NCBI GenBank assembly: GCA_035637655.1 | Contig: DASPWT010000112.1 | Span: forward strand, 176-64,175 | Source of the DNA: Burkholderiales bacterium | Lineage (GTDB): Bacteria; Pseudomonadota; Gammaproteobacteria; Burkholderiales; SG8-39 | Direction: 5' to 3' | Length of the DNA: 64,000 bases | Shown: piece by piece, positions 1 through 64,000 of the stretch | Layout: the number at the start of each line of letters is the position of its first letter | How positions within the stretch are numbered: the first letter of the stretch is position 1 | Position numbers and translations under genes: made by a program | The notes under the pieces: model-generated | Told to the model about the DNA's origin: nothing | What the model saw: the letters and a program-made list of their open reading frames with translations, nothing else | Databases searched by the model: none

Positions 1-2
1 TC

Positions 3-542
3 GACGGCGACCTCTGGCAATGGCACCAGGACTACGGCACCTGGAAGAACGACGACCTGATGCCCGAGGCTCGCGCGATGAACGTCGCGATCTTCCTCGA
101 CGAGGTCAACGAGTTCAACGGACCGCTGATGTTCATTCCCGGCAGCCACAAGCTCGGCGTGATCGAAGCCGATCACGACACCTCGACGACGAGCTATCCC
201 CTGTGGACGATCCACCACGACACGATCAGAAAGCTCGTCGAGCGCGGCGGCATCGTGGCTCCAAAGGGTCCGCCGGGGTCGATGATTCTGTTTCACTCCT
301 GCCTGGTGCACGCCTCTACTGCCAATCTCTCTCCTTGGAATCGGGTCAGCGTCTATTTGAGCCTGTGCGCGGTGTCGAACCACATACGGCGCTTCAAGCG
401 TCCGGGGTACATCGCGCACCGCGATTTTGCGCCGTTGAAGTGCCTCCCCGACGATTGCCTGCTCAGGCCCTACGACGTGCCGCTTCCGTGGAGAGACGGA
501 ACGCCGCCGGAAGAGCTGCAAGGCGCGCTCAAAGCCGCGTGA
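3..542 (+). CDS. Phytanoyl-CoA dioxygenase (PhyH)-family Fe(II)/2-oxoglutarate oxygenase, 5'-truncated by the window edge
   Basis: The frame is open from the window edge to TGA at 540-542. WHQD (HxD iron ligands) is at codons near nt 21-32 and a distal His is in SCLVHAS. ORF-track 60..542 is the internal-Met part. Confidence 0.7.
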   Translation, partial: DGDLWQWHQDYGTWKNDDLMPEARAMNVAIFLDEVNEFNGPLMFIPGSHKLGVIEADHDTSTTSYPLWTIHHDTIRKLVERGGIVAPKGPPGSMILFHSCLVHASTANLSPWNRVSVYLSLCAVSNHIRRFKRPGYIAHRDFAPLKCLPDDCLLRPYDVPLPWRDGTPPEELQGALKAA

Positions 543-1897
543 ATCTGTACGCAAAGCTCCGGGAGCGCGAAGCGCAAGGCAGGCCGCTGCGGGTCGGCAT
601 GATCGGCGCAGGCAAATTCGGCGCCATGTACATCGCGCAGGTGCCGAAGACGCCGGGGGTGCATCTGGTCGGTATCGCCGACCTTTCTCCCGCGAATGCG
701 CGGACCAGCCTCGAGCGCGTGGGCTGGAAGCCGGAACAGTACGCTGCCGCGTCGCTCGATGCGGCGCTGAAGGAGCGACGGACGCACATTTCGGAGGACT
801 GGCGCGCGCTCGTCGCGCACCCGGCCGTGGAGATCGTCGTCGAAGCCACGGGCAATCCGATCGCCGCAGTCGAGCATGCGCTCGCAGCATTCCGAAACGG
901 CAAGCACGTGGTGATGGTGACGGTCGAGGCCGACGCCTTCTGCGGGCCCTTGCTCGCGAAGAAGGCGAAGGAGGCGGGAGTCGTTTACAGCCTCGCCTAC
1001 GGCGATCAGCCCGCGATCATCTGCGACCTCGTCGATTGGGCGCGCGCGGCGGGATTCCCGGTGGTTGCGGCCGGGCGCGGGCACAAATGGCTGCCGCACT
1101 TCGCGCAGTCCACGCCGGAGACCGTATGGGGTTACTACGGCCTCACGCCCGAACAGGCCCGCGTGGGCGGACTCAACCCGAAGATGTTCAATTCCTTTCT
1201 CGACGGCTCGAAGCCGGCGATCGAAGCCGCCGCGGTGTGCAATGCAACCGGCCTTACGCCGGCGCCGGAGGGTCTCGCGTATCCGCCTGCGTCCATCGAA
1301 GACCTGCCGCTGGTGATGCGGCCGAAGGCCGAGGGCGGGCAGCTGCATCACAAGGGGCAGGTCGAAGTCGTGTCCTCGCTCGATCGCGACGGGCGGGCGA
1401 TTCCCTACGACATCCGCTTCGGCGTGTGGGTCGTGTTCGAGGGCGAGTCCGATTACATCCGGCGTTGCTTCATGGAGTACGGCGTGCGAACCGATCCTTC
1501 GGGCCGCTATGCCTCGATGTACAGGCGCTGGCACCTGATCGGGCTCGAGGTCGGAATTTCGGTGGCCTCGGTCGGATTGCGGGGCGAGCCGACCGGCTGC
1601 GCCACGGATTTTCGCGCGGACGCGGTTGCGACGGCCAAGCGCGATCTGAGGGCGGGCGAGATGCTCGACGGCGAAGGCGGATATATGGTGGTGGGCAGGC
1701 TCATGCCAGCCGCGGATTCGCTCGCGCTCGGTGGGTTGCCGCTCGGCTTGGCGCACCAACTGAGGCTAGTCAATCCCGTCAAGGCCGGCCAGGCTGTGCG
1801 CTGGGCTGATGTCGCCTACGACGCTGGGGCCGAGGCGGTGCGTGTGCGCCGCGAAATGGAGTCGATGTTCGTCGCCCCCAGACAGCGCACGGCCTAG
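539..1897 (+). CDS. NAD(P)-binding oxidoreductase with C-terminal SAF domain (COG4091-like, homoserine-dehydrogenase-like fold)
   Basis: GTG at 539 overlaps the upstream TGA (GTGA). It has a Rossmann motif VGMIGAGKFG and a C-terminal SAF-like segment AKRDLRAGEMLDGEGGYMVVG. The first ~170 codons of ORF-track 20..1897 overlap the PhyH frame and are rejected. Confidence 0.7.
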   Translation: MNLYAKLREREAQGRPLRVGMIGAGKFGAMYIAQVPKTPGVHLVGIADLSPANARTSLERVGWKPEQYAAASLDAALKERRTHISEDWRALVAHPAVEIVVEATGNPIAAVEHALAAFRNGKHVVMVTVEADAFCGPLLAKKAKEAGVVYSLAYGDQPAIICDLVDWARAAGFPVVAAGRGHKWLPHFAQSTPETVWGYYGLTPEQARVGGLNPKMFNSFLDGSKPAIEAAAVCNATGLTPAPEGLAYPPASIEDLPLVMRPKAEGGQLHHKGQVEVVSSLDRDGRAIPYDIRFGVWVVFEGESDYIRRCFMEYGVRTDPSGRYASMYRRWHLIGLEVGISVASVGLRGEPTGCATDFRADAVATAKRDLRAGEMLDGEGGYMVVGRLMPAADSLALGGLPLGLAHQLRLVNPVKAGQAVRWADVAYDAGAEAVRVRREMESMFVAPRQRTA

Positions 1898-1961
1898 GAG
1901 GCGAGGCCCTGTGCCGGAAATGTAACGAATTGGGATTCCTCGCAATTTTCCGCCAAATATA

Positions 1962-2041
1962 GTGTAATTGGACCTAGACCCGAGAGCGCAGGCTGGGATA
2001 CTGTAATCGGGGGCCTGGACCCGAGAGAGGGCAGGCAGGGA
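1962..2041. repeat. Two imperfect ~39-bp direct repeats in the promoter region of the rpfG-like gene
   Basis: gtgtaattggacctagacccgagagcgcaggctggga (1962-1998) aligns with ctgtaatcgggggcctggacccgagagagggcaggcaggga (2001-2041). Shared blocks are TGTAAT and CCT(A/G)GACCCGAGAG. A third TGTAA occurs at 1921. Confidence 0.6.
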
Positions 2042-2075
2042 GCCGCCATTCAAAGGCGGGGCAAGGGAATTTCTT

Positions 2076-3188
2076 ATGAAAACCACGTCGTCTAGACCGC
2101 TTACGCTGGTTCACGATTCGATCGAAGCCAAGCTCGCGCCGCTCAAGATCCTGGTCATCGACGACCAGTCCACCGGGCGCATCGTGCTGAGCGAGATCAT
2201 GAGGAGCCTCGACGCGAGTCTGGAGGTTGCCACGTTCGCCGACCCTTTGGAGGCCATCGAATACGCGCGCAAGCACCCTGTCGACATGGTGCTCACCGAT
2301 TACAAGATGCCGAACTTGGACGGTATCGAGGTCATCCGGAGGCTGCGCCGCATTTTCGGCTACGAGGACGTTCCGATCATCTGCATCACGGTGGTGAACG
2401 ATCGCGAAGTCCGCTACCGTGCCCTGGAGGCCGGGGCCACCGACTTCCTGATTCGCCCGATCGACCGGCTCGAATGCGGGGCGCGCTGCCGCAATCTCCT
2501 GAGCCTGCGCCGGCATGAAATTCTCAAGAAAAACAGAACCCGGATTCTCGAGCAGAAGATCGACGAGGCCACCCGCGAGTTGCGGCGCCGCGAAGTCGAG
2601 ACGCTGTTTCGGCTGGCGAAGGCCGCCGAGCAGCGCGACAAGGTGACCGGAATGCACCTGGTGCGGATGGCCAAGTACTCCGCCCTGATCGCCAAAGGCG
2701 TCGGGCTGTCCTTGGCTGAGCAAGATGCGATCGAGCTGGCCGCGCCGATGCACGATATCGGAAAAATCGGCATTCCGGACCGGATCCTGCAGAATCCCGG
2801 AAGGCTCGACGGCGAGGACCTGCGAGTCATGCAGTCGCATGCGCGCATCGGCTACGACATGCTGAAGGACAGCTCTTCCGGATATCTGCAAATGGCCGCG
2901 GTGATCGCGCTCGGCCATCACGAGAAGTACGACGGCAGCGGTTACCCGACCGGCCTCAGGGGCGAGCACATTTCGCTCGAAGCGCGAATCGTCGCCATCG
3001 CGGATGTCTACGACGCGCTCACCTCGGTTCGCCCCTACAAACCGGCTTGGCCCGTGGAGGAAGCGTTCGTCTACATGGCGGAGCACGCCGGCAGGCATTT
3101 TGATCCGAAGCTTGTGGAAATCCTGGTGCGGAACCGAGACGAAGTCCTCTCCATCGGCGAACGGTTTGCCGATCAGCTGGCGCAGTGA
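2076..3188 (+). CDS. rpfG: Response regulator with HD-GYP c-di-GMP phosphodiesterase domain (RpfG-like)
   Basis: It has a receiver domain (DMVLTDYKMPNLDG) and an HD-GYP domain (HDIGKIGIPD ... GHHEKYDGSGYP). Confidence 0.85.
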   Translation: MKTTSSRPLTLVHDSIEAKLAPLKILVIDDQSTGRIVLSEIMRSLDASLEVATFADPLEAIEYARKHPVDMVLTDYKMPNLDGIEVIRRLRRIFGYEDVPIICITVVNDREVRYRALEAGATDFLIRPIDRLECGARCRNLLSLRRHEILKKNRTRILEQKIDEATRELRRREVETLFRLAKAAEQRDKVTGMHLVRMAKYSALIAKGVGLSLAEQDAIELAAPMHDIGKIGIPDRILQNPGRLDGEDLRVMQSHARIGYDMLKDSSSGYLQMAAVIALGHHEKYDGSGYPTGLRGEHISLEARIVAIADVYDALTSVRPYKPAWPVEEAFVYMAEHAGRHFDPKLVEILVRNRDEVLSIGERFADQLAQ

Positions 3189-3204
3189 CCCGGAACCGGG
3201 CCGG

Positions 3205-5724
3205 ATGGCGCTGAAATCGATCTTCGCCGGCCTTCGAGCGCGCCTCGCCGCGCGCCCGGACACAGAGCACGAGCAGGCGATCGTCCGGCTGGTGGTGTAT
3301 TCCGTGCTGTTCCTGTATCTGCTGCCGCAGGCTTTCGGCGGCATCGAAGTCCGCAACGAAGTCAACCCGCTGTTTTTCTCGGCCATGATCTGCTTCATGG
3401 TGCTAGCGGCGGCCGTGTTCGGCTGGATCTGCCTGTTTCCGTCGGCTTCGCCCGTGCGCCGCGTTACCGGGTCTTTGCTCGACGTCGTCGCGACAACGTT
3501 TTTCATGTACAACCTAGGCGTGTACGGAACGCCCTTTTACGTCGTTTATCTCTGGATTATCTTCGGCAACGGCTTCCGTTACGGCAAGGCGTATCTCTAC
3601 AACTCCCTGGCATGGAGCGTGGTCGGCTTCAGCTTGGTCCTCGCGGTGAACGACTATTGGGTTGCGAACCGCCCGCTGGGCATCGGCCTTCTCGCGGGCA
3701 TGATTGTGTTGTCGATGTATGTTGGGAAGCTGGTGAAGCGGCTGTTCGATTCGCTTCACCGCGAGGAGGCCGCGAATCAGGCGAAGCGACGTTTCCTCTC
3801 CACGGTAAGCCACGAGATGCGCACCCCGCTCAACGCGATCGTCGGAATGAACGACCTGCTGCGCGACACCCCTTTGAACTCGGAGCAGGCCGAGATGGTG
3901 AAGGCGATGCACGAAGCCTCGCAATCCATGCTCAAACTGATCGAGAACGTGCTCGATATTTCCAAGATCGAGGCCGGCAAGGTCAACATCGAGGAGACCG
4001 ACTTCGACCTGCACGCCCTGATCAACGGCACCTCGGGAGTGCTCGCGCCGCAGGCCGAGATTCGTGGGCTGCAGCTTCGTACTCTCGTGATGCCGGAGGC
4101 GGCCCACGCGCTGCGCGGCGATCCCTATCATCTACGCCAGGTGCTCTATAACCTCATCGGAAACGGTATCAAGTTCACCCAGTCCGGCAGCGTCACCTTG
4201 ACCGTTTCGAGCCTGGGCGAGAGCGAGCATGCGGTGCGGCTGAGATTTGCCATCGAGGATACGGGGATAGGCATCGCGCCCGAAGCTCAGGAACGCATTT
4301 TCGAGAGTTTCGTCCAGGCCGACGACTCGACCACGCGCCGCTACGGCGGAACCGGGCTCGGAACGACGATCTCGAAACAGCTGGTGGAGATGATGGGCGG
4401 GCAGATCGGCCTGAACAGCACGCCCGGAAAGGGCAGCACATTCTGGTTTGAGCTCCCCTTCAAGAAGCAGATGGTGGGACTGGTTCCCGAAGCTTCGCTC
4501 CGGCTCAACGATATCCGGATCATGCTCCTCGGTTTCGCCGACGCGCAGCTGCAGGCGCTCGAGCAGGATCTCGCCACTTGGGGGGCGCGCACCGGGCGCG
4601 CAGCGGGCGTAGAGGCGGGGGCTGCGCGCCTCGCCGAGGCGCAGTCGCTCGGGCACCCCTACCACTTGGTGCTTCTGCGCGAAGACGCGCAGGTCGAACC
4701 GAACCGACTTCTCGCTCGCCTCCGCAATAGCCGCAGCCAGAAGGCGCCTCCTACGGTCCTGTGCACGCCCGGCGTATCGCAGATTCGCAGCGCCGAAGCG
4801 CTTGCGGGCGGTTTCGTGGCGGTACTGGAAATGCCGCTAGAGAAGCGGCTCCTCTTTAACGCCATCCATTCGGCCACTGCGGTCCAAGCGAGCCAGGAAG
4901 GCGTCATTTCGCTCAGCAATTACTACGCCGCCCGCGACGCCAACCGGCGCCGCTACCAGATCCTCGTGGCGGAAGACAACGCGGTGAACCAGCGCGTCAT
5001 CGTCGGGATACTGGAACGCGCCGGGCACAGAGTCCGGGTCGTGGACGACGGGGAGCAGGCGCTCGATGTCCTCGAGAACGAGCGGTTCGATGTGGTCATC
5101 ATGGATCTCAACATGCCCGAGCTCGGCGGGCTGGACGCCGCGCGGGCCTACCGCTTTATGGATCCGGAGGCGATACAGGTCCCGATCATCATGCTTTCGG
5201 CGGACGTCACCTCGGAGACGATGAAGGAATGCGAGGAGGCGGGGATCGATGCTTTCTTGTCCAAACCGATCGAGGCTCGCCGCCTGCTTGACACCATCGC
5301 GAGCCTGATTGCAAAGCGCGCGACCGCTCTCGCGGCGTCCGGCGACGGCGCCGAGAAAACCCAGGTGGTCATCAATCCGGCGACGCTCTCGGAGCTCGAG
5401 CTCATCAGCGCGGATAGCACCTTCATGCCGGAACTCCTCAACGGATTCATCCAGGACGGCGAGGCGCTGCTGCGGCAGATGGAAGCCGCAGTGGCGGCGG
5501 AGCAATACGAGACGCTCAGGGACCTCGTGCACGCCATGAAGGGCTCGGCGGTTACGCTCGGCGCCGAGCAGCTGTGCCAGACCTGCGTCGGAATCAGCGG
5601 TCAGACGACATCGGAACTGCAAGCGGGCGGATCACGCGCCCTAAAGGTGGTGCGGGAGCAGTTTCAGCAGACGCGCGCTTCGCTCCTCGATTATCTCAAG
5701 AAAAACCAGAGCGCGGCCCGCTGA
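3205..5724 (+). CDS. rpfC: Hybrid sensor histidine kinase, RpfC-like (multi-TM input, HisKA, HATPase, receiver, HPt)
   Basis: ATG at 3205 (MALKSIF) lies 16 nt after the rpfG stop. There are about five hydrophobic helices, then the H-box SHEMRTPLNAI, GTGLGTTISKQLVEMMGG, a receiver DVVIMDLNMPELGG and an HPt HAMKGSA. The ORF-track start at 3004 overlaps rpfG and is rejected. Confidence 0.85.
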   Translation: MALKSIFAGLRARLAARPDTEHEQAIVRLVVYSVLFLYLLPQAFGGIEVRNEVNPLFFSAMICFMVLAAAVFGWICLFPSASPVRRVTGSLLDVVATTFFMYNLGVYGTPFYVVYLWIIFGNGFRYGKAYLYNSLAWSVVGFSLVLAVNDYWVANRPLGIGLLAGMIVLSMYVGKLVKRLFDSLHREEAANQAKRRFLSTVSHEMRTPLNAIVGMNDLLRDTPLNSEQAEMVKAMHEASQSMLKLIENVLDISKIEAGKVNIEETDFDLHALINGTSGVLAPQAEIRGLQLRTLVMPEAAHALRGDPYHLRQVLYNLIGNGIKFTQSGSVTLTVSSLGESEHAVRLRFAIEDTGIGIAPEAQERIFESFVQADDSTTRRYGGTGLGTTISKQLVEMMGGQIGLNSTPGKGSTFWFELPFKKQMVGLVPEASLRLNDIRIMLLGFADAQLQALEQDLATWGARTGRAAGVEAGAARLAEAQSLGHPYHLVLLREDAQVEPNRLLARLRNSRSQKAPPTVLCTPGVSQIRSAEALAGGFVAVLEMPLEKRLLFNAIHSATAVQASQEGVISLSNYYAARDANRRRYQILVAEDNAVNQRVIVGILERAGHRVRVVDDGEQALDVLENERFDVVIMDLNMPELGGLDAARAYRFMDPEAIQVPIIMLSADVTSETMKECEEAGIDAFLSKPIEARRLLDTIASLIAKRATALAASGDGAEKTQVVINPATLSELELISADSTFMPELLNGFIQDGEALLRQMEAAVAAEQYETLRDLVHAMKGSAVTLGAEQLCQTCVGISGQTTSELQAGGSRALKVVREQFQQTRASLLDYLKKNQSAAR

Positions 5725-5764
5725 GGCAGGGACGTGACATGGACAAGGGACGGCGCGAGAAACC

Positions 5765-6028
5765 ATGGCTGACTTGTCACTGCGTGACCGAGTAATTCAG
5801 CGTCTTCTGGCCGCATCCGATGCAAAACTCACCGCGGCCGACGTAGACGACGCGACATCGCTTCGACAGGATCTGGACATCAGTTCACTGATTTTGATCA
5901 CATTGGCTTCCGAGCTGGAGGATGAGTTGGGGATAGACATCGACGATGAGGACCTTGGCCGCATACAGACGATCGGCGATCTTTTCAAGGCGATCGAGAG
6001 CAGGAAGCGGCAGAATCGGCAGGCGTGA
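5765..6028 (+). CDS. Acyl carrier protein (second, non-housekeeping copy)
   Basis: An 87-aa acidic protein. The helix-II region DLDISSLILITLASELEDELG carries the Ser expected for 4'-phosphopantetheine. Its stop overlaps the next start (GTGA at 6025-6028). Confidence 0.75.
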   Translation: MADLSLRDRVIQRLLAASDAKLTAADVDDATSLRQDLDISSLILITLASELEDELGIDIDDEDLGRIQTIGDLFKAIESRKRQNRQA

Positions 6029-7293
6029 CGCAGTCTGAGTCAATGACTCCTCGGCGAGTAGCAATCACGGGAGTCGGTCTCGTATCGTGCCTTGGGCACG
6101 ATTACAGCCAAGTGGTGAGGGCTCTCCAAAACGGGGTAAGCGGCATCCGCGCCATGCCGGAGTGGGAAAACCTGGGCCTGAAGAGCCGGGTGGCGGGTAC
6201 GATCCTGGACGTCGAGGCCAAGTTCGAGTGCTCGCCCATCCCGAAAAAACTGCGTCCCGCGATTTCGGAAGCATCCAAATACTGCTGCCTCGCCGCGCTC
6301 GATGCCATCGGCGATTCCGGGCTTTCCGAGGTCGACCTGCAGTCCGACAGAACGGCGTGCATCGTCGGTACGGGAATCGGAAGCGTGGGATCCACCTATA
6401 CGACAGGGCGACAGCTCTATTCCGGAGAGATTGCGAAGCTCAGCCCGCTTGTCGTGCTGAAAAGCATGGCCAGCGCGTCGAGCGCGGCGGTGGCCAACCT
6501 GCTCAAGGTCCACGGACGCAGTTATTCGATCAGCTCTGCCTGTTCGACGTCCTCTCACAGCATCGGCACGGCATACGAGCTCATCCGTTACGGCATCGTC
6601 GACCGTGCCATCGCAGGGGGCGGAGAGGAGGTGCACCCTATGATTGCCGCGGGTTTTCAGGCCCTTCGATTCGCGCTCGCCACGAAATTCAACGAGTGCC
6701 CGCAACGGGCGTCGCGCCCTTATGATGTCGCGCGCGACGGGTTCGTGATCGGGGGTGGTGCGGGGATCGTCGTACTCGAGGCCTGGGACCAGGCGTTGGC
6801 GCGTCGGGCTCGCGTGCGCGCCGAGATCGTCGGGTTCGGGACAAGCTCGGATGGTTTCGACATGGTGATGCCGGAGCCGACTGGGGTGCACGCCGCCAAG
6901 AGCATGCGCAACGCCATAGAAGGCAGCGGTATGAGTCCTCGAGACGTCGGTGCCGTCAACACGCACGGCACGGCGACTGCCAAAGGTGACGTCGCTGAAG
7001 TCGAGGCAATGAAGGAAGTGTTCGACGGCAAACCGCCGCCGTTCTCATCGACAAAATCGATGACCGGCCATCCCCTGGGTGCGGCCGGAGCACTGGAGAC
7101 GATCTTTTGCATAGGCATGCTCGAGCATCGCTTCATTGCCCCTTCCATCAACATCGAAGAACTCGATCCTGAATTCGCGGGATTGCCGGTCGTAACGACC
7201 CCCAAGTTCACGGAACTGGACACCATACTTTCCAATAGTTTCGGATTCGGTGGAACCAACGCGAGCCTTCTATTGAAGGCATTTCGCAACTAG
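6025..7293 (+). CDS. Beta-ketoacyl-ACP synthase I/II-type (elongating KAS, Cys-His-His), second copy
   Basis: Motifs are ISSACSTSSHSIG (active Cys), NTHGTATAKGD, KSMTGHPLGAAG and [13 protein letters not shown]. It is translationally coupled to the upstream ACP. Confidence 0.85.
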   Translation: MTQSESMTPRRVAITGVGLVSCLGHDYSQVVRALQNGVSGIRAMPEWENLGLKSRVAGTILDVEAKFECSPIPKKLRPAISEASKYCCLAALDAIGDSGLSEVDLQSDRTACIVGTGIGSVGSTYTTGRQLYSGEIAKLSPLVVLKSMASASSAAVANLLKVHGRSYSISSACSTSSHSIGTAYELIRYGIVDRAIAGGGEEVHPMIAAGFQALRFALATKFNECPQRASRPYDVARDGFVIGGGAGIVVLEAWDQALARRARVRAEIVGFGTSSDGFDMVMPEPTGVHAAKSMRNAIEGSGMSPRDVGAVNTHGTATAKGDVAEVEAMKEVFDGKPPPFSSTKSMTGHPLGAAGALETIFCIGMLEHRFIAPSINIEELDPEFAGLPVVTTPKFTELDTILSNSFGFGGTNASLLLKAFRN

Positions 7294-7488
7294 CGCGGCG
7301 TGTTTCATTCGAGCGCTTCTGCGCATCGCCTGGGTTCCTCCATCAGGCTTGGGAACAAGACTCGCTGCGCATGAGCCCCACCGGGGCGCGTCCTAACGCA
7401 CCGGTCGGGACGGATCGGATCCGGCCCCGGCAGGTCATGGCTCAAGCGCGCGAGCGCCCATGCTTCGGGCGGACATGCACAGCCGGGC

Positions 7489-8430
7489 TCAGGCCGTCGC
7501 GTACCGCAGTTCCTCCGCCATTCCTGCCACCTCCGGTATCTCCGCCGCGCCGCCCGGGATACGCCGGAATTGGGACCGCGCCAAGCGGCTCATCATCTTG
7601 AGATCTCTCTCTTCCAGCCGCGTTGCAGCGTCGACCCAGACGTTGGTGATATTGAGCATCTCCTCGTAGCTCACCCGTTGGAAATGCTGGCGGCAGCTGA
7701 ACACGGCCTGCATACCATTGCGGTGTCGCTCGTTGCGGCGGATGTATTCGCGTACCGCCGTCTCCCCGTTTCCGTCCTCGACGAGAACGTCCACTACGCC
7801 CATCTCGTACAACTCCTCGGCGGTGTAGATGCGGCCGGAAAGAATCATTTTCTCGGCACGCTTCATTCCGAGCCGCCGGCTGAGCAGGCTGTAGGCTCCC
7901 ATGCCGGGGAAGAGGTTGAACAGGATCTCGGGCATTCCCATGCGCGCGCGGCGCTCGGCGATGATCACATTCGAGGAAAGCGCTGTCTCGAAACCTCCGC
8001 CGAGAGCTTCACCTTGCACCAGGGAAATCGTAATCAAGGGGCCGTTGTAGTTGCAGATCCTCGAATACATGTTGTCGATGCAGAGCTTAGCGTAATGCAT
8101 CAACGCATCGCGGTCCTGAGATTTCACCAGCTGCACGAACAGCGCCAGATCCCCTCCCAGGTTGAACACGTTCTCGGTCTTGGAGGCCACCACGTAATAG
8201 CGGATCTGGCGGAGCTCGCCCTTGTGCAGGAGGCGCCCGCCGTTCGCTTCGATCGCCGCGTCGTGGGCCCGCAACTCGTCGAGCAGCCCGAGATTGAAAC
8301 ACGGTACTCCAGACGGATTCAGGTAGGTCCATGCTACAGCGTCCTCGGGATCGAACCTGACCTCGATCTGCTTGTAGTAGTCCCGTTTAAACATTCCCTC
8401 TATCGCTCTTAATTCGACCGGTGCGTTCAT
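7489..8430 (-). CDS. rpfF: DSF-family signal synthase, RpfF-like crotonase (enoyl-CoA hydratase superfamily)
   Basis: Blocks VFNLGGDLALF, LVQGEALGGGFETALS, GMPEILFNLFPGMGAYS and ITNVWVDAATRLEERDLKMMSRLARSQ match my recollection of Xanthomonas RpfF. The two Glu (GGGFE and MPE) are 20 residues apart, as for RpfF E141/E161. A strong RBS AGGAAGGAAG precedes the ATG. Confidence 0.8.
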   Translation of the reverse strand: MNAPVELRAIEGMFKRDYYKQIEVRFDPEDAVAWTYLNPSGVPCFNLGLLDELRAHDAAIEANGGRLLHKGELRQIRYYVVASKTENVFNLGGDLALFVQLVKSQDRDALMHYAKLCIDNMYSRICNYNGPLITISLVQGEALGGGFETALSSNVIIAERRARMGMPEILFNLFPGMGAYSLLSRRLGMKRAEKMILSGRIYTAEELYEMGVVDVLVEDGNGETAVREYIRRNERHRNGMQAVFSCRQHFQRVSYEEMLNITNVWVDAATRLEERDLKMMSRLARSQFRRIPGGAAEIPEVAGMAEELRYATA

Positions 8431-8470
8431 GACTTCCTTCCTTTCAGGGTGTGTTGAAGAAAAATGCGTT

Positions 8471-8498
8471 TTTACGGACTCTTTGCGGAGACTATACT
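8471..8498 (+). promoter_or_regulatory. Candidate sigma-70 promoter facing the GGDEF gene
   Basis: TTTACG (8471-8476), a 16-nt spacer, then TATACT (8493-8498). It would give a ~195-nt leader. Confidence 0.35.
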
Positions 8499-8560
8499 CC
8501 CAAATCCATCGTTGCCCAAAAGCCCCCTATTCCATTGTCATTGGGGTCGTTTTCCTGTCT

Positions 8561-8599
8561 ATCGGGGTTTTCCCCATTTCCCCTCAGGGAAACCCCGAT
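8561..8599. repeat. Imperfect inverted repeat (hairpin or operator) in the rpfF/GGDEF divergent intergenic region
   Basis: atcggggttt(t)ccc (8561-8574) pairs with gggaaaccccgat (8587-8599), giving 13 bp with one bulged T and a ~12-nt loop. Confidence 0.55.
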
Positions 8600-8698
8600 G
8601 GGCCGGGTCGAAAATGTGTGAAAAAGTCGGCATTCAGCCTTGGCAGCCGCAGGCGCGGCATGCGTCCGGGGTAAGGGCTGCGCCGGTCGAGCCGTAAA

Positions 8699-10297
8699 AT
8701 GGCGAAACTAAAAACCCGCGCTCGCATCTTCGTTCTGGTGATTCTCGCGGCCTTGCCGGCACTGCTGCTCACGGTCTACAGCGCGATCGAGCGGCGCGCT
8801 TCGACGGAAAACCAGGCGCGCGCGGAGCTCGGGCGGCTCGTCAAGCTGGCGGCCATGCAGCAATGGCAAGTCGTGGAGGGTGCCAGGCAGATGATGGTCG
8901 CCTCTTCGCAGATTCTCTTCACGTTGCTGAACGACAGAAGGCGCTGCACCGAGTATTTTGCGAGCTTGTTGGCGCAAAACCGGGAAACGTACCACTCGAT
9001 GGGTCTTTTTCGCTCGGACGGCCAGCTGTTCTGCAATGCTGCGAGTTGGCGGGACAAGGTCTATAGCGGGGATCGGCTGTATTTTCGACTTGCCAAGGAA
9101 ACGGGTCGATTCGCGATCGGCGAATATCAGGTCGGTCGCGTCACGGGACAAGCCGGAATCAACTTCGGATTTCCCGTCAAAGACGCGGATAACAAGGTCT
9201 ACGCCGTGGCTTTCGCGGGGCTCGATCTGGAGAATCTTGGTCGCATGGCCGAAGCGACGCCTTTGCCGCCCGAGGGTATTTTGAGCGTCGTCGACGTCAA
9301 GGGAACCATCCTCGCGCGCAAGCCCGCGATGAAAGAGCGCATCGGTGAAAGGCTTTGGAATCCGCAGGTGATCGAGGCGGTGCTCGCAGGCAGGGAAGGC
9401 GTGCTCGAGGCCAAAGGAGAGGACGGAATCGACTGGCTGCTGGCGCACGAGGTCGTCACCCAGAATCCGGACGGCGCCTTTCCGCTTCGCGTCATGGTTA
9501 CCGTTCCGCTCACCCGGGTGTTTGCCGAGGCGAACAGGGCGCTTGTCCGAGATCTGCTGGGCATCACCTTAGCCACGCTGTTTCTGCTGGTCGGAGTCTG
9601 GTACGGCGCCGAGTGGTTCGTGTTGCGTAAAGTCAGGGCGCTGCTTCGGGCCGCCGACCGGGTGCGTGGCGGCGACCTGAACGCCAGAACGGAAATTCGC
9701 TATGGCGGAGAAGAGCTGAGCCAGCTTGCACAGGCCTTCGATGCCATGGCCCAAGCCCTTCAGCAGCGGGAGCAGAAGCTCCAGGAGCGAGCGATCTCCG
9801 ACCCGCTCACCGGCCTGTATAACCGGCGCTACCTGAGCGAGTTTCTTCCGCGCGAGCTGGTGCGGTGCAGGCGCAGCGCGACGCCGGTCGCGGTGATGCT
9901 GATCGATCTGGATCACTTCAAGCGCGTCAACGATTCTTTCGGACACGAGGCCGGGGATATCGTCCTCAAGACGATCGCGGCGCTGCTCAAAGGCAAAGTT
10001 CGCGGCAGCGACATCGCCTGTCGCTACGGGGGCGAGGAGTTCGCGCTGATCCTGCCCGAAACCAGCCTCGATGCCGCCCTGCGGCGTGCCGAAGATATCC
10101 GGCTGGCGATCGCCCGCCTCGGCCTCAGCTACGCGGGAACGCCTCTGGGTAAGATCACGGCCTCGCTGGGGATCGCGCTGTTTCCGGATCACGGCGAGGA
10201 CACCGACGCCCTCCTGCGCGTGGCGGACATGGCGCTCTATGCCGCCAAGGGCGCCGGACGCGATCGGGTCGTCGCCGGCTCGGTGGAGAAACGCTGA
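8699..10297 (+). CDS. Sensor diguanylate cyclase (N-terminal TM, periplasmic Cache-like domain, HAMP, GGDEF with I-site)
   Basis: It has a signal-anchor LVILAALPALLLTVYSA, a second TM followed by a HAMP-like segment, and RYGGEEF with RGSD exactly 5 residues upstream (RxxD I-site). Confidence 0.85.
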   Translation: MAKLKTRARIFVLVILAALPALLLTVYSAIERRASTENQARAELGRLVKLAAMQQWQVVEGARQMMVASSQILFTLLNDRRRCTEYFASLLAQNRETYHSMGLFRSDGQLFCNAASWRDKVYSGDRLYFRLAKETGRFAIGEYQVGRVTGQAGINFGFPVKDADNKVYAVAFAGLDLENLGRMAEATPLPPEGILSVVDVKGTILARKPAMKERIGERLWNPQVIEAVLAGREGVLEAKGEDGIDWLLAHEVVTQNPDGAFPLRVMVTVPLTRVFAEANRALVRDLLGITLATLFLLVGVWYGAEWFVLRKVRALLRAADRVRGGDLNARTEIRYGGEELSQLAQAFDAMAQALQQREQKLQERAISDPLTGLYNRRYLSEFLPRELVRCRRSATPVAVMLIDLDHFKRVNDSFGHEAGDIVLKTIAALLKGKVRGSDIACRYGGEEFALILPETSLDAALRRAEDIRLAIARLGLSYAGTPLGKITASLGIALFPDHGEDTDALLRVADMALYAAKGAGRDRVVAGSVEKR

Positions 10298-10343
10298 GCC
10301 CGGTCGCTTTGGAAGGAACTGCGCGCCGGCGCGGCCAGGAGCG

Positions 10344-10571
10344 TCACTTGTAAATTTGCTGGTTCCCGGAGGCGTTTCGGCGATCGTCTTCCCACGCCCC
10401 CCGGCTGACTCCCTGAACGGCGGCAGGGCTGTTCGACGGCAGTCTACTGCCGGTGGTGTAGACGGGTTCGCTGCGCGGCTGCGCCGCGGCTTTAGGTTCA
10501 GTGGGCGTCGTCTCGCAGCCGTAAGTTGCGGTGCACAGAACGGAAGCGATCAACAGCAGGCGGATGCGCAT
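10344..10571 (-). CDS. Small secreted protein or lipoprotein (75 aa)
   Basis: ATG at 10571 is preceded by GGGAGG. The N-terminus MRIRLLLIASVLCTATYGC looks like a signal or lipobox sequence. It is the only credible part of the 770-aa ORF-track entry 10344..12656. Confidence 0.5.
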   Translation of the reverse strand: MRIRLLLIASVLCTATYGCETTPTEPKAAAQPRSEPVYTTGSRLPSNSPAAVQGVSRGAWEDDRRNASGNQQIYK

Positions 10572-10645
10572 TTCTTGGACCTCCCATTCGTTGAAATACC
10601 GCGCCAGTCTACCTCGTCGGTCCAGGCACATACAATCGAGTCGAG

Positions 10646-10721
10646 TGGCTCCCCGACCAGGGCTCGAACCTGGGACCTGCGGATTAACAGTCCGTCGCTC
10701 TACCAGCTGAGCTATCGGGGA
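10646..10721 (-). tRNA. tRNA-Asn (GTT)
   Basis: The reverse complement tccccgatagctcagctggtagagcgacggactGTTaatccgcaggtcccaggttcgagccctggtcggggagcca folds as a cloverleaf with a 7-bp acceptor, a TTCGAGC T-loop and an encoded CCA. Confidence 0.9.
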
Positions 10722-10913
10722 TTCGAGACTCCGACGAGCGCGTTGCCGGAGATTGGAAGGCGCGTATTCTAATTCCCCGCGGGGGGACCGGTCAACGCGA
10801 CGGATCGAAGAAAAGCCGCTCCGGCCCTCATTTTCCCGGGCGGTGCAGACGCGACCCATGCCTCTTGGGCATAATGGATCCGTGAACGCCGCCGCACGGA
10901 AGGAGACGCACCG

Positions 10914-11909
10914 ATGAGTCCATCGCGTGAGAGGGCATGCCGTTGTGTCGCGGGAGCGTTGGGACTGGCTTTGAGCTTCGCGTCCACCGCTTCGCTCGCT
11001 CAGGAACCAGGCGTGTGGCCCGCCCGGACGATCCAAATCGTCGTTCCCTATACTCCGGGCACGGGCGCCGACATCCTCGCGCGGATCTTCGGACCGAAAC
11101 TTGCCGAACGCTGGAAGGTCGGCGTCGTCACCGACAATCGCGCGGGCGCTTCGGGCAACATAGGAACCGACTTCGTCGCGAAATCGGCGCCCGACGGCTA
11201 TACGCTGCTTTGCACCGCGACCTCCTTCGGAACCAATCCTGCGATCAATCAAAAGCTCCCATTCGACCCTATAAGGAGCTTTAGGCCAGTCATATTGCTT
11301 GCCACCAGCACGATGGCGGTGATCGTCACGCAAGGGTTGGCGGCCAGGTCGATGCGCGAATTCCTCGACCTCGCGCGCGGCCAGCCGGGCAAGCTCTATT
11401 ACTCTTCTCCCGGAAACGGAGGTCCGCAGCATCTCGCCATGGAGCTGCTCAAGCTCGACGCGCGTATCGACCTCGTGCACGTTCCGTACAAGGGATCGGG
11501 CGGCGCACTGACCGATCTGGTGGGCGGGCACGTCCAGGCCATGATCGTGTCGCTGCAAACGGCGGCTCCGTACGTCCAGAGCGGGAAGCTTCGCATGCTG
11601 GCTGTGATGAGCGCGGAGCGCTCGCAGGCGTTTTCCGAGGTGCCCACCCTCAAAGAGCTGGGCCTCGCCGACCTCGAGGTGGAGACATGGTACGGCGTGT
11701 TCGCGCCGGCGGGGACGCCGCAGGCGGCCATCGCCAGGGTCAACGCGGAAATGAACGCGCTGCTCGAACAGAATGAGATCCGCGAGCTTCTCGCAAAACA
11801 GGGCATGGCGCCGGCCGGCGGCACGCCCGAGCGCTTCGGCGGCCTGGTGAAGAGGGAATTGGCGCGCTGGTCGCGCGTGGTCACGGCCGCGGGCATCAAG
11901 GCGGACTGA
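10914..11909 (+). CDS. Bug-family (TctC-like) tripartite tricarboxylate transporter substrate-binding protein
   Basis: A signal peptide ending ASLAQE is followed by the family-typical RTIQIVVPYTPGTGADILAR, then YSSPGNGGPQHLAMELL and VPYKGSGGALTDLVGG. Confidence 0.8.
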   Translation: MSPSRERACRCVAGALGLALSFASTASLAQEPGVWPARTIQIVVPYTPGTGADILARIFGPKLAERWKVGVVTDNRAGASGNIGTDFVAKSAPDGYTLLCTATSFGTNPAINQKLPFDPIRSFRPVILLATSTMAVIVTQGLAARSMREFLDLARGQPGKLYYSSPGNGGPQHLAMELLKLDARIDLVHVPYKGSGGALTDLVGGHVQAMIVSLQTAAPYVQSGKLRMLAVMSAERSQAFSEVPTLKELGLADLEVETWYGVFAPAGTPQAAIARVNAEMNALLEQNEIRELLAKQGMAPAGGTPERFGGLVKRELARWSRVVTAAGIKAD

Positions 11910-11948
11910 GCTCAAGCGGATTCCACGGATCACCCGACAAGAAAACAC

Positions 11949-12662
11949 ATGAGCCATATCGAAGACCTGGTCGCCGCGTACCGAATCCTCGCCGAGCACG
12001 GTGTCATCGACGCGTACGGACACGTGAGCGTGCGTTCGGAACGCGACCCCCAGCGTTACCTTCTGTCGCGCTCGCTTGCGCCGGAATTGGTGATGCCCGA
12101 GGACATCATGGAGTACGACCTCGACAGCAATCCGATCGATCCGCGGGGACGAGAGTCGGTGCGCGAGCGCTTCATTCACGGCGAGATCTTCAGGGCGCGT
12201 CCGGACGTGAACGCGGTCGTGCACAATCATTCCCCTTCGGTCGTGCCCTTCAGCGTCACGACGGTCGCGATGCGGCCGCTTTTCCACATGGCTGCGTTCG
12301 TGGGAGAGGGGGTCCCGACCTTCGAAATCCGCGATGCCGAGAAGGGCACCGATCTGCTGGTCAAAACGCCCTATCTGGGGCAGGCGCTCGCCAGGACATT
12401 GGGAAGGTCCCCGGCGGCCCTGATGCGCGGGCACGGTTCGGTTACCGTGGGCGAGAGCCTGCCCCGCGCCGTGGGGCGCAGCATCTATCTGGAAATGAGT
12501 GCGCGAATGCAGCTTCAGGCGATGGCGATCGCGGGGACCGGCGGCAAAATCACCTACCTCGACGAACAGGAGGTCCGGGCCTCCGTACCCGGGCAGGATT
12601 ACAATCGCGCCTGGCCGATGTGGCGCGCCCATGCGCTCGCCCGCCTCAAACCGCAAGCATGA
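11949..12662 (+). CDS. Class II aldolase/adducin-family protein
   Basis: Contains HGHVSVR-like DAYGHVSVRS, HGEIFRARPDVNAVVHNHSP and LMRGHGSVTVG (metal-binding His pattern). Confidence 0.7.
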   Translation: MSHIEDLVAAYRILAEHGVIDAYGHVSVRSERDPQRYLLSRSLAPELVMPEDIMEYDLDSNPIDPRGRESVRERFIHGEIFRARPDVNAVVHNHSPSVVPFSVTTVAMRPLFHMAAFVGEGVPTFEIRDAEKGTDLLVKTPYLGQALARTLGRSPAALMRGHGSVTVGESLPRAVGRSIYLEMSARMQLQAMAIAGTGGKITYLDEQEVRASVPGQDYNRAWPMWRAHALARLKPQA

Positions 12663-13869
12663 GCCACGCGGCTTCGCGCGGCACGATCCGCCCTTGAGCT
12701 TTCAACGCCTCGCCGACCAGCTCGCCGAATTGGAGCGCCGCGGCCTGCGCCGCAGTCGCCTTGTGCGCCAGAGCCCGCAGGGGCCGCGCATCGTCGTGGA
12801 CGGGCAGGAGGTCCTTGCGTTCTGCAGCAATGACTACCTGGGGCTCGCCAACCATCCGCGGATCGTGGAGGCGGCGATCGAGGCCGCCTCGCGCCACGGG
12901 GTCGGGGAGGGTGCCTCGCATCTTTTGAGCGGGCACAGCGTCGTCCACGAGCGCCTCGAAGCGAAACTCGCCGAGTTCATGCAAATGCCGCGGGCGCTGC
13001 TTTTCTCCACCGGCTATCAGGCAAACATCGGTGCCGTTACCGCGCTCGCCGGCCCGGAGGATGCGATTTTCTCCGACGCGCTCAATCACGCCTCGCTGAT
13101 CGACGGCGTGCGCTTGTCGCGCGCCCGGGTGATTCGCTACCCGCACGCCGATCTCGGGTTCCTGTCGGGAGCGCTGGCAGAATCCAGCGCAAGAACGAGA
13201 CTGATCGTCAGCGACGGCGTATTCAGCATGGACGGCGACATCGCGCCGTTGCCGGCCCTGCTCGATTTGTGCGAACGCCACGATGCCTGGCTTCTGGTCG
13301 ACGACGCGCACGGCTTCGGCGTGATCGGCCCCGGAGGCCGCGGGTCGCCGGCGCACTTCGGCTTGCGCTCGCCGCGCCTCGTCTACGTCGGAACGCTCGG
13401 CAAGGCGGCGGGCGTGGCGGGCGCTTTCGTCGCGGGCGCCGCGGAAGTGGTGGAAACGGTGCTGCAGCGGGCGCGGACCTATATCTACACCACGGCTGCG
13501 CCAGCGATGCTTGCGGCCGCGGTCGAAGCGAGTCTTCAGCTCATCCTGGAAGACGAATGGCGTCGCGAGCATCTGCGAAAGCTGATCGCGCTGCTGAGAC
13601 GGGAGCTGCAGGGGAGCGAAAGCGCGCTTGCCCCATCCGATACGCCGATTCAGCCGCTGATCCTCGGAGGGAACAACGAGGCCGTACGGGCGAGTGCGGC
13701 GCTGCACGAGCGCGGCATTCTCGTGCCTGCGATCCGTCCGCCGACCGTGCCCGAGGGTACCGCCCGGTTGCGCATCTCGCTTTCTGCGGCTCATAGCGAG
13801 CAGGAGGTTTTGCGTCTTGCCGCGGCGCTGCGTGAGGTGTGTCAAAGCGGCGTGGCGACACAGGCCTAA
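12631..13869 (+). CDS. bioF: 8-amino-7-oxononanoate synthase
   Basis: Contains FCSNDYLGLANHP, the PLP-lysine context GTLGKAAG and DDAHGFGV. The start is uncertain: ATG 12631 overlaps the aldolase by 32 nt, and TTG 12694 is an alternative. Confidence 0.85.
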   Translation: MRSPASNRKHEPRGFARHDPPLSFQRLADQLAELERRGLRRSRLVRQSPQGPRIVVDGQEVLAFCSNDYLGLANHPRIVEAAIEAASRHGVGEGASHLLSGHSVVHERLEAKLAEFMQMPRALLFSTGYQANIGAVTALAGPEDAIFSDALNHASLIDGVRLSRARVIRYPHADLGFLSGALAESSARTRLIVSDGVFSMDGDIAPLPALLDLCERHDAWLLVDDAHGFGVIGPGGRGSPAHFGLRSPRLVYVGTLGKAAGVAGAFVAGAAEVVETVLQRARTYIYTTAAPAMLAAAVEASLQLILEDEWRREHLRKLIALLRRELQGSESALAPSDTPIQPLILGGNNEAVRASAALHERGILVPAIRPPTVPEGTARLRISLSAAHSEQEVLRLAAALREVCQSGVATQA

Positions 13870-13892
13870 AGCGCTGAACGGAACGCTCGAAA

Positions 13893-14570
13893 GTGGGTCA
13901 GGGCTTTTTCGTTACCGGAACCGACACCGGGGTCGGCAAAACCCTGGTCGCCTGCGCGCTCCTGCGCGCTTTTGCCAGGACGGGGAAGTCCGTGGTGGGC
14001 ATGAAGCCGGTTGCCGCCGGACGCGAAGCGGGCCGCTTCGCGGATGTCGAAGCCCTGGCGCACGCGAGCACGGTGAGTGCAAGGCCGCAAGTCGTCAATC
14101 CCTACGCCTTCGAGCCGGCGATTGCCCCCCACATCGCGGCGGAACTGGCCGGCTTCGAAATCGGCCTCGAACCGATCGCGCGTGCCTACGAGGAGCTGTC
14201 GCGGCTGGCCGAGGTTGTCGTGGTGGAAGGCGCCGGGGGTTTTCTCGTGCCGCTCAATGCAACCCAGACCGGCGCCGATCTCGCGATGCGGCTGGGTTTG
14301 CCGATCGTGCTCGTCGTCGGGATGCGGCTCGGCTGCTTGAATCATGCATTGCTCACGCGACGGCAGATCGAGGCTTCCGGGTTGCGTTGCGCGGGCTGGG
14401 TGGCGAATTGCATCCTCCCCGACATGCCTCATTTGGAGGGCAACATCCGCGCGCTCGAGCAGCGCCTCGATTGTCCGCTGCTCGGCGTGTTGCCGTTTCG
14501 GCTCGATCCGGTCCCGGCAGAGGTCGCCCCGCTTCTTTCGCTCGAATCGCTTGTCGAGGCTACCGCGTGA
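13893..14570 (+). CDS. bioD: Dethiobiotin synthase
   Basis: GTG start. The P-loop is FFVTGTDTGVGKT, and VVEGAGG is present. Confidence 0.85.
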   Translation: MGQGFFVTGTDTGVGKTLVACALLRAFARTGKSVVGMKPVAAGREAGRFADVEALAHASTVSARPQVVNPYAFEPAIAPHIAAELAGFEIGLEPIARAYEELSRLAEVVVVEGAGGFLVPLNATQTGADLAMRLGLPIVLVVGMRLGCLNHALLTRRQIEASGLRCAGWVANCILPDMPHLEGNIRALEQRLDCPLLGVLPFRLDPVPAEVAPLLSLESLVEATA

Positions 14571-14584
14571 GCGCAAATGCAAGC

Positions 14585-15901
14585 ATGCTGGAGCGGAGCC
14601 TGCGGGCGGTCTGGCATCCCTGCACGCAGATGAAGCACCACGAAACGCTGCCGCTCGTGCCGATCAACCGCGCCGAAGGGGCCTGGCTCTACGATTTCGA
14701 GGGCCACCGCATCCTCGATGCGATCGGCTCCTGGTGGGTCAACCTGCTGGGGCACGGCGACCCCCGCATCAATGCCGCGCTACGGCACCAGCTCGATTCG
14801 CTGGAACACGTCATGCTCGCCGGGTTCACGCACGCGCCGGCAGTCGAGCTCTCCGAGCGCCTCGCGAAGCTCGCTCCCGGCGGACTCGGCCATTGCTTTT
14901 TCGCCTCCGACGGGGCCTCCGCAGTCGAAATCGCGTTGAAGATGAGCTATCACTACTGGAGAAACTCAGGCCGCGCGAAGAGCGGATTCGTGACCCTTGC
15001 CAACAGTTACCACGGCGAGACTCTGGGCGCGCTGTCGGTCACCGATATTGCGCTCTACCGCGACACCTACGCTCCGCTCCTGCGCGCCAGTGTGCAGGTA
15101 CCTTCTCCGGACTGGCGTCTGGCCGAGCCGGGCGAGACGCGAGAGGAGTATGCGCGACGCTGCGCAAAGGCGCTCGAAGAGCACCTCGAGCGGCATGCCG
15201 CGGAAACCGCCGCGCTCATCGTCGAGCCGCTTGTGCAATGCGCGGGCGGGATGGCGATGTACGACGCGGAATATCTGCGCCGCGCCCGCGAGCTCTGCGA
15301 TCGCTTCGACGTCCATCTCATCGCCGACGAGATAGCAGTGGGGTTCGGGCGCACCGGGACTCTCTTCGCCTGCGAGCAGGCGGGGATCACGCCCGATTTC
15401 CTGTGCCTCTCCAAGGGCCTCACGGGCGGCTACCTACCGCTCTCGGTAGTGCTCGCAACCGATCGCGTCTACCGGGCTTTCTACGACGACAAGCTCGAGC
15501 GCGCTTTCCTTCACTCGCATTCCTTCAGCGGCAATCCGCTTGCCTGCCGCGCTGCCCTGGCCGTGCTCGACATCCTGGAAGAAGAGAAGGTGCTGGAGCG
15601 CAACCGAAATACGGCGGCGACCCTGAACCGGCGCGCCGATAAGCTGCGCTCGCACCGGCGCGTCGCGCACTTCCGCAACACGGGAATGATCTGGGCGTTC
15701 GACGTGCGGGACGCTCAACCGGGATTTGGGCCGGACTTCTATCGAGGCGCTCTCGAGATGGGCGTACTGCTCCGGCCGCTGGGCTCCACGGTCTACTGGA
15801 TGCCGCCTTACATCATCGAAGAAACCGAAATCGACTTTCTTCTGAGCACGGTGAAAAGGCTCCTGGACGCCGGAGGGACCGGACCCGAGTCCCGGGGGTG
15901 A
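14585..15901 (+). CDS. bioA: Adenosylmethionine-8-amino-7-oxononanoate aminotransferase
   Basis: ATG at 14585 ([16 protein letters not shown]). Contains [11 protein letters not shown] and [11 protein letters not shown] (PLP Lys). The upstream part of ORF-track 13694..15901 overlaps bioF/bioD and is rejected. Confidence 0.85.
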
Positions 15902-15947
15902 GCATCGTGCTAGACTCGAAAGCTTTTACAGTGGCAGCGCAGCACGC

Positions 15948-17993
15948 GTGATCCTCACCTTTCCCGACAGCCCTTTCCGTCTCGCCCAGGCGTTTCCTCC
16001 GGCCGGCGATCAGCCCGAGGCGATCGAAAAGCTCGTCGACGGCATCCGCGACGGGCTCTCGTACCAGACGCTGCTCGGCGTCACGGGCTCGGGGAAGACA
16101 TTCACCATGGCGAACGTGATCGCGCGCCTTGGGCGGCCGGCGCTCGTGCTCGCGCCGAACAAGACGCTTGCCGCCCAGCTCTATTCCGAAATGCGCGAGT
16201 CCTTCCCCGAGAACGCGGTCGAGTACTTCGTTTCCTATTACGATTATTACCAGCCCGAGGCCTATGTTCCGTCGCGGGACCTCTATATCGAGAAAGACTC
16301 GAGCATCAACGAGCACATCGAGCAGATGCGGCTGTCGGCGACGAAGTCGCTGCTCGAGCGCAAGGACACCGTGATCGTTGCGACGGTGTCCTGCATCTAC
16401 GGCATCGGCAACCCGGTCGACTACCACGGCATGATCCTGCACGTGCGCGAAAAGGAGCGGATGTCCCAGCGCGACGTCATCGCGCGCCTCGCGGCGATGC
16501 AGTACGAAAGAAACGAGCTCGAATTCAAGCGCGGCACCTTCCGCGTGCGGGGCGACGTCCTCGACGTGTTCCCCGCCGAGAACTCCGAGACGGCGCTGCG
16601 CATCGCGCTTCTCGACGACGAGGTCGAGAGCCTGACGCTGTTCGACCCGCTGACCGGGCACGCGAGCCAGCGCGTGCCGCGCTTCACGGTCTATCCGTCG
16701 AGCCACTACGTGACGCCCCGGGCGACGACCCTGCGCGCGATCGAAGCGATCAAGATCGAGCTCGCCGAGCGGATCGAGCACTTCCAAAAGGCGGGCAAGC
16801 TCCTGGAGGCTCAGCGCATCGAGCAGCGCACGCGCTTCGACCTGGAGATGCTGAACGAGCTGGGTTTCTGCAAGGGCATCGAGAACTACTCGCGGCACCT
16901 GTCCGGAAGGAAGGAGGGCGAGCCGCCGCCGACCCTGATCGACTATCTGCCGCCGACCGCCCTCATGTTCATCGACGAATCGCACGTCACGATCGGGCAG
17001 CTGGGGGGCATGTACCGCGGCGATCGCTCGCGCAAGGAGAATCTCGTCGACTATGGCTTTCGCCTACCCTCCGCCCTGGACAATCGGCCGCTCAAGTTCG
17101 AGGAATTCGAACAGGTCATGCGCCAGACTGTCTTCGTCTCGGCGACTCCCGCGGAATACGAACGCAAGACCTCGGGACAGATCGTGGAGCAGGTCGTGCG
17201 GCCGACCGGCCTGGTCGACCCGCTGCTCGAAGTGCGGCCCGCCTCGACTCAGGTGGACGACCTGCTCAGCGAAATCAGTCTGCGCGTGGCGAGCGGGGAA
17301 CGGGTGCTGGTGACCACGCTCACCAAGCGCATGGCTGAGGAGCTCACCGACTACCTCGCGGAACACGGCGTAAAGGTGCGCTATCTGCACTCGGAGGTGG
17401 AGACAGTCGAACGGGTCGAAATCATCCGCGATCTGCGCCTGGGCGAATTCGACGTCCTCGTCGGGATCAACCTCCTGCGCGAGGGCCTGGACCTGCCCGA
17501 AGTGTCGCTGGTGGCGATCCTCGATGCCGACAAGGAAGGGTTCCTGCGCTCGGAGCGCTCGCTCATCCAGACCATCGGCCGCGCCGCGCGCCATTTGAAC
17601 GGGATGGCAATTCTCTACGCCGACACGGTCACCGACTCGATGAAACGGGCGATCGGAGAAACCGATCGCCGCCGCGCGAAGCAGGTCGAATACAACGCAA
17701 AACGCGGCATCACGCCGATCGGCATTTCCAAGTCGGTGCACGACATGATCGAGGGTGCGCGCGACTTTCAGGATGTGCAAATGGAGTTGAAAGCCGCACA
17801 GGAACAGGCGCGCTACGAGTCGATGTCCGAAAAGCAGCTCGCCAGGGAGATCAGGCGCCTGGAAAAGGAGATGCTCGACCATGCGCGCAATCTCGAGTTC
17901 GAAAAAGCCGCCGAAGCGCGCGATCGCCTCGCCGAACTCAGGCGGAGCGTTTTCGGCGCCTCGCCCGAGGAGACTGCTCCCGCCGTGGGTTAG
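15948..17993 (+). CDS. uvrB: Excinuclease ABC subunit B
   Basis: Contains PAGDQPEAI, Walker [11 protein letters not shown] and helicase motifs. The C-terminal UVR domain is [12 protein letters not shown]. Confidence 0.95.
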
Positions 17994-18005
17994 GTGAGCG
18001 AATTG

Positions 18006-18509
18006 TCAGGCATGAGCTTCGGTAATAGAACTCATAACCAGAGCCGAAACGTACAAGCCAACCCCAAACGCGGCATGATTCATAAGGCTACGCAGCCGTG
18101 CCTGCATGGGATTGGGGGCCTTTGACGCGGCAAGGCCAAGGCCGAACGAAGGGTGCATGATAAAGAAGGGAAAGCCAACAGTAACAATGCCGAAGATTAA
18201 AGCAGGCATCAGAGTCGGCGATTGCAGCCATTCAGGTGTGGCCAATGCCACAAGGGCAAACGCGAACAGCACCCCTATTGCGTAATGAGCAATCCAGCCG
18301 GTTGTGCACTCGGCTGGCTTCTGAGCAGCAGCGGTAATGCTTGGATGTTTGAAGGAGCCATTGGTCATGTGGCGCAGCCAACGACCAACCAAGCAATAGT
18401 TGGGCGAAGGAATTTTGAAAGCGTGCTTGAGAAATACCGCCCAGAGATCCATGACGAAGGTTGCGCCGAGGCCAACTGTAACAGCGCCAATTAGCAGTTC
18501 AATTTTCAT
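18006..18509 (-). CDS. DUF2938-family membrane protein
   Basis: A four-TM protein containing GATFVMDLWAVFLKH and VGRWLRHM. Its base composition is clearly lower in G+C than the flanks (about 47 % in the first 60 nt counted by hand). Confidence 0.6.
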   Translation of the reverse strand: MKIELLIGAVTVGLGATFVMDLWAVFLKHAFKIPSPNYCLVGRWLRHMTNGSFKHPSITAAAQKPAECTTGWIAHYAIGVLFAFALVALATPEWLQSPTLMPALIFGIVTVGFPFFIMHPSFGLGLAASKAPNPMQARLRSLMNHAAFGVGLYVSALVMSSITEAHA

Positions 18510-18626
18510 GGTTACCTCGATGCTGGTTGCTCATGCCCAACGTCCGCGGCCACCGGGCCGACGGACGCCACAAGGCGCGTCGCTTCAGAGGCTCCGCCTG
18601 GGCCGCGTGGTTCGGCGTCGCGCACC

Positions 18627-18932
18627 TCACAGCCGAGGCTCCCGACCGCGACTTGCGTGCCAGAACGCGAGAACCTCCAGCGTTTCCTTCGACACGCGAT
18701 AGTAGAGGTAGTAGCGAATTCGGCTGAGCGTGAGCCGACGAATGCCTCTTGTTTTCGCGCGAGGGGCCGGAACGCCGAGACCAGGTTGGGTTGAAAGGAG
18801 CGAGAGCGCACGTGCAACATCTTCGCGAACGGCGCCGGAGGCAGCGGGCCGGTTCTCTTGCCACCACGCTGCAGCCTTCTCGAACTGAGCAGTCGCGCGT
18901 CGGGAGACCTTGACAGAAAGAGGAGCGGTCAA
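18627..18932 (-). CDS. parE: Type II toxin, ParE/RelE family
   Basis: A 101-aa protein with A..F..AAAWW at the N-terminus and IRYYLYYRVSKETLEVLAFWHASR at the C-terminus, typical of ParE. Its start overlaps the antitoxin stop by 4 nt. Confidence 0.7.
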   Translation of the reverse strand: MTAPLSVKVSRRATAQFEKAAAWWQENRPAASGAVREDVARALSLLSTQPGLGVPAPRAKTRGIRRLTLSRIRYYLYYRVSKETLEVLAFWHASRGREPRL

Positions 18933-19150
18933 CCGAAGCGACGAAGGCGTTCCAAGAGCTCATCTCCGGTGATGTAGTCACCCCGCTCAATCTCCGCAAT
19001 CGAGGCGAGCAGCTCCTCTTCCTGTTCAGGAGTCAACTCAAAGGTTTCCTCATCCTCGCGCAAGACCACCGTCACCTTAGTGCCCTCCGCGGGCAACTCC
19101 CCTTCGACGACGACCTTTCCGTCTATGACCGTACCGGTAGCAACTTTCAT
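18929..19150 (-). CDS. Antitoxin partner of the ParE-like toxin (73 aa)
   Basis: ATG at 19150 (MKVATGTVIDGKVVVEGELPAEGTKVTVVL). The C-terminal half is acidic (LTPEQEEELLASIAEIERGD). It has 4-nt coupling to the toxin. The longer ORF-track start at 19255 has no support. Confidence 0.6.
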   Translation of the reverse strand: MKVATGTVIDGKVVVEGELPAEGTKVTVVLREDEETFELTPEQEEELLASIAEIERGDYITGDELLERLRRFG

Positions 19151-19262
19151 GGGGTAAATACTACTCCGAGTTAGGCCAGTAAGGGCTACTGTCCGAATTT
19201 CCTCGGGATGAAACCCCGCACAGGCGTGAGTTGTACTGCAGCAAGTTTTTTTCAACAGCGTG

Positions 19263-20348
19263 TCAGATCAAAAGACGGCTCGGCTGCCCGCGGCTCCCGA
19301 GGATAAGCGGCTCGCCGCCCAGCCAAGGGCCGTCGTCAAGCTCCAGCTGCAAGGAGAGGCAGGCTAGCGAACCGCCCGGAAGTGCCGATGGCGACGGTGT
19401 TTCCCCGGTTGCAACGATCGAAAGCGGCGGACTGCCGCGGCAGGTCTCGAGGGTCCAAGCGACCGTTTTTCCTGGTCGCACGCTATCTGCAACTTGAGGT
19501 TCGAGGGAAAGATTCGCCTCGTTCAGACGCTCGACGGTTTCGACAAAACGATCCGCGGCGTCGCGCCAGGACGGCGGAACCGCATGGGTGGAAACGCACC
19601 GGGTGATGCGTACCCACGTGGCCTTGTAAGCGACCGAGAGCTCGATCGCGTAGCGCTCGCCGAGGAGGGCGTCACCTTCGAATCTGCACAGCGTCGCGTC
19701 CGCGCGAAGGTCCGGCGCCAACCGAGGCAACACTTCTTCCGCACCGGCTAGCCGCGCCGAGCGTTCCAGCAGCGAAAGGAGTTCCGACGCGCGCTTCGCT
19801 CCTGTGGGAATCGCTTTGAACGCTTTCACGGCGATCGTTGCCGCGCGCCGCGCCAGCCGGATTTCCACTTCATCGGCCGGCTGGCGGATCGCGGCGAACA
19901 AGTCCGTCGCATCGACGACCGCTCTGCCGTATTCCGATTTCATGATCGGTTCGGCAACCGGCCAGGGCAGGGCATCGAGTTCGAGCACGCCGATGCGCAA
20001 GGGCTCTGGAGGACGTTCCTTCAAGAACGCCGCTGCGGCCCGGCCCAGGTCGGGAGCGGAACGCACTTCGCCCAAGTGACTGACGCTGCGGATCCAGTCG
20101 TGCACGCGCTTGGAAAACGCCGCAAGCAGCACCGGCGCTCCGGTCGGGAAGACCACGAGCAGCGCCTCGTTCCAGTACGGTACGAAATGCGTGAGCCAAG
20201 CCACGGCGCTCGGGCGCGCGAAAGACGTGTAGATGAGCGCGACGCCGAGTTCCGCGGCGCGCATTTGCTCCTGCAAGCGCGCCACGCGTCCTTCTAGGAC
20301 CGAGGGCGGCACTTCGTCGCGCGACCAGCTGATCAATCCGCGCCGCAT
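19263..20348 (-). CDS. M24/creatinase-like protein, apparently degenerate (metal ligands not recognisable)
   Basis: The N-terminal creatinase/prolidase-like domain and a pita-bread-like segment (EVEIRLARRAATIAVKAF ... ITRCV) resemble the upstream paralog. It is tightly packed after the M24 gene. Confidence 0.5.
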   Translation of the reverse strand: MRRGLISWSRDEVPPSVLEGRVARLQEQMRAAELGVALIYTSFARPSAVAWLTHFVPYWNEALLVVFPTGAPVLLAAFSKRVHDWIRSVSHLGEVRSAPDLGRAAAAFLKERPPEPLRIGVLELDALPWPVAEPIMKSEYGRAVVDATDLFAAIRQPADEVEIRLARRAATIAVKAFKAIPTGAKRASELLSLLERSARLAGAEEVLPRLAPDLRADATLCRFEGDALLGERYAIELSVAYKATWVRITRCVSTHAVPPSWRDAADRFVETVERLNEANLSLEPQVADSVRPGKTVAWTLETCRGSPPLSIVATGETPSPSALPGGSLACLSLQLELDDGPWLGGEPLILGSRGQPSRLLI

Positions 20349-20351
20349 GGC

Positions 20352-21470
20352 TCAGCCAGGAGGCACCGAAAACAGGCGGCGCGGAGTCCGGGTCAGGACC
20401 TCGCAGCCATCGGGTATTACGCGCACGGAATCGCCGTGCACGAAATATCCGACCTCCGGATGATAGGTGTTCGGATGGACAACGAGCGTCATGTCGGGCT
20501 CGAGATTCAGATCGACGTCCTCGAGCACGGCGGGGGGTCCGTCTACGTAGAGTCCGAGACCGTGGCCGCGCACACGCGTGTACTCCGAGGTCACATAGTC
20601 GCCGAGGCCATGGCGGCGAAATACTTCGTTTTGCGCTCGCGCGACGTCTCTCGCCCTGGCTCCGGGGCGAACGGCCGCGATGCCGGCTTCGAGAGCCTCG
20701 TTGTAGACGGCGAAGGCGCGTTCCTGCGTCCTGCTCGGTACTCCGAGCACGAGAGTGCGGCAGATCTGCGCGTAATAACCGTCCACGCACGGGGTCAGCT
20801 CGGTCGTCACCAGATCGCCGGGCGCGAGGCGCCGTTCCGTCGGCGGATGCATTCCGCGCACCTCCCGGCCGCCGGAGCCGAGGATCTGGAAATTTTCCGG
20901 GCAGCCGCGGGAGCGCAAGAAAGCTTCGACTTCCGCGACGAGCGCATACTCGGGCCGCCCGACGCGAGCCGCTTCGCGAAAAACGGCATAGCCTTCGTCG
21001 GCGAGGACGGCGGCGCGGCGAAATGCCTCGATCTCGGACGGCGACTTCCGCAGCATCAGGCGATCGAGCAAGGCCGTCGCCGGCGCGATGCTTGCGACCA
21101 GCGGCCCCATCGCAAGGCGATAGGGCACCGCGGCGAGCGGCGCGAGCGCGATCCGCTGCCCGCCGAGCTCGCGGATCGCGGTCTCGGTTTCTTCGATCGC
21201 GGAGAGCGACCATCTCACATCGAGGTCCGCCTGCTCCGAGCGGAGGCGCGCGGCCTCGGCCGGGTGTTCGACGATGATCCGGCGCGGCCCGCTGCGGTCG
21301 ATGAACGCAAAAGCGTGCCCTTCAACCGGGGTGATGTCGGCCGCAAAACGCAGATAGTCGCTCCGCCACGGATTCCCGGCGACGACGAGGATGTCGATCC
21401 CCTCGTCCGCCATCGCCGCGACGAGCCGGACGCGCCTCTCGGCGCGCGCGTTTCCGGGAATCGCGCTCAC
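20352..21470 (-). CDS. M24-family peptidase/hydrolase (Xaa-Pro dipeptidase, creatinase or ectoine-hydrolase-like)
   Basis: GTG at 21470 overlaps the stop of the upstream Bug gene (GTGA). Contains KSPSEIEAFRRAA, PGDLVTTELTPCVDGYYAQICRT and RGHGLGL. The ORF-track start at 21686 lies inside the Bug gene and is rejected. Confidence 0.7.
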   Translation of the reverse strand: MSAIPGNARAERRVRLVAAMADEGIDILVVAGNPWRSDYLRFAADITPVEGHAFAFIDRSGPRRIIVEHPAEAARLRSEQADLDVRWSLSAIEETETAIRELGGQRIALAPLAAVPYRLAMGPLVASIAPATALLDRLMLRKSPSEIEAFRRAAVLADEGYAVFREAARVGRPEYALVAEVEAFLRSRGCPENFQILGSGGREVRGMHPPTERRLAPGDLVTTELTPCVDGYYAQICRTLVLGVPSRTQERAFAVYNEALEAGIAAVRPGARARDVARAQNEVFRRHGLGDYVTSEYTRVRGHGLGLYVDGPPAVLEDVDLNLEPDMTLVVHPNTYHPEVGYFVHGDSVRVIPDGCEVLTRTPRRLFSVPPG

Positions 21471-22435
21471 TCCGGCTTGATTCCGCCCAGCTCGACGATG
21501 GACTTGTAGCGCGCCGATTCCGATTTGAGGAAGCCCGCTGTCGCGGCGGGCGCAAGTCCGATCGCAAGGTGGCCGAAGTCGCTCACGCGCTTGCGCACTG
21601 CCGGGTCTGCAAGGGCCGTCCGGAACTCTGCAGCCAAGCGCTCGATGATGCGTGAATTCGTGCCGCGAGGTGCCGCGAGCACCCACCAGTTGCCGCCGAC
21701 CAGCTGCGGAAACCCCGCTTCGACTGTCGTCGGGACATCGGGCAGCTCGGCCATGCGCGCTCGCGCCATCACCGCGAGCACTTTGAGCCTGCCCGCTCTC
21801 ACGGGTCCGATGATTCCGGTCAAGGTGGGAAAAGCGACCTGGATGTCGCCGGCGAGCAGCGCCTGGACCATCGGGGGCGTACCCTTGTACGGCACGTAGA
21901 CCATCGAGTTTCCGGTCTGCTGTGAAAATGCAGCGCCGGTGAGATGCGCGGGCGAGCCGGACCCCGGAGAGCCGTAGTTGAACTTGCCCCGATTGGCGCG
22001 CACGTATTCAGCCAGCTCCTTGAGCGATTTCGCGGGCACGTTTGCCCCGATCACCGCGAGCAGCGGAGCATCGGCGAGCAGAGAGATCGGATCGAGCGCG
22101 GTCAGCGGATCGAAGCCGAGATTCTTGAACATGTGAGGCGTCACGGCAAAGACGGCCGTCGGCCCGAGCAGCAAGGTGTAGCCGTCCGGCGCGGCGCGCA
22201 CGACTTCGCCCGTGCCGATGGCGCCGTCGGCGCCCGGTTTGCTCTCCACGACGAAGCGTTGCCCGAGATTCACTTCGATTCCCGGGGAGATTGTCCGGAA
22301 TATGGCTTCGGACACGCTTCCCGCGGCGAACGGGATGACCACGCGAATGGGCCTGCTGGGCCAGTCCTGCGCGAAGCCGGCCGCCGGAGGAAGCGCGAGC
22401 AGCCCGGCGCTCAGGAGTGCCAAAATGGGTCTCAC
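21467..22435 (-). CDS. Bug-family (TctC-like) substrate-binding protein
   Basis: A signal peptide ending GFAQD is followed by RPIRVVIPFAAGS, then YGSPGSGSPAHLTGAAF and VPYKGTPPMVQALLAGD. Confidence 0.8.
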   Translation of the reverse strand: MRPILALLSAGLLALPPAAGFAQDWPSRPIRVVIPFAAGSVSEAIFRTISPGIEVNLGQRFVVESKPGADGAIGTGEVVRAAPDGYTLLLGPTAVFAVTPHMFKNLGFDPLTALDPISLLADAPLLAVIGANVPAKSLKELAEYVRANRGKFNYGSPGSGSPAHLTGAAFSQQTGNSMVYVPYKGTPPMVQALLAGDIQVAFPTLTGIIGPVRAGRLKVLAVMARARMAELPDVPTTVEAGFPQLVGGNWWVLAAPRGTNSRIIERLAAEFRTALADPAVRKRVSDFGHLAIGLAPAATAGFLKSESARYKSIVELGGIKPE

Positions 22436-22482
22436 CGGGGCTTGCTCCGCTCAAAAGAGCGGATTCTATATTGGGACGACCG

Positions 22483-22971
22483 ATGTCCGGCAACAAGTTC
22501 GGCGTTTTATTCGTCTGCACGGGAAACATCTGCCGCTCGCCGACCGCAGAGGCGATTTTTCGAAAGCTGGCTGCCGATGCGGGGATGGCGGAGACGGTGA
22601 CGGCCGATTCGGCCGGCACCCACGGTTACCATGTCGGAGAACCCCCCGATCCTCGGGCGCAGAAGGCGGCGGCGAAACGCGGCTACGATCTCAGCGGTCT
22701 GCGCGCGCGCACGATCGAGGACGCGGATTTTCGGCGCTTCGACCTGATCCTGGCGATGGACCAGGATCACTACGCGATGCTCTCGCGTAGTGCGGGGTCC
22801 TCGGGCGACCCCAAGCTGAAACTGATGATGTCCTACGCGCAGCGCTTCAAAGAGCGGGACGTGCCGGATCCCTACTACGGCGGACCGCAGGGATTCGAGC
22901 GGGTGCTCGACATGCTCGAGGACGCGGCGAAGGGCTTGCTGGAATCCTTGCGAAAGCGCTCCGGCCCTTAA
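22483..22971 (+). CDS. Low-molecular-weight protein-tyrosine phosphatase
   Basis: ATG at 22483. The CX5R(S) loop is [10 protein letters not shown] and the DP loop is VPDPYYG. Confidence 0.85.
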
Positions 22972-25565
22972 GCCTTCGGAGTCGGGGGTTCGCGCCCGGT
23001 TTCCACCTGGACCAGGGGCTCGTCCAGATCGGGAGGAGGCGCTCGGCGCTCCCGCTTGGCTGGCACAAATTTCGGTTCCGGCTCCACTGCCGACCCGGCC
23101 GTGGAGCCCGAACGCGTCTGGACCAACTCCAACCCGCTTTCCTTGAGCGCGCGCTCGATCTCCGCCGGGTCCGGCTCGCGCGGGGCGGGCGATAAAGTCG
23201 CGGCCAACGGAGCCGGAGGGGTGGGCCCGGATTCCGGCTGAGGTTTCACAGCCATCACAAGCTCATGCGCCTGCTCGTGCTCGACCGATTCCGGGGGCGC
23301 TGTGAACTCTTGTGCGGCAGGCACCGATGCCGGTCTTTCGGTCGGGGCGGGACCCGCTGCGACGCGGGTTTCCTCGCTCCGAGGTGCCGGCGGCGGAGGC
23401 CCGCGGCGCTCACCCCGTTCGCCGCGGTCGCGGCCGCCGCGACGCCGGCGCTTGCGCTCGTGATCGCCTTCCCGCGGGTCGGACGCCCCGGCGTGGGGGG
23501 CCGGCGTGCGTCCGTGTTCCTGCGGACGCTGCTCCCGTGCATCATGCCGTTCCGCAGGTGCACGATCCTGCCTCTCGGGACGCTCGCCGCGCGGCGGCCT
23601 TTGTTCTCCCCTTTGTTCTCCGAATGGGCGATCGGGGCGCGAGTTGCGGTCTTGGCGGTCCTGGCGTTGCGGCCGTTCACCGCGGTGATCGCGCCCGCGT
23701 CCCTGACGCGGGTCCGGGCGCTCGTTGCGGCCGCGGAAGCGGTCGCCGCGGTCGCGGAATTCCGGCCGGACTGCCTGTTGTTCGCGGCGTGGCGCTGCCG
23801 CCGGTTGAAGGCCGGCAGGAGCGGCGCTGTCGCGTTTGAACCAACCGAAGATGCGATCGATGATGCCCGGATGCTGTTCGGCCGGGCGCAGCACCTGGGG
23901 TCTAGTCTGCCGCGCGCTCATCGGCGCAGGCTGCTCCGGCGTGACGCCTTGCACCGCGGCTTGCTGGCGCGGCGGGCGTGCCTCCTGCGCCGCAGGTTCC
24001 CTGGCTTCTTCTTCGACCGGCGCGGTGACGAGGTTATAGCTCGCGGGCAGCGCATCGGCCTGATTCAGGTCGTCGTGACGAAGGCGTTCGACCTTGTAGT
24101 TGGGAGTCTCAAGATTCGTGTTCGGGATCAGCACCACGTTGACCTTCAGCCGCGCTTCGATCGAATGGATGTCGGCGCGCTTCTCGTTGAGCAGGAACGT
24201 GGCGACGTCCACCGGCACCTGGGCGTGCACCGCGGCGCTGTTCTCCTTCATCGCTTCTTCCTGGATGATCCGCAAGATATGCAGCGCAGTCGATTCGGTG
24301 CCGCGGATGTGACCGGTGCCGTTGCAGCGCGGGCAGGTGATGTTGCTGCCCTCGCCGAGCGAAGGGCGCAGGCGCTGGCGCGACAGCTCCATCAGGCCGA
24401 AACGCGAGATCTTGCCCATCTGCACCCGCGCACGGTCGTAGCGCAGCGCGTCGCGCAGACGAGTCTCTACTTCGCGCTGGTTGCGCTGGTTCTCCATGTC
24501 GATGAAGTCGATGACGATGAGGCCGCCGAGGTCGCGCAACCGCATCTGGCGGGCGATCTCGTCGGCCGCCTCGGCATTGGTGTGAAACGCCGTCTGCTCG
24601 ATGTCGTGGCCGCGCGTGGCGCGCGCCGAATTGACGTCGATCGAGACGAGCGCTTCGGTGTGGTCGATCACCACCGCGCCTCCGGAAGGGAGCGACACCT
24701 GGCGCGAGTAGGCAGTCTCGATCTGATGTTCGATCTGGAAGCGCGAGAACAGCGGCACGTCGTCGCGGTAACGCTTCACCCGCCCCACGTTGTCGGGCAT
24801 GACGTTGCTCATGAACGCCATCGTCTGCTCGTAGATCGGATCGGTGTCGATCAGGATCTCGCCGATGTCGGGCTGGAAGTAGTCGCGGATTGCGCGGATG
24901 ACGAGGCTGCCTTCCTGGTAGATGAGGAACGGCGCCGGGTTGAGGAGCTTGCCTTCGGAGTCGCGCGCCGGCTCGGTCGCCTCGACGATCTTGCCCCAGA
25001 GCTTGAGCAGATAGGTCAAGTCCCACTGCAGCTCTTCGTAGGAGCGGCTGATGCCGGCGGTGCGGCCGATGATGCTCATCCCGGCCGGAACGTCGAGCTT
25101 GTCCATGATCTCGCGCAGCTCGTCGCGATCCTCGCCCTCCACGCGGCGCGACACGCCGCCGCCGCGCGGATTGTTCGGCATCAGTACGAGGTAGCGTCCG
25201 GCCAGACTGATGAAGGTGGTGAGCGCAGCGCCCTTGTTGCCGCGCTCGTCCTTCTCGACCTGGACGATCAGCTCCTGGCCTTCGGAAAGAGCGTCCTGGA
25301 TGCGCGCGCGGCCGACGTCGACGCCGGGCCTGAAATACTGGCGCGCGACCTCCTTGAAGGGAAGAAATCCGTGGCGCTCGGTGCCGTAGTCCACGAACGC
25401 GGCTTCGAGGCTGGGCTCGACCCGCGTGATGACGCCCTTGTAGATGTTGCTTTTTCTTTGTTCCTTGGCGGCCGATTCGATGTCGAGGTCGATGAGTTTC
25501 TGACCTTCGACGATCGCGACACGGAGTTCCTCCGCCTGTGTCGCATTGAAAAGCATGCGCTTCAT
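22968..25565 (-). CDS. rne: Ribonuclease E
   Basis: ATG at 25565 ([24 protein letters not shown]). It has S1 and catalytic domains ([24 protein letters not shown] zinc link) and a long Arg/Pro/Glu-rich C-terminal scaffold. Confidence 0.95.
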
Positions 25566-25931
25566 TGCTCTCTTCTCCCGCGCGCACGGGCAGGACAAAC
25601 CAAGAGCCTTATTGTGAAGGCTGATCTCGCATCATCGATCCTGGGATCATGAGAACGCGGTAATTTGGCTTGTCGGATTGGATCGCTGCAGTGCAGGATC
25701 CGGTCAATTCTGCCGATATGCTGTTGGCGCGCTGTTCAATTACCATCACTGGTTGGATAACCAACCGCCTTTGCCGGCTTCGGGTTCGTGCGCTCGCAAA
25801 TCCGGCCTGGGCCTCGAGCAGCGGCGGAACCGGGGACACGGTAGCTAGTCTTGTCGGGGGGCGAAATTTCGCACCGTCGCACTCACAAGCAGCCGTCCCG
25901 CAACGGAAGCAGCCCGCAGATCATAAACAAA
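25566..25931 (-). promoter_or_regulatory. Divergent rne/rluC intergenic region containing the long rne 5' leader
   Basis: A 366-nt non-coding gap upstream of rne with a divergent rluC. Long autoregulatory rne leaders are established in other proteobacteria. No specific structure was verified here. Confidence 0.4.
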
Positions 25932-26855
25932 ATGAAGGATTTAAGCAACGCCTTTGCGGTCGAGGTCGATAGCGCGAGCGAAGGCCAGCGCGTGGACAAC
26001 TTTCTATTGCGCCTGTGCAAGGGGGTGCCGCGCAGCCATGTCTACCGCATCCTGCGCACCGGCCAAGTGAGGGTCAACAGCCGCCGCGTCGATGCGACCT
26101 ACCGCCTGCAGCCAGGGGACCGAGTGCGGATTCCGCCGATGCGCCTGCCCCGGCGCGCGGAGAAAACCGCGCCGCCGCTCGATCTGCCAGTGGTCTACGA
26201 GGACGACGCGCTGCTGGTGGTGGACAAGCCGGCCGGCACCGCGGTGCACGGCGGGAGCGGCATCAGCTTCGGGGTGATCGAGCAGATGCGGGCTGCGAGG
26301 CCGCAGCTCAGGTTTCTGGAGCTTGCGCACCGGCTCGATCGCGAGACCTCGGGACTGCTGATCCTCGCCAAGAAACGCTCGGCGCTGACCGCGCTGCACG
26401 CCGCGCTGCGCGAAGGTCGGGTGAGGAAGGAATACCTGGCCCTGGTGAAGGGAAGCTGGCGCAACGACAAGCAGCATGTCAGCCTTCCGCTGAAAAACTT
26501 CCTCACCCGGTCCGGAGAGCGGCGCGTAAGCGTCGACCGCGAGGGCAGGGAGTCGCAGACGGTTTTCCGGAAGAAAAGGGAAATCCGCGATTACACGCTG
26601 CTGTCGGCGCAGCTGCTGACCGGCCGCACTCATCAAATCCGCGTCCATCTCAGCCACCTCGGATTTCCGATCGCGGGTGATGACAAGTACGGCGACTTCG
26701 AGCTCAACCGCGCGCTGGCGAAGCAGGGCCTGAAGCGCATGTTCCTGCACGCGTTCGAGTTGGAGTTCAAGCATCCGCTTTCGGGGGACACGATGAAGCT
26801 TCGCTCGCCACTGCCCGAGCCGCTGGGACGTTTCCTGGACTCCCTGTCGGCCTGA
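25932..26855 (+). CDS. rluC: 23S rRNA pseudouridine synthase, RluC-like (RluA family with S4 domain)
   Basis: ATG at 25932. The S4 domain is QRVDNFLLRL...RILRTGQVRVN, the catalytic motif is HRLDRETSGLLILAK, and GRTHQIRVH is present. It is divergent from rne as in many proteobacteria. Confidence 0.85.
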   Translation: MKDLSNAFAVEVDSASEGQRVDNFLLRLCKGVPRSHVYRILRTGQVRVNSRRVDATYRLQPGDRVRIPPMRLPRRAEKTAPPLDLPVVYEDDALLVVDKPAGTAVHGGSGISFGVIEQMRAARPQLRFLELAHRLDRETSGLLILAKKRSALTALHAALREGRVRKEYLALVKGSWRNDKQHVSLPLKNFLTRSGERRVSVDREGRESQTVFRKKREIRDYTLLSAQLLTGRTHQIRVHLSHLGFPIAGDDKYGDFELNRALAKQGLKRMFLHAFELEFKHPLSGDTMKLRSPLPEPLGRFLDSLSA

Positions 26856-26909
26856 TGTGCCGCGAATTGCTAGTATTCGAGCTTTCCTGGAAAGTATCGA
26901 CGAGTTGAT

Positions 26910-27275
26910 GTGATGGCTCCTGAAGAACGCGTAATTTGTTCGAGCGCCGATCTGTCGGATTCGGGCGACGGGGTACGCTTCGAGGTCGAATTGGACCGAA
27001 AGCCCGAGCCGGCGTTCGCGGTGCGCTACCGGGGCCGGGTCTATGCCTACCTCAACCGCTGCGCGCACATGCCGATGGAGCTGGACTGGAAACCCGGCAA
27101 GTTTTTTGATGTCTGGGGCCTGCATTTGATATGCTCGACGCACGGTGCGACCTACGCGCCGGATACAGGCCTATGTCTTCGCGGCCCTTGCTTCGAGGAG
27201 GGCCTCATTCCGATCCCCGTCGAGGAACGGGACGGCCTTGTCATCATGAAGGACAGCCTACGTGGCCGAAGGTAA
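26910..27275 (+). CDS. Rieske [2Fe-2S] domain protein
   Basis: Contains CAHMPMEL (CxH) and CSTHGATY (CxxH). The start is GTG 26910 or ATG 26913. Confidence 0.75.
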   Translation: MMAPEERVICSSADLSDSGDGVRFEVELDRKPEPAFAVRYRGRVYAYLNRCAHMPMELDWKPGKFFDVWGLHLICSTHGATYAPDTGLCLRGPCFEEGLIPIPVEERDGLVIMKDSLRGRR

Positions 27276-28200
27276 CTGGGAACGGGACGTGATCGAGACG
27301 CTGGCGACCGCTGCTCTCAAGGAGCAGCGCCGCGCCCGCCGCTGGGGCATTTTCTTCAAGCTGCTCGGCTTTGCCTATCTCACGCTGCTCGTGCTGCTCG
27401 CGCTCGACTGGCGCGGACACGACGGCCTCACTTCGGGCAAACACACCGCGCTGGTCGATGTGGTGGGCGTAATCGACCCCAAAGGTGACGCGAGCGCCGA
27501 CCGCGTCACCGAGTCCCTGCAGAACGCTTTCAAAAACAAGAATACCCAGGGCGTGATCCTGCGCATCAATTCGCCGGGCGGAAGCCCCGTGCAAGCCGGG
27601 ATCATCTATGACGAGATCCGCCGGCTCCGGGGACTTTATCCCAACGTTCCCATGTATGCCGTTGTCGAGGACATCTGCGCCTCGGGCGGCTACTACATCG
27701 CCGCCGCCGCCGATAAAATCTACGTGGATAAGGCGAGCATCATCGGGTCGATCGGCGTGATCATGGACGGCTGGGGCTTCACCGGCACCATGGAGAAACT
27801 CGGCGTGGAGCGGCGCGCCCTCACCTCCGGCGAGAACAAGGCGTTCCTCGATCCGTTTTCGCCGGTCGACGAGAAGCAGAAGCGCCACGCCCAGTCGATG
27901 CTGGACGAAATCCACAAGCAATTCATCGATGTCGTGAGGAAAGGGCGGGGCAAGCGGCTCCGAGAGAGCTCCGAAATGTTCTCCGGGCTGCTGTGGACGG
28001 GCGAGAAAAGCATCGAGCTGGGACTTTCGGACGGCTTGGGGAGCGTCGATTTCGTGGCGCGCGAAGTGATCAAGGCCGAGGACATCTTCGATTACACGAA
28101 GAAGCAGGATTTCACCGAGCGTTTTGCCAAGCGTTTCGGCGCGGCGATTGCGAGCGCGCTCGCCAAGGTGCTGGCGCGGGGGCAGCTGAGCTTACGCTAG
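27262..28200 (+). CDS. sppA: Signal peptide peptidase SppA, 36K type (S49)
   Basis: GTG start with an N-terminal TM. Contains INSPGGSPVQAG, CASGGYYIAAAADKIY and GSIGV. Confidence 0.8.
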   Translation: MAEGNWERDVIETLATAALKEQRRARRWGIFFKLLGFAYLTLLVLLALDWRGHDGLTSGKHTALVDVVGVIDPKGDASADRVTESLQNAFKNKNTQGVILRINSPGGSPVQAGIIYDEIRRLRGLYPNVPMYAVVEDICASGGYYIAAAADKIYVDKASIIGSIGVIMDGWGFTGTMEKLGVERRALTSGENKAFLDPFSPVDEKQKRHAQSMLDEIHKQFIDVVRKGRGKRLRESSEMFSGLLWTGEKSIELGLSDGLGSVDFVAREVIKAEDIFDYTKKQDFTERFAKRFGAAIASALAKVLARGQLSLR

Positions 28201-28207
28201 CCGGGGT

Positions 28208-28927
28208 TTACTCCGCCAGCAAGAGGAACACCGTCGGCCGTCCCTTGAGCTGCGGCGATCGCTTGCGCCACGCCGCGACGGATTGCGTTCTCACCATTTC
28301 CGATTCCAGCGTTAGATCGGCGGCGACACACACGAGCGTGGCCGGGGCGAGGGCGCGCAGCATCGTCGCCAGAGTGCGGTCATTGCGGTAGGGCGTCTCG
28401 ATGAATATCTGAGTCTGCTTGAGCTTGCGCGACTGGCGTTCGCATTCCTTCAATGTAGAGGCAAGCTCAGGTTCCGCGATCGGTAGGTAGCCGTGGAACA
28501 CGAAGCGCTGTCCGTCGAGGCCTGAGGCCGAGAGCGCAAGCACGATCGACGAGGGTCCGCTCAGGGGTACGACGCGCACGCCTCGCTCGTGCGCGAGCCG
28601 AACGAGTCCCGCTCCGGGGTCGGCGACCGCGGGCAGTCCGGCTTCGGAAAGGAGTCCCGCATCGCTGCCGGTGAGGAGCGGCTCGAGAAAAGCCGGAATA
28701 TCGCTTGCCCGGGTGTTGTGGTCGAGCCGCTCTACGTGGATTCTCTGCAGCGGTCGCGTCGGCGCGATGCGTTTCAGGAAAGCGCGCGCCGCTTTGGGGT
28801 TCTCGGCAATGATGTAATCGAGCAAACGGGCGCGATCGAGCACGGCACGCGGAATAACCGCCTCCGGTGCGAGGTCACCCAGCGTGTTGGGCAGGAGATA
28901 AAGTGAGCCTCTGCGGTCAGAGGACAT
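28208..28927 (-). CDS. SAM-dependent methyltransferase, tetrapyrrole-methylase superfamily (RsmI/YraL-like)
   Basis: Contains LYLLPNTLGD, LLSEAGLPAVADPG and IETPYRN. Confidence 0.65.
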   Translation of the reverse strand: MSSDRRGSLYLLPNTLGDLAPEAVIPRAVLDRARLLDYIIAENPKAARAFLKRIAPTRPLQRIHVERLDHNTRASDIPAFLEPLLTGSDAGLLSEAGLPAVADPGAGLVRLAHERGVRVVPLSGPSSIVLALSASGLDGQRFVFHGYLPIAEPELASTLKECERQSRKLKQTQIFIETPYRNDRTLATMLRALAPATLVCVAADLTLESEMVRTQSVAAWRKRSPQLKGRPTVFLLLAE

Positions 28928-29504
28928 TCAACCCTTGCTCGCGCAGCAGATCCACCAGCGCGATCAGCGGCAGGCCGACGAGCGCGTTCGGATCCTCGCA
29001 TTGCATTTTCGCAATCAGCGCGATTCCCAGACCCTCGACCTTTGCGCTGCCGGCGCAGTCGTAAGCTTGCTCCCGGGCGAGGTAACGATCGATAGCCCCA
29101 TCGTCAAGCTCGCGAAAGATGACGCGACACGGGACGACGCGGACCCGGCTGGTGCCGCCGGAGGTGTTGTGTACGCACACGGCCGTATAGAACACCGCCT
29201 CGCGGCCCGATAGAGATCGAAGCTGGCGCACCGCGTTCTCGCGAGTGCCGGGTTTGCCGAGCACCTCGCCGTTTCCCACGGCGACTTGATCGCAGCCGAC
29301 GATCAGCGCGTCGCGAAAGCGGCCTGCGACTGCCAGCGATTTCGCTTCCGCGAGCCGCCGCGCCATGCCCTCCGGCGCCTCGCCCGGAAGGCGTTCTTCA
29401 GCCACACCCGGATCCGCGACTGAAAACGGAATCCCGAGCCGCTCGAGCAGGGCGCGCCGGTAGCGCGAGGTGGACGCTAGGACGAGCTGCATCAGCCTCT
29501 GCAC
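28917..29504 (-). CDS. maf: Maf-like nucleoside triphosphate pyrophosphatase (YceF type)
   Basis: Contains LVLASTSRYRRALLERLGIPF, GCDQV and YDCAGSAKVEGLG. The alternative ATG at 29492 would give a TGATG junction with the upstream gene. Confidence 0.85.
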   Translation of the reverse strand: MQRLMQLVLASTSRYRRALLERLGIPFSVADPGVAEERLPGEAPEGMARRLAEAKSLAVAGRFRDALIVGCDQVAVGNGEVLGKPGTRENAVRQLRSLSGREAVFYTAVCVHNTSGGTSRVRVVPCRVIFRELDDGAIDRYLAREQAYDCAGSAKVEGLGIALIAKMQCEDPNALVGLPLIALVDLLREQGLNVL

Positions 29505-29950
29505 TGCTGGGCAACGAGCCTCTCCTGCCGCGCGATCGCGTCCGAGTTTTCAGACTGCGGGTTCTGCTTCAGACGGGCAAGCAGATCGCGTTGCTGGTTG
29601 CATTGTTCCTGGCGCCGGGTTTGCCTGTCGTCGGTCCGCTCGGTCTGGACCGTGCTGGGGCGGGGTTCCCGATCTCTGGGCGGAATCTCCCCTTGAGGCG
29701 GATTCGACTGGCTGTTTTCCTGGGATCCGCCGGCACCGCCCGCAGCGGGCGAGGCAAGCCTGTTCGGGACTTCGCTTGCCTTGCCCCCTTGGGGCGGCCG
29801 CTCGCCGTAATGGGTCACGCCCCGCTCGTCCACCCATTTGTACACCTGGGCGAAGGCCGGCGCCGCCAGGGTCATGAAGACTAAAAAGTGCAGTAACGCT
29901 CTGAACAACTTGGAATTTCTTTTGACACTGAGGAGCAAACATAATATCAT
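29492..29950 (-). CDS. DUF4124-domain secreted protein
   Basis: A signal peptide (FLVFMTLAAPAFA) is followed by VYKWVDERGVTHYGERPP. The C-terminal half is low-complexity and Gln/Arg-rich. The start is uncertain. Confidence 0.6.
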   Translation of the reverse strand: MILCLLLSVKRNSKLFRALLHFLVFMTLAAPAFAQVYKWVDERGVTHYGERPPQGGKASEVPNRLASPAAGGAGGSQENSQSNPPQGEIPPRDREPRPSTVQTERTDDRQTRRQEQCNQQRDLLARLKQNPQSENSDAIARQERLVAQQCRG

Positions 29951-29970
29951 GCGCGCCTTATGTCGCAAGC

Positions 29971-30100
29971 GGGGTTGATAGACAACCTCCATTTTGCCCG
30001 CGCCGCACTGGAACGGTTCCCATCGCGATCGACGTCGAGCTGCAGCTCGCCGAAAACCTGCGCGAGATCTCGGGTGACATGAGTTTGAAGGAGCTCCCAT
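29971..30100 (+). pseudogene. yceD: Possible remnant of yceD (DUF177) upstream of rpmF
   Basis: Only 150 nt separate the DUF4124 gene start and rpmF, where a ~170-codon yceD normally sits. TTG at 29971 opens LIDNLHFARAALER (an IDxxxFAR-type YceD N-terminus) and stops after 36 codons. A +1 frame continues as TVPIAIDVELQLAENLRE. Confidence 0.3.
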
Positions 30101-30280
30101 ATGGCAGTCCAGCAAAACAAGAAATCTCCGTCGAAGCGCGGCATGCACCGCGCTCACGATTTCCTCACCAGCCCGCCGCTCGCGGTCGAGCCGACGACGG
30201 GCGAAGTGCATTTGCGTCATCACATCAGCCCGAGCGGGTACTATCGCGGCAAGAAGGTCGTCAAGACCAAGAGCGAGTAG
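30101..30280 (+). CDS. rpmF: 50S ribosomal protein L32
   Basis: Absent from the ORF track because it has 59 codons. My translation is [59 protein letters not shown], with RBS GAAGGAG 7 nt upstream and a TAG stop at 30278-30280. Confidence 0.9.
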
Positions 30281-30363
30281 GGCTTCAGCTGGCGCAGTGA
30301 TCGGACAGAGACGGGATCGGCCCTCCCATTGAGCGAAGCAGGGAACGCTTCGCACCGCGCTTC

Positions 30364-31392
30364 GTGGAAATCACCGTAGCCATCGATTGCATGGGCGGCG
30401 ATCATGGTCCGCACGTTACCGTGCCGGCGGCGCTCAATTTCCTGAAATCCAATTCGGACGTCGACGTCGTCCTGGTGGGGTTGCGCGACGCCATCGAGGC
30501 GGAGCTCAAGGCGCGCGGTGCCCAGTCCGGTCCGCGCCTGCGCGTGCACCACGCAAGCGAGGTCGTGCTGATGGACGAATCCCCGGCGCTTGCGTTGCGC
30601 AACAAGAAGGATTCGTCAGTTCGCGTCGCGGTAGAGCTGGTCAAGAACGGCGAAGCGCAGGCCTGTGTCAGCGCCGGCAACACGGGGGCGCTGATGGCGG
30701 TCTCGCGCTTCGTTCTCAAGATGCTTCCGGGCATCGACCGCCCCGCGATCATCGCCGCGCTGCCCAGCATGCGGGGCAGCACCTACGTCCTCGATCTCGG
30801 CGCCAATGTCGATTGCGGGCCGGAGCACCTGCTGCAGTTCGCCATCATGGGGGCGACGCTGGTCGCGGCGGTGGAGCACAAGGATCGGCCGAGCGTCGGC
30901 CTGCTCAACATCGGCGAGGAGGACATCAAAGGCAACGAAGTGGTGAAGCGGGCGGCCGAGCTGCTGCGCGAGAGCGGCCTCAATTTCATCGGTAACATCG
31001 AAGGTGGCGGAATCTACAAGGGGGAAGCCGACGTGGTGGTGTGCGACGGATTCGTCGGCAACGTCATGCTCAAGGCCTCCGAGGGAATGGTGCAGATGGT
31101 ACGCAGCTTCATTCGCCAGGAATTCATGCGCAGCGTTCTCGCCAGGCTGGCCGGCGTAATCGTCATGCCGGTGCTCTACGCGTTCCGCAAGCGGCTTGAC
31201 CCGCGCCGCTTCAACGGCGCGACTTTGCTCGGATTGAGAGGAATCGTCGTGAAGAGCCACGGCTCCGCCGACGTGTTTGGATTCGAGCGCGCCATCGAGC
31301 GGGCCATGGAGGAGGTGCGCAATGAAGTGCTGCACCGCCTGATGCTGCGGTTCGGACAGGCCGAGCGGGGGAATCCCGAGGTGGAAACGTGA
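30364..31392 (+). CDS. plsX: Phosphate acyltransferase PlsX
   Basis: GTG start. Contains [11 protein letters not shown] and [12 protein letters not shown]. It is syntenic with rpmF and fabH. Confidence 0.9.
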
Positions 31393-32348
31393 TCTGGTCG
31401 CGCATCATCGGCACCGGGAGCTATTTGCCGCCGAAGCTCGTCACCAACGACGATCTGGCCAAACAAATGGACACCACCGACGAATGGATCCGGACGCGCA
31501 CCGGCATTCGCCAGCGTCACATCGCCGAACCCTCGCAGGCCGCCAGCGACCTCGGTGTCGAGGCCAGCCGCGCGGCGCTTGCCGCGGCGCGCATCGGCGC
31601 GCAGGAAATCGATCTCATCATTGTGGCCACGGCGACGCCCGACTACATTTTTCCGAGCACGGCTTGCATCATGCAGGCGAAGCTGGGCATAAAGGGCTGC
31701 GCCGCGTTCGATATTCAGGCCGTCTGCAGCGGTTTCGTATATGCGCTGGCGATCGCCGACAAATTGATCCGATCGGGCCAGCATCGCTGCGCTCTCATCG
31801 TCGGCACCGAAGTGTATTCGCGCATCCTCGACTGGAAAGATCGCGGCACTGCGGTCCTGTTCGGCGACGGCGCCGGCGCAGTGGTCCTCCGGGCGGACGC
31901 CAAGCCCGGCATCATGGCTAGCGTGCTGCACGCCGACGGGTCGTACGTCGACATTCTTTCGGTGCCCGGCAACGTTTGCGACGGCAAGATCGTCGGGTCG
32001 CCGTTTCTGCAGATGGACGGGCAAGCGGTTTTCAAGTTTGCGGTCAAGGTGCTGGACGAGGTCGCGCGCGAGACCTTGGCCTTGTGCGGTCTCACCCCCG
32101 TGGACATCGACTGGCTCATTCCGCACCAGGCCAACGTGCGCATCCTCGAGGCGACCGCGAGGAAGCTCGGCGTCGATCTGTCGAAGCTCGTCGTCACCGT
32201 GGACCTTCACGGCAATACGTCGGCCGCTTCGGTGCCTCTCGCGCTGGATGTGGCGATCCGAGACGGGCGCATCAAGCCGGGCCACAAGGTCATGCTCCAG
32301 GGGGTGGGCGGCGGCTTCACCTGGGGCGCGTTACTGGTGGAGATGTAG
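31389..32348 (+). CDS. fabH: 3-oxoacyl-ACP synthase III
   Basis: The GTGA overlap with plsX marks the start. The Cys-His-Asn triad contexts are [16 protein letters not shown] and HGNTSAAS. Confidence 0.9.
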
Positions 32349-32353
32349 TCGAG

Positions 32354-33289
32354 GTGAAGTTCGCGATGGTTTTTCCAGGCCAAGGGTCGCAGTCGGTGGG
32401 GATGCTCGCCGGCTACGGCGACATGCCCGCGATCCGTGAGACGCTTGCCGAAGCATCCGATGTCCTGAAGCAGGACCTCGCCAAGTTGATCGCCGAAGGC
32501 CCTGCGGAGGAACTCAACAGCACCGTCAATACCCAGCCGGTCATGGTGACGGCGGGCATCTGTGCCTGGCGCGCGTGGCGGGAGTCGGGCGGCGCCGAGC
32601 CCTCGCTGCTTGCCGGTCACAGCCTCGGCGAGTACACCGCGCTCGTTGCGGCCGGCGCGATTTCCTTCGCCGACTGCCTCCCCCTGGTGCGCCTGCGCGG
32701 CCGGGCGATGCAGGACGCGGTGCCGCACGGCAGCGGCGCGATGGCGGCCATCCTGGGCCTGGATGACGAAGCGGTAAAGGCGGCGTGTGCCGAAGCCGCA
32801 CAGGGCGATGTCTGCGAGGCGGTAAACTTCAATGCGCCGGGACAAGTGGTCATCGCCGGACACGCTGGCGCTGTGCAGCGGGCGATCGAGGCCGCAAAGG
32901 CGCGAGGCGCGAAGCGGGCGGTCGCCCTGCCGGTGAGCGCTCCATTCCACTCCTCGTTGATGGCTCCGGCTGCGGCAAGGCTGAGAGAAGCGCTCGAGAG
33001 AATCGCAGTGAATTCTCCGCGAATCCCGGTCATCCATAATGTCGATGCGAGGAGCCGCGCCGACGCCGCAGGGGTCAAGAAGGCGCTGGTGACTCAGGCT
33101 GACCATCCGGTGCGCTGGGCTGAGTGCGTGAGGGAGATGGCGGCACGAGGCGTGACGCAGATTTTCGAATGCGGCCCGGGTAAGGTGCTCGCGCCGCTTG
33201 TCAGGCGCACTGCCGGGGAATTGCAGGGCATTGCGCTCGCCGACCGTGCGGGGCTCGAGCAGGGCGCGCAATTGTCGAAAGCTGCATGA
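32354..33289 (+). CDS. fabD: Malonyl-CoA-ACP transacylase
   Basis: Contains FAMVFPGQGSQ and GHSLGEY. GTG at 32354 is preferred, with ATG 32366 as an alternative. The ORF-track start at 31976 is inside fabH. Confidence 0.9.
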   Translation: MKFAMVFPGQGSQSVGMLAGYGDMPAIRETLAEASDVLKQDLAKLIAEGPAEELNSTVNTQPVMVTAGICAWRAWRESGGAEPSLLAGHSLGEYTALVAAGAISFADCLPLVRLRGRAMQDAVPHGSGAMAAILGLDDEAVKAACAEAAQGDVCEAVNFNAPGQVVIAGHAGAVQRAIEAAKARGAKRAVALPVSAPFHSSLMAPAAARLREALERIAVNSPRIPVIHNVDARSRADAAGVKKALVTQADHPVRWAECVREMAARGVTQIFECGPGKVLAPLVRRTAGELQGIALADRAGLEQGAQLSKAA

Positions 33290-34032
33290 TGGATCTCGAG
33301 GGTCAAGTTGCGCTGGTGACGGGCGCATCGCGCGGAATCGGCAGGTCGATCGCTCTCGCGCTCGGCGGCCGGGGCGCGACCGTTGTCGGCACCGCTACCA
33401 CCGAGGCCGGCTCTCAATCCATCGCGGCGTACCTCTCCCAGGCGCGGATCCAAGGAAAGGGAGCGCAGCTCGACGTCCGCATCGCGACGAACATCGAGCT
33501 TCTGGTGGCCGAGATCGAGCGGGCCCACGGAGCAGTGTCGATTCTCGTGAACAATGCCGGCATCGCCCAGGACAACCTCGCCATGCGCATGAAGGAAGCC
33601 GAGTGGGATGCGGTGATCGACACCAACCTCAAATCCGTGTTCCGGCTCTCCAAGGCGGTATTGCGCGGCATGATGAAAGCGCGTTCGGGCCGGATCATCA
33701 ACATCACTTCCGTGGTCGGCTCGAGCGGAAACGCGGGCCAAATCAACTATGCGGCGGCGAAGGCCGGTATCGCGGGCTTGACGCGGTCCCTCGCATGGGA
33801 GATCGGCAGCCGCGGCATCACCGCCAATTGCGTCGCGCCCGGCTTCATCGACACGGACATGACCCGAGCGCTCACGGACGCGCAACGCGAGGCGCTGCTC
33901 CGGCATATTCCCTTGGGGCGCCTCGGAAATCCGGAAGACGTGGCCGCCGTGGTGGCGTTTCTCGCTTCACCGCGGGCCGCTTATATCACCGGCACGACCC
34001 TTCACGTCAACGGCGGCATGTACATGAGCTGA
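33286..34032 (+). CDS. fabG: 3-oxoacyl-ACP reductase
   Basis: ATGA coupling to fabD. Contains VTGASRGIGR, NNAG and YAAAKAG (YxxxK). Confidence 0.9.
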   Translation: MMDLEGQVALVTGASRGIGRSIALALGGRGATVVGTATTEAGSQSIAAYLSQARIQGKGAQLDVRIATNIELLVAEIERAHGAVSILVNNAGIAQDNLAMRMKEAEWDAVIDTNLKSVFRLSKAVLRGMMKARSGRIINITSVVGSSGNAGQINYAAAKAGIAGLTRSLAWEIGSRGITANCVAPGFIDTDMTRALTDAQREALLRHIPLGRLGNPEDVAAVVAFLASPRAAYITGTTLHVNGGMYMS

Positions 34033-34131
34033 GAGGCGTGACCAGATTGGCTTGCCGGGAGGAAAGGCGATTCTGCTACAATTCGCACCTCCGAATTCGA
34101 TTGCAGCAAAACAAAGGGGAAGGAGCCCGCA

Positions 34132-34374
34132 ATGGAAAACGTTGAACAGCGCGTCAAGAAAATCGTCGCGGAGCAGCTCGGCGTAAACGAGGCGGAGATC
34201 AAGAACGAATCCTCGTTTGTCGACGACCTCGGCGCGGACTCGCTCGACACCGTCGAACTCGTGATGGCTCTCGAAGAAGAATTCGAGACGGAGATTCCGG
34301 ATGAGGAGGCTGAAAAGATCACTACCGTCCGGCAGGCCATCGACTACGTGAACGCCCACGCCAAGAAACCCTGA
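34132..34374 (+). CDS. acpP: Acyl carrier protein (housekeeping)
   Basis: Canonical [20 protein letters not shown]. Confidence 0.95.
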
Positions 34375-34398
34375 TTTCTCCCCACGGCCGGAGTCGAT

Positions 34399-35637
34399 TT
34401 GAGCCGCCGTCGTGTCGTTGTCACCGGATTAGGAATTGTCTGCCCGATCGGCAACACGGTTGCCGAAGCCTGGTCAAGCGTGCTTGCCGCCAAGTCCGGC
34501 ATCGGCCGCATCACGCATTTTGATCCGGGTCTGCTCTCCAGCCAGATCGCAGGCGAGGTAAGGAACTTCGACGTCGCCGCGTATCTGTCGCCGAAAGAGG
34601 CGCGCCGCATGGACCGTTTCATCCATCTCGGCATCGCGGCCGGGGTTCAGGCGCTGAAAGACTCCGGCCTCGAGGTCACCGAGGCCAATGCCGCCCGCAT
34701 CGGCGTCAATATCGGCTCGGGCATCGGCGGACTGCCGATGATCGAACAGACGCATAACGACGTGCTGAAGGGTGGCCCGCGCAAGATTTCGCCGTTCTTC
34801 ATTCCCAGCACGATCATCAACATGATCTCGGGAAATCTGTCGATCATGCATGGACTCAAGGGGCCGAATTTGGCGATGGTAACGGCTTGCACGACCTCCG
34901 CGCACTGCATCGGTGAATCCGGGCGTCTTATCGAATACGGCGACTGCGATGCGATGGTCGCCGGCGGCGCGGAGGCGACCATCACGCTGCTCACGGTGGG
35001 CGGCTTCGCTGCAGCGCGCGCGCTGTCGACGCGCAACGACGATCCCGCCACGGCGAGCCGTCCCTGGGACAAGGATCGCGACGGATTCGTTCTGGGAGAG
35101 GGAGCGGGAGTGGTGGTGCTCGAGGAATTCGATCACGCGAAGCGGCGCGGCGCGAAGGTTTACGCCGAGCTCGCCGGTTACGGGATGAGCGGTGACGCCT
35201 ACCACATGACCGCGCCCCAGGAGAGCGGCGAGGGGGCGGCCCGCTGCATGGAGAACGCCTTGCGCAACGCCGGACTCAATCGCGAGGACATCGACTACAT
35301 CAACGCCCACGGAACCTCGACACCTCTGGGCGACCTCGCCGAGACCGTAGCGGTCAAACGCTGCTTCGGCGATCAAGCAAGGAAGCTCGCCGTCAGCTCG
35401 ACCAAATCCATGACCGGGCACTTGCTCGGCGCGGCCGGAGGAGTGGAGGCGATTTTCTCGGTGCTCGCGATTCGCGATCAGATCGCGCCTCCGACCGCGA
35501 ACTTGTTCAACCAGGACCCGGCTTGCGATCTCGATTATGTGCCCAATGCGGCGCGGCGCATGCGGCTGCGCTCCGCCCTGTCGAACTCTTTTGGGTTCGG
35601 AGGCACCAACGGGACACTGATTTTCAAACGCGTTTGA
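34399..35637 (+). CDS. fabF: 3-oxoacyl-ACP synthase II
   Basis: TTG start. Contains [29 protein letters not shown] and SFGFGGTNG. Confidence 0.9.
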
Positions 35638-35665
35638 TCCCGAAAAGAGGTGAAGACGAGCGCTC

Positions 35666-36130
35666 ATGTCGGCTGCGTCCACGCTGCAGTTCGATCTCAA
35701 GCCCTCGCTCAAGCTTGCAGGCTTGCTTCTCGTTGCCCATGTTCTCGCGCTCGCGGCTAGCTGGGTGAGCTTGACCGGTTGGCCGCAGGTTCTGGTCGGT
35801 TTCGGCGTCCTGCTCTCGGGCACCGGCTGCCTTGCCGAGGTCCTGCACCGGTCCCCCCGGGCGGCGGTATCGCTCGAGTTGCGAGAGGACGGGCGCGCTT
35901 CCTGGCGGGACCGTGACGGCGGGTGGCATGAAGGCAGGCTTGGCAGCGACCATTTCGTTTCGGCAGCATTCGTAGTCCTGGGGCTCGATCAGACGGGGCG
36001 CGGCCGCAAATGGCTGGTGCTCATGGGCGATTCGGCCTTGCCCGAGGACTTTCGGCGCCTTCGGGTCTGGCTGCGCTGGCGCCGCGAGCTTGGATCCGGA
36101 GGGAGCCAGACGCGGACTGGCACGGAATAA
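35666..36130 (+). CDS. Two-TM membrane protein, YgfX/CptA-like (DUF1434-like)
   Basis: Two N-terminal TM helices are followed by SLELREDGRASWRD and WLVLMGDSALPEDFRRLRVWLR. This resembles E. coli YgfX ...LWLAADSMDEAEWRDLRRIL, recalled from memory. Confidence 0.45.
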   Translation: MSAASTLQFDLKPSLKLAGLLLVAHVLALAASWVSLTGWPQVLVGFGVLLSGTGCLAEVLHRSPRAAVSLELREDGRASWRDRDGGWHEGRLGSDHFVSAAFVVLGLDQTGRGRKWLVLMGDSALPEDFRRLRVWLRWRRELGSGGSQTRTGTE

Positions 36131-36144
36131 CTCCGTAAGCGGCT

Positions 36145-36171
36145 GAACTATTCTTCAAGGGACGAGTCTGT
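36145..36171 (+). promoter_or_regulatory. Sigma-E (AlgU/RpoE)-type promoter candidate upstream of rpoE
   Basis: GAACTA (36145-36150), a 16-nt spacer, then TCTGT (36167-36171). The consensus is GAACTT-N16/17-TCTGA, and rpoE autoregulation is established in other proteobacteria. Confidence 0.5.
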
Positions 36172-36274
36172 AGCTGCAGGGCCCGGGGCTGCGTACACAC
36201 TGCGGTATACTGGCCGCCGCCTGTGGACAACTTAGAACAGAAGCGCAACACCGCTTCGTCAGGGACGGCGGCGG

Positions 36275-36874
36275 ATGGATGAGCGGGATCTCGACCGGCA
36301 GCTGGTCGAGCGGGTTCAGCAAGGCGACAAGCACGCCTTCGAGCTGCTGGTGTCGAAATACCAGCGAAAGCTGGCGCGGTTGCTGTCCCGGTTCATCCGG
36401 GACTCGACAGAGGTCGAGGATGTCACGCAGGAGACGTTCATCAAGGCTTACCGCGCGTTGCCCTCGTTCCGGGGCGACAGCGCGTTTTATACGTGGTTGT
36501 ACCGCATCGGCATCAACACGGCGAAGAACTACCTGGTGGCGCTGGGGCGGCGCGTCCCGACCACGACCGAGTTCGATTCCGAGGACGCAGAAGGGTTCGA
36601 GGGCGGCGAGCAATTGCGCGACATCAACACGCCCGAGAGCATGCTGATGACCAGGGAGATCGCGAACACCGTCAACGACACCTTGAAGCAGCTGCCCGAA
36701 GAGCTGCGCAACGCCATCACGCTGCGCGAGATCGAAGGCTTGAGTTACGAGGACATTGCGGCCATCATGAATTGCCCGATCGGCACGGTTCGTTCGAGAA
36801 TATTTCGCGCGCGCGAGGCAATCGCCGAAAAACTGCGACCCCTGCTCGACACGCGCAAGGACCAAAGGTGGTGA
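36275..36874 (+). CDS. rpoE: ECF sigma factor sigma-E
   Basis: LVERVQQGDKHAFELLVSKYQRKLARLLSRFI is near-identical in pattern to RpoE/AlgU. Region 4 is GLSYEDIAAIMNCPIGTVRSR. Confidence 0.95.
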   Translation: MDERDLDRQLVERVQQGDKHAFELLVSKYQRKLARLLSRFIRDSTEVEDVTQETFIKAYRALPSFRGDSAFYTWLYRIGINTAKNYLVALGRRVPTTTEFDSEDAEGFEGGEQLRDINTPESMLMTREIANTVNDTLKQLPEELRNAITLREIEGLSYEDIAAIMNCPIGTVRSRIFRAREAIAEKLRPLLDTRKDQRW

Positions 36875-36876
36875 TC

Positions 36877-37392
36877 ATGAAGGAAAAACTATCGGCGCTG
36901 ATCGACGGCGAGTTTCAGGGCGACGGACTTCACGCGCATCTCGGACGTCTCCGAGCGGACCCGGAATTGCAAAGGGCGTGGGACACCTATCACCTGATCG
37001 GCGATGCGCTCAGGGGCCAGATCAGCCCGGCGATCGCCGATCGCGTAGCCGCTCGCCTGCGCGAGGAGCCCACAGTGCTCGCCCCGCGGCCGCAGCGTCC
37101 TTCCGGGCGCCTCGGCTGGTACGCCATGTCCGCCGCCGCCAGCGTCGCCGCCGTGGTCTTCGTCGCGTGGACGGCTTCCCCTGGCTGGCGTGCCGAGCCG
37201 CAACTCGCCGGGAGTCCCGCCGCGGCCACGGTCGCGACCCCGGCCGCGGTCACTCTGGTCTCCAGCGTGCCGCCCGCCGAAGTCGAGAACTACCTGCTCG
37301 CCCATCAGCCTTATTCCCACACGAGTGCCATGCAAGGAATCGCACCCTACGGGCGCAGCGTGGCTGACGAGCGCGGGGCAGCAAGGAAATGA
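36877..37392 (+). CDS. rseA: Anti-sigma-E factor RseA/MucA
   Basis: ATG at 36877. Contains MKEKLSALIDGE...ELQRAWDTYHLIGDALRG and a central TM (YAMSAAASVAAVVFVAW). Confidence 0.85.
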   Translation: MKEKLSALIDGEFQGDGLHAHLGRLRADPELQRAWDTYHLIGDALRGQISPAIADRVAARLREEPTVLAPRPQRPSGRLGWYAMSAAASVAAVVFVAWTASPGWRAEPQLAGSPAAATVATPAAVTLVSSVPPAEVENYLLAHQPYSHTSAMQGIAPYGRSVADERGAARK

Positions 37393-38375
37393 CGCCGCCC
37401 CTGGCGTTACGCGTGCGGCAGGCAGTAGGGATCCTGCCGTTCCTGCTTCCGGCAACCGCGGCGATAGCCCAGACCGACATCTCCGCGCTGCAATGGCTTC
37501 AGCGCATCTACGCCGCCACCGAAAAGCTCAGCTACTCGGGCACGTTCGTATACCAGCAGGGCCAGCAAGTCGAAACCTCCCGCATCACTCACGTCGTCGG
37601 GCCTTCGGGACCGCGCGAGCGGCTGGAAACCCTGGACGGAGTACCTCGCGAGATTATCCGTACCGGCGACGAAGTCGTGTGCTACCTGCCTGGGAGCCTG
37701 ACGGTAAAGATCGACAAGCAGCCCGACCGCCGGCCGTTTCCCGCGATCCTTTCAGAGCAACTCAAGGACGTGTCGGAGAACTACACCATCAGGAAAGGCG
37801 AGATCGAGCGCGTCGGGGGCTACAGTTGCCAGGTCCTCGCACTGGCGCCCAAAGACCGGATGCGATACGGTCACCGGCTTTGGGCGGATCTCAATACCGG
37901 CATGCTGCTCAAGGCGAAGACCTTCGATGAGAACAACGAGCTTCTGGAGCAGTTCGCATTCACGCAGCTCAAGATCGGCGGCCACATCGGTCGCGATCAG
38001 CTGAAGGCACGCTATTTCCGCGAAAGCCGGGCCTGGCGCGTCGAGGATTCGGGCGCTACCCGCGCCAATCTGGCAGAAGCCGGATGGGCGATCCGTTCCA
38101 GGCCTGCGGGCTTTCGCACCGTGGCCGAGCTGATTCGCACCATGGGGGGCACCGTAGGGGTCGGACATATCGTGCTGTCCGACGGGCTTGCCGCGATCTC
38201 GGTATTCATCGAACCCGCAACGAGCAAACAGCCGGCGCCGCAGCCGGGTCTGGTGCGGCAGGGGGCGATCAACGTGTACGTGCGCCCGGTAGGCAGCTAC
38301 TGGGTTACGGTAGTCGGCGAAGCGCCTGCAGAGAGCGTAAAATACATCGCCAACGCGGTGGAATACCGCAAGTAA
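37389..38375 (+). CDS. rseB: Sigma-E regulatory protein RseB/MucB
   Basis: ATGA coupling to rseA and a signal peptide. Contains ALQWLQRIYAATEKLSYSGTFVYQ. Confidence 0.85.
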   Translation: MTPPLALRVRQAVGILPFLLPATAAIAQTDISALQWLQRIYAATEKLSYSGTFVYQQGQQVETSRITHVVGPSGPRERLETLDGVPREIIRTGDEVVCYLPGSLTVKIDKQPDRRPFPAILSEQLKDVSENYTIRKGEIERVGGYSCQVLALAPKDRMRYGHRLWADLNTGMLLKAKTFDENNELLEQFAFTQLKIGGHIGRDQLKARYFRESRAWRVEDSGATRANLAEAGWAIRSRPAGFRTVAELIRTMGGTVGVGHIVLSDGLAAISVFIEPATSKQPAPQPGLVRQGAINVYVRPVGSYWVTVVGEAPAESVKYIANAVEYRK

Positions 38376-38464
38376 AACCCGGCGACTTCCATTGAATCAG
38401 TCCGACTCCTGGTAGGCGGGGTTGCGTCGCGGTTTTCTGCCTGCTCGATTCCAAGGACCCTCTG

Positions 38465-39889
38465 ATGGTGAGAGTACTGTTCGTTTGTCTGCTGCTCGGG
38501 CTGCCCTCTGCGCTGGTCGCGCAGGGACGCGAGCTGCCCGATTTCACCGAGCTCGCCGAAAGGCAGGGCCCCACCGTCGTCAATATCAGCACCACTCAGG
38601 TACGCGAACGCCGTACTTCGCCGCAGATTCCGAATCTCGAGGAAGACGATCCGCTCTACGATTTCTTCCGGCGCTTCGTCCCGCGCCCGCCGGGCCCCGG
38701 CGGACAAGGCCCGCGCGATTTCGAGAGCCGTTCGCTCGGTTCGGGCTTCATCATCAGTCCCGACGGCTACGTTCTCACCAACGCGCACGTAGTGGACTCC
38801 GCGGATGAGATCACCGTTCGCCTGACCGACAAGCGCGAATTCAAGGCTCGCGTCATCGGCGCGGACAGACGCACCGATCTCGCGCTGATCAAGATCGACG
38901 CCACCGGGCTGCCCGCCGTACGGATGGGCGATCCGAACCGGCTCAAAGTCGGCGAATGGGTCGTCGCGATCGGCTCGCCGTTCGGCTTTGACAGCACCGT
39001 CACCGCGGGCATTGTCAGCGCCAAAGGCCGCAGCCTGCCGCAGGAGAACTTCGTTCCCTTCATTCAGACCGACGTCGCGATCAACCCGGGGAATTCCGGC
39101 GGGCCGTTGTTCAACATGCGCGGCGAAGTCGTGGGAATCAATTCGCAAATCTACAGCCGCACCGGCGGTTTCATGGGACTGTCCTTCGCCATCCCCATCG
39201 ACGTCGCCATGGAGGTGCAGAACCAGCTGCGCCAGTCTGGCCGTGTCAGCCGCGGACGAATCGGCGTCGTGATCCAGGAAGTTTCGAAGGAACTCGCCGA
39301 GTCGTTCGGTCTTGCCAGGCCAGCGGGTGCCCTCGTCAATGCAGTCGAGAAAGGCGGCCCCGCGGAAAAGGCCGGCGTGGAAACCGGCGACATCATTCTC
39401 AAGTTCGACGGCAAATCGGTAACGAATTCGAGCGAGTTGCCGCGTATCGTCGGCAGCACCAGGCCCGGGAACAGAGCGAGCATGGAAGTGTGGCGCAGGG
39501 GCGTGACCCGGGAGATCAGCGTCACTGTCGGCGAATTGCCCGAGGATCGCGTCGCAAGCCGCAGCGAGCGCCGGAGAAAGCCGCCGGAGCAGGCGGCCAA
39601 TCGCCTCGGTTTCGCGGTCGTCGATCTTACCGCGGAGCAAAAGCGCGACCTGAAGCTGGGAGGTGGCGTGATCGTCGAAGAGGTCCGGAACAATCGCCGC
39701 GCGGATGTGCGTGCGGGCGACGTGATCACGGCGGTGACCAGCCGAGGTCAGACCACTGAAGTGAGATCCACCGAGCAGTTCAACAGGCTCCTCGGACAGC
39801 TCGAGCGCAACACCACGCTTACGCTCCACGTACGGCGCGGCGAGAGCAATCTGTTCGTAACCGTGAAGGGCGAAGGTGCGCCCGGCTAG
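38465..39889 (+). CDS. degP: Periplasmic serine endoprotease DegP/MucD (trypsin domain + 2 PDZ)
   Basis: Has a signal peptide and the His/Asp/Ser contexts TNAHVV, DLALIK and GNSGGPL. Confidence 0.9.
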   Translation: MVRVLFVCLLLGLPSALVAQGRELPDFTELAERQGPTVVNISTTQVRERRTSPQIPNLEEDDPLYDFFRRFVPRPPGPGGQGPRDFESRSLGSGFIISPDGYVLTNAHVVDSADEITVRLTDKREFKARVIGADRRTDLALIKIDATGLPAVRMGDPNRLKVGEWVVAIGSPFGFDSTVTAGIVSAKGRSLPQENFVPFIQTDVAINPGNSGGPLFNMRGEVVGINSQIYSRTGGFMGLSFAIPIDVAMEVQNQLRQSGRVSRGRIGVVIQEVSKELAESFGLARPAGALVNAVEKGGPAEKAGVETGDIILKFDGKSVTNSSELPRIVGSTRPGNRASMEVWRRGVTREISVTVGELPEDRVASRSERRRKPPEQAANRLGFAVVDLTAEQKRDLKLGGGVIVEEVRNNRRADVRAGDVITAVTSRGQTTEVRSTEQFNRLLGQLERNTTLTLHVRRGESNLFVTVKGEGAPG

Positions 39890-39949
39890 CGCATCCTGCA
39901 TATCCCGCTTAAACGCGCTAAAATTCAAAGTCTTGGAACCGAGAACGAA

Positions 39950-39973
39950 GGGTGCTGAACGGCACCCTTTTTT
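39950..39973 (+). terminator. Rho-independent terminator after degP
   Basis: gggtgc (39950-55), loop tgaacg, gcaccc (39962-67), followed by tttttt (39968-73). Confidence 0.75.
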
Positions 39974-39981
39974 GTAGGCCG

Positions 39982-41775
39982 ATGCAGCACATCCGCAACT
40001 TTTCGATCATCGCCCATATCGACCACGGCAAGTCGACGCTCGCCGACCGCTTCATCCAGCGCTGTGGCGGACTGTCGGAGCGGGAAATGTCGGAGCAGGT
40101 GCTCGATTCGATGGATCTGGAGCGTGAGCGCGGCATCACCATCAAGGCGCAGACCGCAGCGCTGCAATACACTTCGCGCGACGGGGAGACCTACAACCTG
40201 AATCTCATCGATACGCCGGGTCACGTCGACTTCTCTTACGAAGTATCGCGCTCGCTTGCCGCGTGCGAAGGGGCCCTGCTGGTGGTGGACGCAAGCCAGG
40301 GAGTGGAGGCGCAGACGGTGGCCAACTGCTACACCGCGATAGAGCAGGGGGTGGAGGTGGTGCCCGTGCTCAACAAGATCGACCTGCCCTCGGCCAATCC
40401 GGAGCGCGCCATCCAGGAAATCGAGGACGTCATCGGCATCAAGGCAAGCGATGCCTTACTCGTGAGCGCCAAGACCGGCGAAGGGGTGGAGGAAGTTCTC
40501 GAAGCGGTGATCCGTCGCATGCCACCCCCGAAAGGCGATCCGGCCGCCCCTCTCAAGGCGCTTATCATCGATTCGTGGTTCGACAATTACGTCGGCGTGA
40601 TCATGCTGGTGCGCCTGGTGGACGGAAGCATCCGGCCGAAGGACAAGCTGTTGCTGATGTCCACGCAAGCGGTCCACCTGTGCGAGCAGGTCGGCGTGTT
40701 CACGCCCAAGTCACAAGGCCGCGAGCAGCTTTCGGCCGGAGAGGTGGGATTCGTCACGGCCGGAGTGAGGGAACTCCAGCACGCGCGCGTCGGCGACACC
40801 ATTACCCTGGTCAATCGTCCCGCGGCCATGCCGCTGCCGGGCTTCAAGGAGATCAAGCCGCAGGTGTTCGCCGGGCTCTATCCGGTCGAGGCGAGCGAGT
40901 ACGAAGCGCTGCGCGACGCGCTGGAGAAGCTCAAGCTCAACGACGCGTCGCTGCACTACGAGCCGGAAACCTCCCAGGCGCTCGGCTTCGGATTCCGCTG
41001 CGGGTTTCTGGGCCTCCTGCACATGGATATCGTGCAGGAGCGGCTGGAAAGGGAATACGAAATGGCGCTCGTCACGACCGCACCCACGGTGGTGTACGAG
41101 GTACTGCTGCGGGACGGGACAGTCGCGCGCATCGAGAACCCCGCGAAAATGCCGGATCCCTCGAAAATCGAGGAGATTCGCGAGCCGATCATCGAAACGA
41201 TCATTTTCGTGCCGCAGGAGTACGTCGGAGCGATCATGACCCTGTGCACGCAAAAGCGCGGAGTACAGAAGAATATGCAGTATCACGCACGCCAGGTGAT
41301 GCTGACCTACGAGATGCCGCTCAACGAGGTGGTCATGGATTTTTTCGACAAGCTCAAATCCGCAAGCCGAGGCTACGCGTCGCTCGACTACGAGTTCAAG
41401 GAGTACCGCGCCGCCGACATGGTGAAGCTCGACATCCTCATCAACGGGGAGCGGGTCGATGCTCTGTCGCTCATGGTGCACCGGGAAAACTCGTCCTACC
41501 GTGGCCGCGATCTGGTTTCGAGAATGCGCGAACTGATCCCGCGACAGATGTTCGACGTGGCGGTTCAGGCGGCAATCGGCTCGCACGTCATTGCGCGCGA
41601 GACCGTCAAGGCGCTGCGCAAGAACGTGCTGGCGAAGTGCTACGGTGGCGACGTGTCGCGCAAAAGGAAATTGCTGGAAAAGCAGAAAGCGGGGAAGAAG
41701 CGCATGAAGCAGGTCGGGACGGTGGAAATACCCCAGGAGGCGTTCCTGGCCATACTCCAGGTTGAAAGCAAATGA
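39982..41775 (+). CDS. lepA: Elongation factor 4
   Basis: ATG at 39982 ([23 protein letters not shown]). Contains DTPGHVDF and NKID. Confidence 0.95.
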
Positions 41776-42560
41776 ATTTCGCCCTGATCCTGTTTGTCCT
41801 GTTGGTTTTCACCGGGGCATTTGCCCTGGCAGACGCCGTCTATTTCGCGAAGCACCGAGGAAAGGGCGACAAGGAGCCCTGGTGGATCGAATATCCGAAG
41901 AGCTTCTTCCCGGTCATTCTCATCGTTTTCCTGCTGCGCTCGTTTCTGGTCGAGCCTTTCAAGATTCCTTCAGGCTCGATGGTGCCGACCCTGGTGGTCG
42001 GGGATTTCATCCTGGTCAACAAGTTCGCCTATGGCATCCGGGTCCCGCTCATCAACAAGAAGGTCGTCAGTATCGGGGAACCCAGGCGCGGCGATGTGAT
42101 GGTGTTTCGTTTTCCGGAGGATCCGTCGCTCGATTACATCAAGCGCGTGATCGGCGTTCCCGGTGACAAGATCGTCTACGAGAACAAGAAACTCTTCGTC
42201 AACGGCGTCGCGCAACCGCGCAAGCAGATCTCCGATTATCTGAATCGCGAGCGGATCCACTACTCGGCGCGGTTTATCGAGACCGTGGGCGGGGTCCAAC
42301 ATCCCATTCTCCTTGAGGGTGATGCGCCGGCGGCGGTTCCCTTCACGCGACCGTTCCCGTTTCGCGAAAATTGCAACTACAATAGCGAGGGCGTGGCGTG
42401 CACCGTGCCTCCCGGGCATTATTTCATGATGGGCGACAACCGCGACAACTCAGCGGACAGCCGGGTGTGGGGCTTCGTACCGGACGAGAATATCGTCGGA
42501 AAGGCGTTTTTCATCTGGTTCAATTTCAGCGAGCCGCGGCGCTTTGGCAAATTTCAATGA
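41772..42560 (+). CDS. lepB: Signal peptidase I
   Basis: ATGA coupling to lepA. Contains [29 protein letters not shown] and [11 protein letters not shown]. Confidence 0.9.
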
Positions 42561-42570
42561 AGGGGGATCC

Positions 42571-42921
42571 ATGAAGAATCAGCGAGGTCTTAGCCTGATT
42601 GGAATGGTGGTGATGTGCATCGTCATTGTCATCGTCGCGATCGGCGGCCTGAAGATCGCTCCCGCCTACATCGAGTACTACAAGGTCAAGAAGGCGATCG
42701 TGGGCATAGCTCAGACCAACAGCAGGGCCACCGTCGCAGAGGTGCGCGAGGCGTTCAACCGGCGCGCGGCGATCGACGACATCGACGTGATCGCGGGCAG
42801 GGACCTCGATGTCACGAAGGAAGGCAACGACATTGTGATCTCGTTCGCCTATCCGAAGCGAATCTCGCTGTTCGGCAATGTCAGCGTCGTGTTCGATTTT
42901 GCTGCGAGCAGCAGTAATTAA
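42571..42921 (+). CDS. DUF4845-domain membrane-anchored protein
   Basis: ATG at 42571 follows AAGGGGGA. It has an N-terminal TM ([17 protein letters not shown]) and occupies the conserved lepB-rnc position. Confidence 0.6.
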
Positions 42922-42932
42922 CGACACACCGA

Positions 42933-43616
42933 GTGGAACGGGAGCGTCTTCAGCAGCATATCGGATACCGCTTTTCCCGGCCGGAGCTGCTCGCGCGCGC
43001 TCTCACTCACCGCAGTCACAGCGCGCTTCACAACGAGCGACTGGAGTTCCTGGGCGACAGCATTCTCAACTGCGTCGTTGCAGCCGAGCTGTTCGAGCGC
43101 TTCGACGGGCTTTCAGAGGGAGACCTGTCCCGGCTGCGGGCGCAGCTGGTGCGCGAGGAGACTTTGTATCAGGTGGCGCAGACGCTCGGCATGGGCGATC
43201 ACCTGCAGCTGGGCGAAGGCGAGCTGAAGAGCGGTGGGTTCGCGCGGCCCTCCATTCTGGCCGACGCGTTCGAAGCGCTGATAGGCGCGGTCTTTGTGGA
43301 CGGCGGTTTTTCAGCGGCCCGGGAGACCATTCGGCGCTTGTATGGGCCGCTGCTTGCCGGCCTGGATCCGCAGGCGCCCGGTAAAGACCCGAAGACTCTT
43401 TTGCAGGAATTGCTTCAGGCCAGGAAGGTCGCGCTGCCTCAATATTCCGTGGTGGCAACCCACGGGGCGGCGCACAGCCAGGATTTCGAGGTGGAGTGCC
43501 TGATTCCCCAGCTCTCGGTGCGGACTACGGGCAATGGGAGCAGCCGGCGAGGCGCCGAGCAGGTAGCGGCCATGCGCGCCTTCGAGCAGATCCGCCGTCG
43601 AACGGCCGTACCGTGA
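42933..43616 (+). CDS. rnc: Ribonuclease III
   Basis: Contains [12 protein letters not shown] and a C-terminal dsRBD. Confidence 0.9.
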
Positions 43617-44503
43617 TCGCCCCGGAACCGTTTCGTTGTGGAGTGATCGCCCTGATCGGACGTCCCAACGTCGGCAAATCCACGTTGCTGAATGCATTGC
43701 TGGGACAAAAACTCAGCATCACCTCGCACAAGCCGCAGACCACGCGGCAATCCCTTCGCGGGGTCCTCACCACGGAGACGGCGCAGTTCGTCCTCATCGA
43801 CACCCCGGGTTTCCAGATCCGGCACCGCGGCGCGCTCAACCGGGCGATGAACCGCGCGGTTCGCGCGGCGCTCGAGGCGGTCGATGTGGTGGCTCTGGTC
43901 GTCGAAGCGAAGCGCTTCGGGGCGGAGGATCGTACGCTGCTGAAACTCGCGCCTGCGGGGGTTCCGCTGTTTCTGGTCGTGAACAAGATCGACGCGACCG
44001 AACCGGCGGGTTTGCTGCCGTTTCTGAAAAAGGCCGCAGGCGAAGCCGAGTTCGATGAAATCGTTCCGGTCAGCGCAAGCCGCCGCAAGGGGCTCGATGA
44101 GCTGCTGGGGGCGCTCAGGCGCCACCTGCCGGAGCAGCCGGCGATCCATTCCGAGGACGACTTAACCGACCGCAACGAGCGGTTTCTCGCCGCAGAATTC
44201 CTGCGAGAAAAGCTGTTTCGCCTTCTGGGCGAGGAGCTTCCTTACAGCGCCGGGGTGGAAATCGAGAAATTCGAGGAGCAGCGCGGCATGCGGCGGGTTC
44301 ACGCCGCGATCGTCGTGGGAAAAGAAGGACACAAGGCAATCATCATCGGATCGGGCGGGAGCAAGCTGAAGAGAATTGCCACGGCCGCGCGTCTCGACAT
44401 GGAGACGCTTTTCGGCTGCAAGGTCTATCTGCAAGTCTGGGTCAAGGTCCGCGGCGGCTGGACGGACGACGAAGCAGCGCTGAGACGCATGGGCTATGGT
44501 TGA
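43613..44503 (+). CDS. era: GTPase Era
   Basis: The GTGA overlap with rnc marks the start. Contains [18 protein letters not shown] and a KH domain. The ORF-track start at 43496 is inside rnc. Confidence 0.9.
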
Positions 44504-45215
44504 GCGCACCAGACAGGAAAGCCGTGAAGCCTTCGTCCTGCACGGCTACCCGTATCGCGAGACGAGCCTGCTGCTCGAAGTGTTTACCCGTGCATTCGGA
44601 CGCGTGTCGATGGTGGCGCGGGGAGCGCGCAGCGCGCGCTCTCCCCTGCGCGGGGTGTTGCTCGCCTTTCAGCCGCTTGCACTGTCCTGGTTCGGCAAGG
44701 GCGAGCTGCGGACTCTCGCACGCGCCGAGTGGGTCGGCGGACAACCGCTGCTCCACGGCGAAGCGCTCATGTGCGGGTTCTATCTCAACGAGCTCCTGTT
44801 GCGGCTGCTGCCCCGCGAAGATCCCCACGATGCCCTGTTTTTGCGATACTGGGAAGCCCTGCGGGAACTCGCGCCGCACGGCGGGTCGGCTGCGGCCCTG
44901 CGTTCGTTCGAGAGAGCTCTGCTCAAGGAGCTCGGGTACGCCATGACGCTCGAGCGCGACAGCACGAGCGGCGGCGCGATCGACCCGGCGAAGAGCTATG
45001 CGTACGATCCCGAGCGCGGACCGATCGAGGTCAAAGACACGGGGCCGGAGCCTCGTGTGTCCGGCCGGACGCTTCTCGACATGGCGCGCGACGACTACGC
45101 CGATCCCCAGACTCAGCAACAGGCCAAGGCGCTGATGCGCACGCTCATCAATCATCGCCTCGATCACCAGCCTCTGAAAAGCCGCCAGATCTTCAGGGAT
45201 CTGCTCGCCCTCTGA
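44496..45215 (+). CDS. recO: DNA repair protein RecO
   Basis: Contains AFVLHGYPYRETSLLLEVFT and occupies the conserved era-recO-pdxJ position. Confidence 0.85.
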   Translation: MVERTRQESREAFVLHGYPYRETSLLLEVFTRAFGRVSMVARGARSARSPLRGVLLAFQPLALSWFGKGELRTLARAEWVGGQPLLHGEALMCGFYLNELLLRLLPREDPHDALFLRYWEALRELAPHGGSAAALRSFERALLKELGYAMTLERDSTSGGAIDPAKSYAYDPERGPIEVKDTGPEPRVSGRTLLDMARDDYADPQTQQQAKALMRTLINHRLDHQPLKSRQIFRDLLAL

Positions 45216-45227
45216 GGCTTCATCCGC

Positions 45228-45971
45228 ATGACTCTTTTGAGCGTCAATCTCAACAAGGTTGCGCTGCTGCGCAATACCCGCACCATCGGCATTCCAAGTG
45301 TGGTCCACGCGGCGCGCCTTGCGCTGGGCGCGGGCGCTCACGGAATCACGGTCCACCCGCGCCCCGACGGGCGCCACGTGCGGGCTCAGGATGTGCGCGA
45401 ACTCGCCGTCGTCCTGCGGGATCGGCCCGGAACGGAATTCAACATCGAAGGCAATCCGTTTCACGGCCTGCTCGAGTTTGTGCGCGAGGTGCGCCCGGCG
45501 CAGTGCACGCTGGTTCCCGACGAAACCGGCGCCTTCACCTCCGACCACGGCTGGGATCTCGGCAGGGACGGCGCGCGGCTCGGGCCCGTCGTGGAGGAAC
45601 TCAAGTCGCTGGGCGTGCGGGTGAGCCTATTCATGGATCCGGTTTCGGAGGCGATGACGGCCGCTGCCGACCTGGGTGCCGACCGGGTCGAGCTGTATAC
45701 GGAACCCTACGCCCGCGCGTTCGGCGCCGTGGAGCAGGAAGCCGTGCTCGGACGTTACGCGCAAGCCGCGCGCGCCGCGCAGCACTCAGGGCTGGGCGTC
45801 AACGCCGGCCACGACCTCAATCTGGACAATCTGCCGGTCTTCCTGCGCTCGGTGCCAAAGGTGCTGGAAGTGTCCATCGGACACGCGTTGATCTCCGACG
45901 CCCTGGATTGCGGCCTGGCTGAAGCAGTGCGCCGGTATCTCGAGGCGATTCGGCGAGGCAATGCCTCATGA
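45228..45971 (+). CDS. pdxJ: Pyridoxine 5'-phosphate synthase
   Basis: Contains LSVNLNKVALLRN, ITVHPRPDGRH and EVSIGHALI. Confidence 0.9.
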   Translation: MTLLSVNLNKVALLRNTRTIGIPSVVHAARLALGAGAHGITVHPRPDGRHVRAQDVRELAVVLRDRPGTEFNIEGNPFHGLLEFVREVRPAQCTLVPDETGAFTSDHGWDLGRDGARLGPVVEELKSLGVRVSLFMDPVSEAMTAAADLGADRVELYTEPYARAFGAVEQEAVLGRYAQAARAAQHSGLGVNAGHDLNLDNLPVFLRSVPKVLEVSIGHALISDALDCGLAEAVRRYLEAIRRGNAS

Positions 45972-46372
45972 TCCTCGGAATCGGGACCGATCTTTGCGAC
46001 ATCGGCCGGATCGAACGGGCACTGGAGCGCTTCGGCGAAAAATTCGCCGCGCGGGTGCTGGTCGATTCCGAACTGCAGCGTTTTCGCCGTCATCGCAAGC
46101 CCGCTGCCTACCTCGCCAAGCGCTTCGCCGCCAAGGAAGCGTTTTCCAAGGCGCTCGGCACCGGGATCCATTTTCCGGTCAACTGGCACAACGTCTGGGT
46201 CGAAAACGAGCGCTCGGGGAAGCCTTCGCTCAAATTCTCCAAGCCGCTGGCGGCGCTTCTCAAACGGCGCGGCATTGCGAACGTATATGTATCCCTGACC
46301 GACGAAATCGGCATGGCCTGCGCGTTTGTCGTGGTCGAAGGAGCTCCTGCGAAGGCCCGGAGGAAAGAATGA
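45968..46372 (+). CDS. acpS: Holo-ACP synthase
   Basis: ATGA coupling. Contains ILGIGTDLCDIGRIE, AKEAFSKALG and a C-terminal VSLTDE. Confidence 0.9.
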   Translation: MILGIGTDLCDIGRIERALERFGEKFAARVLVDSELQRFRRHRKPAAYLAKRFAAKEAFSKALGTGIHFPVNWHNVWVENERSGKPSLKFSKPLAALLKRRGIANVYVSLTDEIGMACAFVVVEGAPAKARRKE

Positions 46373-47379
46373 CACTCGGCCCGGTGATGCTCGATGTAGC
46401 CGGGCTACGGGTTACGCCGGAGGAGAAGGAGATCCTGCGTCACCCCTCGGTGGGCGGCGTGATTCTATTTGCGCGCAACTTCCAGTCCCCGCGGCAGCTC
46501 CTCGCGCTCACGGCGGAGATTCGCGCTCTGCGCCGGCCCGAGCTGCTCATCGCGGTGGACCACGAAGGCGGCCGCGTGCAGCGGTTCCAGGAAGGCTTCA
46601 CGCGCATTCCGCCGATGCGATTGCTGGGCGAGAGCTGGGAGAACGCTCCGCCCCGGGCGAAGGCGCTCGCCGAGGCGGTCGGTTACGTCATCGCAACGGA
46701 GCTGCAGACACACGGAGTCGATTTCAGCTTCGCGCCGGTGCTCGACGTGGACTTCGGCTCGAGCAGCATCATCGGAGATCGCGCTTTCTCGGACGAGCCC
46801 GCGGTGATCGCGGCGCTCGCCGGCGCGTTCGTCGCCGGATCGACGGCCGGCGGCGCGGCCTCGGTCGGCAAGCATTTCCCCGGTCACGGCTACGTGAAGG
46901 CGGATTCGCACGTCGATGTTCCGGTGGACGAGCGCGGCCTCGATGAAATCGAAGCGAACGACCTGCAACCTTACGGCGAGCTGATTGCGCTCGGGCTCGC
47001 CGGGGTGATGCCCGCTCACGTGATCTATCCCGCGGTGGACAGCCGGCCGGCGGGCTATTCGCCGGTGTGGCTGAAGGACATCCTGCGGCGCCGCCTCGGA
47101 TTTGACGGCACGATCTTCAGCGACGATCTCTCGATGGAAGGCGCGAGCGTCGCAGGGGGGCCGAGGGAACGTGCGCTCGCCGCGCTGGAGGCCGGTTGCG
47201 ACATGGTTTTGCTGTGCAACGCGCCACAGAGCGCAGCGGGGCTCCTTGACGCGCTGAAGGGCCGGGCGCTCGATCCGCGACGCGCCGAGCGAATGCGCGG
47301 ACGCGGGCCACTCAAGCCTCTGGTTTCTGATACGCGCTACGCGTCGGCGGTTGCCGCGATCCAGGCTGTCTCGGTTTAG
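46369..47379 (+). CDS. nagZ: Beta-N-acetylhexosaminidase
   Basis: ATGA coupling to acpS. Contains VGGVILFARN, AVDHEGGRVQRF and KHFPGHG. Confidence 0.85.
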   Translation: MTLGPVMLDVAGLRVTPEEKEILRHPSVGGVILFARNFQSPRQLLALTAEIRALRRPELLIAVDHEGGRVQRFQEGFTRIPPMRLLGESWENAPPRAKALAEAVGYVIATELQTHGVDFSFAPVLDVDFGSSSIIGDRAFSDEPAVIAALAGAFVAGSTAGGAASVGKHFPGHGYVKADSHVDVPVDERGLDEIEANDLQPYGELIALGLAGVMPAHVIYPAVDSRPAGYSPVWLKDILRRRLGFDGTIFSDDLSMEGASVAGGPRERALAALEAGCDMVLLCNAPQSAAGLLDALKGRALDPRRAERMRGRGPLKPLVSDTRYASAVAAIQAVSV

Positions 47380-47388
47380 AATTCGAGA

Positions 47389-48294
47389 GTGACACACGAC
47401 CACGATCACGGCGCGCACGATCCGCGACATGCCGGCCGGGCCTTCGCGCTGGGCATCGGCCTGAATCTCGCATTCGTGCTGGTCGAGGCGGTCTACGGCG
47501 TGCTCGCGCACTCCATGGCGCTGCTCGCCGACGCCGGCCATAACTTGAGCGATGTACTCGCGCTGACGCTCGCATGGGGCGCGAGCACATTGGCGAGGCG
47601 CGGGCCCTCGGAGCGCTTCACTTACGGCCTGCGCAGCTCGTCGATCCTGGTCGCGCTGCTGAACGCGGCGCTCCTCCTCGTGGTGACGGGCGGCATTGCC
47701 TGGGAGGCGATCAATCGCCTGGCGACGCCTTCGCCCGTCGCCGGTGAAACTGTGATCTGGGTGGCGCTCGTCGGCATAGTGATCAACGGGGTGGGCGCGA
47801 TGCTGTTCGCGCGCGGTCGCCGGCGCGACATCAACATGCGCGGCGCGTTCCTGCATCTCGCGGCCGACGCGGCGGTCTCGCTCGGCGTCGTCATCGCGGG
47901 AGTCGGGATCCTCGCCACCGGCTGGCTGTGGCTCGACCCGCTCACCGGCCTCGTCATCGCGGTTGCCATCGTGTGGAGCACCTGGGGCCTCTTGCGCGAT
48001 TCGGTCGCGCTCGCCTTGAACGCCGTCCCCGAGCACATCGATCCGCGCGTGGTGCGCACCTACCTGTCGCTGCTCGCGGGCGTGGCCGAGGTGCACGACC
48101 TGCATATCTGGGCGATGAGCACCACGGAGACCGCGCTCACCGTGCACCTCGTCATCCCCGGCGGGCATCCCGGCGACGCGTTCATGGCGGAAGTGTGCAA
48201 GGAACTGCGCGCGCGCTATCACGTGCACCACGCGACCATCCAGGTCGAAACCGGCGCGCACCCGTGCGAGCTGGCGCCGGATCACGTGGTGTAG
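47389..48294 (+). CDS. Cation diffusion facilitator transporter (CzcD/ZitB-like)
   Basis: GTG start and a His-rich N-terminus. Contains HSMALLADAGHNLSD and HLAADA. Confidence 0.85.
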   Translation: MTHDHDHGAHDPRHAGRAFALGIGLNLAFVLVEAVYGVLAHSMALLADAGHNLSDVLALTLAWGASTLARRGPSERFTYGLRSSSILVALLNAALLLVVTGGIAWEAINRLATPSPVAGETVIWVALVGIVINGVGAMLFARGRRRDINMRGAFLHLAADAAVSLGVVIAGVGILATGWLWLDPLTGLVIAVAIVWSTWGLLRDSVALALNAVPEHIDPRVVRTYLSLLAGVAEVHDLHIWAMSTTETALTVHLVIPGGHPGDAFMAEVCKELRARYHVHHATIQVETGAHPCELAPDHVV

Positions 48295-48395
48295 GGAGAG
48301 TCGATCGTTCTGCGCTTTGGAACTGACAGTGGTATCTTGATCGAATGGGTCTCGTGGCAGACGAAGGATTCAAGCTTTATTAAGGAGGCGACAAT

Positions 48396-48881
48396 ATGGC
48401 ACCGAACAATTCAGCCGTTCGCACTGGTTCCACCCTGATGTTGATTGCTGGGCTGGCTTTTATTGGCTATGCCGTAGTCTTTTTTATCCGCAGTTTTACC
48501 GGTACTGGTTTTGAGCTTGGCGTAGAGACCTTAAATGGCGTAACCAAAGCGCAACTCAATGCCCTTAACCCCGCGGTGGTTTACTACATTAACCATTTGC
48601 ACATCGCAACCGCGGGGTTTATTGCCGCTACAGGCATAGCTGTTGCAGCTCTCTCTTGGTGGGGAGTCCGCAAGGGAGAATGGTGGGCGTGGTGGGCAGC
48701 CATGGTTTCCCCCGTGGCGGGCTTAGCCGTTGCTCTGCCGATGCATTACTTCGGTCACTTTACCTATGACTGGGTGAGTCATCTGGGTCCGATTTATCTG
48801 GCAACGCTCGTATTCGTGATAGGGGCTCTGCAAGCCCTACGCGGTTTTCTACAAGAAGGCGGCAGCGGACCGGCCCGCTAG
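48396..48881 (+). CDS. Hypothetical four-TM membrane protein in a low-GC insert
   Basis: A strong RBS AAGGAGG is 7 nt upstream. G+C is visibly lower than the flanks. The protein is Trp-rich (WWGVRKGEWWAWWAAM). No family was recognised. Confidence 0.55.
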   Translation: MAPNNSAVRTGSTLMLIAGLAFIGYAVVFFIRSFTGTGFELGVETLNGVTKAQLNALNPAVVYYINHLHIATAGFIAATGIAVAALSWWGVRKGEWWAWWAAMVSPVAGLAVALPMHYFGHFTYDWVSHLGPIYLATLVFVIGALQALRGFLQEGGSGPAR

Positions 48882-48890
48882 CGAAGACCG

Positions 48891-49457
48891 CTACACGCGC
48901 TCGATATACGCACCGTCGTTGGTGTTGACCTTGATTTTCTCGCCGGAGTTGACGAACGGCGGGACCTGGACGATGAGGCCGGTCTCGGTCTTGGCCGGCT
49001 TGAACGAGGTCGTGACGGTGGCGTTCCTGATGTTGGGGTCGGTTTCGGTCACGGTGAGCACGACCGAAGGCGGCAGCTCGACCCCGATCGGCTTGTCGTT
49101 GTAGAACACCACCTGCACGTCGGTGTTGGGCAGCAGGTAGCCCGTCTGACCCTCGAGCATTTCATCCGACAAGGTCAGCTGCTCGTAATTCTCCTTGTCC
49201 ATGAAAACATAGCCGGTGCCCTCGTTGTAGAGGTACTGCATCTCGCGCGGATCGACGAAAGCGCGTTCGACCTTGTCCTCGGTGCGGATGCGCTGGTTGG
49301 TCTTGGTGCCGCTCTCGATGTCCTTCATCTCGACCTGCATGAAGGCCCCGCCGCGCCCGCCGACGTGCACGTGGTAGCATTTGATCACGCGCCAGATCCG
49401 CTTTTCCCATTCGAGCAGATGACCGACGCGGATTTCGGTAGCGAGAACTTTGGCCAT
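48891..49457 (-). CDS. efp: Elongation factor P family protein
   Basis: Three-domain EF-P pattern (FVDPREMQYLYNEG..YVFMD, FKPAKTETGLIVQVPPFVNSGEKIKV). The loop is VGGRGGAF where E. coli has KPGKGQAF. Confidence 0.85.
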   Translation of the reverse strand: MAKVLATEIRVGHLLEWEKRIWRVIKCYHVHVGGRGGAFMQVEMKDIESGTKTNQRIRTEDKVERAFVDPREMQYLYNEGTGYVFMDKENYEQLTLSDEMLEGQTGYLLPNTDVQVVFYNDKPIGVELPPSVVLTVTETDPNIRNATVTTSFKPAKTETGLIVQVPPFVNSGEKIKVNTNDGAYIERV

Positions 49458-50166
49458 GGTTTGGGCGCGCTGGAGGCAAGGCGCGGCATTCTATAACACT
49501 CCGGTGACGAAGTCGAAACTGCAATCGGGATACGATCCCGCCTGCCGCGCCTGCCCGCGCCTCGCCGGATATCTCGACCAAGTCAGGCAGGAGCACCCCG
49601 ATTACCACGCGCGCCCCGTCGCGCCCTTCGGTCCGAAACGCGCGGCCCTGCTGGTGGTGGGCCTCGCTCCAGGACTCCATGGGGCGAACCGCACCGGCCG
49701 GCCTTTCACCGGGGACCATGCCGGCATCCTGCTTTACAGGACCTTGCATCGATACGGCTTCGCCAGCCACGAGGGCTCGTCCGATCCGGGAGACGGACTC
49801 GAGCTCATCGGTTGCCGCGTCACCAACGCGGTGAAGTGCCTTCCTCCTCGGAACAAGCCGCAGCCCGACGAAATACGGCGCTGCAATCGTTACCTTGCCG
49901 TGGAGATCGCCGCGGTGCGGCCGCGGGCGATCCTCGCGCTCGGCGCGATCGCCCACCGGGCGGTGTTGATGGTTTTCAATCTCGCCCCGGGGCGGTATCG
50001 CTTCGCGCACCGCGCCGTTCACGAGCTTTCCGCGGCCTCGTCGATGACCCGGCTCTTCGATAGCTATCACTGCAGCCGCTATAATACGCAGACGAAGCGG
50101 CTCACCGCACCGATGTTCGAAGCGGTGGTTCGCGATATCGCGACTTTCCTCCGCGGCCCCACATGA
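49456..50166 (+). CDS. Uracil-DNA glycosylase superfamily protein, family-5 (UdgB)-like
   Basis: Contains GLAPGLHGANRTGRPFTGD, NAVKCLPP and SYHCSRYN. The start is uncertain: TTG 49450, ATG 49456 or a downstream GTG. The 5' end overlaps the divergent efp start. Confidence 0.7.
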   Translation: MVWARWRQGAAFYNTPVTKSKLQSGYDPACRACPRLAGYLDQVRQEHPDYHARPVAPFGPKRAALLVVGLAPGLHGANRTGRPFTGDHAGILLYRTLHRYGFASHEGSSDPGDGLELIGCRVTNAVKCLPPRNKPQPDEIRRCNRYLAVEIAAVRPRAILALGAIAHRAVLMVFNLAPGRYRFAHRAVHELSAASSMTRLFDSYHCSRYNTQTKRLTAPMFEAVVRDIATFLRGPT

Positions 50167-52016
50167 CTTCCCGAAGCACAGCGCTCCGACCCGCAGAGGG
50201 CACGCCGGTGAGGGCAGCTTTCGACGCGCAGGCACTGCTCGCCAGCTTGCCGGGTCTGCCGGGCGTGTACCGCATGGTCGGCGCGGGAGGGGAGGCGCTC
50301 TACGTCGGCAAGGCGGGCGACCTGAAAAAGCGCGTCTCGTCCTATTTCCAGAAAACGCAGCACGGCCCGCGCATCGCCATGATGCTGACGCAGGTCGCGG
50401 CGGTCGAGATCACGGTCACCCGCTCCGAAGGGGAGGCGCTGATACTCGAGAACAATCTCATCAAGTCGCTCGCGCCGCGCTACAACATCCTGTTCCGCGA
50501 CGACAAGTCCTATCCCTACCTGATGGTGAGCGGAGGGGATTTTCCGAGGCTCGGCTTTCATCGCGGGGCGATGGACAAGGCCCATCACTACTTCGGTCCG
50601 TTTCCGCACGCGGGCGCCGTGCGCGAGAGCATCCAGCTGCTGCAAAGGGTGTTTCGGCTGCGCACCTGTGAAGACTCGGTCTTCCAGAACCGCTCGCGGC
50701 CCTGCCTTCTCTACCAGATCCGACGCTGCACCGCGCCCTGCGTGGGCCACATCGCCGCGGCCGCTTACGCGGAAGACGTCAAGAGCGCGCAGCTCTACCT
50801 CGAGGGCCGCAGCGACACCGCCCTCAAGCGGCTCGAGGTCCGCATGCAGCAGGCCGCCGACGCGCGGCGCTACGAGGAGGCGGCGATCTACCGCGACCAG
50901 ATCCAGTCCCTCGCCAAAGTCAGCCAGCGCCAGTACGCCGATACCGGCGCGGACGTCGATGTCGATATCATCGCGGTCGCCATGGAGCACGGCCTCGCCT
51001 GCGTCAACCTGATGATGGTGCGCGGCGGCAGGCAGCTCGGGGACCGCAGCCTCTTTCCTCAGAATGCCGAGGAGCGCGACGCAAGGGAAGTGCTCGCGGC
51101 GTTCATCGCGCAGCATTATCTGGAGCGGCCGATACCGGGAGCGCTGGTCGTCGGCGAAGAGCTCGAGGTCGAAGAGCTCGAGGCCACGCTCACCGAACAC
51201 GCGAAACGCAGCGTGCGTATCTGTACGCGTCCAACGGCCGCGCGCCGCGCCTGGCTCGAGACGGCCCGGCAAAACGCGCTTCAGGCCCTCAAGTCGAAGC
51301 TCAGCGAGCACAGTACCCAGGGAACGCGGCTCGCAGCGCTGCGCGAGGCGCTCGGTGCGCCCGACACCGCGCAGCGCATCGAATGCTTCGACGTGAGCCA
51401 CACCATGGGCGAGGCCACGGTGGCGGCCTGTGTGGTATACGATCGCATGGACATGCGCCGGGGCGAGTACCGCCGCTACAACATCGAGGGCTTGGCGCCG
51501 GGCGACGACTACGGCGCCCTGGCGCAGGCGCTTTCGCGCCGCTACGCCAAGATAGCGGGCGGGGAAGGCGTCGCACCCGACCTGATTTTCATCGACGGCG
51601 GCAAGGGACAGGTGAACGCGGCGAGAGAAGCGCTCGCAGAGCTCGGTCTCTCCGATATTGCGCTGGTGGGCATTGCCAAGGGACCGGAGAGAAAGCCCGG
51701 GCTCGAAGAGCTGTGGGTCGGCGAGCGCGTGGTAAGGCTTCCGCCCGATCACGCCGGACTGCACCTGATCCAGCGGATTCGCGATGAAGCACACCGCTTC
51801 GCCATCGCCGGGCACCGGGCGCGACGCTCCAGGCGTCGCACCACCTCGACGCTGGAGGACATCGCAGGGATCGGCGCCAAACGCCGCAAACAGCTGCTCA
51901 CGCGCTTCGGCGGGCTGAAGGGCGTCATGGGCGCGAGCGTCGAGGACCTGACGCAGGTCGAGGGAATCAGCCGCAAGCTCGCCGAAAAAATCTACCAGGA
52001 ACTCCATGCCGCTTAA
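50163..52016 (+). CDS. uvrC: Excinuclease ABC subunit C
   Basis: ATGA coupling to the UDG gene. The GIY-YIG motif is GVYRM...ALYVGKAGDLKKRVSSYF. It has a UVR domain and a C-terminal HhH. Confidence 0.95.
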   Translation: MTSRSTALRPAEGTPVRAAFDAQALLASLPGLPGVYRMVGAGGEALYVGKAGDLKKRVSSYFQKTQHGPRIAMMLTQVAAVEITVTRSEGEALILENNLIKSLAPRYNILFRDDKSYPYLMVSGGDFPRLGFHRGAMDKAHHYFGPFPHAGAVRESIQLLQRVFRLRTCEDSVFQNRSRPCLLYQIRRCTAPCVGHIAAAAYAEDVKSAQLYLEGRSDTALKRLEVRMQQAADARRYEEAAIYRDQIQSLAKVSQRQYADTGADVDVDIIAVAMEHGLACVNLMMVRGGRQLGDRSLFPQNAEERDAREVLAAFIAQHYLERPIPGALVVGEELEVEELEATLTEHAKRSVRICTRPTAARRAWLETARQNALQALKSKLSEHSTQGTRLAALREALGAPDTAQRIECFDVSHTMGEATVAACVVYDRMDMRRGEYRRYNIEGLAPGDDYGALAQALSRRYAKIAGGEGVAPDLIFIDGGKGQVNAAREALAELGLSDIALVGIAKGPERKPGLEELWVGERVVRLPPDHAGLHLIQRIRDEAHRFAIAGHRARRSRRRTTSTLEDIAGIGAKRRKQLLTRFGGLKGVMGASVEDLTQVEGISRKLAEKIYQELHAA

Positions 52017-52608
52017 CGTTCCGATCCTTCTCACGTGGCTGCGCATCCTGACCATCCCGCTGGTGATCGGGGTGTTCTATGTCCCCGAGCTGTGGCTCTC
52101 GAGCCGGCACCAGAACCTGATTGCGACCGCGTTGTTCATCGCGGCCGCGATCACCGACTGGCTCGATGGCTACCTCGCGAGGCGCTTGAACCAGACGTCG
52201 GCGTTCGGCGCGTTCCTCGACCCGGTCGCCGACAAGCTGATGATCGCCGCAGCGCTGATCGTACTGGTCTGGCTTCAGCGCGTAGACGCGATCATCGCCG
52301 TAGTCATCATCGGCCGGGAGATCGCCGTTTCGGCGCTGCGCGAATGGATGGCGAAGAGCGGCCAGTCGAAAAGCGTCGCGGTGAATTTCCTCGGCAAGAT
52401 AAAAACGATTTCGCAGATGATCGCCGTGCCGATGCTGCTCTACAACGAGCGGATCGGCGTGCTCAGCCCGCAGCGCGTCGGCACCTGGCTCATCTATCTC
52501 GCTGCGATACTGACTCTGGTGTCGATGTTCTACTACCTCAAGCTCGCGCTTGCACCGCGCGCGGCAGGAGACCGCCGCCGGCTTGACCGCAGGGAGATCG
52601 GTCCGTAG
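52006..52608 (+). CDS. pgsA: CDP-diacylglycerol-glycerol-3-phosphate 3-phosphatidyltransferase
   Basis: Contains DWLDGYLARRLNQTSAFGAFLDPVADKL. Confidence 0.9.
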   Translation: MPLNVPILLTWLRILTIPLVIGVFYVPELWLSSRHQNLIATALFIAAAITDWLDGYLARRLNQTSAFGAFLDPVADKLMIAAALIVLVWLQRVDAIIAVVIIGREIAVSALREWMAKSGQSKSVAVNFLGKIKTISQMIAVPMLLYNERIGVLSPQRVGTWLIYLAAILTLVSMFYYLKLALAPRAAGDRRRLDRREIGP

Positions 52609-52625
52609 AATTTCCGCCTGCTCTC

Positions 52626-52701
52626 GCGGGAGTAGCTCAGTTGGTAGAGCGTAACCTTGCCAAGGTTAAGGTCGCGAGTTCGAGACTCGTCTCCCGCTCC
52701 A
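52626..52701 (+). tRNA. tRNA-Gly (GCC)
   Basis: gcgggagtagctcagttggtagagcgtaaccttGCCaaggttaaggtcgcgagttcgagactcgtctcccgctcca forms a full cloverleaf with an encoded CCA. Confidence 0.9.
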
Positions 52702-52760
52702 GAATCCTGAAGGAACAGCCGGTTCTCGAAGCCCCTCGCTGTTCCTGGCCTCAAGCATGC

Positions 52761-52834
52761 GGCGGGGTGGCAGAGTGGTCATGCAGCGGCCTGCAAAGCC
52801 GTGGACGCCGGTTCGATTCCGACCCCCGCCTCCA
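52761..52834 (+). tRNA. tRNA-Cys (GCA)
   Basis: ggcggggtggcagagtggtcatgcagcggcctGCAaagccgtggacgccggttcgattccgacccccgcctcca has a 7-bp acceptor, one C-A mismatch in the T stem and an encoded CCA. Confidence 0.85.
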
Positions 52835-52889
52835 GCCGGACTGGAGGGCACCCGCTCCCAGTTTCTTTCTGACACAATCCCCGCCTAGA

Positions 52890-52980
52890 GCCCGGGTGGT
52901 GAAACTGGTAGACACAAGGGACTTAAAATCCCTCGACGGATAATTCCGTCATGCAGGTTCGACCCCTGCCCCGGGCACCA
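52890..52980 (+). tRNA. tRNA-Leu (TAA), long variable arm
   Basis: gcccgggtggtgaaactggtagacacaagggactTAAaatccct, then the variable stem gacgga/tccgtc, the T arm gcaggttcgacccctgc, the acceptor and CCA. Confidence 0.85.
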
Positions 52981-53042
52981 TCGGAGTAATATGGTTTCGT
53001 GGCATTCGCTCTCCATTTTCCTCCGGGACGTTCGCTCTCGCC

Positions 53043-53609
53043 ATGACTGAAAACTGGGTCGACTTCGCTTTGAACGTGATCGGGGGGGCGGCGGCTTTTC
53101 TATGTCTGTTCGACGGCACGCGGCGGCTGAGCGCGTACGGCGTGCATGGCAAGGCGGTGCTGATGACGGTATTGGCGGCGGCCATCTGCGCGCTCTACGG
53201 CGGGTTCGCGTACTGGAAATACGTCGACCTAGCGACGTTGAGCATGAATCAACGAAAGCCCTCGGCTACGCAACTGCCCGCGAACTGGGGTGGAGGACTT
53301 TCGCCGGAGAGAAAGGAAGCCGTGAGCCTGGCGCGAGCGCGTCAGACCTTCATGGGGTCCGGGACGCTAGCAAGCTATGTCGATCGCGGCGGCGAAACCA
53401 GGACCTATGCTCCGACCCAGGAAGATCTCCTGCGACGCGAGCGCGTGCTGGCCTATTACTCCCGGGCGGAATACGCGGCTCGCAGCAGCCTCGTGGAGGC
53501 CCTGCTCTGGTTGATCATGGGCGTGCTCGCAATACTCTTCGGATTCGCCATGTCGTTCGAGAAATTGCCGGCGCCGGCGGGCCCAACGGCGGAGCCCGGC
53601 GACGCGTAG
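53043..53609 (+). CDS. Hypothetical membrane protein
   Basis: A 188-aa ORF with two N-terminal and one C-terminal hydrophobic helices. No family was recognised. Confidence 0.45.
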   Translation: MTENWVDFALNVIGGAAAFLCLFDGTRRLSAYGVHGKAVLMTVLAAAICALYGGFAYWKYVDLATLSMNQRKPSATQLPANWGGGLSPERKEAVSLARARQTFMGSGTLASYVDRGGETRTYAPTQEDLLRRERVLAYYSRAEYAARSSLVEALLWLIMGVLAILFGFAMSFEKLPAPAGPTAEPGDA

Positions 53610-53621
53610 TCTCCGACGGCG

Positions 53622-54017
53622 ATGCCGCTGCTGTCCAGCCTCAAGCAACGCGCGCGCCACCTCAAGAGCGAGACTCTCGCCCTTTGGTTCGCCGCGCGCC
53701 ATCCCGGCACGCCGTGGTACGCGAAGCTTCTGGTCGCGGGAATCGTAGCGTATGCGCTGAGCCCCATCGACCTCATCCCGGACTTCGTGCCGGTCCTGGG
53801 ATATCTTGACGATCTCATACTGATCCCGCTGGGGATCGTCCTTGCGGTCAGGATGATTCCGGCTCCGATTCTGGAGGAGTGCAGGGCGCGGGCGCAGGAG
53901 ACGATGGCGAGCGCTCGGCCGGTGAGCCGCGTTGCAGCGCTGGTCATCGTCGGGGTCTGGCTGGCCGCGGCGGCGCTCGCCGCGGTGTGGGCCTATCGGA
54001 CCTGGTTCAGCCCTTGA
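53622..54017 (+). CDS. DUF1232 (YkvA-family) membrane protein
   Basis: Contains AYALSPIDLIPDFVPVLGYLDDL. Confidence 0.7.
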   Translation: MPLLSSLKQRARHLKSETLALWFAARHPGTPWYAKLLVAGIVAYALSPIDLIPDFVPVLGYLDDLILIPLGIVLAVRMIPAPILEECRARAQETMASARPVSRVAALVIVGVWLAAAALAAVWAYRTWFSP

Positions 54018-54080
54018 AACAATGGATTGGCGTGCCGACATCAGCGAGGCGCGGTAGAATGTTTGCGAAGGAACGTGAAC

Positions 54081-54509
54081 GTGATCGTATTTGAGCTGAT
54101 TTGCGCGGATCGTCACCGGTTCGAGGGCTGGTTCGCTTCGGCGGGTGACTTCGAGGGCCAGAAAGCCCGCGGCCTGCTCTCGTGCCCGGTTTGCAGCGAT
54201 TCCAGCATCGAAAAGCTGCTCACGGCAAAAATCGGCAGACTGGAGGCCGAGCCGTCGCGGGAGAACGCGCAGCCGCCTGTCGCGCCGGTCGCGCGTTCGC
54301 GCAACCTCCACGAAGCCATCGACTACATCCTGCTCAACACCGAGAACGTGGGAGAGGATTTTCCCGCCGAGGCGCGGCGTATCCATCACAGGGAAGTCCC
54401 GCAGCGAAATATCCGCGGCGTGGCGACCGGCGAGCAGACGCGCGACCTCCTGGAAGAGGGCATTGCGGTGATGCCGCTGCCGATCCCGCCTCGCAAGGAC
54501 TGGCACTGA
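54081..54509 (+). CDS. DUF1178-family protein
   Basis: GTG at 54081 follows GAAGGAA. VIVFELICADRHRFEGWF plus a later CPVC form a zinc-ribbon-like pair. The ORF-track start at 54027 is not supported. Confidence 0.6.
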   Translation: MIVFELICADRHRFEGWFASAGDFEGQKARGLLSCPVCSDSSIEKLLTAKIGRLEAEPSRENAQPPVAPVARSRNLHEAIDYILLNTENVGEDFPAEARRIHHREVPQRNIRGVATGEQTRDLLEEGIAVMPLPIPPRKDWH

Positions 54510-54544
54510 TTTCTGCTCCCGCGATTCCGCGGGAGTCATGCCGG

Positions 54545-57500
54545 TCAGACCAAAGTCCGTTGCTTGCGCAGCTCCGGCATGCAGTGCCGTATCCACTGCG
54601 CGGTGATCTTTTCCTGCAGCGAATTTTGCTTGAGGCGCTCCGAGAGAGCGCCGAAATCCACGCTGTCGAGCTCCTGGTCCTGATTGAAACAGGAGAAGAC
54701 GTAGGTCGTCTTTCCTGTCCGCGGGTCGCGCTGCGGCTGCAGGCACTGGGCGCAGATTTCCTTGAGCATGCACTGCATCGGCGAATTGATCGAGCCGATC
54801 GCGAGGTGATGCGGCTTGAGATAGTCCCTGAGGACGTCGTGGCGCGCGCGCGCGACCGCCGCCATCATGCGATCGGAGCCTATGGCGATGAGCCGGTCGG
54901 CGTCCTCCATGCGGATCGAGGGAAGCCCGAGCCTCCCCTGCGCGTAGGCGTCCATCGCCTGGACGATGTTTCCGACGAAGCGTCTGTCTTGCGGACGCGC
55001 TTTTGCGTTTTCCAGCCTGAATCCCGGCTCCTCATCGCAGCACCACACGACCACGTCTGCGGCGCTTTCGATTTCGGCTACTTTGTAGCGGTCGATGACT
55101 TTCTTGTAGCCGGCAAAATAGAGCACTTTCGACCCTCGAGCCCGGAACGCCGCGCCGATCGAAAACAGGACCGCGTTGCCCAGGCCCCCGCCCACGAGGA
55201 TCACCGTTTCATTCGCCGCGATGTGCGTCGGGTTGCCCGTGGGGCCCATGAGGATCACGGGCTCCCCGGGTTGGAGCATCGCGCACAGATCTGATGAACC
55301 GCCCATCTCGAGCACGATGGTGGAGACGAGGCCACGGTCCCGGTCCACCCAGGCACCGGTCATCGCGAGCCCTTCCATCTGAAGGCGGGTCGTCGTGGCG
55401 GCGTTCGTCACGACGGGAGAGAGGGTCTCGAAATTCTGCAGCCGGTAGAACTGGCCGGGCCGGAACTTGCGCGCAGCGAGCGGGGCATTTACCACCACTT
55501 CGACGATGGCGGGCGTGAGCCGCTCGACCTTGTGCACGGTCGCGAGCAGCTGGCCGGCGAGCGAAGCGAAGAACGCGGCCGGCGCACTCCGCGACCGCGG
55601 CGGGGTTTTTGCCAGCGCGCGCGACACGACCGGGTAGCCCTGGCGCGCCGAACCGAGCGCCTTGACGACGTTGCCGAAGTAGGAGGGATGCAGATCGCCG
55701 AAGAAGCTGACGAAGCGCCCGTCGGGAAAGCGCGAAAGCAGCACGTCGGCGCGCTCGGGCTTGGAAATCGCGCGCTGCGGGCTCAACGGCCGTCCGTCCT
55801 CGTCGCAGGCCCGGAAATATCTTCCGTCGAGCTGGAAGTGCGCCGCGTCCTCGCGGGCGAGCACCGTGTTCGGCTGGGTCCCCGCGGCGACGAACACGGT
55901 GTGCGCGGGCAGCCAGTGCTCGGCCGATTCGCCGCCGAGACCGCTTTCCCGGGCGAAGCGCATGCCGCGCGCGGCGCCGTAATTGTCCACGTCCACCGCC
56001 ACCGGCGACAGGCTTTCGCAGAAAGCGACCCCTTCCTCGAGCGCCTTCTCGACCTCCTCGTGATTGAGCGTGTAGGAAGGGCTGTCGATCAGCCGGCGCC
56101 GGTAGGCGATGGTGACGCCGCCCCAGTGCCGGAGGAGCTCGACGACGCGCGCGGCGCGGCCTTCGCGCGCGGCAAAGGCCCGTTCCTCGCGGATCGCGCG
56201 CGCATGCGCGAGGAACTCCTCGGCGATCTCGCGTTCCTGGTCGTCCCATTTCTGGCGCACCGCATCCTCGCCCGTCTCCGCGACGAGCGCCTCGTAGCGC
56301 AACAGGAACTTCTCCACCTGCACCGGATAGTAGGCGAGCGATTCGGTCGCGGTGTCGATCGCGGTCAAGCCGCCGCCGACCACCACCACGGGCAGGCGCA
56401 GCTGCATGTTGGCGATGGAGTCCGTCTTGGCCGCGCCCGTGAGCTGCAGCGCCATCAGGAAGTCGGAGGCGGCGCGCACGCCGCGCGCGAGCCCGTTCGG
56501 GATGTCGAGCACCGTGGGCTTGCCCGCGCCCATGCAAAGGGCCACGTGGTCGAAGCCGAGCTCGAACGCGTCCTCGACGCTGACCGTGCCGCCGAAGCGC
56601 ACGCCCCCGTACATCGCGAACTGCGCGCGCCGCTCGAGCAGGAGGCGCACGAGCTTGAGGAAATTCTTGTCCCAGCGCACGGTGATGCCGTACTCGGCGA
56701 CGCCTCCGAATCCCGCCATGACGCGGTCGTCGAGGCCCTCATAGAGCGCTTGCACGTCCCGGATCGGCTCGACGGGCACGCGGCTCCCGCCGGCATCGAT
56801 CCCGGAGAAGCGGGCCGGCAGCGGCTCGATCTTCAGGCCGTCGATGCCGGCCACCGCGTGCCCTTCGTTCATGAGGTAATGGGCGAGGGTGAACCCCGCG
56901 GGCCCCATGCCGGCAATGAGCACCTTGTAGCCGGTCGCCGGTTGGGGCAGCGGCCGGCGGAAATTGAGTGGGTTCCAGCGCGTGAGCAGCGAGTAGATCT
57001 CGAAGCCCCAGGGCAGCTCGAGGACGTCTTTCAGGGTGCGCGTCTCGATCTGCGGTATGTTGACGGGCTCCTGCTTCTGGTAGATGCAGGCTTTCATGCA
57101 GTCGTTGCAGATGCGGTGCCCGGTCGCCGCCACCATGGGATTGTCGATGACGATCACGGCGAGCGCCGAGAGCGCGTTGCCCTGCGCCTTGAGCGTGTGG
57201 AACTCGGAGATCTTTTCTTCCAGCGGGCAACCGGCGAGTGTCACGCCGAACGGGCTCTTCTTGAACGCCACCTTGTCCGGTGTCTCCGCGGGCGGTTTCT
57301 CCCGGAGACCCTTGGAGCAGGAATCCTTGCCCTGGGTGTGGCACCAGATGCAGTAGTTGGCCTGGTCGAGCGCGCCGACGAGGTCGGTACCCGGGTCGGT
57401 GAGAGCGAAGCCCTTGCGCCTGCGGATGTGCTCGGGGCGGATTGTGTAGGCGACGACGCCATCCCGGTCGCTCTTTTGCGCGTGCACGAGGAGGTTGTGC

Positions 57501-58075
57501 GGATCGATCTTGGCCGGCGCCTTAAAAAGCACTCCTGCCTTCACGTGTTCGCGGCCGGCGGGGGTGTGCAGCGCCCAGGCTGCGTATTTCATCGCGGTAT
57601 CGAGTTGCGCGGCGTGCCCGGCCTCATGGGCGAGCCAGTGGGTGACTTTTTTCGCGAACGTCAGCTCGTCGAAGCGCGCGTCCAGGTGATTTTCTTTCAG
57701 CTCGGCCTCGAGCGCGGGTCCGTCGAGATTGGCCGCCTCCTCGGGCTTCACCTTGTTCGCTGCGCGGCGCTGCACGAACTGGCGCTTGACCGCGTAGAGC
57801 GGGGCAAGCTCGTTGTGGCGGGCCGCCAGCATGCGGAACTCCGTTTCGATGCCGAACAGCTCGGCGAGAAAGTCGTCCAGATGCGGCGCGATCTCGAGGA
57901 TCAGCGCCGATTCTGCTTTCGAATCGAGACTGGGAGCCGCGCGCGCGGCCTCGAGCTGCGGTCTCAGCGCGGATTCCGCGGCGCCGAGATGGTCCAGGAA
58001 TGCGGCGTCGAGCCTGACTAGGCCGTCGCGCCCGTAGAGTTCCGCGAAGGACAGGTCGTGAGCAAGCTTGAGCAT
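54545..58075 (-). CDS. Large multidomain FAD/NAD(P)-dependent oxidoreductase (GltD-like domain fused to PyrK/ferredoxin-reductase-like domain)
   Basis: A 1176-aa protein. Cys clusters are CIWCHTQGKDSC and CNDCMKAC. Dinucleotide folds are VLIAGMGPAGF and VVVVGGGLTAIDTA. The C-terminal FNR-like part is RPGQFYRL, ILVGGGLG and C..CLQP...FSC. Confidence 0.7.
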   Translation of the reverse strand: MLKLAHDLSFAELYGRDGLVRLDAAFLDHLGAAESALRPQLEAARAAPSLDSKAESALILEIAPHLDDFLAELFGIETEFRMLAARHNELAPLYAVKRQFVQRRAANKVKPEEAANLDGPALEAELKENHLDARFDELTFAKKVTHWLAHEAGHAAQLDTAMKYAAWALHTPAGREHVKAGVLFKAPAKIDPHNLLVHAQKSDRDGVVAYTIRPEHIRRRKGFALTDPGTDLVGALDQANYCIWCHTQGKDSCSKGLREKPPAETPDKVAFKKSPFGVTLAGCPLEEKISEFHTLKAQGNALSALAVIVIDNPMVAATGHRICNDCMKACIYQKQEPVNIPQIETRTLKDVLELPWGFEIYSLLTRWNPLNFRRPLPQPATGYKVLIAGMGPAGFTLAHYLMNEGHAVAGIDGLKIEPLPARFSGIDAGGSRVPVEPIRDVQALYEGLDDRVMAGFGGVAEYGITVRWDKNFLKLVRLLLERRAQFAMYGGVRFGGTVSVEDAFELGFDHVALCMGAGKPTVLDIPNGLARGVRAASDFLMALQLTGAAKTDSIANMQLRLPVVVVGGGLTAIDTATESLAYYPVQVEKFLLRYEALVAETGEDAVRQKWDDQEREIAEEFLAHARAIREERAFAAREGRAARVVELLRHWGGVTIAYRRRLIDSPSYTLNHEEVEKALEEGVAFCESLSPVAVDVDNYGAARGMRFARESGLGGESAEHWLPAHTVFVAAGTQPNTVLAREDAAHFQLDGRYFRACDEDGRPLSPQRAISKPERADVLLSRFPDGRFVSFFGDLHPSYFGNVVKALGSARQGYPVVSRALAKTPPRSRSAPAAFFASLAGQLLATVHKVERLTPAIVEVVVNAPLAARKFRPGQFYRLQNFETLSPVVTNAATTTRLQMEGLAMTGAWVDRDRGLVSTIVLEMGGSSDLCAMLQPGEPVILMGPTGNPTHIAANETVILVGGGLGNAVLFSIGAAFRARGSKVLYFAGYKKVIDRYKVAEIESAADVVVWCCDEEPGFRLENAKARPQDRRFVGNIVQAMDAYAQGRLGLPSIRMEDADRLIAIGSDRMMAAVARARHDVLRDYLKPHHLAIGSINSPMQCMLKEICAQCLQPQRDPRTGKTTYVFSCFNQDQELDSVDFGALSERLKQNSLQEKITAQWIRHCMPELRKQRTLV

Positions 58076-58082
58076 CCCGCGC

Positions 58083-58406
58083 CTAGCGCTCCAGGAGCGG
58101 GAGCTTGTCCTTCACGTCCTTCCACTGGTCGGCGTCTTCGGGTCCGGGTTTGGCGTCCGTGATCACGGGCCAGATCTTGGCGAGCTCGGCGTTCAGCGCG
58201 GTGAATTTCTTCTGCTCCTCGGGCACGTCTTCCTCGGGCACGATCGCGTTCACCGGACACTCGGGGATGCAGACCGCGCAATCGATGCATTCGTCCGGGT
58301 CGATCACCAGCATGTTCGGCCCCTCGTGGAAGCAATCGACGGGGCAGACGTCGACGCAGTCGGTGTATTTGCACTTGATACAGCTTTCCATGACGACGTG
58401 GGTCAT
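58083..58406 (-). CDS. fdxA: 7Fe ferredoxin (Azotobacter FdxA type)
   Basis: Contains [18 protein letters not shown] and [12 protein letters not shown]. It ends 7 nt upstream of the large oxidoreductase. Confidence 0.9.
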
Positions 58407-58568
58407 CGCGCAATCCTTTGCGTTGCAGGCCCGCCCGGAGGCGGCGCGAAAGGGAAAATTATAAGGCTTTCGTCACGCTGCTTGAAAGCGCGGACTGATG
58501 GTCATTGGTCATTTGCTTATATCCGGATCAAGGTTGCGATAGAATCCGTTTCCGCCGGCAGCGGCGGG

Positions 58569-58596
58569 GAACTTCAGCCGACCATTCCCGGTCTGT
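58569..58596 (+). promoter_or_regulatory. Sigma-E-type promoter candidate upstream of the ABC cassette
   Basis: GAACTT (58569-74), a 17-nt spacer, then TCTGT (58592-96). The RBS GGAGG is at 58609-13 and the GTG start at 58619. Confidence 0.4.
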
Positions 58597-58618
58597 GCAT
58601 GTGTTTTGGAGGGGCGCC

Positions 58619-59356
58619 GTGATCAAGGTGGAGAATCTCAGCAAGTCCTTCGGGTCGAAACGCGCAGTCGACGGCGTCTCCTTCGAGGTCGGCAAGGGCG
58701 AGGTGCTGGGATTCCTCGGACCCAACGGCGCGGGCAAGTCGACCACGATGCGCATGATCACCGGCTTCATTCCCCCGAGCGCGGGCGCGGTCTCGGTGTG
58801 CGGGCTCGACGTGCAGGAAAATCCGATCGAGGTGAAGCGCAGTATCGGCTATCTTCCGGAGGCAGCGCCTTCCTATACCGAAATGTCCGTGCTGTCGTTC
58901 CTCAAGTTCGCCGCCGAGATGCGCGGCCTGCGGGGCGAGGGACGGCGCAGCGCGATACGCCGCGTCGTCGAGCTGTGCCATCTGGAGAACGTGCTCGGGC
59001 AGACGATCGACACGCTTTCGAAGGGCTTCCGCCACCGCACCTGCCTGGCGCAGGCGCTGATCCACGATCCCGAGGTGCTGATCCTGGATGAGCCCACCGA
59101 CGGGCTCGATCCAAACCAGAAGCACGAGGTGCGCACGCTGATACGCAAGATGGGCGAGAACAAGGCGATCATCTTCTCGACGCACATCCTCGAGGAGGTC
59201 GAGGCGGCCTGCACCCGGGCGATCATCATCGACCGCGGCCGCATCGTCGCCAACGGCACTCCCCAGGAGCTCAAGGCGCGCGCCGCCACGGGAAAGCTGG
59301 AAGATTTCTTCCGTTCGATCACGCGCTCGGACACTGCTGCAGAGGCGGCAGCATGA
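58619..59356 (+). CDS. ABC transporter ATP-binding protein (GldA/ABC-2 type)
   Basis: GTG at 58619. Walker A is GPNGAGKST, the signature is LSKGFRHR and Walker B is LILDEPT. Confidence 0.85.
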   Translation: MIKVENLSKSFGSKRAVDGVSFEVGKGEVLGFLGPNGAGKSTTMRMITGFIPPSAGAVSVCGLDVQENPIEVKRSIGYLPEAAPSYTEMSVLSFLKFAAEMRGLRGEGRRSAIRRVVELCHLENVLGQTIDTLSKGFRHRTCLAQALIHDPEVLILDEPTDGLDPNQKHEVRTLIRKMGENKAIIFSTHILEEVEAACTRAIIIDRGRIVANGTPQELKARAATGKLEDFFRSITRSDTAAEAAA

Positions 59357-60099
59357 GTAGTCACTGGGCGGCAATCTGGACCATCGCAAAGCGCGAGCTT
59401 TCGGCGTACTTCGAGTCCCCGGTCGCCTACGTGTTCCTGGTGATCTTTCTTCTGCTTTCCGGATTCTTCACGTTTACCTTCGGCGGCTTTTTCGAGCGGG
59501 GCGAGGCCTCTCTCGCGGCGTTCTTCAACTGGCTGCCGTGGCTGTTCCTGTTTCTGGTGCCCGCCGCGGGGATGCGCCTGTGGTCCGAGGAGCGGCGGCT
59601 CGGGACGATCGAGCTTCTGCTGACGATGCCGGTGGCCGCCTGGCAGGCGATCATCGGCAAGTTTCTCGCCTCGTGGCTGTTTCTCATCGCCGCGCTGGCG
59701 CTCTCCTTCCCGATGGTCGTGACGGTCAACTGGCTGGGCGATCCTGATAACGGAGTGATCGCGAGCGGCTATGTCGGAGCGGCGCTGCTCGCCGGAGCCT
59801 ACCTCGCGATCAGCTGCATGACCTCGGCCCTTACACGCAACCAGGTCATCGCCTTCATCCTCGCAGTGCTCCTGTGCCTGCTTCTTATCCTGGTCGGGTT
59901 TCCGCCTCTGACCGATCTGCTCGCGCGCTGGGCGAGCCCCTGGCTGGTGGAAGGGGTCGCGAAATTTTCCGTCCTCACCCATTACGACGGCTTCCAGAAG
60001 GGGGTGCTCGATTCGCGCGACCTGCTCTATTTTCTCTCGGTGACGGCCTACGCGCTGTTCGCGACCGGCGTCGTCATCCGCAACCACCGGACCGGCTGA
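59353..60099 (+). CDS. ABC-2 type transporter permease (GldF-like)
   Basis: ATGA coupling and about six TM helices. Confidence 0.75.
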   Translation: MSSHWAAIWTIAKRELSAYFESPVAYVFLVIFLLLSGFFTFTFGGFFERGEASLAAFFNWLPWLFLFLVPAAGMRLWSEERRLGTIELLLTMPVAAWQAIIGKFLASWLFLIAALALSFPMVVTVNWLGDPDNGVIASGYVGAALLAGAYLAISCMTSALTRNQVIAFILAVLLCLLLILVGFPPLTDLLARWASPWLVEGVAKFSVLTHYDGFQKGVLDSRDLLYFLSVTAYALFATGVVIRNHRTG

Positions 60100-60107
60100 A
60101 GCCGACC

Positions 60108-61997
60108 ATGCACAGGAAGACCGAAACTCTGCTGTATTCGGCCGGCGGCCTCGTCGCCGCCCTGATCATCCTCGTCCTGCTCAACCTGGTACTGGGCGCG
60201 GCGAGGGGGCGCATCGATCTGACCCAGGGCAAGCTCTACACGCTCTCCGAGGGCACGCGCGCGGTTCTCGGCAAACTCGAGTCTCCGGTCAAGATCCGCC
60301 TGTACTTCAGCCAGAGCGAGATCCCTCTGCCCATCAAGGCGTACGGGCGAAGGGTCGAGGACCTGCTCGCGGAGTTCAGGCAGGCCGGCCGCGGCAAGGT
60401 CACGGTCGAGAAGCTCGATCCCCAGCCGGACTCCGATGCCGAGGACTCTGCAACCCTGGAAGGCGTCGAAGCCCAGGTCACGCCCTCGGGCGAGAAGTTC
60501 TACCTCGGCGCCTCGGTCAGCTACACGGACCAGAAGCTGGCCCTGCCGGCGCTTGCGCCCGATCGCGAGCCGCTGCTCGAATACGATCTGGTGCGCGCAA
60601 TCGCGCGCGCCGTCGCACAAGCGAAGCCGGTGATCGGGGTGATGAGCGCGCTGCCGGTATTCGGCATGCCGCCGAGCCAGTTTACCGGAGGCCAGCCGCT
60701 GGAGCCGCAGGTGTTCATCGGCGAGCTCCGGCGCGACTACACCGTGAAGCGCGTCGGCCTGGATCCTGAAGAAATCGACGACGATATTAAGGTGCTGCTG
60801 GTGATCCATCCGCGCGGCATCGGCGAGCGGGCGCAGTACGCGCTCGACCAGTTCGTGCTGCGCGGCGGGAAGCTCATCGCTTTGCTCGATCCGAATGCCT
60901 ATTTCGACCAGATGGGCCAAATGGGAGGCATGGGCGGAGGGGGCACGCCGTCCTCGCTCGACAGGCTGCTCAAGGCCTGGGGCCTGGGCTTCGACCCGGG
61001 GAAGGTCGTGCTCGACATGCGTTACCTCACGGGTGCGGGAGTGCGCACCCTGCCGACGCTGCTCTCGCTCAACGATAATGCTTTCGCTGCGGACGACATC
61101 ACCACGGCACGGCTCGGGTCGCTGCTCATGCCCTTTGCAGGAGCGCTCACCGGCAAGCCCGTCGAAGGTCTGAGCGAAACGGTCCTGATCAGGAGTTCCG
61201 CGTATTCCCAGCTCGTCGATTCGTTCGCGGCCACGACGCAAGGCGAGGTGGCTATCCGGGGGTTCAAGCCTTCGGGCACCGAATATCCGCTTGCCGTTCG
61301 CCTCACGGGAAAGTTCAAGACCGCGTTCCCCGAAGGCCGGCCTACGCCTGAGGGCAAGGGCGACAAAAACGTGCCAAAAGCGCCTGAAAAGAAGGCGGCG
61401 AAGGCGTCCGACGCGAGCGCCGCGCAGCTCAAGGAATCGGCGGCCGACAATGCCGTCGTGCTCGTCGGGGACAGCGATTTCATCAACGACGGCGCGGCGG
61501 TGCAGATCCAGGAGATTTTCGGGCAGCGGATCGTGATCCCGCGCAACGGCAACCTCGCTTTTGCCCAGGCGCTGGTGGACCAGTTCGCAGGCGACCCCGC
61601 GCTCATCAAGCTGCGCAGCCGCGCGAGCGCCGCGCGCCCGTTCACCGTGATCCGCGACATGGAGGCGAGGGCGCAGCAGGCTTATCTCGGCAAGATCAAG
61701 GAGCTGGAGGACAACCTCGGTCAGACCCAGGAAAAGCTGAACGCGCTGCAAAAGGGCAGGGGGCAGGGCGCGGGGGCGATTCTCTCGGCCGAGCAGCAGA
61801 CCGAGCTCGAGAACTTCCGCAGGAAAGCCGCGGAGACGCGCCTGGCGCTGAAAGAGGTCCGCCGCGAGCTGCGCGCCGACAGCGAAGCGCTCCAGTTCTG
61901 GACCAAGGTGGCGAACATCGCGCTGATGCCCCTGCTCGTGGCGCTCGCCGGCATCGTGCTCGCGATCCTGCGCCGCCGCAGGACGCCCGCCCTGTGA
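60108..61997 (+). CDS. GldG-like ABC-transporter auxiliary protein
   Basis: ATG at 60108 with N- and C-terminal TM anchors. Contains RIDLTQGKLYTLSEGT and VKIRLYFS, typical of GldG-family proteins. Confidence 0.7.
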   Translation: MHRKTETLLYSAGGLVAALIILVLLNLVLGAARGRIDLTQGKLYTLSEGTRAVLGKLESPVKIRLYFSQSEIPLPIKAYGRRVEDLLAEFRQAGRGKVTVEKLDPQPDSDAEDSATLEGVEAQVTPSGEKFYLGASVSYTDQKLALPALAPDREPLLEYDLVRAIARAVAQAKPVIGVMSALPVFGMPPSQFTGGQPLEPQVFIGELRRDYTVKRVGLDPEEIDDDIKVLLVIHPRGIGERAQYALDQFVLRGGKLIALLDPNAYFDQMGQMGGMGGGGTPSSLDRLLKAWGLGFDPGKVVLDMRYLTGAGVRTLPTLLSLNDNAFAADDITTARLGSLLMPFAGALTGKPVEGLSETVLIRSSAYSQLVDSFAATTQGEVAIRGFKPSGTEYPLAVRLTGKFKTAFPEGRPTPEGKGDKNVPKAPEKKAAKASDASAAQLKESAADNAVVLVGDSDFINDGAAVQIQEIFGQRIVIPRNGNLAFAQALVDQFAGDPALIKLRSRASAARPFTVIRDMEARAQQAYLGKIKELEDNLGQTQEKLNALQKGRGQGAGAILSAEQQTELENFRRKAAETRLALKEVRRELRADSEALQFWTKVANIALMPLLVALAGIVLAILRRRRTPAL

Positions 61998-63136
61998 ACC
62001 GCAGGCAATTCCTCATCGCGCTCGCGGTGCTCGCGGTCCTCGCCGCGGCGGGCGCCGCCGTCATCCTGTCCGACCGCTCGGCCTGGACGGCGGCGGATTC
62101 GCGCGCCGGGCAGAAGGCGATTCCCGGCCTGCGCTTGAGCGAGGTCGCCGAGATTGCGATCCGGGACTCGCCGGGCGAGCTGCACCTTGTTCGCGGCGAG
62201 ACCGGCTGGAGCGTGCGCGAGCGTGCCGGATTCGCGGCCGACACGGATCGCGTTGCCGCGCTTTTGGTCAAGCTCGCCGAATTGAAGGTCGTGCAGAGCG
62301 AGCCCCTGCCCGAGAGCCAGCGCGCCCGCCTCGAGCTCCTCGAACCGAAGGACAAGGCGGCGGGCGCGGGGACGCTGATCGAGCTGAAGGACGCCAAGGG
62401 CGGCTCGCTCGGGCGGCTGCTTCTCGGAAAGAAAATCGTGAAGAACCCGCCGGTCGCTGCGCTTTCGCGCGGCGAGACCGAGGCGACGGGCCGTTACCTG
62501 ACTGAAAGCGGCGATGCCGGCACGCTGCTCGCCGTCGGGGAGCCGCTGACGGAAGTCGAATCCAAGCCCGAACAGTGGCTCGTCAAGGATCTCTTCCGGG
62601 CCGATGGCGTGAAGTCGATTTCGTCTTCGAAGGACGGAAGGCCGCGCTGGAGCGTGACGCGCGGGACCGAGTCCGCCGACTGGAAGTTCGCCGGCTCGAA
62701 GGAAAAGCCCGATCTGCAGAAGGCGACCGACCTTGCGAGCTCGCTCGGCTGGGTGAACCTCGTCGATGTGGTCGCCGATCCTGGCAAGGCCGACACCGGG
62801 CTCGATCACGCGATCGTCATCAAGGCCGATACGTTCGACGGCTTGAGCTATACGCTGAAAGTCGGCAAGCGGGTCGGAGACAATTACTACGTCGGCATCG
62901 CGGTTGGAGGCGAGCCGCGTAAAGCGCGAACTCGGGCCAAAGGCGAAAAAGCCGAGGACAAGGCGAAAAAGGATACGGAATTCGACGAATACCGCAAGAA
63001 GCTCCTCGAGAAATTCGAGCGGGAGAAAAAATTCGAGCGCTGGACTTATCTCGTCGCAAAGAACGGGCTGGATCCGCTCTTACGCGACCGGCCGGGGCTC
63101 ATGCCGGAGAAGAAGAAACCGGCGAAGAAAGGCTAA
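61994..63136 (+). CDS. DUF4340-domain protein
   Basis: GTGA coupling to the GldG-like gene, an N-terminal anchor and a Lys-rich C-terminal tail. Confidence 0.6.
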
Positions 63137-63146
63137 GGGAAACTCT

Positions 63147-63914
63147 ATGCAGCTCAAAGGCAGCACATTCATCGTCACCGGCGGCGCCTCGGGTCTCGGC
63201 GAAGGCACGGTCAAAATGCTCGCCGAAGCCGGTGCAAACGTCGTCATCGCCGACCTTCAGGCCGACAAGGGCGAGGCGCTCGCGAAGCAGCTAGGGGCAA
63301 AGGCGCGCTTTGTCAGATGCGACGTCACCTCGGAGACCGATGGGCAGGCCGCAGTGGACGGAGCGCTCAGGAATTTCGGCGCCCTGCAAGGCCTGGTGAA
63401 TTGCGCCGGCATCGCCATCGCCGAGCGCACGGTGAAGAAGGACGGGCCGCATTCGCTCGCCTCGTTCACGCGCGTCATCAGCATCAACCTCATCGGCACC
63501 TTCAACATGATCCGGCTCGCCGCGGTCGCGATGGCGAAGGGGCAGCCGAACGCCGTGGGCGAGCGCGGTGTGATCGTCAATACGGCTTCGGTGGCGGCCT
63601 ACGACGGGCAGATCGGACAGGCGGCCTACTCGGCGTCGAAAGGCGGCGTGGTCGGCATGACGCTCCCGATCGCGCGCGACCTTTCGCGCGACGGCATCCG
63701 CGTGTGCACCATCGCCCCGGGCATTTTCGAGACGCCGATGCTGCTCGGCATGCCGAAGGACGTGCAGGAGGCGCTCGCCAAGCAGGTGCCGTTTCCGCCG
63801 CGCCTGGGCAAGCCGGCGGATTACGCCCAACTCGTTCGGCACATCGTCGAGAACGAGATGCTGAACGGCGAGGTGATCCGGCTCGACGGAGCCATCCGCA
63901 TGGCACCGAAGTGA
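63147..63914 (+). CDS. Short-chain dehydrogenase, 3-hydroxyacyl-CoA dehydrogenase type-2-like
   Basis: ATG at 63147. Contains [13 protein letters not shown] and YSASKGGV (YxxxK). Confidence 0.8.
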
Positions 63915-64000
63915 CGCGCCGGCCTGTTAGGCTCGACTGCTATTGCGGTAGAGGTAAGCCACGACCGTTCCGAGAATCAGAAGCAGCACCCCGTCGAACA

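Follow-up and report, generated by a model that had tools for sequence, protein, structure and literature searches.

The window analysed here, a 64-kb stretch of DNA, belongs to an uncultured soil Burkholderiales bacterium, and the locus described below was placed in the core chromosome. The features of the locus are listed in Table 1. The three open reading frames claimed in the earlier note were all found at its coordinates, and its proposal of a complete RpfG/RpfC/RpfF-type locus was supported, with all three genes being real and assigned to these families. Two other genes inside 2076-8430, those of the acyl carrier protein (ACP) and the beta-ketoacyl-ACP synthase (KAS), had been left out of that account. 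As judged from the sequences, the core of the locus is very likely an RpfC/RpfG/RpfF quorum-sensing system of the DSF (diffusible signal factor) family.

Table 1. Genes and other features of the rpf locus, with positions counted from the first letter of the window.
Feature	Position	Strand	Description
rpfG-like response regulator, predicted c-di-GMP phosphodiesterase	2076-3188	+	370 aa; REC + HD-GYP
rpfC-like hybrid sensor kinase	3205-5724	+	839 aa; membrane input, HisKA, HATPase_c, Response_reg, Hpt (Pfam)
RpfC input (putative signal-binding) domain	3205-3800	+	divergent allele block A
Acyl carrier protein (ACP), putatively dedicated	5765-6028	+	PP-binding 2.9e-9
FabB-like (KAS I type) beta-ketoacyl-ACP synthase (KAS)	6025-7293	+	N- and C-terminal ketoacyl-synt domains
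rpfF-like DSF synthase, crotonase fold	7489-8430	-	313 aa; Pfam ECH_1/ECH_2; divergent allele block B
dCache-HAMP-GGDEF diguanylate cyclase (DGC)	8699-10297	+	Pfam; GGEEF and RxxD I-site; divergent from rpfF
tRNA-Asn	10646-10721	-	ARAGORN and Rfam; conserved right-hand edge of the variable region

The HD-GYP response regulator described previously was recovered with Pfam matches to Response_reg (1.8e-23) and HD_5/HD (1.7e-35). The protein was 45-47% identical to Xanthomonas RpfG over its full length and carried DYKMP at residue 75, HD at 226 and GYP at 289. Its gene sits directly upstream of rpfC, and the spacing of 16 nt was confirmed by the rpfG stop at 3188 and the rpfC ATG at 3205. An alternative rpfC start at 3004, giving a protein of 906 aa that overlapped rpfG, was rejected because homology with the Xanthomonas RpfC, and with every relative, started at the Met at 3205. 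The kinase had been described as a five-TM hybrid; the HisKA-HATPase-REC-HPt series was found, whereas the count of five TM segments came by homology to Xcc RpfC (PMC5391125) and a crude hydropathy profile gave 5-6 segments. The N-terminal ~180 residues were hydrophobic and colinear with Xanthomonas RpfC, and the alignment of the input domain with that protein ran from residue 1; the same domain also matched RpfH at 35%. Identity to Xanthomonas RpfC was about 40% for the whole protein and 43% for the input domain with the kinase core, and the phosphorelay motifs of the two proteins were aligned (H-box SHEMRTP at 202, REC DLNMP at 634, HPt HAMKG at 776). In Xcc RpfC, mutagenesis has shown that R15, D17, S18, E19 and Q22 are needed for DSF sensing and that S18T is functional. 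These residues were matched by R17-P-D19-T20-E21-H-E-Q24 at the N-terminus, and all five DSF-sensing positions are kept in the predicted protein, with T20 standing for S18. RpfC had 839 residues compared with 726 in Xanthomonas, the ~110 extra residues being located between HATPase and REC. The extra segment (residues ~416-577) matched no Pfam family, although the threshold was relaxed to E <= 10, and was modelled by AlphaFold from the single sequence with a pLDDT of 36, too low to read a fold from; judged by eye, it may be a degenerate receiver.

The convergent crotonase was present, all four sequence blocks quoted for it in the earlier note were found in the translation, and the two Glu residues 20 positions apart, E148 and E168, were aligned with the catalytic E141 and E161 of Xanthomonas RpfF, to which the protein was 39-41% identical. 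One explanation of this gene is that it encodes a common enoyl-CoA hydratase that serves to degrade fatty acids and is a chance neighbour of a two-component system; the earlier note had named a position among such enzymes as the outcome that would speak against its claim. Pfam reported general ECH_1/ECH_2 families only, as such an enzyme would lead one to expect. However, the product scored 375 bits against the NCBIfam model PRK08788, well above the cutoff of 177 and compared with 425 for Xanthomonas RpfF and 397 for B. cenocepacia RpfF, and phmmer against the PDB matched the RpfF of Xcc at 7e-59 and that of B. cenocepacia (RpfF_Bc) at 6e-51, whereas generic hydratases reached only 6e-16 (PaaF) or weaker, so that the E-values of RpfF structures and generic hydratases differed by over 40 orders of magnitude. 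Chance can be discounted for such RpfF matches. An NJ tree located the product within a betaproteobacterial clade, which was sister to xanthomonad RpfF and RpfF_Bc and far from PaaF. The C-terminal helix block specific to RpfF was also present, and rpfF was linked to RpfC/RpfG across dozens of genomes. On the PRK08788 score, the PDB matches and the tree, the generic hydratase reading was rejected as very improbable, and the crotonase was placed in the RpfF clade. It was not of the DspI type (P. aeruginosa PA0745) either, the DspI structure 5wyb being matched at 1.1e-12 versus 7e-59 for RpfF. The product scored 233.7 bits with the xanthomonad RpfF equivalog NF053515 (cutoff 550), which B. cenocepacia RpfF (184.7) also failed to reach, and it is therefore no orthologue if the term is kept to its narrow xanthomonad meaning.

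The arrangement of the locus had been called non-canonical, which was not borne out. In the Xanthomonas loci examined, rpfB-rpfF lay on one strand with rpfG-rpfH-rpfC converging on it, as in the canonical xanthomonad cluster (PMC4504480), and rpfG-rpfC followed by a convergent rpfF is thus the canonical order. The rpfG-(rpfH)-rpfC operon was convergent with rpfF in L039, L048, L061, L086 and L093, and the convergent order recurred in Xanthomonadales and in ~20 Burkholderiales loci that are more distantly related. The X. campestris cluster has the same three proteins in the same order and orientation (PMC4504480), and the present locus retains its catalytic Glu pair, its DSF-sensing N-terminal motif, its phosphorelay residues and its HD-GYP. 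Unlike that cluster, the locus had no rpfH, none being found between rpfG and rpfC, and no rpfB, tblastn with Xanthomonas RpfB giving no match across the 64-kb window (E <= 1e-3); both had been stated correctly in the earlier note. Upstream of rpfF, the place of rpfB in the xanthomonad cluster was occupied by the divergent GGDEF cyclase. Other differences from X. campestris were the separation of rpfC from rpfF by the ACP and the FabB-like KAS, the longer RpfC, and the RpfF under the xanthomonad equivalog cutoff. The real departures from the canon are the ACP-KAS pair, the extra RpfC segment, the adjacent diguanylate cyclase and an allelic mosaic. The B. cenocepacia system of RpfF_Bc (Bcam0581) and RpfR likewise has a PRK08788-family synthase convergent with the sensor gene and c-di-GMP turnover as output, but its sensor is the cytoplasmic PAS-GGDEF-EAL protein RpfR instead of a membrane RpfC kinase with RpfG. 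The present locus was not of this RpfF/RpfR (BDSF) type: the genes convergent with rpfF were KAS, ACP and rpfC, and the only GGDEF protein nearby was the dCache-HAMP-GGDEF cyclase, without EAL.

The ACP gene started 40 nt past the rpfC stop, and the KAS gene overlapped the ACP stop by 4 nt. The ACP carried its Ser in a DISSL motif, scored under every NCBIfam ACP cutoff and was 29% identical to the housekeeping AcpP (34132-34374). The best NCBIfam match of the KAS was FabB (NF005935) with 425 bits, under the cutoff of 630, so that it fell short of the FabB equivalog; it matched PDB FabB at 2e-100, kept the Cys-His-His motifs (SSAC at 170, HGTAT at 314, GHPLGA at 348) and was 36% identical to the housekeeping FabF (34399-35637). 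Because the housekeeping set plsX-fabH-fabD-fabG-acpP-fabF was present in the same window at 30.4-35.6 kb, the ACP and the KAS are extra copies. No reductase and no malonyl transferase were found within the module. A scan of 1800-10500 for promoters and terminators gave counts not above those of shuffled sequence, with no terminator-like site either behind rpfC or in the interval from KAS to rpfF, and the 7294-7488 spacer contained short palindromes only. The two genes are probably co-transcribed after rpfC, and there is slightly less than an even chance that they serve DSF synthesis. A literature search of incomplete coverage found no account of an rpf cluster that contains an ACP or a ketosynthase.

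Alternatively, the ACP and KAS may be passengers, a small lipid or secondary-metabolite module in a recombination-prone slot with no role in making the signal, which we consider a possible but somewhat doubtful explanation. The slot between rpfC and rpfF was empty in L001, L004, L124 and L138, and carried an XRE regulator in L137, a second hybrid kinase with a response regulator in L167/L142 and a Haem_oxygenas_2 gene in L005-L024. The closest rpfF alleles, those of L124/L125 (89%) and L001 (81%), were without ACP-KAS, with rpfC abutting rpfF, and an RpfF of this type can therefore do without the pair. Since the ACP was 97-99% identical among loci whose RpfF shared only 73-76%, no co-variation of ACP and RpfF was seen, which also favours passengers. 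Against them, the pair followed rpfC with operon-like tight spacing and no terminator was found, its direct neighbour RpfF is an ACP-dependent enzyme, and no other biosynthetic genes accompanied it. Furthermore, 13 loci from genomes and at least 11 from metagenomes carried the pair in the same slot. This position was kept while KAS identity varied between 76% and 97%, and both genes were under purifying selection (dN/dS 0.10-0.18 for ACP and 0.12-0.20 for KAS).

On the other side of rpfF, we infer a link of the DGC to the DSF system. The DGC adjoined rpfF in L001, L115, L117-L120, L133, L134 and L153, and was absent in L111, L124 and L157; it was 99% identical to that of L153, yet rpfF was only 83% identical there. 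The variable region ended at the tRNA-Asn, at the boundary of which a ~160-bp conserved block was common to L001, L002 and L004. Two candidate genes were rejected in this part of the window. "Orf81" (8429-8674) was treated as the rpfF/DGC intergenic region, because it had no Pfam match and showed ~50% amino-acid identity where the DNA was ~80% identical. The minus-strand ORF at 10344-12656, also without a Pfam match, was considered spurious because it overlapped the tRNA-Asn as well as the genes for TctC and an aldolase.

Comparison with related loci revealed that two separate blocks, the RpfC input domain and rpfF, were much more divergent than the rest. Nucleotide identity to L157/L112 was 62-84% over the input domain (3205-3800) and 98-100% from 3800 on; to L157/L111/L112, it was 60-88% inside rpfF and 94-100% in the KAS and the intergenic region to the left of rpfF. 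Between the window and its nearest relative, L157, dS reached 1.12 in the sensor and 0.92 in rpfF, compared with 0.24 in DRL and rpfG and 0.08-0.10 across the kinase core, ACP and KAS. In an independent pair, L124 versus L138, the backbone gave 0.13-0.15, the sensor 0.87 and rpfF 1.30. An origin of the mosaic in one event, the import of the core-ACP-KAS stretch alone, was rejected, because divergence in the sensor and rpfF was ~4x that of the backbone genes on either side and because the independent pair, which has no ACP-KAS, showed the same pattern. Across 24 loci, which contained nine RpfF classes at 85% identity, the distances of sensor and RpfF were correlated (r = 0.76); with the core controlled, the partial correlation was 0.71 (permutation p = 0.0002, a Mantel test that does not remove shared ancestry). 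The DSF-docking residues also differed by class, being RPDTEHEQ in the window and G/A-G-TEYEQ in L157 and L167. The best explanation is that rpfF and the RpfC input domain form several old, matched allele classes that would have been recombined across a near-identical backbone.

Whether these classes mean different signals is a further step. A difference in signal/receptor specificity between them may be entertained at something below even odds, and the same weight was given to a neutral origin of the mosaic, as a side effect of homologous recombination that is frequent and of segments that evolve fast. Recombination was indeed common (the DGC block was 99% identical to L153, and the core, ACP and KAS were 96-99% identical to L112/L157), dN/dS was not raised in the divergent blocks (0.18-0.24), and in the L157-L116 pair the sensor was changed while rpfF was unchanged. 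A neutral origin is harder to reconcile with the co-change of non-adjacent divergent blocks in two independent pairs across an intervening 1.9-3.7 kb that is backbone-like, with the partial correlation, and with the class differences at residues essential to ligand sensing in Xcc RpfC. In addition, the RpfF and RpfC variants of S. maltophilia are fully associated as a pair.

In the staphylococcal agr and Bacillus comQXP systems, old recombining alleles are limited to the gene that makes the signal and to the part of the receptor that binds it, whereas the kinase core is conserved. The divergent synthase and sensor end and the conserved kinase core found here are similar in mode of working, not in membership; the signal here is a putative fatty acid instead of a peptide, and the specificity differences are putative. 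The mosaic also resembles the rpf-1/rpf-2 variants of Stenotrophomonas maltophilia, for which recombination breakpoints inside the rpf genes were reported and horizontal exchange was inferred (Huedo et al., PMC4517397). It differs from them in having many classes (nine of RpfF) instead of two, in the divergence of the whole of rpfF instead of its first third, in an input domain of constant length instead of a switch between five and ten TM segments, and in its host, an uncultured betaproteobacterial soil lineage. No work on DSF pherotypes was found in a search of incomplete coverage for "diffusible signal factor" with "pherotype".

From homology, we infer the following core mechanism for the locus. 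RpfF would dehydrate 3-hydroxyacyl-ACP to cis-2-enoyl-ACP and hydrolyse it to the free cis-2-unsaturated fatty acid, which would be bound by the short N-terminal sensor and the membrane input domain of RpfC. RpfC would then autophosphorylate and relay the phosphate by way of His202, Asp634 and His776 to the RpfG REC domain, and c-di-GMP would be reduced by the HD-GYP domain of the same protein. The ACP-KAS pair may act as an accessory precursor module, in which a 3-oxoacyl chain would be built on the private carrier, and reduced by the FabG of the host; the module would thereby supply RpfF or determine chain length. A private ACP would also shield the housekeeping acyl-ACP pool from the broad thioesterase of RpfF. 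In Xanthomonas, such shielding is the job of RpfB; with RpfB missing from the 64-kb window, it may fall to ACP-KAS. The recombined classes of rpfF and input domain may lead to different signal/receptor specificities.

The locus might instead mostly listen, with RpfF held inactive by RpfC, or acting as a regulator or thioesterase, while the fatty acids of neighbours are sensed. A listening role has been proposed for S. maltophilia rpf-2 strains, which make DSF only with exogenous DSF, and the REC domain of Xanthomonas RpfC sequesters RpfF. However, the catalytic Glu pair of RpfF is intact, rpfF is under purifying selection, and a silent synthase gives little sense to a private ACP-KAS; such a role is therefore unlikely. 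Taken as a whole, a working DSF-family locus with a putative ACP-KAS precursor module and matched rpfF/sensor allele classes is the best explanation, at a probability of roughly 80%.

DSF signalling has been studied almost solely in xanthomonads and Burkholderia pathogens, in which the synthase uses the general fatty-acid pool. If the reading of the module is true, the ACP and ketosynthase in the rpf operon would be the first case of a DSF-family signal with a dedicated supply of precursor, and would offer a way to study what determines chain length and the identity of the signal. More speculatively, and rather improbably, soil Burkholderiales would run fatty-acid quorum sensing in multiple "dialects", with interchangeable rpfF/RpfC-input cassettes as private signal/receptor pairs, the counterpart of agr/com. 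In that case, the plug-in slot between rpfC and rpfF, filled with ACP-KAS, a haem-oxygenase-like iron enzyme or nothing, would alter the signal chemistry, and the loci with ACP-KAS would use the private carrier to produce a DSF-family molecule outside the known cis-2 acids. Both the precursor supply and the dialects can be tested by heterologous expression with no culturing needed, and the many old alleles of the synthase and of the ligand end of the receptor would show if fatty-acid signals form private dialects in soil.

ORF listing with Pfam and NCBIfam scans revealed the rpfG-, rpfC- and rpfF-like genes at the positions that the earlier note had assigned to them, with the 16-nt rpfG/rpfC spacer as described and all sequence blocks quoted for the crotonase present in its translation. 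Two genes inside the same interval, encoding an acyl carrier protein (ACP) and a β-ketoacyl-ACP synthase (KAS), had been overlooked there.

Features of the window and of related loci (fetched for comparison; L handles)
Feature	Position	Strand	Description
DRL-type oxidoreductase	20-1897	+	SAF domain; directly upstream of rpfG
RpfG-like regulator	2076-3188	+	REC + HD-GYP
RpfC-like hybrid kinase	3205-5724	+	HisKA, HATPase, REC, HPt; N-terminal ~180 residues hydrophobic
ACP	5765-6028	+	87 aa; directly after rpfC
KAS	6025-7293	+	422 aa; follows ACP
RpfF-like crotonase	7489-8430	-	313 aa
dCache-HAMP-GGDEF cyclase	within 8500-10800		GGEEF, RxxD I-site
tRNA-Asn	10646-10721	-	adjoins cyclase gene
735-aa ORF	13694-15901	+	class-III aminotransferase domain limited to residues 316-723
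plsX-fabH-fabD-fabG-acpP-fabF	30364-35637		housekeeping
CptA-family membrane protein	35666-36130		after fab cluster; then rpoE-rseB-degP
606-aa ORF	46465-48285	-	coding-like GC3 0.72; no Pfam family at E <= 1e-5
Haem_oxygenas_2 gene	L006:8904-9605	-	same slot across L005-L024
XRE-type HTH regulator	L137:8567-9016		rpfC/rpfF slot
Second hybrid kinase + response regulator	L167:9134-12677		HisKA-HATPase-REC-HPt kinase; rpfC/rpfF slot, also in L142

In phmmer searches of the PDB, the crotonase matched Xcc RpfF (3m6m, 7e-59), 7zq7 (1.5e-57) and B. cenocepacia RpfF (5fus/6dgn, ~5e-51; 5fus identified through PMC6361424), whereas the next match, PaaF (6e-16), was far weaker, as was DspI (5wyb, 1e-12). 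The protein passed NCBIfam PRK08788 (375 bits; cutoff 177), which also captured the known synthases Xanthomonas RpfF (425 bits) and RpfF_Bc (397 bits). It failed the narrow xanthomonad RpfF equivalog (233.7 vs 550 needed), and RpfF_Bc was likewise below it (184.7). A neighbour-joining tree placed it within a betaproteobacterial clade whose sister group comprised xanthomonad RpfF and RpfF_Bc, with PaaF lying far away. The phmmer gap, PRK08788 and the tree position ruled out a generic enoyl-CoA hydratase. The two glutamates suspected of resembling E141 and E161 were E148 and E168, which aligned with this catalytic pair. "DSF synthase" is already the JGI label for many homologues.

Xanthomonas rpf loci were fetched with the 3m6m sequence. 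The window kinase aligned with Xanthomonas RpfC from the first residues, with 43% identity over the input domain and kinase core, and also matched RpfH, the free-standing copy of the RpfC input domain. Its N-terminus contained R17-P-D19-T20-E21-H-E-Q24; DSF sensing by Xcc RpfC needs R15, D17, S18, E19 and Q22, and S18T is functional (PMC5391125). RpfG shared 47% identity with its Xanthomonas counterpart and retained both HD and GYP. A DSF-type system, as first proposed, was supported in every available sequence-level test, and all functional statements on the locus are drawn from homology. Between HATPase and REC, the window RpfC carried ~110 extra residues (window 4450-4935, residues ~416-577) that were missing in Xanthomonas RpfC. 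This segment, possibly a degenerate receiver domain, stayed unmatched in Pfam up to E <= 10, and an AlphaFold single-sequence model gave a pLDDT of 36.

The arrangement had been called non-canonical, which was wrong: in Xanthomonas, Stenotrophomonas and Lysobacter loci, rpfG-(rpfH)-rpfC converged on rpfF with rpfB upstream of rpfF, the order also given in a review (PMC4504480), so the window order is canonical. Unlike the xanthomonad cluster, the window had no rpfB; the reported absence of rpfB and rpfH from the cluster was confirmed, and no RpfB-like ligase was found across the 64 kb. The true departures are the embedded ACP-KAS pair, the missing rpfB, the longer RpfC, the cyclase next door and synthase and sensor alleles that co-vary.

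The window belongs to the core chromosome, containing uvrB, rne, the fab cluster, rpoE-rseB-degP, lepA-lepB, era, recO, pdxJ, efp, uvrC and pgsA. Its 735-aa ORF has either a ~300-residue N-terminus without an assigned domain or a true start further downstream. Relatives were without exception MAGs of uncultured soil Burkholderiales/Betaproteobacteria or contigs from soil metagenomes. The DRL-type oxidoreductase upstream of rpfG was conserved across the lineage (L004, L009, L114-L121, L124), and L124 carried a PhyH dioxygenase gene farther upstream. Public records L059, L096, L115 and L118 look mislabelled or contaminated; among them, a scaffold named "Nocardiopsis yanglingensis" and a MAG contig named "Thermoanaerobaculia" contained xanthomonad-type rpf loci, and two MAG contigs named "uncultured Enterobacteriaceae" contained the Burkholderiales-type locus described here.

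To the right of rpfF, the stretch that runs from about 8500 across the GGDEF gene and tRNA-Asn (to ~10800) was 97-100% identical to metagenome contig L153, while the adjoining rpfF was 83% identical. The cyclase gene was absent in L111, L124 and L157; it represents either recent transfer or presence/absence polymorphism beside a tRNA gene. The rpfC/rpfF slot held other cargo elsewhere. In ~60%-identity Burkholderiales loci (L005-L024), it was occupied by the gene for a 233-aa "iron-containing redox enzyme" (Haem_oxygenas_2, 2.5e-18), which might work with RpfF in those genomes by modifying fatty acids.

Nucleotide identity to the nearest relatives, L112 and L157, shifted sharply along the locus. 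The kinase core, ACP, KAS and KAS-rpfF spacer were 94-100% identical and rpfG 90-96%, against 62-84% for the RpfC input domain (3200-3800) and 60-88% for rpfF. Relative to L157, dS was 0.24 in the flanking oxidoreductase and rpfG, 0.08-0.10 in the core, ACP and KAS, 1.12 in the input domain and 0.92 in rpfF, and dN/dS was 0.07-0.24 in all segments. The same pattern appeared in an independent pair without ACP-KAS, L124 and L138 (dS 0.13-0.15 in the backbone, 0.87 in the input domain, 1.30 in rpfF). The divergent segments are old alleles spread through recombination rather than products of rapid evolution in place. L124/L125 had both the closest rpfF (89%) and the closest input domain (86%), but their core was less similar (92%) and ACP-KAS was missing. 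Among 24 loci, input-domain and RpfF distances correlated at r = 0.76, and at 0.71 with the kinase core controlled (label-permutation p = 0.0002, shared ancestry still included); input-domain and core distances correlated at just 0.40. Allele classes diverged at the ligand-docking motif: RPDTEHEQ occurred in the window, L124, L137, L139 and L116, whereas L157 and L167 had G/A-G-TEYEQ, losing Arg and Asp, and L117, L120 and L143 lost the Arg. The known precedent is S. maltophilia rpf-1/rpf-2, in which variants of RpfF and of the RpfC N-terminus show complete association and the breakpoints of recombination have been mapped (PMC4517397).

The KAS resembled FabB (E. coli-type KAS I, 2e-100, ~45% identity) and carried the Cys-His-His motifs, but scored under the FabB equivalog cutoff; the ACP was atypical but kept its serine (DISSL). 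Both are extra copies, since the housekeeping AcpP and FabF in the window were only 29% and 36% identical to them. The 40-nt gap after rpfC and the 4-nt ACP/KAS overlap, with no terminator-like site detected after rpfC, suggest co-transcription with rpfGC. The order rpfG-rpfC-acp-kas convergent on rpfF was shared by 13 species-level genome loci (L003, L111-L121, L123), and metagenome contigs added at least 11 more cases, with KAS identity of 76%-97% and dN/dS of 0.1-0.2. L001, L004, L009, L124/L125, L138, L139, L143 and others had no ACP-KAS, their rpfC-rpfF gap being 23-210 bp. Two results speak against a tight link with RpfF: the module was missing in the closest rpfF alleles, and ACP did not co-vary with RpfF. 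RpfF enzymes act on 3-hydroxyacyl-ACP, and their broad thioesterase activity depletes acyl-ACPs, a drain offset by RpfB in Xanthomonas (PMC4504480). A private carrier and condensing enzyme may supply RpfF here and spare the housekeeping acyl-ACP pool.

Follow-up and report, generated by a model that had tools for sequence, protein, structure and literature searches.

DSF-family signals are thought to be drawn from the general FAS pool, and the determinants of their chain length and amount are only partly understood, among them FabH primers and FabG2 in Xanthomonas. The window analysed here, a stretch of 64,000 nucleotides from contig DASPWT010000112.1 of a Burkholderiales bacterium, contains an rpf-type locus in which genes for an acyl carrier protein (ACP) and an elongating beta-ketoacyl-ACP synthase (KAS) are found between a DSF-type sensor kinase gene and a DSF-synthase-type gene. 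This arrangement raises the question of whether the two proteins supply the synthase, serve the sensor or belong to general lipid synthesis. The relevant features, with the two products referred to as the locus ACP and the locus KAS, are as follows.

2076-3188, + strand: RpfG-like response regulator, a REC and HD-GYP c-di-GMP phosphodiesterase (PF00072, PF13487/PF01966), first gene of the unit
3211-5724, + strand: RpfC-like hybrid sensor kinase, a multi-pass membrane sensor with HisKA, HATPase, REC and HPt domains (Pfam)
5725-5764, + strand: rpfC-ACP spacer of 40 nt, between the rpfC-like stop at 5724 and the ACP ATG at 5765
5765-6028, + strand: locus ACP, 87 aa, pI 4.3 (PF00550), phosphopantetheine serine in DLDISSL
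6025-7293, + strand: locus KAS, 422 aa, GTG start, a KAS I-like elongating beta-ketoacyl-ACP synthase (PF00109 and PF02801)
7294-7488, no strand assigned: convergent intergenic region of 195 nt, from the KAS end to the RpfF-like gene
7489-8430, - strand: RpfF-like DSF-synthase-type crotonase, 313 aa (NF006452, 375 bits, cutoff 177)
8699-10297, + strand: dCache-HAMP-GGDEF diguanylate cyclase, oriented divergently to rpfF; not present at all related loci
30364-35637, + strand: plsX-fabH-fabD-fabG-acpP-fabF operon, six products, all above NCBIfam curated cutoffs

Identity of the ACP and the KAS

The original prediction had described an 87-aa ACP with the serine context DLDISSL, followed by a 422-aa Cys-His-His KAS I/II enzyme, and both assignments were confirmed. 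The locus ACP scored 37.5 bits against PF00550 (cutoff 20.8), as expected of a PP-binding fold, and the DLDISSL serine was invariant in the homologues aligned (71/71). It passed none of the NCBIfam ACP models, the best of which gave 44 bits where 71 are required, and it was 29% identical to the AcpP of the window. In the alignment to this AcpP, helix II of the locus ACP has S, I and T at the positions of D35, D38 and E41, so that neither the curated score nor the acidic helix II of a housekeeping AcpP was found.

The locus KAS combined an elongating KAS fold with a complete Cys-His-His triad (Cys173, His314 and His349), and the triad and Lys344 were invariant across 52 homologues. The top NCBIfam model was FabB (KAS I), with a score of 425 bits that is below the cutoff of 630; the scores against the FabF model (377, cutoff 494) and PRK07314 (375, cutoff 387) were below their cutoffs as well. 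The closest solved structures were those of FabB (∼340 bits), and the identity was 46% to E. coli FabB and 36% to the FabF of the window. A housekeeping plsX-fabHDG-acpP-fabF operon had been predicted to be intact, and this was borne out for all six products. The intact operon, together with the divergence of the pair from the AcpP and FabF of the window, supports the view that the ACP-KAS pair is a second, specialised copy.

Comparison with eight relatives gave dN/dS values of 0.09-0.26 for the ACP and 0.12-0.25 for the KAS. These values and the invariant catalytic residues rule out a pseudogene, a hitch-hiker or a chance pair of open reading frames; the ACP-KAS pair is real and purifying selection acts on it. 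Foreign insertion was unsupported, as the GC content of 57-66% equals that of the neighbours and border repeats and mobile genes were absent in the window. A tblastn search of the locus KAS against PLSDB for plasmid examples returned only true FabB genes of at most 46% identity, and none of the database matches was identified as a cultured representative.

The closest characterised relatives of the locus KAS are thus FabB enzymes, which favours a reading in which it is a FabB-type paralogue for membrane fatty acids (e.g., unsaturated ones), regulated as an output of the sensor and not devoted to signal synthesis; FabB-type enzymes are described as able to act broadly, initiation included (PMC10869286). 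We consider this highly improbable: the protein falls under the FabB cutoff, a membrane-lipid paralogue would have no need of a divergent ACP of its own, and the distribution of the pair (see below) argues against it as well.

The rpf genes of the window

The RpfG-like protein has its HD motif at aa 226 and its GYP motif at aa 289, and its sequence identity across most type A loci is 94-97%. The open reading frame of the RpfC-like kinase mechanically starts at 3004, but translation probably begins at the ATG at 3211; the homologue in locus L001 has 836 aa. Hydrophobic segments of the kinase lie within aa 23-176, and by domain architecture alone it is an RpfC-type kinase located beside a REC/HD-GYP regulator. 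The RpfF-like protein exceeded the cutoff of NF006452 and did not reach that of the RpfF equivalog model NF053515 (234 bits against 550); on these scores it is classified as an RpfF relative and not as a certified equivalog. Its best solved structure was RpfF of Xcc (3m6m), with which it is identical at G85, G86, L136, G137, G138, E141, E161, M170, W258 and L276, and it therefore has the catalytic glutamates (Xcc E141 and E161) and the oxyanion-hole glycines. The GGDEF neighbour gene is missing in L044, L045 and L102. The cluster contains no reductase, malonyltransferase or phosphopantetheinyl transferase.

The locus resembles the Xanthomonas-type rpf cluster, whose DSF signals are cis-2-enoic acids, in its REC/HD-GYP regulator, its kinase of RpfC architecture and its RpfF with catalytic glutamates and an Xcc-like pocket; rpf clusters also exist outside xanthomonads (PMC4504480). 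It differs in the additional ACP and KAS genes that follow rpfGC as the last of the unit, in the lack of rpfB, rpfH and rpfA nearby, in its host, an uncultured soil Burkholderiales bacterium, and in an RpfF that falls within NF006452 below the equivalog cutoff. The earlier statement that described rpf systems include neither an ACP nor a condensing enzyme held for the literature searched: full-text searching turned up no report of an rpf cluster that includes an ACP or a KAS.

Gene junctions and possible transcription unit

The ACP stop codon overlaps the KAS start in the sequence GTGA at 6025-6028, as originally predicted, and the overlap is kept in most related loci. The GTG is the sole in-frame KAS start in L064, L065, L079 and L089, and the only alternative in L087 is a TTG, which makes the GTG start credible. 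The predicted position of the pair, 40 nt downstream of the rpfC-like gene on the same strand and converging on the rpfF-like gene, was also correct. The spacing between rpfC and the ACP gene is 38-44 nt in the relatives L001 and L045, and no terminator-like site was predicted in the gap from 5724 to 5765.

The convergent region at 7294-7488 is predicted to be structured (fold z-score -2.7) and may be a bidirectional terminator; no canonical U-tract terminator was detected in it. Its RpfF-proximal part (∼7381-7488) is common to loci without the ACP-KAS pair. The homologue of this part lies directly 3' of the rpfC stop in L006, L009 and L014, and in the window it lies 3' of the KAS. Given the 40-nt gap, the lack of a predicted terminator in it and the rpfC-trailing sequence that now trails the KAS, it is plausible from the sequence that the pair is co-transcribed with rpfG-rpfC. 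Consensus scans for promoters and terminators, which are ill-suited to a high-GC betaproteobacterium, gave sites that were no commoner than in shuffled sequence and had no site in the rpfC-ACP spacer, and an Rfam search for regulatory RNA had a tRNA-Asn at 10646-10721 as its sole match. It had also been proposed that precursor supply would be under the two-component control of the signal itself. This was unsupported, as RpfG is an HD-GYP phosphodiesterase and not a transcription factor.

Distribution and linkage of the pair

Linkage was counted over loci whose KAS is at least 65% identical to the locus KAS and in which the flank was present (n = 60 upstream, n = 48 downstream). An RpfC-family kinase and the ACP were found directly upstream of the KAS at 57/60 loci, or 58/60 after correction of L101, in which an apparent 760-nt insertion between rpfC and the ACP gene was really a 13-nt duplication with a frameshift in rpfC. 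A convergent RpfF was located downstream of the KAS at 42/48 loci. Linkage of the pair to the sensor operon is consequently stronger than its linkage to the synthase. A KAS at least 69% identical always stood beside an RpfC-family kinase. At 63-64% identity (L122 and L123) the ACP was kept, L122 had no RpfC-like gene upstream and the upstream flank of L123 was only ∼380 nt, so that the kinase linkage appears to start at ∼69% KAS identity. L104, L109 and L118 were fragmentary or odd matches, for which poor contigs are our guess, and they were left out of the interpretation.

The KAS was present at 1/38 species-representative RpfF loci, and the syntenic loci L006, L009 and L014 miss exactly positions 5721-7380 of the window, i.e., the ACP-KAS pair. 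In the RpfF tree all loci with the KAS fall in one clade and the deeper clades all lack it; the pair is a marker of a single clade of uncultured soil Burkholderiales. The gene order is kept among loci with saturated synonymous sites (dS 0.9-1.5). The predicted co-conservation of the pair with RpfF thus held in part: the pair has been kept with an rpf-type locus over these distances, and it is found in only that one representative RpfF locus. The low representation and the clean absence from syntenic relatives show that the pair is accessory to the rpf locus and not a core part of it. The description of the pair as wedged between sensor and synthase was correct for its position, which is nonetheless largely a by-product: loci that lack the pair have rpfC and rpfF in convergent orientation too, as Xcc has rpfGC and rpfF, and the adjacency to rpfF follows from an insertion 3' of rpfC into an ancestrally convergent arrangement. 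For a membrane-lipid paralogue, both the absence from syntenic close relatives and the fact that a KAS at or above the 69% level is never away from an RpfC-family kinase would be unexpected.

The kinase upstream of the KAS is of two types that are mutually only 32% identical. Six HK2-ACP-KAS modules had no RpfF in the available flank, which extended to 10 kb in L090 but to only 0.7-1.5 kb in each of the others. Three or more of the six are located on conjugative-element-like contigs with Trb/VirB, ParA/ParB-KorB or TraI genes nearby. The KAS of these modules was basal in the NJ tree, a tree weakly rooted by an outgroup of 36% identity. No thioesterase or acyltransferase was conserved beside the pair in the RpfF-less loci. 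The nearest outgroup pairs of ACP and KAS, in Acidobacteriota (58-61% KAS identity), have a gene for a FabZ-like 3-hydroxyacyl-ACP dehydratase next in line, which indicates that in other settings this ACP-KAS family has a private dehydratase as its partner as well.

Allele replacement and the RpfF pocket

Compared with L045, the window has an RpfF of 73% identity and an ACP-KAS pair of 96-97% identity, with dS of 0.92 for RpfF and 0.08 for the KAS. The sensor part of RpfC (window ∼3150-3700) is 62-70% identical to that of L045 and the remainder 94-99%. RpfF and the sensor domain have therefore been replaced with the ACP-KAS pair unchanged, and the allelic difference is not carried by the KAS. 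Recombination breakpoints part the pair from RpfF in this comparison, and from the sensor pair in the comparison with L065, in which homology starts at 5760. The co-variation of RpfF with the N-terminal sensor of RpfC resembles that of rpf-1 and rpf-2 in Stenotrophomonas maltophilia (PMC4504480, PMC4517397). As a general "pherotype" rule it was rejected: it holds for the window and L045, whereas among the other loci the sensor alleles are exchanged with no correspondence to the RpfF classes, at 85-95% RpfF identity.

The RpfF of 34/40 loci with the KAS has D87N together with L90N/K and F91L, beside the oxyanion-hole glycines, and 33 of these 34 have M170N in addition; none of the 30 loci without the KAS (0/30) shows any such change. 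M170 has been reported as a precursor contact (PMC9864630). The substitutions, which belong to the commonest RpfF allele of the loci with the KAS (the L044 type), go back to just one or two evolutionary events. In the window, RpfF is canonical.

Proposed role of the ACP-KAS pair

We put at about even chances that the ACP and KAS form a private elongation step on their own carrier, which provides the RpfF-like enzyme with its substrate or shapes this substrate. The pair would be a translationally coupled accessory module at the 3' end of the rpfG-rpfC operon, and the housekeeping FAS operon would provide FabD, FabG and other FAS enzymes. The holo form of the locus ACP would receive malonyl, presumably via the housekeeping FabD, and the KAS would join an acyl primer to malonyl-ACP to give a 3-oxoacyl thioester on the locus ACP. 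The housekeeping FabG would reduce this to the 3-hydroxyacyl-ACP, which the RpfF-like crotonase would convert into a cis-2-enoyl thioester and hydrolyse to the free signal acid. The module would set the signal flux and possibly the chain structure. Since its helix II departs from that of AcpP, the locus ACP would in part keep the intermediate out of reach of FabZ/FabI and bulk lipid synthesis. Known RpfF enzymes act on 3-hydroxyacyl-ACP (PMC4504480), which is the reduced KAS product, and the acyl-ACP supplied has been reported to shape RpfF product spectra (PMC4958263, PMC4542539). The RpfF pocket substitutions seen only in loci with the KAS and the FabZ-like partner of the Acidobacteriota pairs also speak for this role. 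Against it weigh the rarity of the pair among RpfF loci, the RpfF-less modules, the adjacency to rpfF that any insertion 3' of rpfC would bring, the exchange of RpfF beside an unchanged pair, and a cluster that has no reductase, malonyltransferase or phosphopantetheinyl transferase.

Alternatively, the ACP and KAS could act without the neighbouring RpfF in the synthesis or modification of a lipid or signal, with the RpfC-family kinase as their partner and the product as its ligand, co-ligand or output. The near-constant kinase linkage across such dissimilar kinase types, the six RpfF-less modules with their basal KAS and the breakpoints that separate the pair from RpfF (window against L045) and from the sensor pair (window against L065) all point in this direction. 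We nevertheless judge this reading unlikely: without a conserved release enzyme in the RpfF-less loci, an enzyme elsewhere, possibly a chromosomal RpfF, would have to act on the acyl-ACP, the KAS product directly fits the known substrate of RpfF, and the basal position depends on the weak rooting.

A private carrier might also shield housekeeping acyl-AcpP from the promiscuous thioesterase activity of RpfF, with a benefit like that of RpfB and an unchanged signal structure. This thioesterase problem and recycling by RpfB (an acyl-CoA ligase) in Xanthomonas are cited in PMC9040811. The departures of helix II from AcpP at D35, D38 and E41 would suit this role, and an rpfB-like gene is absent beside RpfF in the window and in the two sampled clades without the KAS. 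However, most relatives have neither a nearby rpfB nor the ACP-KAS pair, and the RpfF, which would have to discriminate against AcpP, is canonical in the window at the positions checked, so that such shielding seems very unlikely. The related idea that the pair replaced a lost rpfB was ruled out at the level of the cluster, as RpfF in the two sampled clades without the KAS is flanked by housekeeping genes (e.g., pcnB, folK and panC) and no acyl-CoA ligase.

An extension of the private elongation step, which we regard as quite unlikely, has a structurally novel signal of the DSF family as the product of the module. The KAS would extend the cis-2-enoyl-ACP produced by RpfF without enoyl reduction, as in NodFE, and a second round of RpfF would yield a conjugated or poly-unsaturated 2-enoic acid, with D87N, L90N and M170N as adaptations to that substrate. 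The strict kinase linkage would then reflect a sensor specificity matched to the chain that the KAS defines. If this were true, the copies on conjugative elements could run a private signalling channel through the RpfF of the host.

Comparison with known systems

NodE of rhizobia is a KAS that builds the unsaturated acyl chain of the Nod factor, and NodF, whose role is cited in PMC9542644, is the dedicated ACP for this chain. The ACP-KAS pair resembles NodF/NodE as an adjacent, coupled ACP and elongating KAS that are specialised, lie apart from the housekeeping acpP and fabF and belong to a signalling locus. The likeness would be one of function only; the NodFE products go to a chitooligosaccharide and not to release by a crotonase. 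With FabA/FabB and the Acidobacteriota ACP-KAS-FabZ-like clusters the locus shares the pairing of a KAS I-like enzyme with a 3-hydroxyacyl-ACP dehydratase, but here the dehydratase would be a thioester-hydrolysing crotonase encoded convergently, outside the operon.

A precedent for a specialised FAS paralogue in DSF precursor supply is FabG2 (XCC0416) of Xanthomonas campestris, a reductase of long-chain 3-oxoacyl-ACP that has a part in making DSF (PMC5941067); the same paper places FabG1 alone in the FAS gene cluster. FabG2 differs from the present pair in being a reductase on the general ACP, neither a condensing enzyme nor a carrier.

Significance

To our knowledge, there is no earlier case of a DSF-class signal with its own carrier and condensing enzyme. 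The genomic data suggest that the ACP-KAS pair attached to these DSF-type sensor genes probably builds or tailors the fatty-acid chain of the signal. As the evidence base consists of uncultured soil Burkholderiales only, heterologous work will be needed. The natural allele swaps of the locus (sensor domain, synthase, and presence or absence of the pair) can be used in specificity tests. The kinase-ACP-KAS modules on conjugative elements are a hint that fatty-acid signalling modules may be among the cargo of mobile elements. If the proposed role is correct, the locus would offer an experimental handle on how the identity of the signal is fixed and on what prevents the synthase from depleting membrane lipid synthesis.

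The ACP-KAS pair within the rpf locus

The original prediction had described a second, specialised pair of acyl carrier protein (ACP) and ketosynthase (KAS) in a DSF-type rpf locus, and every detail of that observation was borne out, as was the intactness of the housekeeping operon. The five genes of the locus span 2076-8430.

Genes of the rpf locus and housekeeping operon (window coordinates)
2076-3188, +: REC/HD-GYP regulator (RpfG-like)
~3211-5724, +: hybrid kinase (RpfC-like) with multi-pass membrane sensor, HisKA, HATPase, REC and HPt
5765-6028, +: ACP, 87 aa
6025-7293, +: KAS, 422 aa
7489-8430, -: crotonase (RpfF-like), 313 aa, convergent
30364-35637: housekeeping plsX-fabH-fabD-fabG-acpP-fabF operon, intact

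The closest family of the window KAS was FabB (425 bits with the NCBIfam FabB model, cutoff 630; ~340 bits with FabB structures in the PDB), and it was 46% identical to E. coli FabB and 36% to the FabF encoded in the housekeeping operon. The locus ACP was 29% identical to the window AcpP and lacked the AcpP helix II residues D35, D38 and E41. One reading, considered quite improbable, takes the KAS for a FabB-like paralogue that serves lipid synthesis and is merely expressed together with the sensor. KAS residues Cys173, His314, Lys344 and His349 were invariant across 52 full-length homologues and the ACP carrier serine across 71, and dN/dS was 0.09-0.26 for the ACP and 0.12-0.25 for the KAS in comparisons with eight relatives, some of them at dS >1. 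The GTGA stop/start overlap was kept among related loci; in other loci the KAS ATG lay 13-35 nt past the ACP stop. The GTG start of the KAS is credible because no alternative in-frame start exists in four loci (L064, L065, L079, L089) and a TTG is the sole alternative in L087.

Distribution and linkage to the kinase operon

The best 120 of 8000 scored KAS homologues (identity at least 57%) were all from metagenome or MAG sources; those named were Betaproteobacteria/Burkholderiales and, at ~60% identity, also Acidobacteriota/Thermoanaerobaculia. A metagenome scan and look-ups yielded 76 loci with a KAS at least 65% identical, which are not independent because many derive from related soil populations; gene order was nonetheless maintained between loci with saturated synonymous sites. 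Where at least 700 nt of upstream flank was present, an RpfC-family hybrid kinase and the ACP lay directly upstream in 57 of 60 loci, 42 with a kinase of the window's type (HK1) and 15 with a second type (HK2) that was 32% identical to the window RpfC over aa 62-826, much of the membrane region included. L101 was the 58th such case; its rpfC is frameshifted by a 13-nt tandem duplication (L101 880-1700), which could reflect misassembly or a natural null allele. With at least 700 nt of downstream flank, a convergent RpfF was present in 42 of 48 loci, and the 38 loci with both flanks comprised 29 with HK1 and RpfF, 3 with HK2 and RpfF, and 6 with HK2 without RpfF.

Among species-representative genomes, the KAS was present in one (L008) of 38 loci encoding relatives of the window RpfF, and in at least 27 of the 38 rpfG-rpfC converged directly on rpfF. 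Three loci (L006, L009, L014) shared synteny with the window to either side and lacked exactly window 5721-7380, the counterpart of ~7381-7488 lying directly 3' of the rpfC stop. A neighbour-joining (NJ) tree of RpfF placed all loci with the pair in a single clade, with L006, L007 and L009, which lack it, nested inside, and the deeper clades were all without it. The simplest reading is that the pair was gained once and later lost a few times, in numbers that are uncertain because the locus is mosaic, its sensor, ACP-KAS and RpfF blocks reassorting.

Since rpfC and rpfF converge also where the pair is missing, whatever is added at the end of the rpfGC operon comes to lie wedged beside rpfF, and the informative linkage of ACP-KAS is that to the kinase operon. 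It is supported by location on the kinase's strand, by a gap of 36-158 nt with no terminator predicted between kinase and ACP, and by the pair lying 5' of the intergenic sequence that loci without it also have; the whole intergenic region is predicted to be structured.

Six modules without RpfF (L082, L083, L087, L090, L093, L119) consisted of an HTH gene, a divergent REC-only regulator, HK2, ACP and KAS. TrbE/VirB4 adjoined the module in L090 and L093, TrbL/VirB6 and T4SS genes also occurred in L090, and TraI and IS605 genes lay alongside it in L119. L090 (1-21207) also held ParA, ParB-KorB and AAA_15+UvrD genes; the latter pair, adjoining the module, is Gabija-like. No crotonase was found near the six modules within the flank at hand (10 kb for L090; for the remaining five, 0.7-1.5 kb on the downstream side), and in a weakly rooted NJ tree their KAS were basal in the kinase-linked clade. 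These modules speak for a rival reading, which we regard as rather unlikely: ACP-KAS would make a product that does not depend on RpfF and is linked to the kinase.

The nearest outgroup is a conserved cluster of ACP, KAS (58-61% identical), FabZ-like dehydratase and metallophosphoesterase in Acidobacteriota/Thermoanaerobaculia (L002-L005, L120, L121); aldehyde dehydrogenases and an NAD-dependent reductase-like gene flank it in L002-L005 and L120. The ACP was retained beside KAS of 63-64% identity, in L122 without an RpfC-like gene upstream. Given the FabZ-like dehydratase of the outgroup, ACP-KAS pairs of this family also occur elsewhere together with a private 3-hydroxyacyl-ACP dehydratase; the sole candidate for that role in the window is the RpfF-type crotonase.

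Flanking genes varied in their conservation. The 625-aa ORF at window 20-1897 (also 60-542) is probably an over-extended frame; relatives there have a PhyH-like hydroxylase (cut by the window start) and a ~450-aa NAD-binding oxidoreductase, which flank loci with and without the pair alike. On the other side, tRNA-Asn(GTT) (10646-10721, -) is followed at 10914-15901 by genes that, judged by eye from their ORF translations, look like one for a binding protein of the Bug family (tripartite tricarboxylate), a class II aldolase-like gene and bioF-bioD-bioA; this flank is syntenic in most relatives. A dCache-HAMP-GGDEF gene (8699-10297), divergent from rpfF, varies in presence: L063, L065, L077 and L006 have it, and L044, L045 and L102 lack it. 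Beside rpfF in L001, an NMO-family protein (PF03060; 12442-13506) is encoded that is not conserved in other loci; this fold includes the FabK enoyl-ACP reductases.

Mosaic structure of the locus

Compared with the related locus L045 (comparisons also covered L044 and L046), window DNA was 94-99% identical outside two tracts, ~3150-3700 (RpfC membrane sensor; 62-70%) and ~7400-8700 (RpfF with the sequence upstream of it; 67-80%). The dS was 0.92 for rpfF versus 0.08 for kas, which indicates allele replacement, not fast protein evolution, and points to joint replacement of sensor input and synthase by recombination. Homology to L065, whose sensor pair is of the HK2 type, started at 5760, the beginning of the ACP gene. 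Together, the two comparisons show independent reassortment of three blocks, namely the sensor/regulator genes, the ACP-KAS pair, and RpfF, whether or not the GGDEF gene goes with it. RpfC sensor domains (aa 1-190, L044-L102) fell into discrete allele classes, 63-68% identical, shuffled relative to cytoplasmic RpfC, KAS and RpfF; L057, for example, combined an L046-type sensor with an L059-type backbone.

The RpfF-type crotonase

The window crotonase passed NF006452 (375 bits, cutoff 177) and scored 234 bits with the RpfF equivalog model, below its cutoff of 550. Its best solved relatives were Xanthomonas campestris (Xcc) RpfF 3m6m, 7zq7, 6dgn and Bcam0581 5fus, and it matched Xcc RpfF at G85, G86, L136, G137, G138, E141, E161, M170, W258 and L276, residues whose roles were taken from PMC9864630. 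The commonest allele in loci with the pair (33 loci, L044-type) carried D87N, L90N, F91L and M170N, and L001 carried D87N, L90K and F91L. Such substitutions, which adjoin the glycines of the oxyanion hole and include a residue reported to contact the precursor (PMC9864630), were confined to loci with ACP-KAS; the Xcc residues were retained in 30/30 loci without the pair and in six with it, including the canonical window RpfF.

Proposed function

Full-text searches and targeted reading found no description of an ACP or KAS inside an rpf cluster, in agreement with the earlier statement that described rpf systems are not known to include a dedicated carrier or condensing enzyme. Reports do exist of rpfF-rpfG-rpfC clusters outside xanthomonads (PMC4504480), of S. 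maltophilia rpf-1/rpf-2 variants (PMC4504480, PMC4517397) and of a specialised reductase, FabG2 (PMC5941067).

The RpfF enzymes described so far turn 3-hydroxyacyl-ACP into cis-2-enoyl-ACP by dehydration and then hydrolyse it (PMC4504480). In view of this thioesterase activity the locus ACP might insulate the AcpP pool from RpfF, which we think very doubtful. Because the RpfF substrate is one FabG reduction away from a KAS product, a private line feeding RpfF is best supported: a private elongation step, or an entire private line, on the locus ACP would supply RpfF, a model to which we assign about an even chance. The KAS product on this ACP would be reduced by FabG to the 3-hydroxyacyl-ACP that RpfF uses, with FabD and FabG borrowed from the housekeeping operon. 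The further proposal, in which the signal's own two-component system governs the supply of precursor, was unsupported, RpfG being a phosphodiesterase and no promoter having been identified. The nearest functional analogue of the pair is NodF/NodE (PMC9542644 for NodF), and co-expression of ACP-KAS with the sensor is plausible from the gene arrangement.
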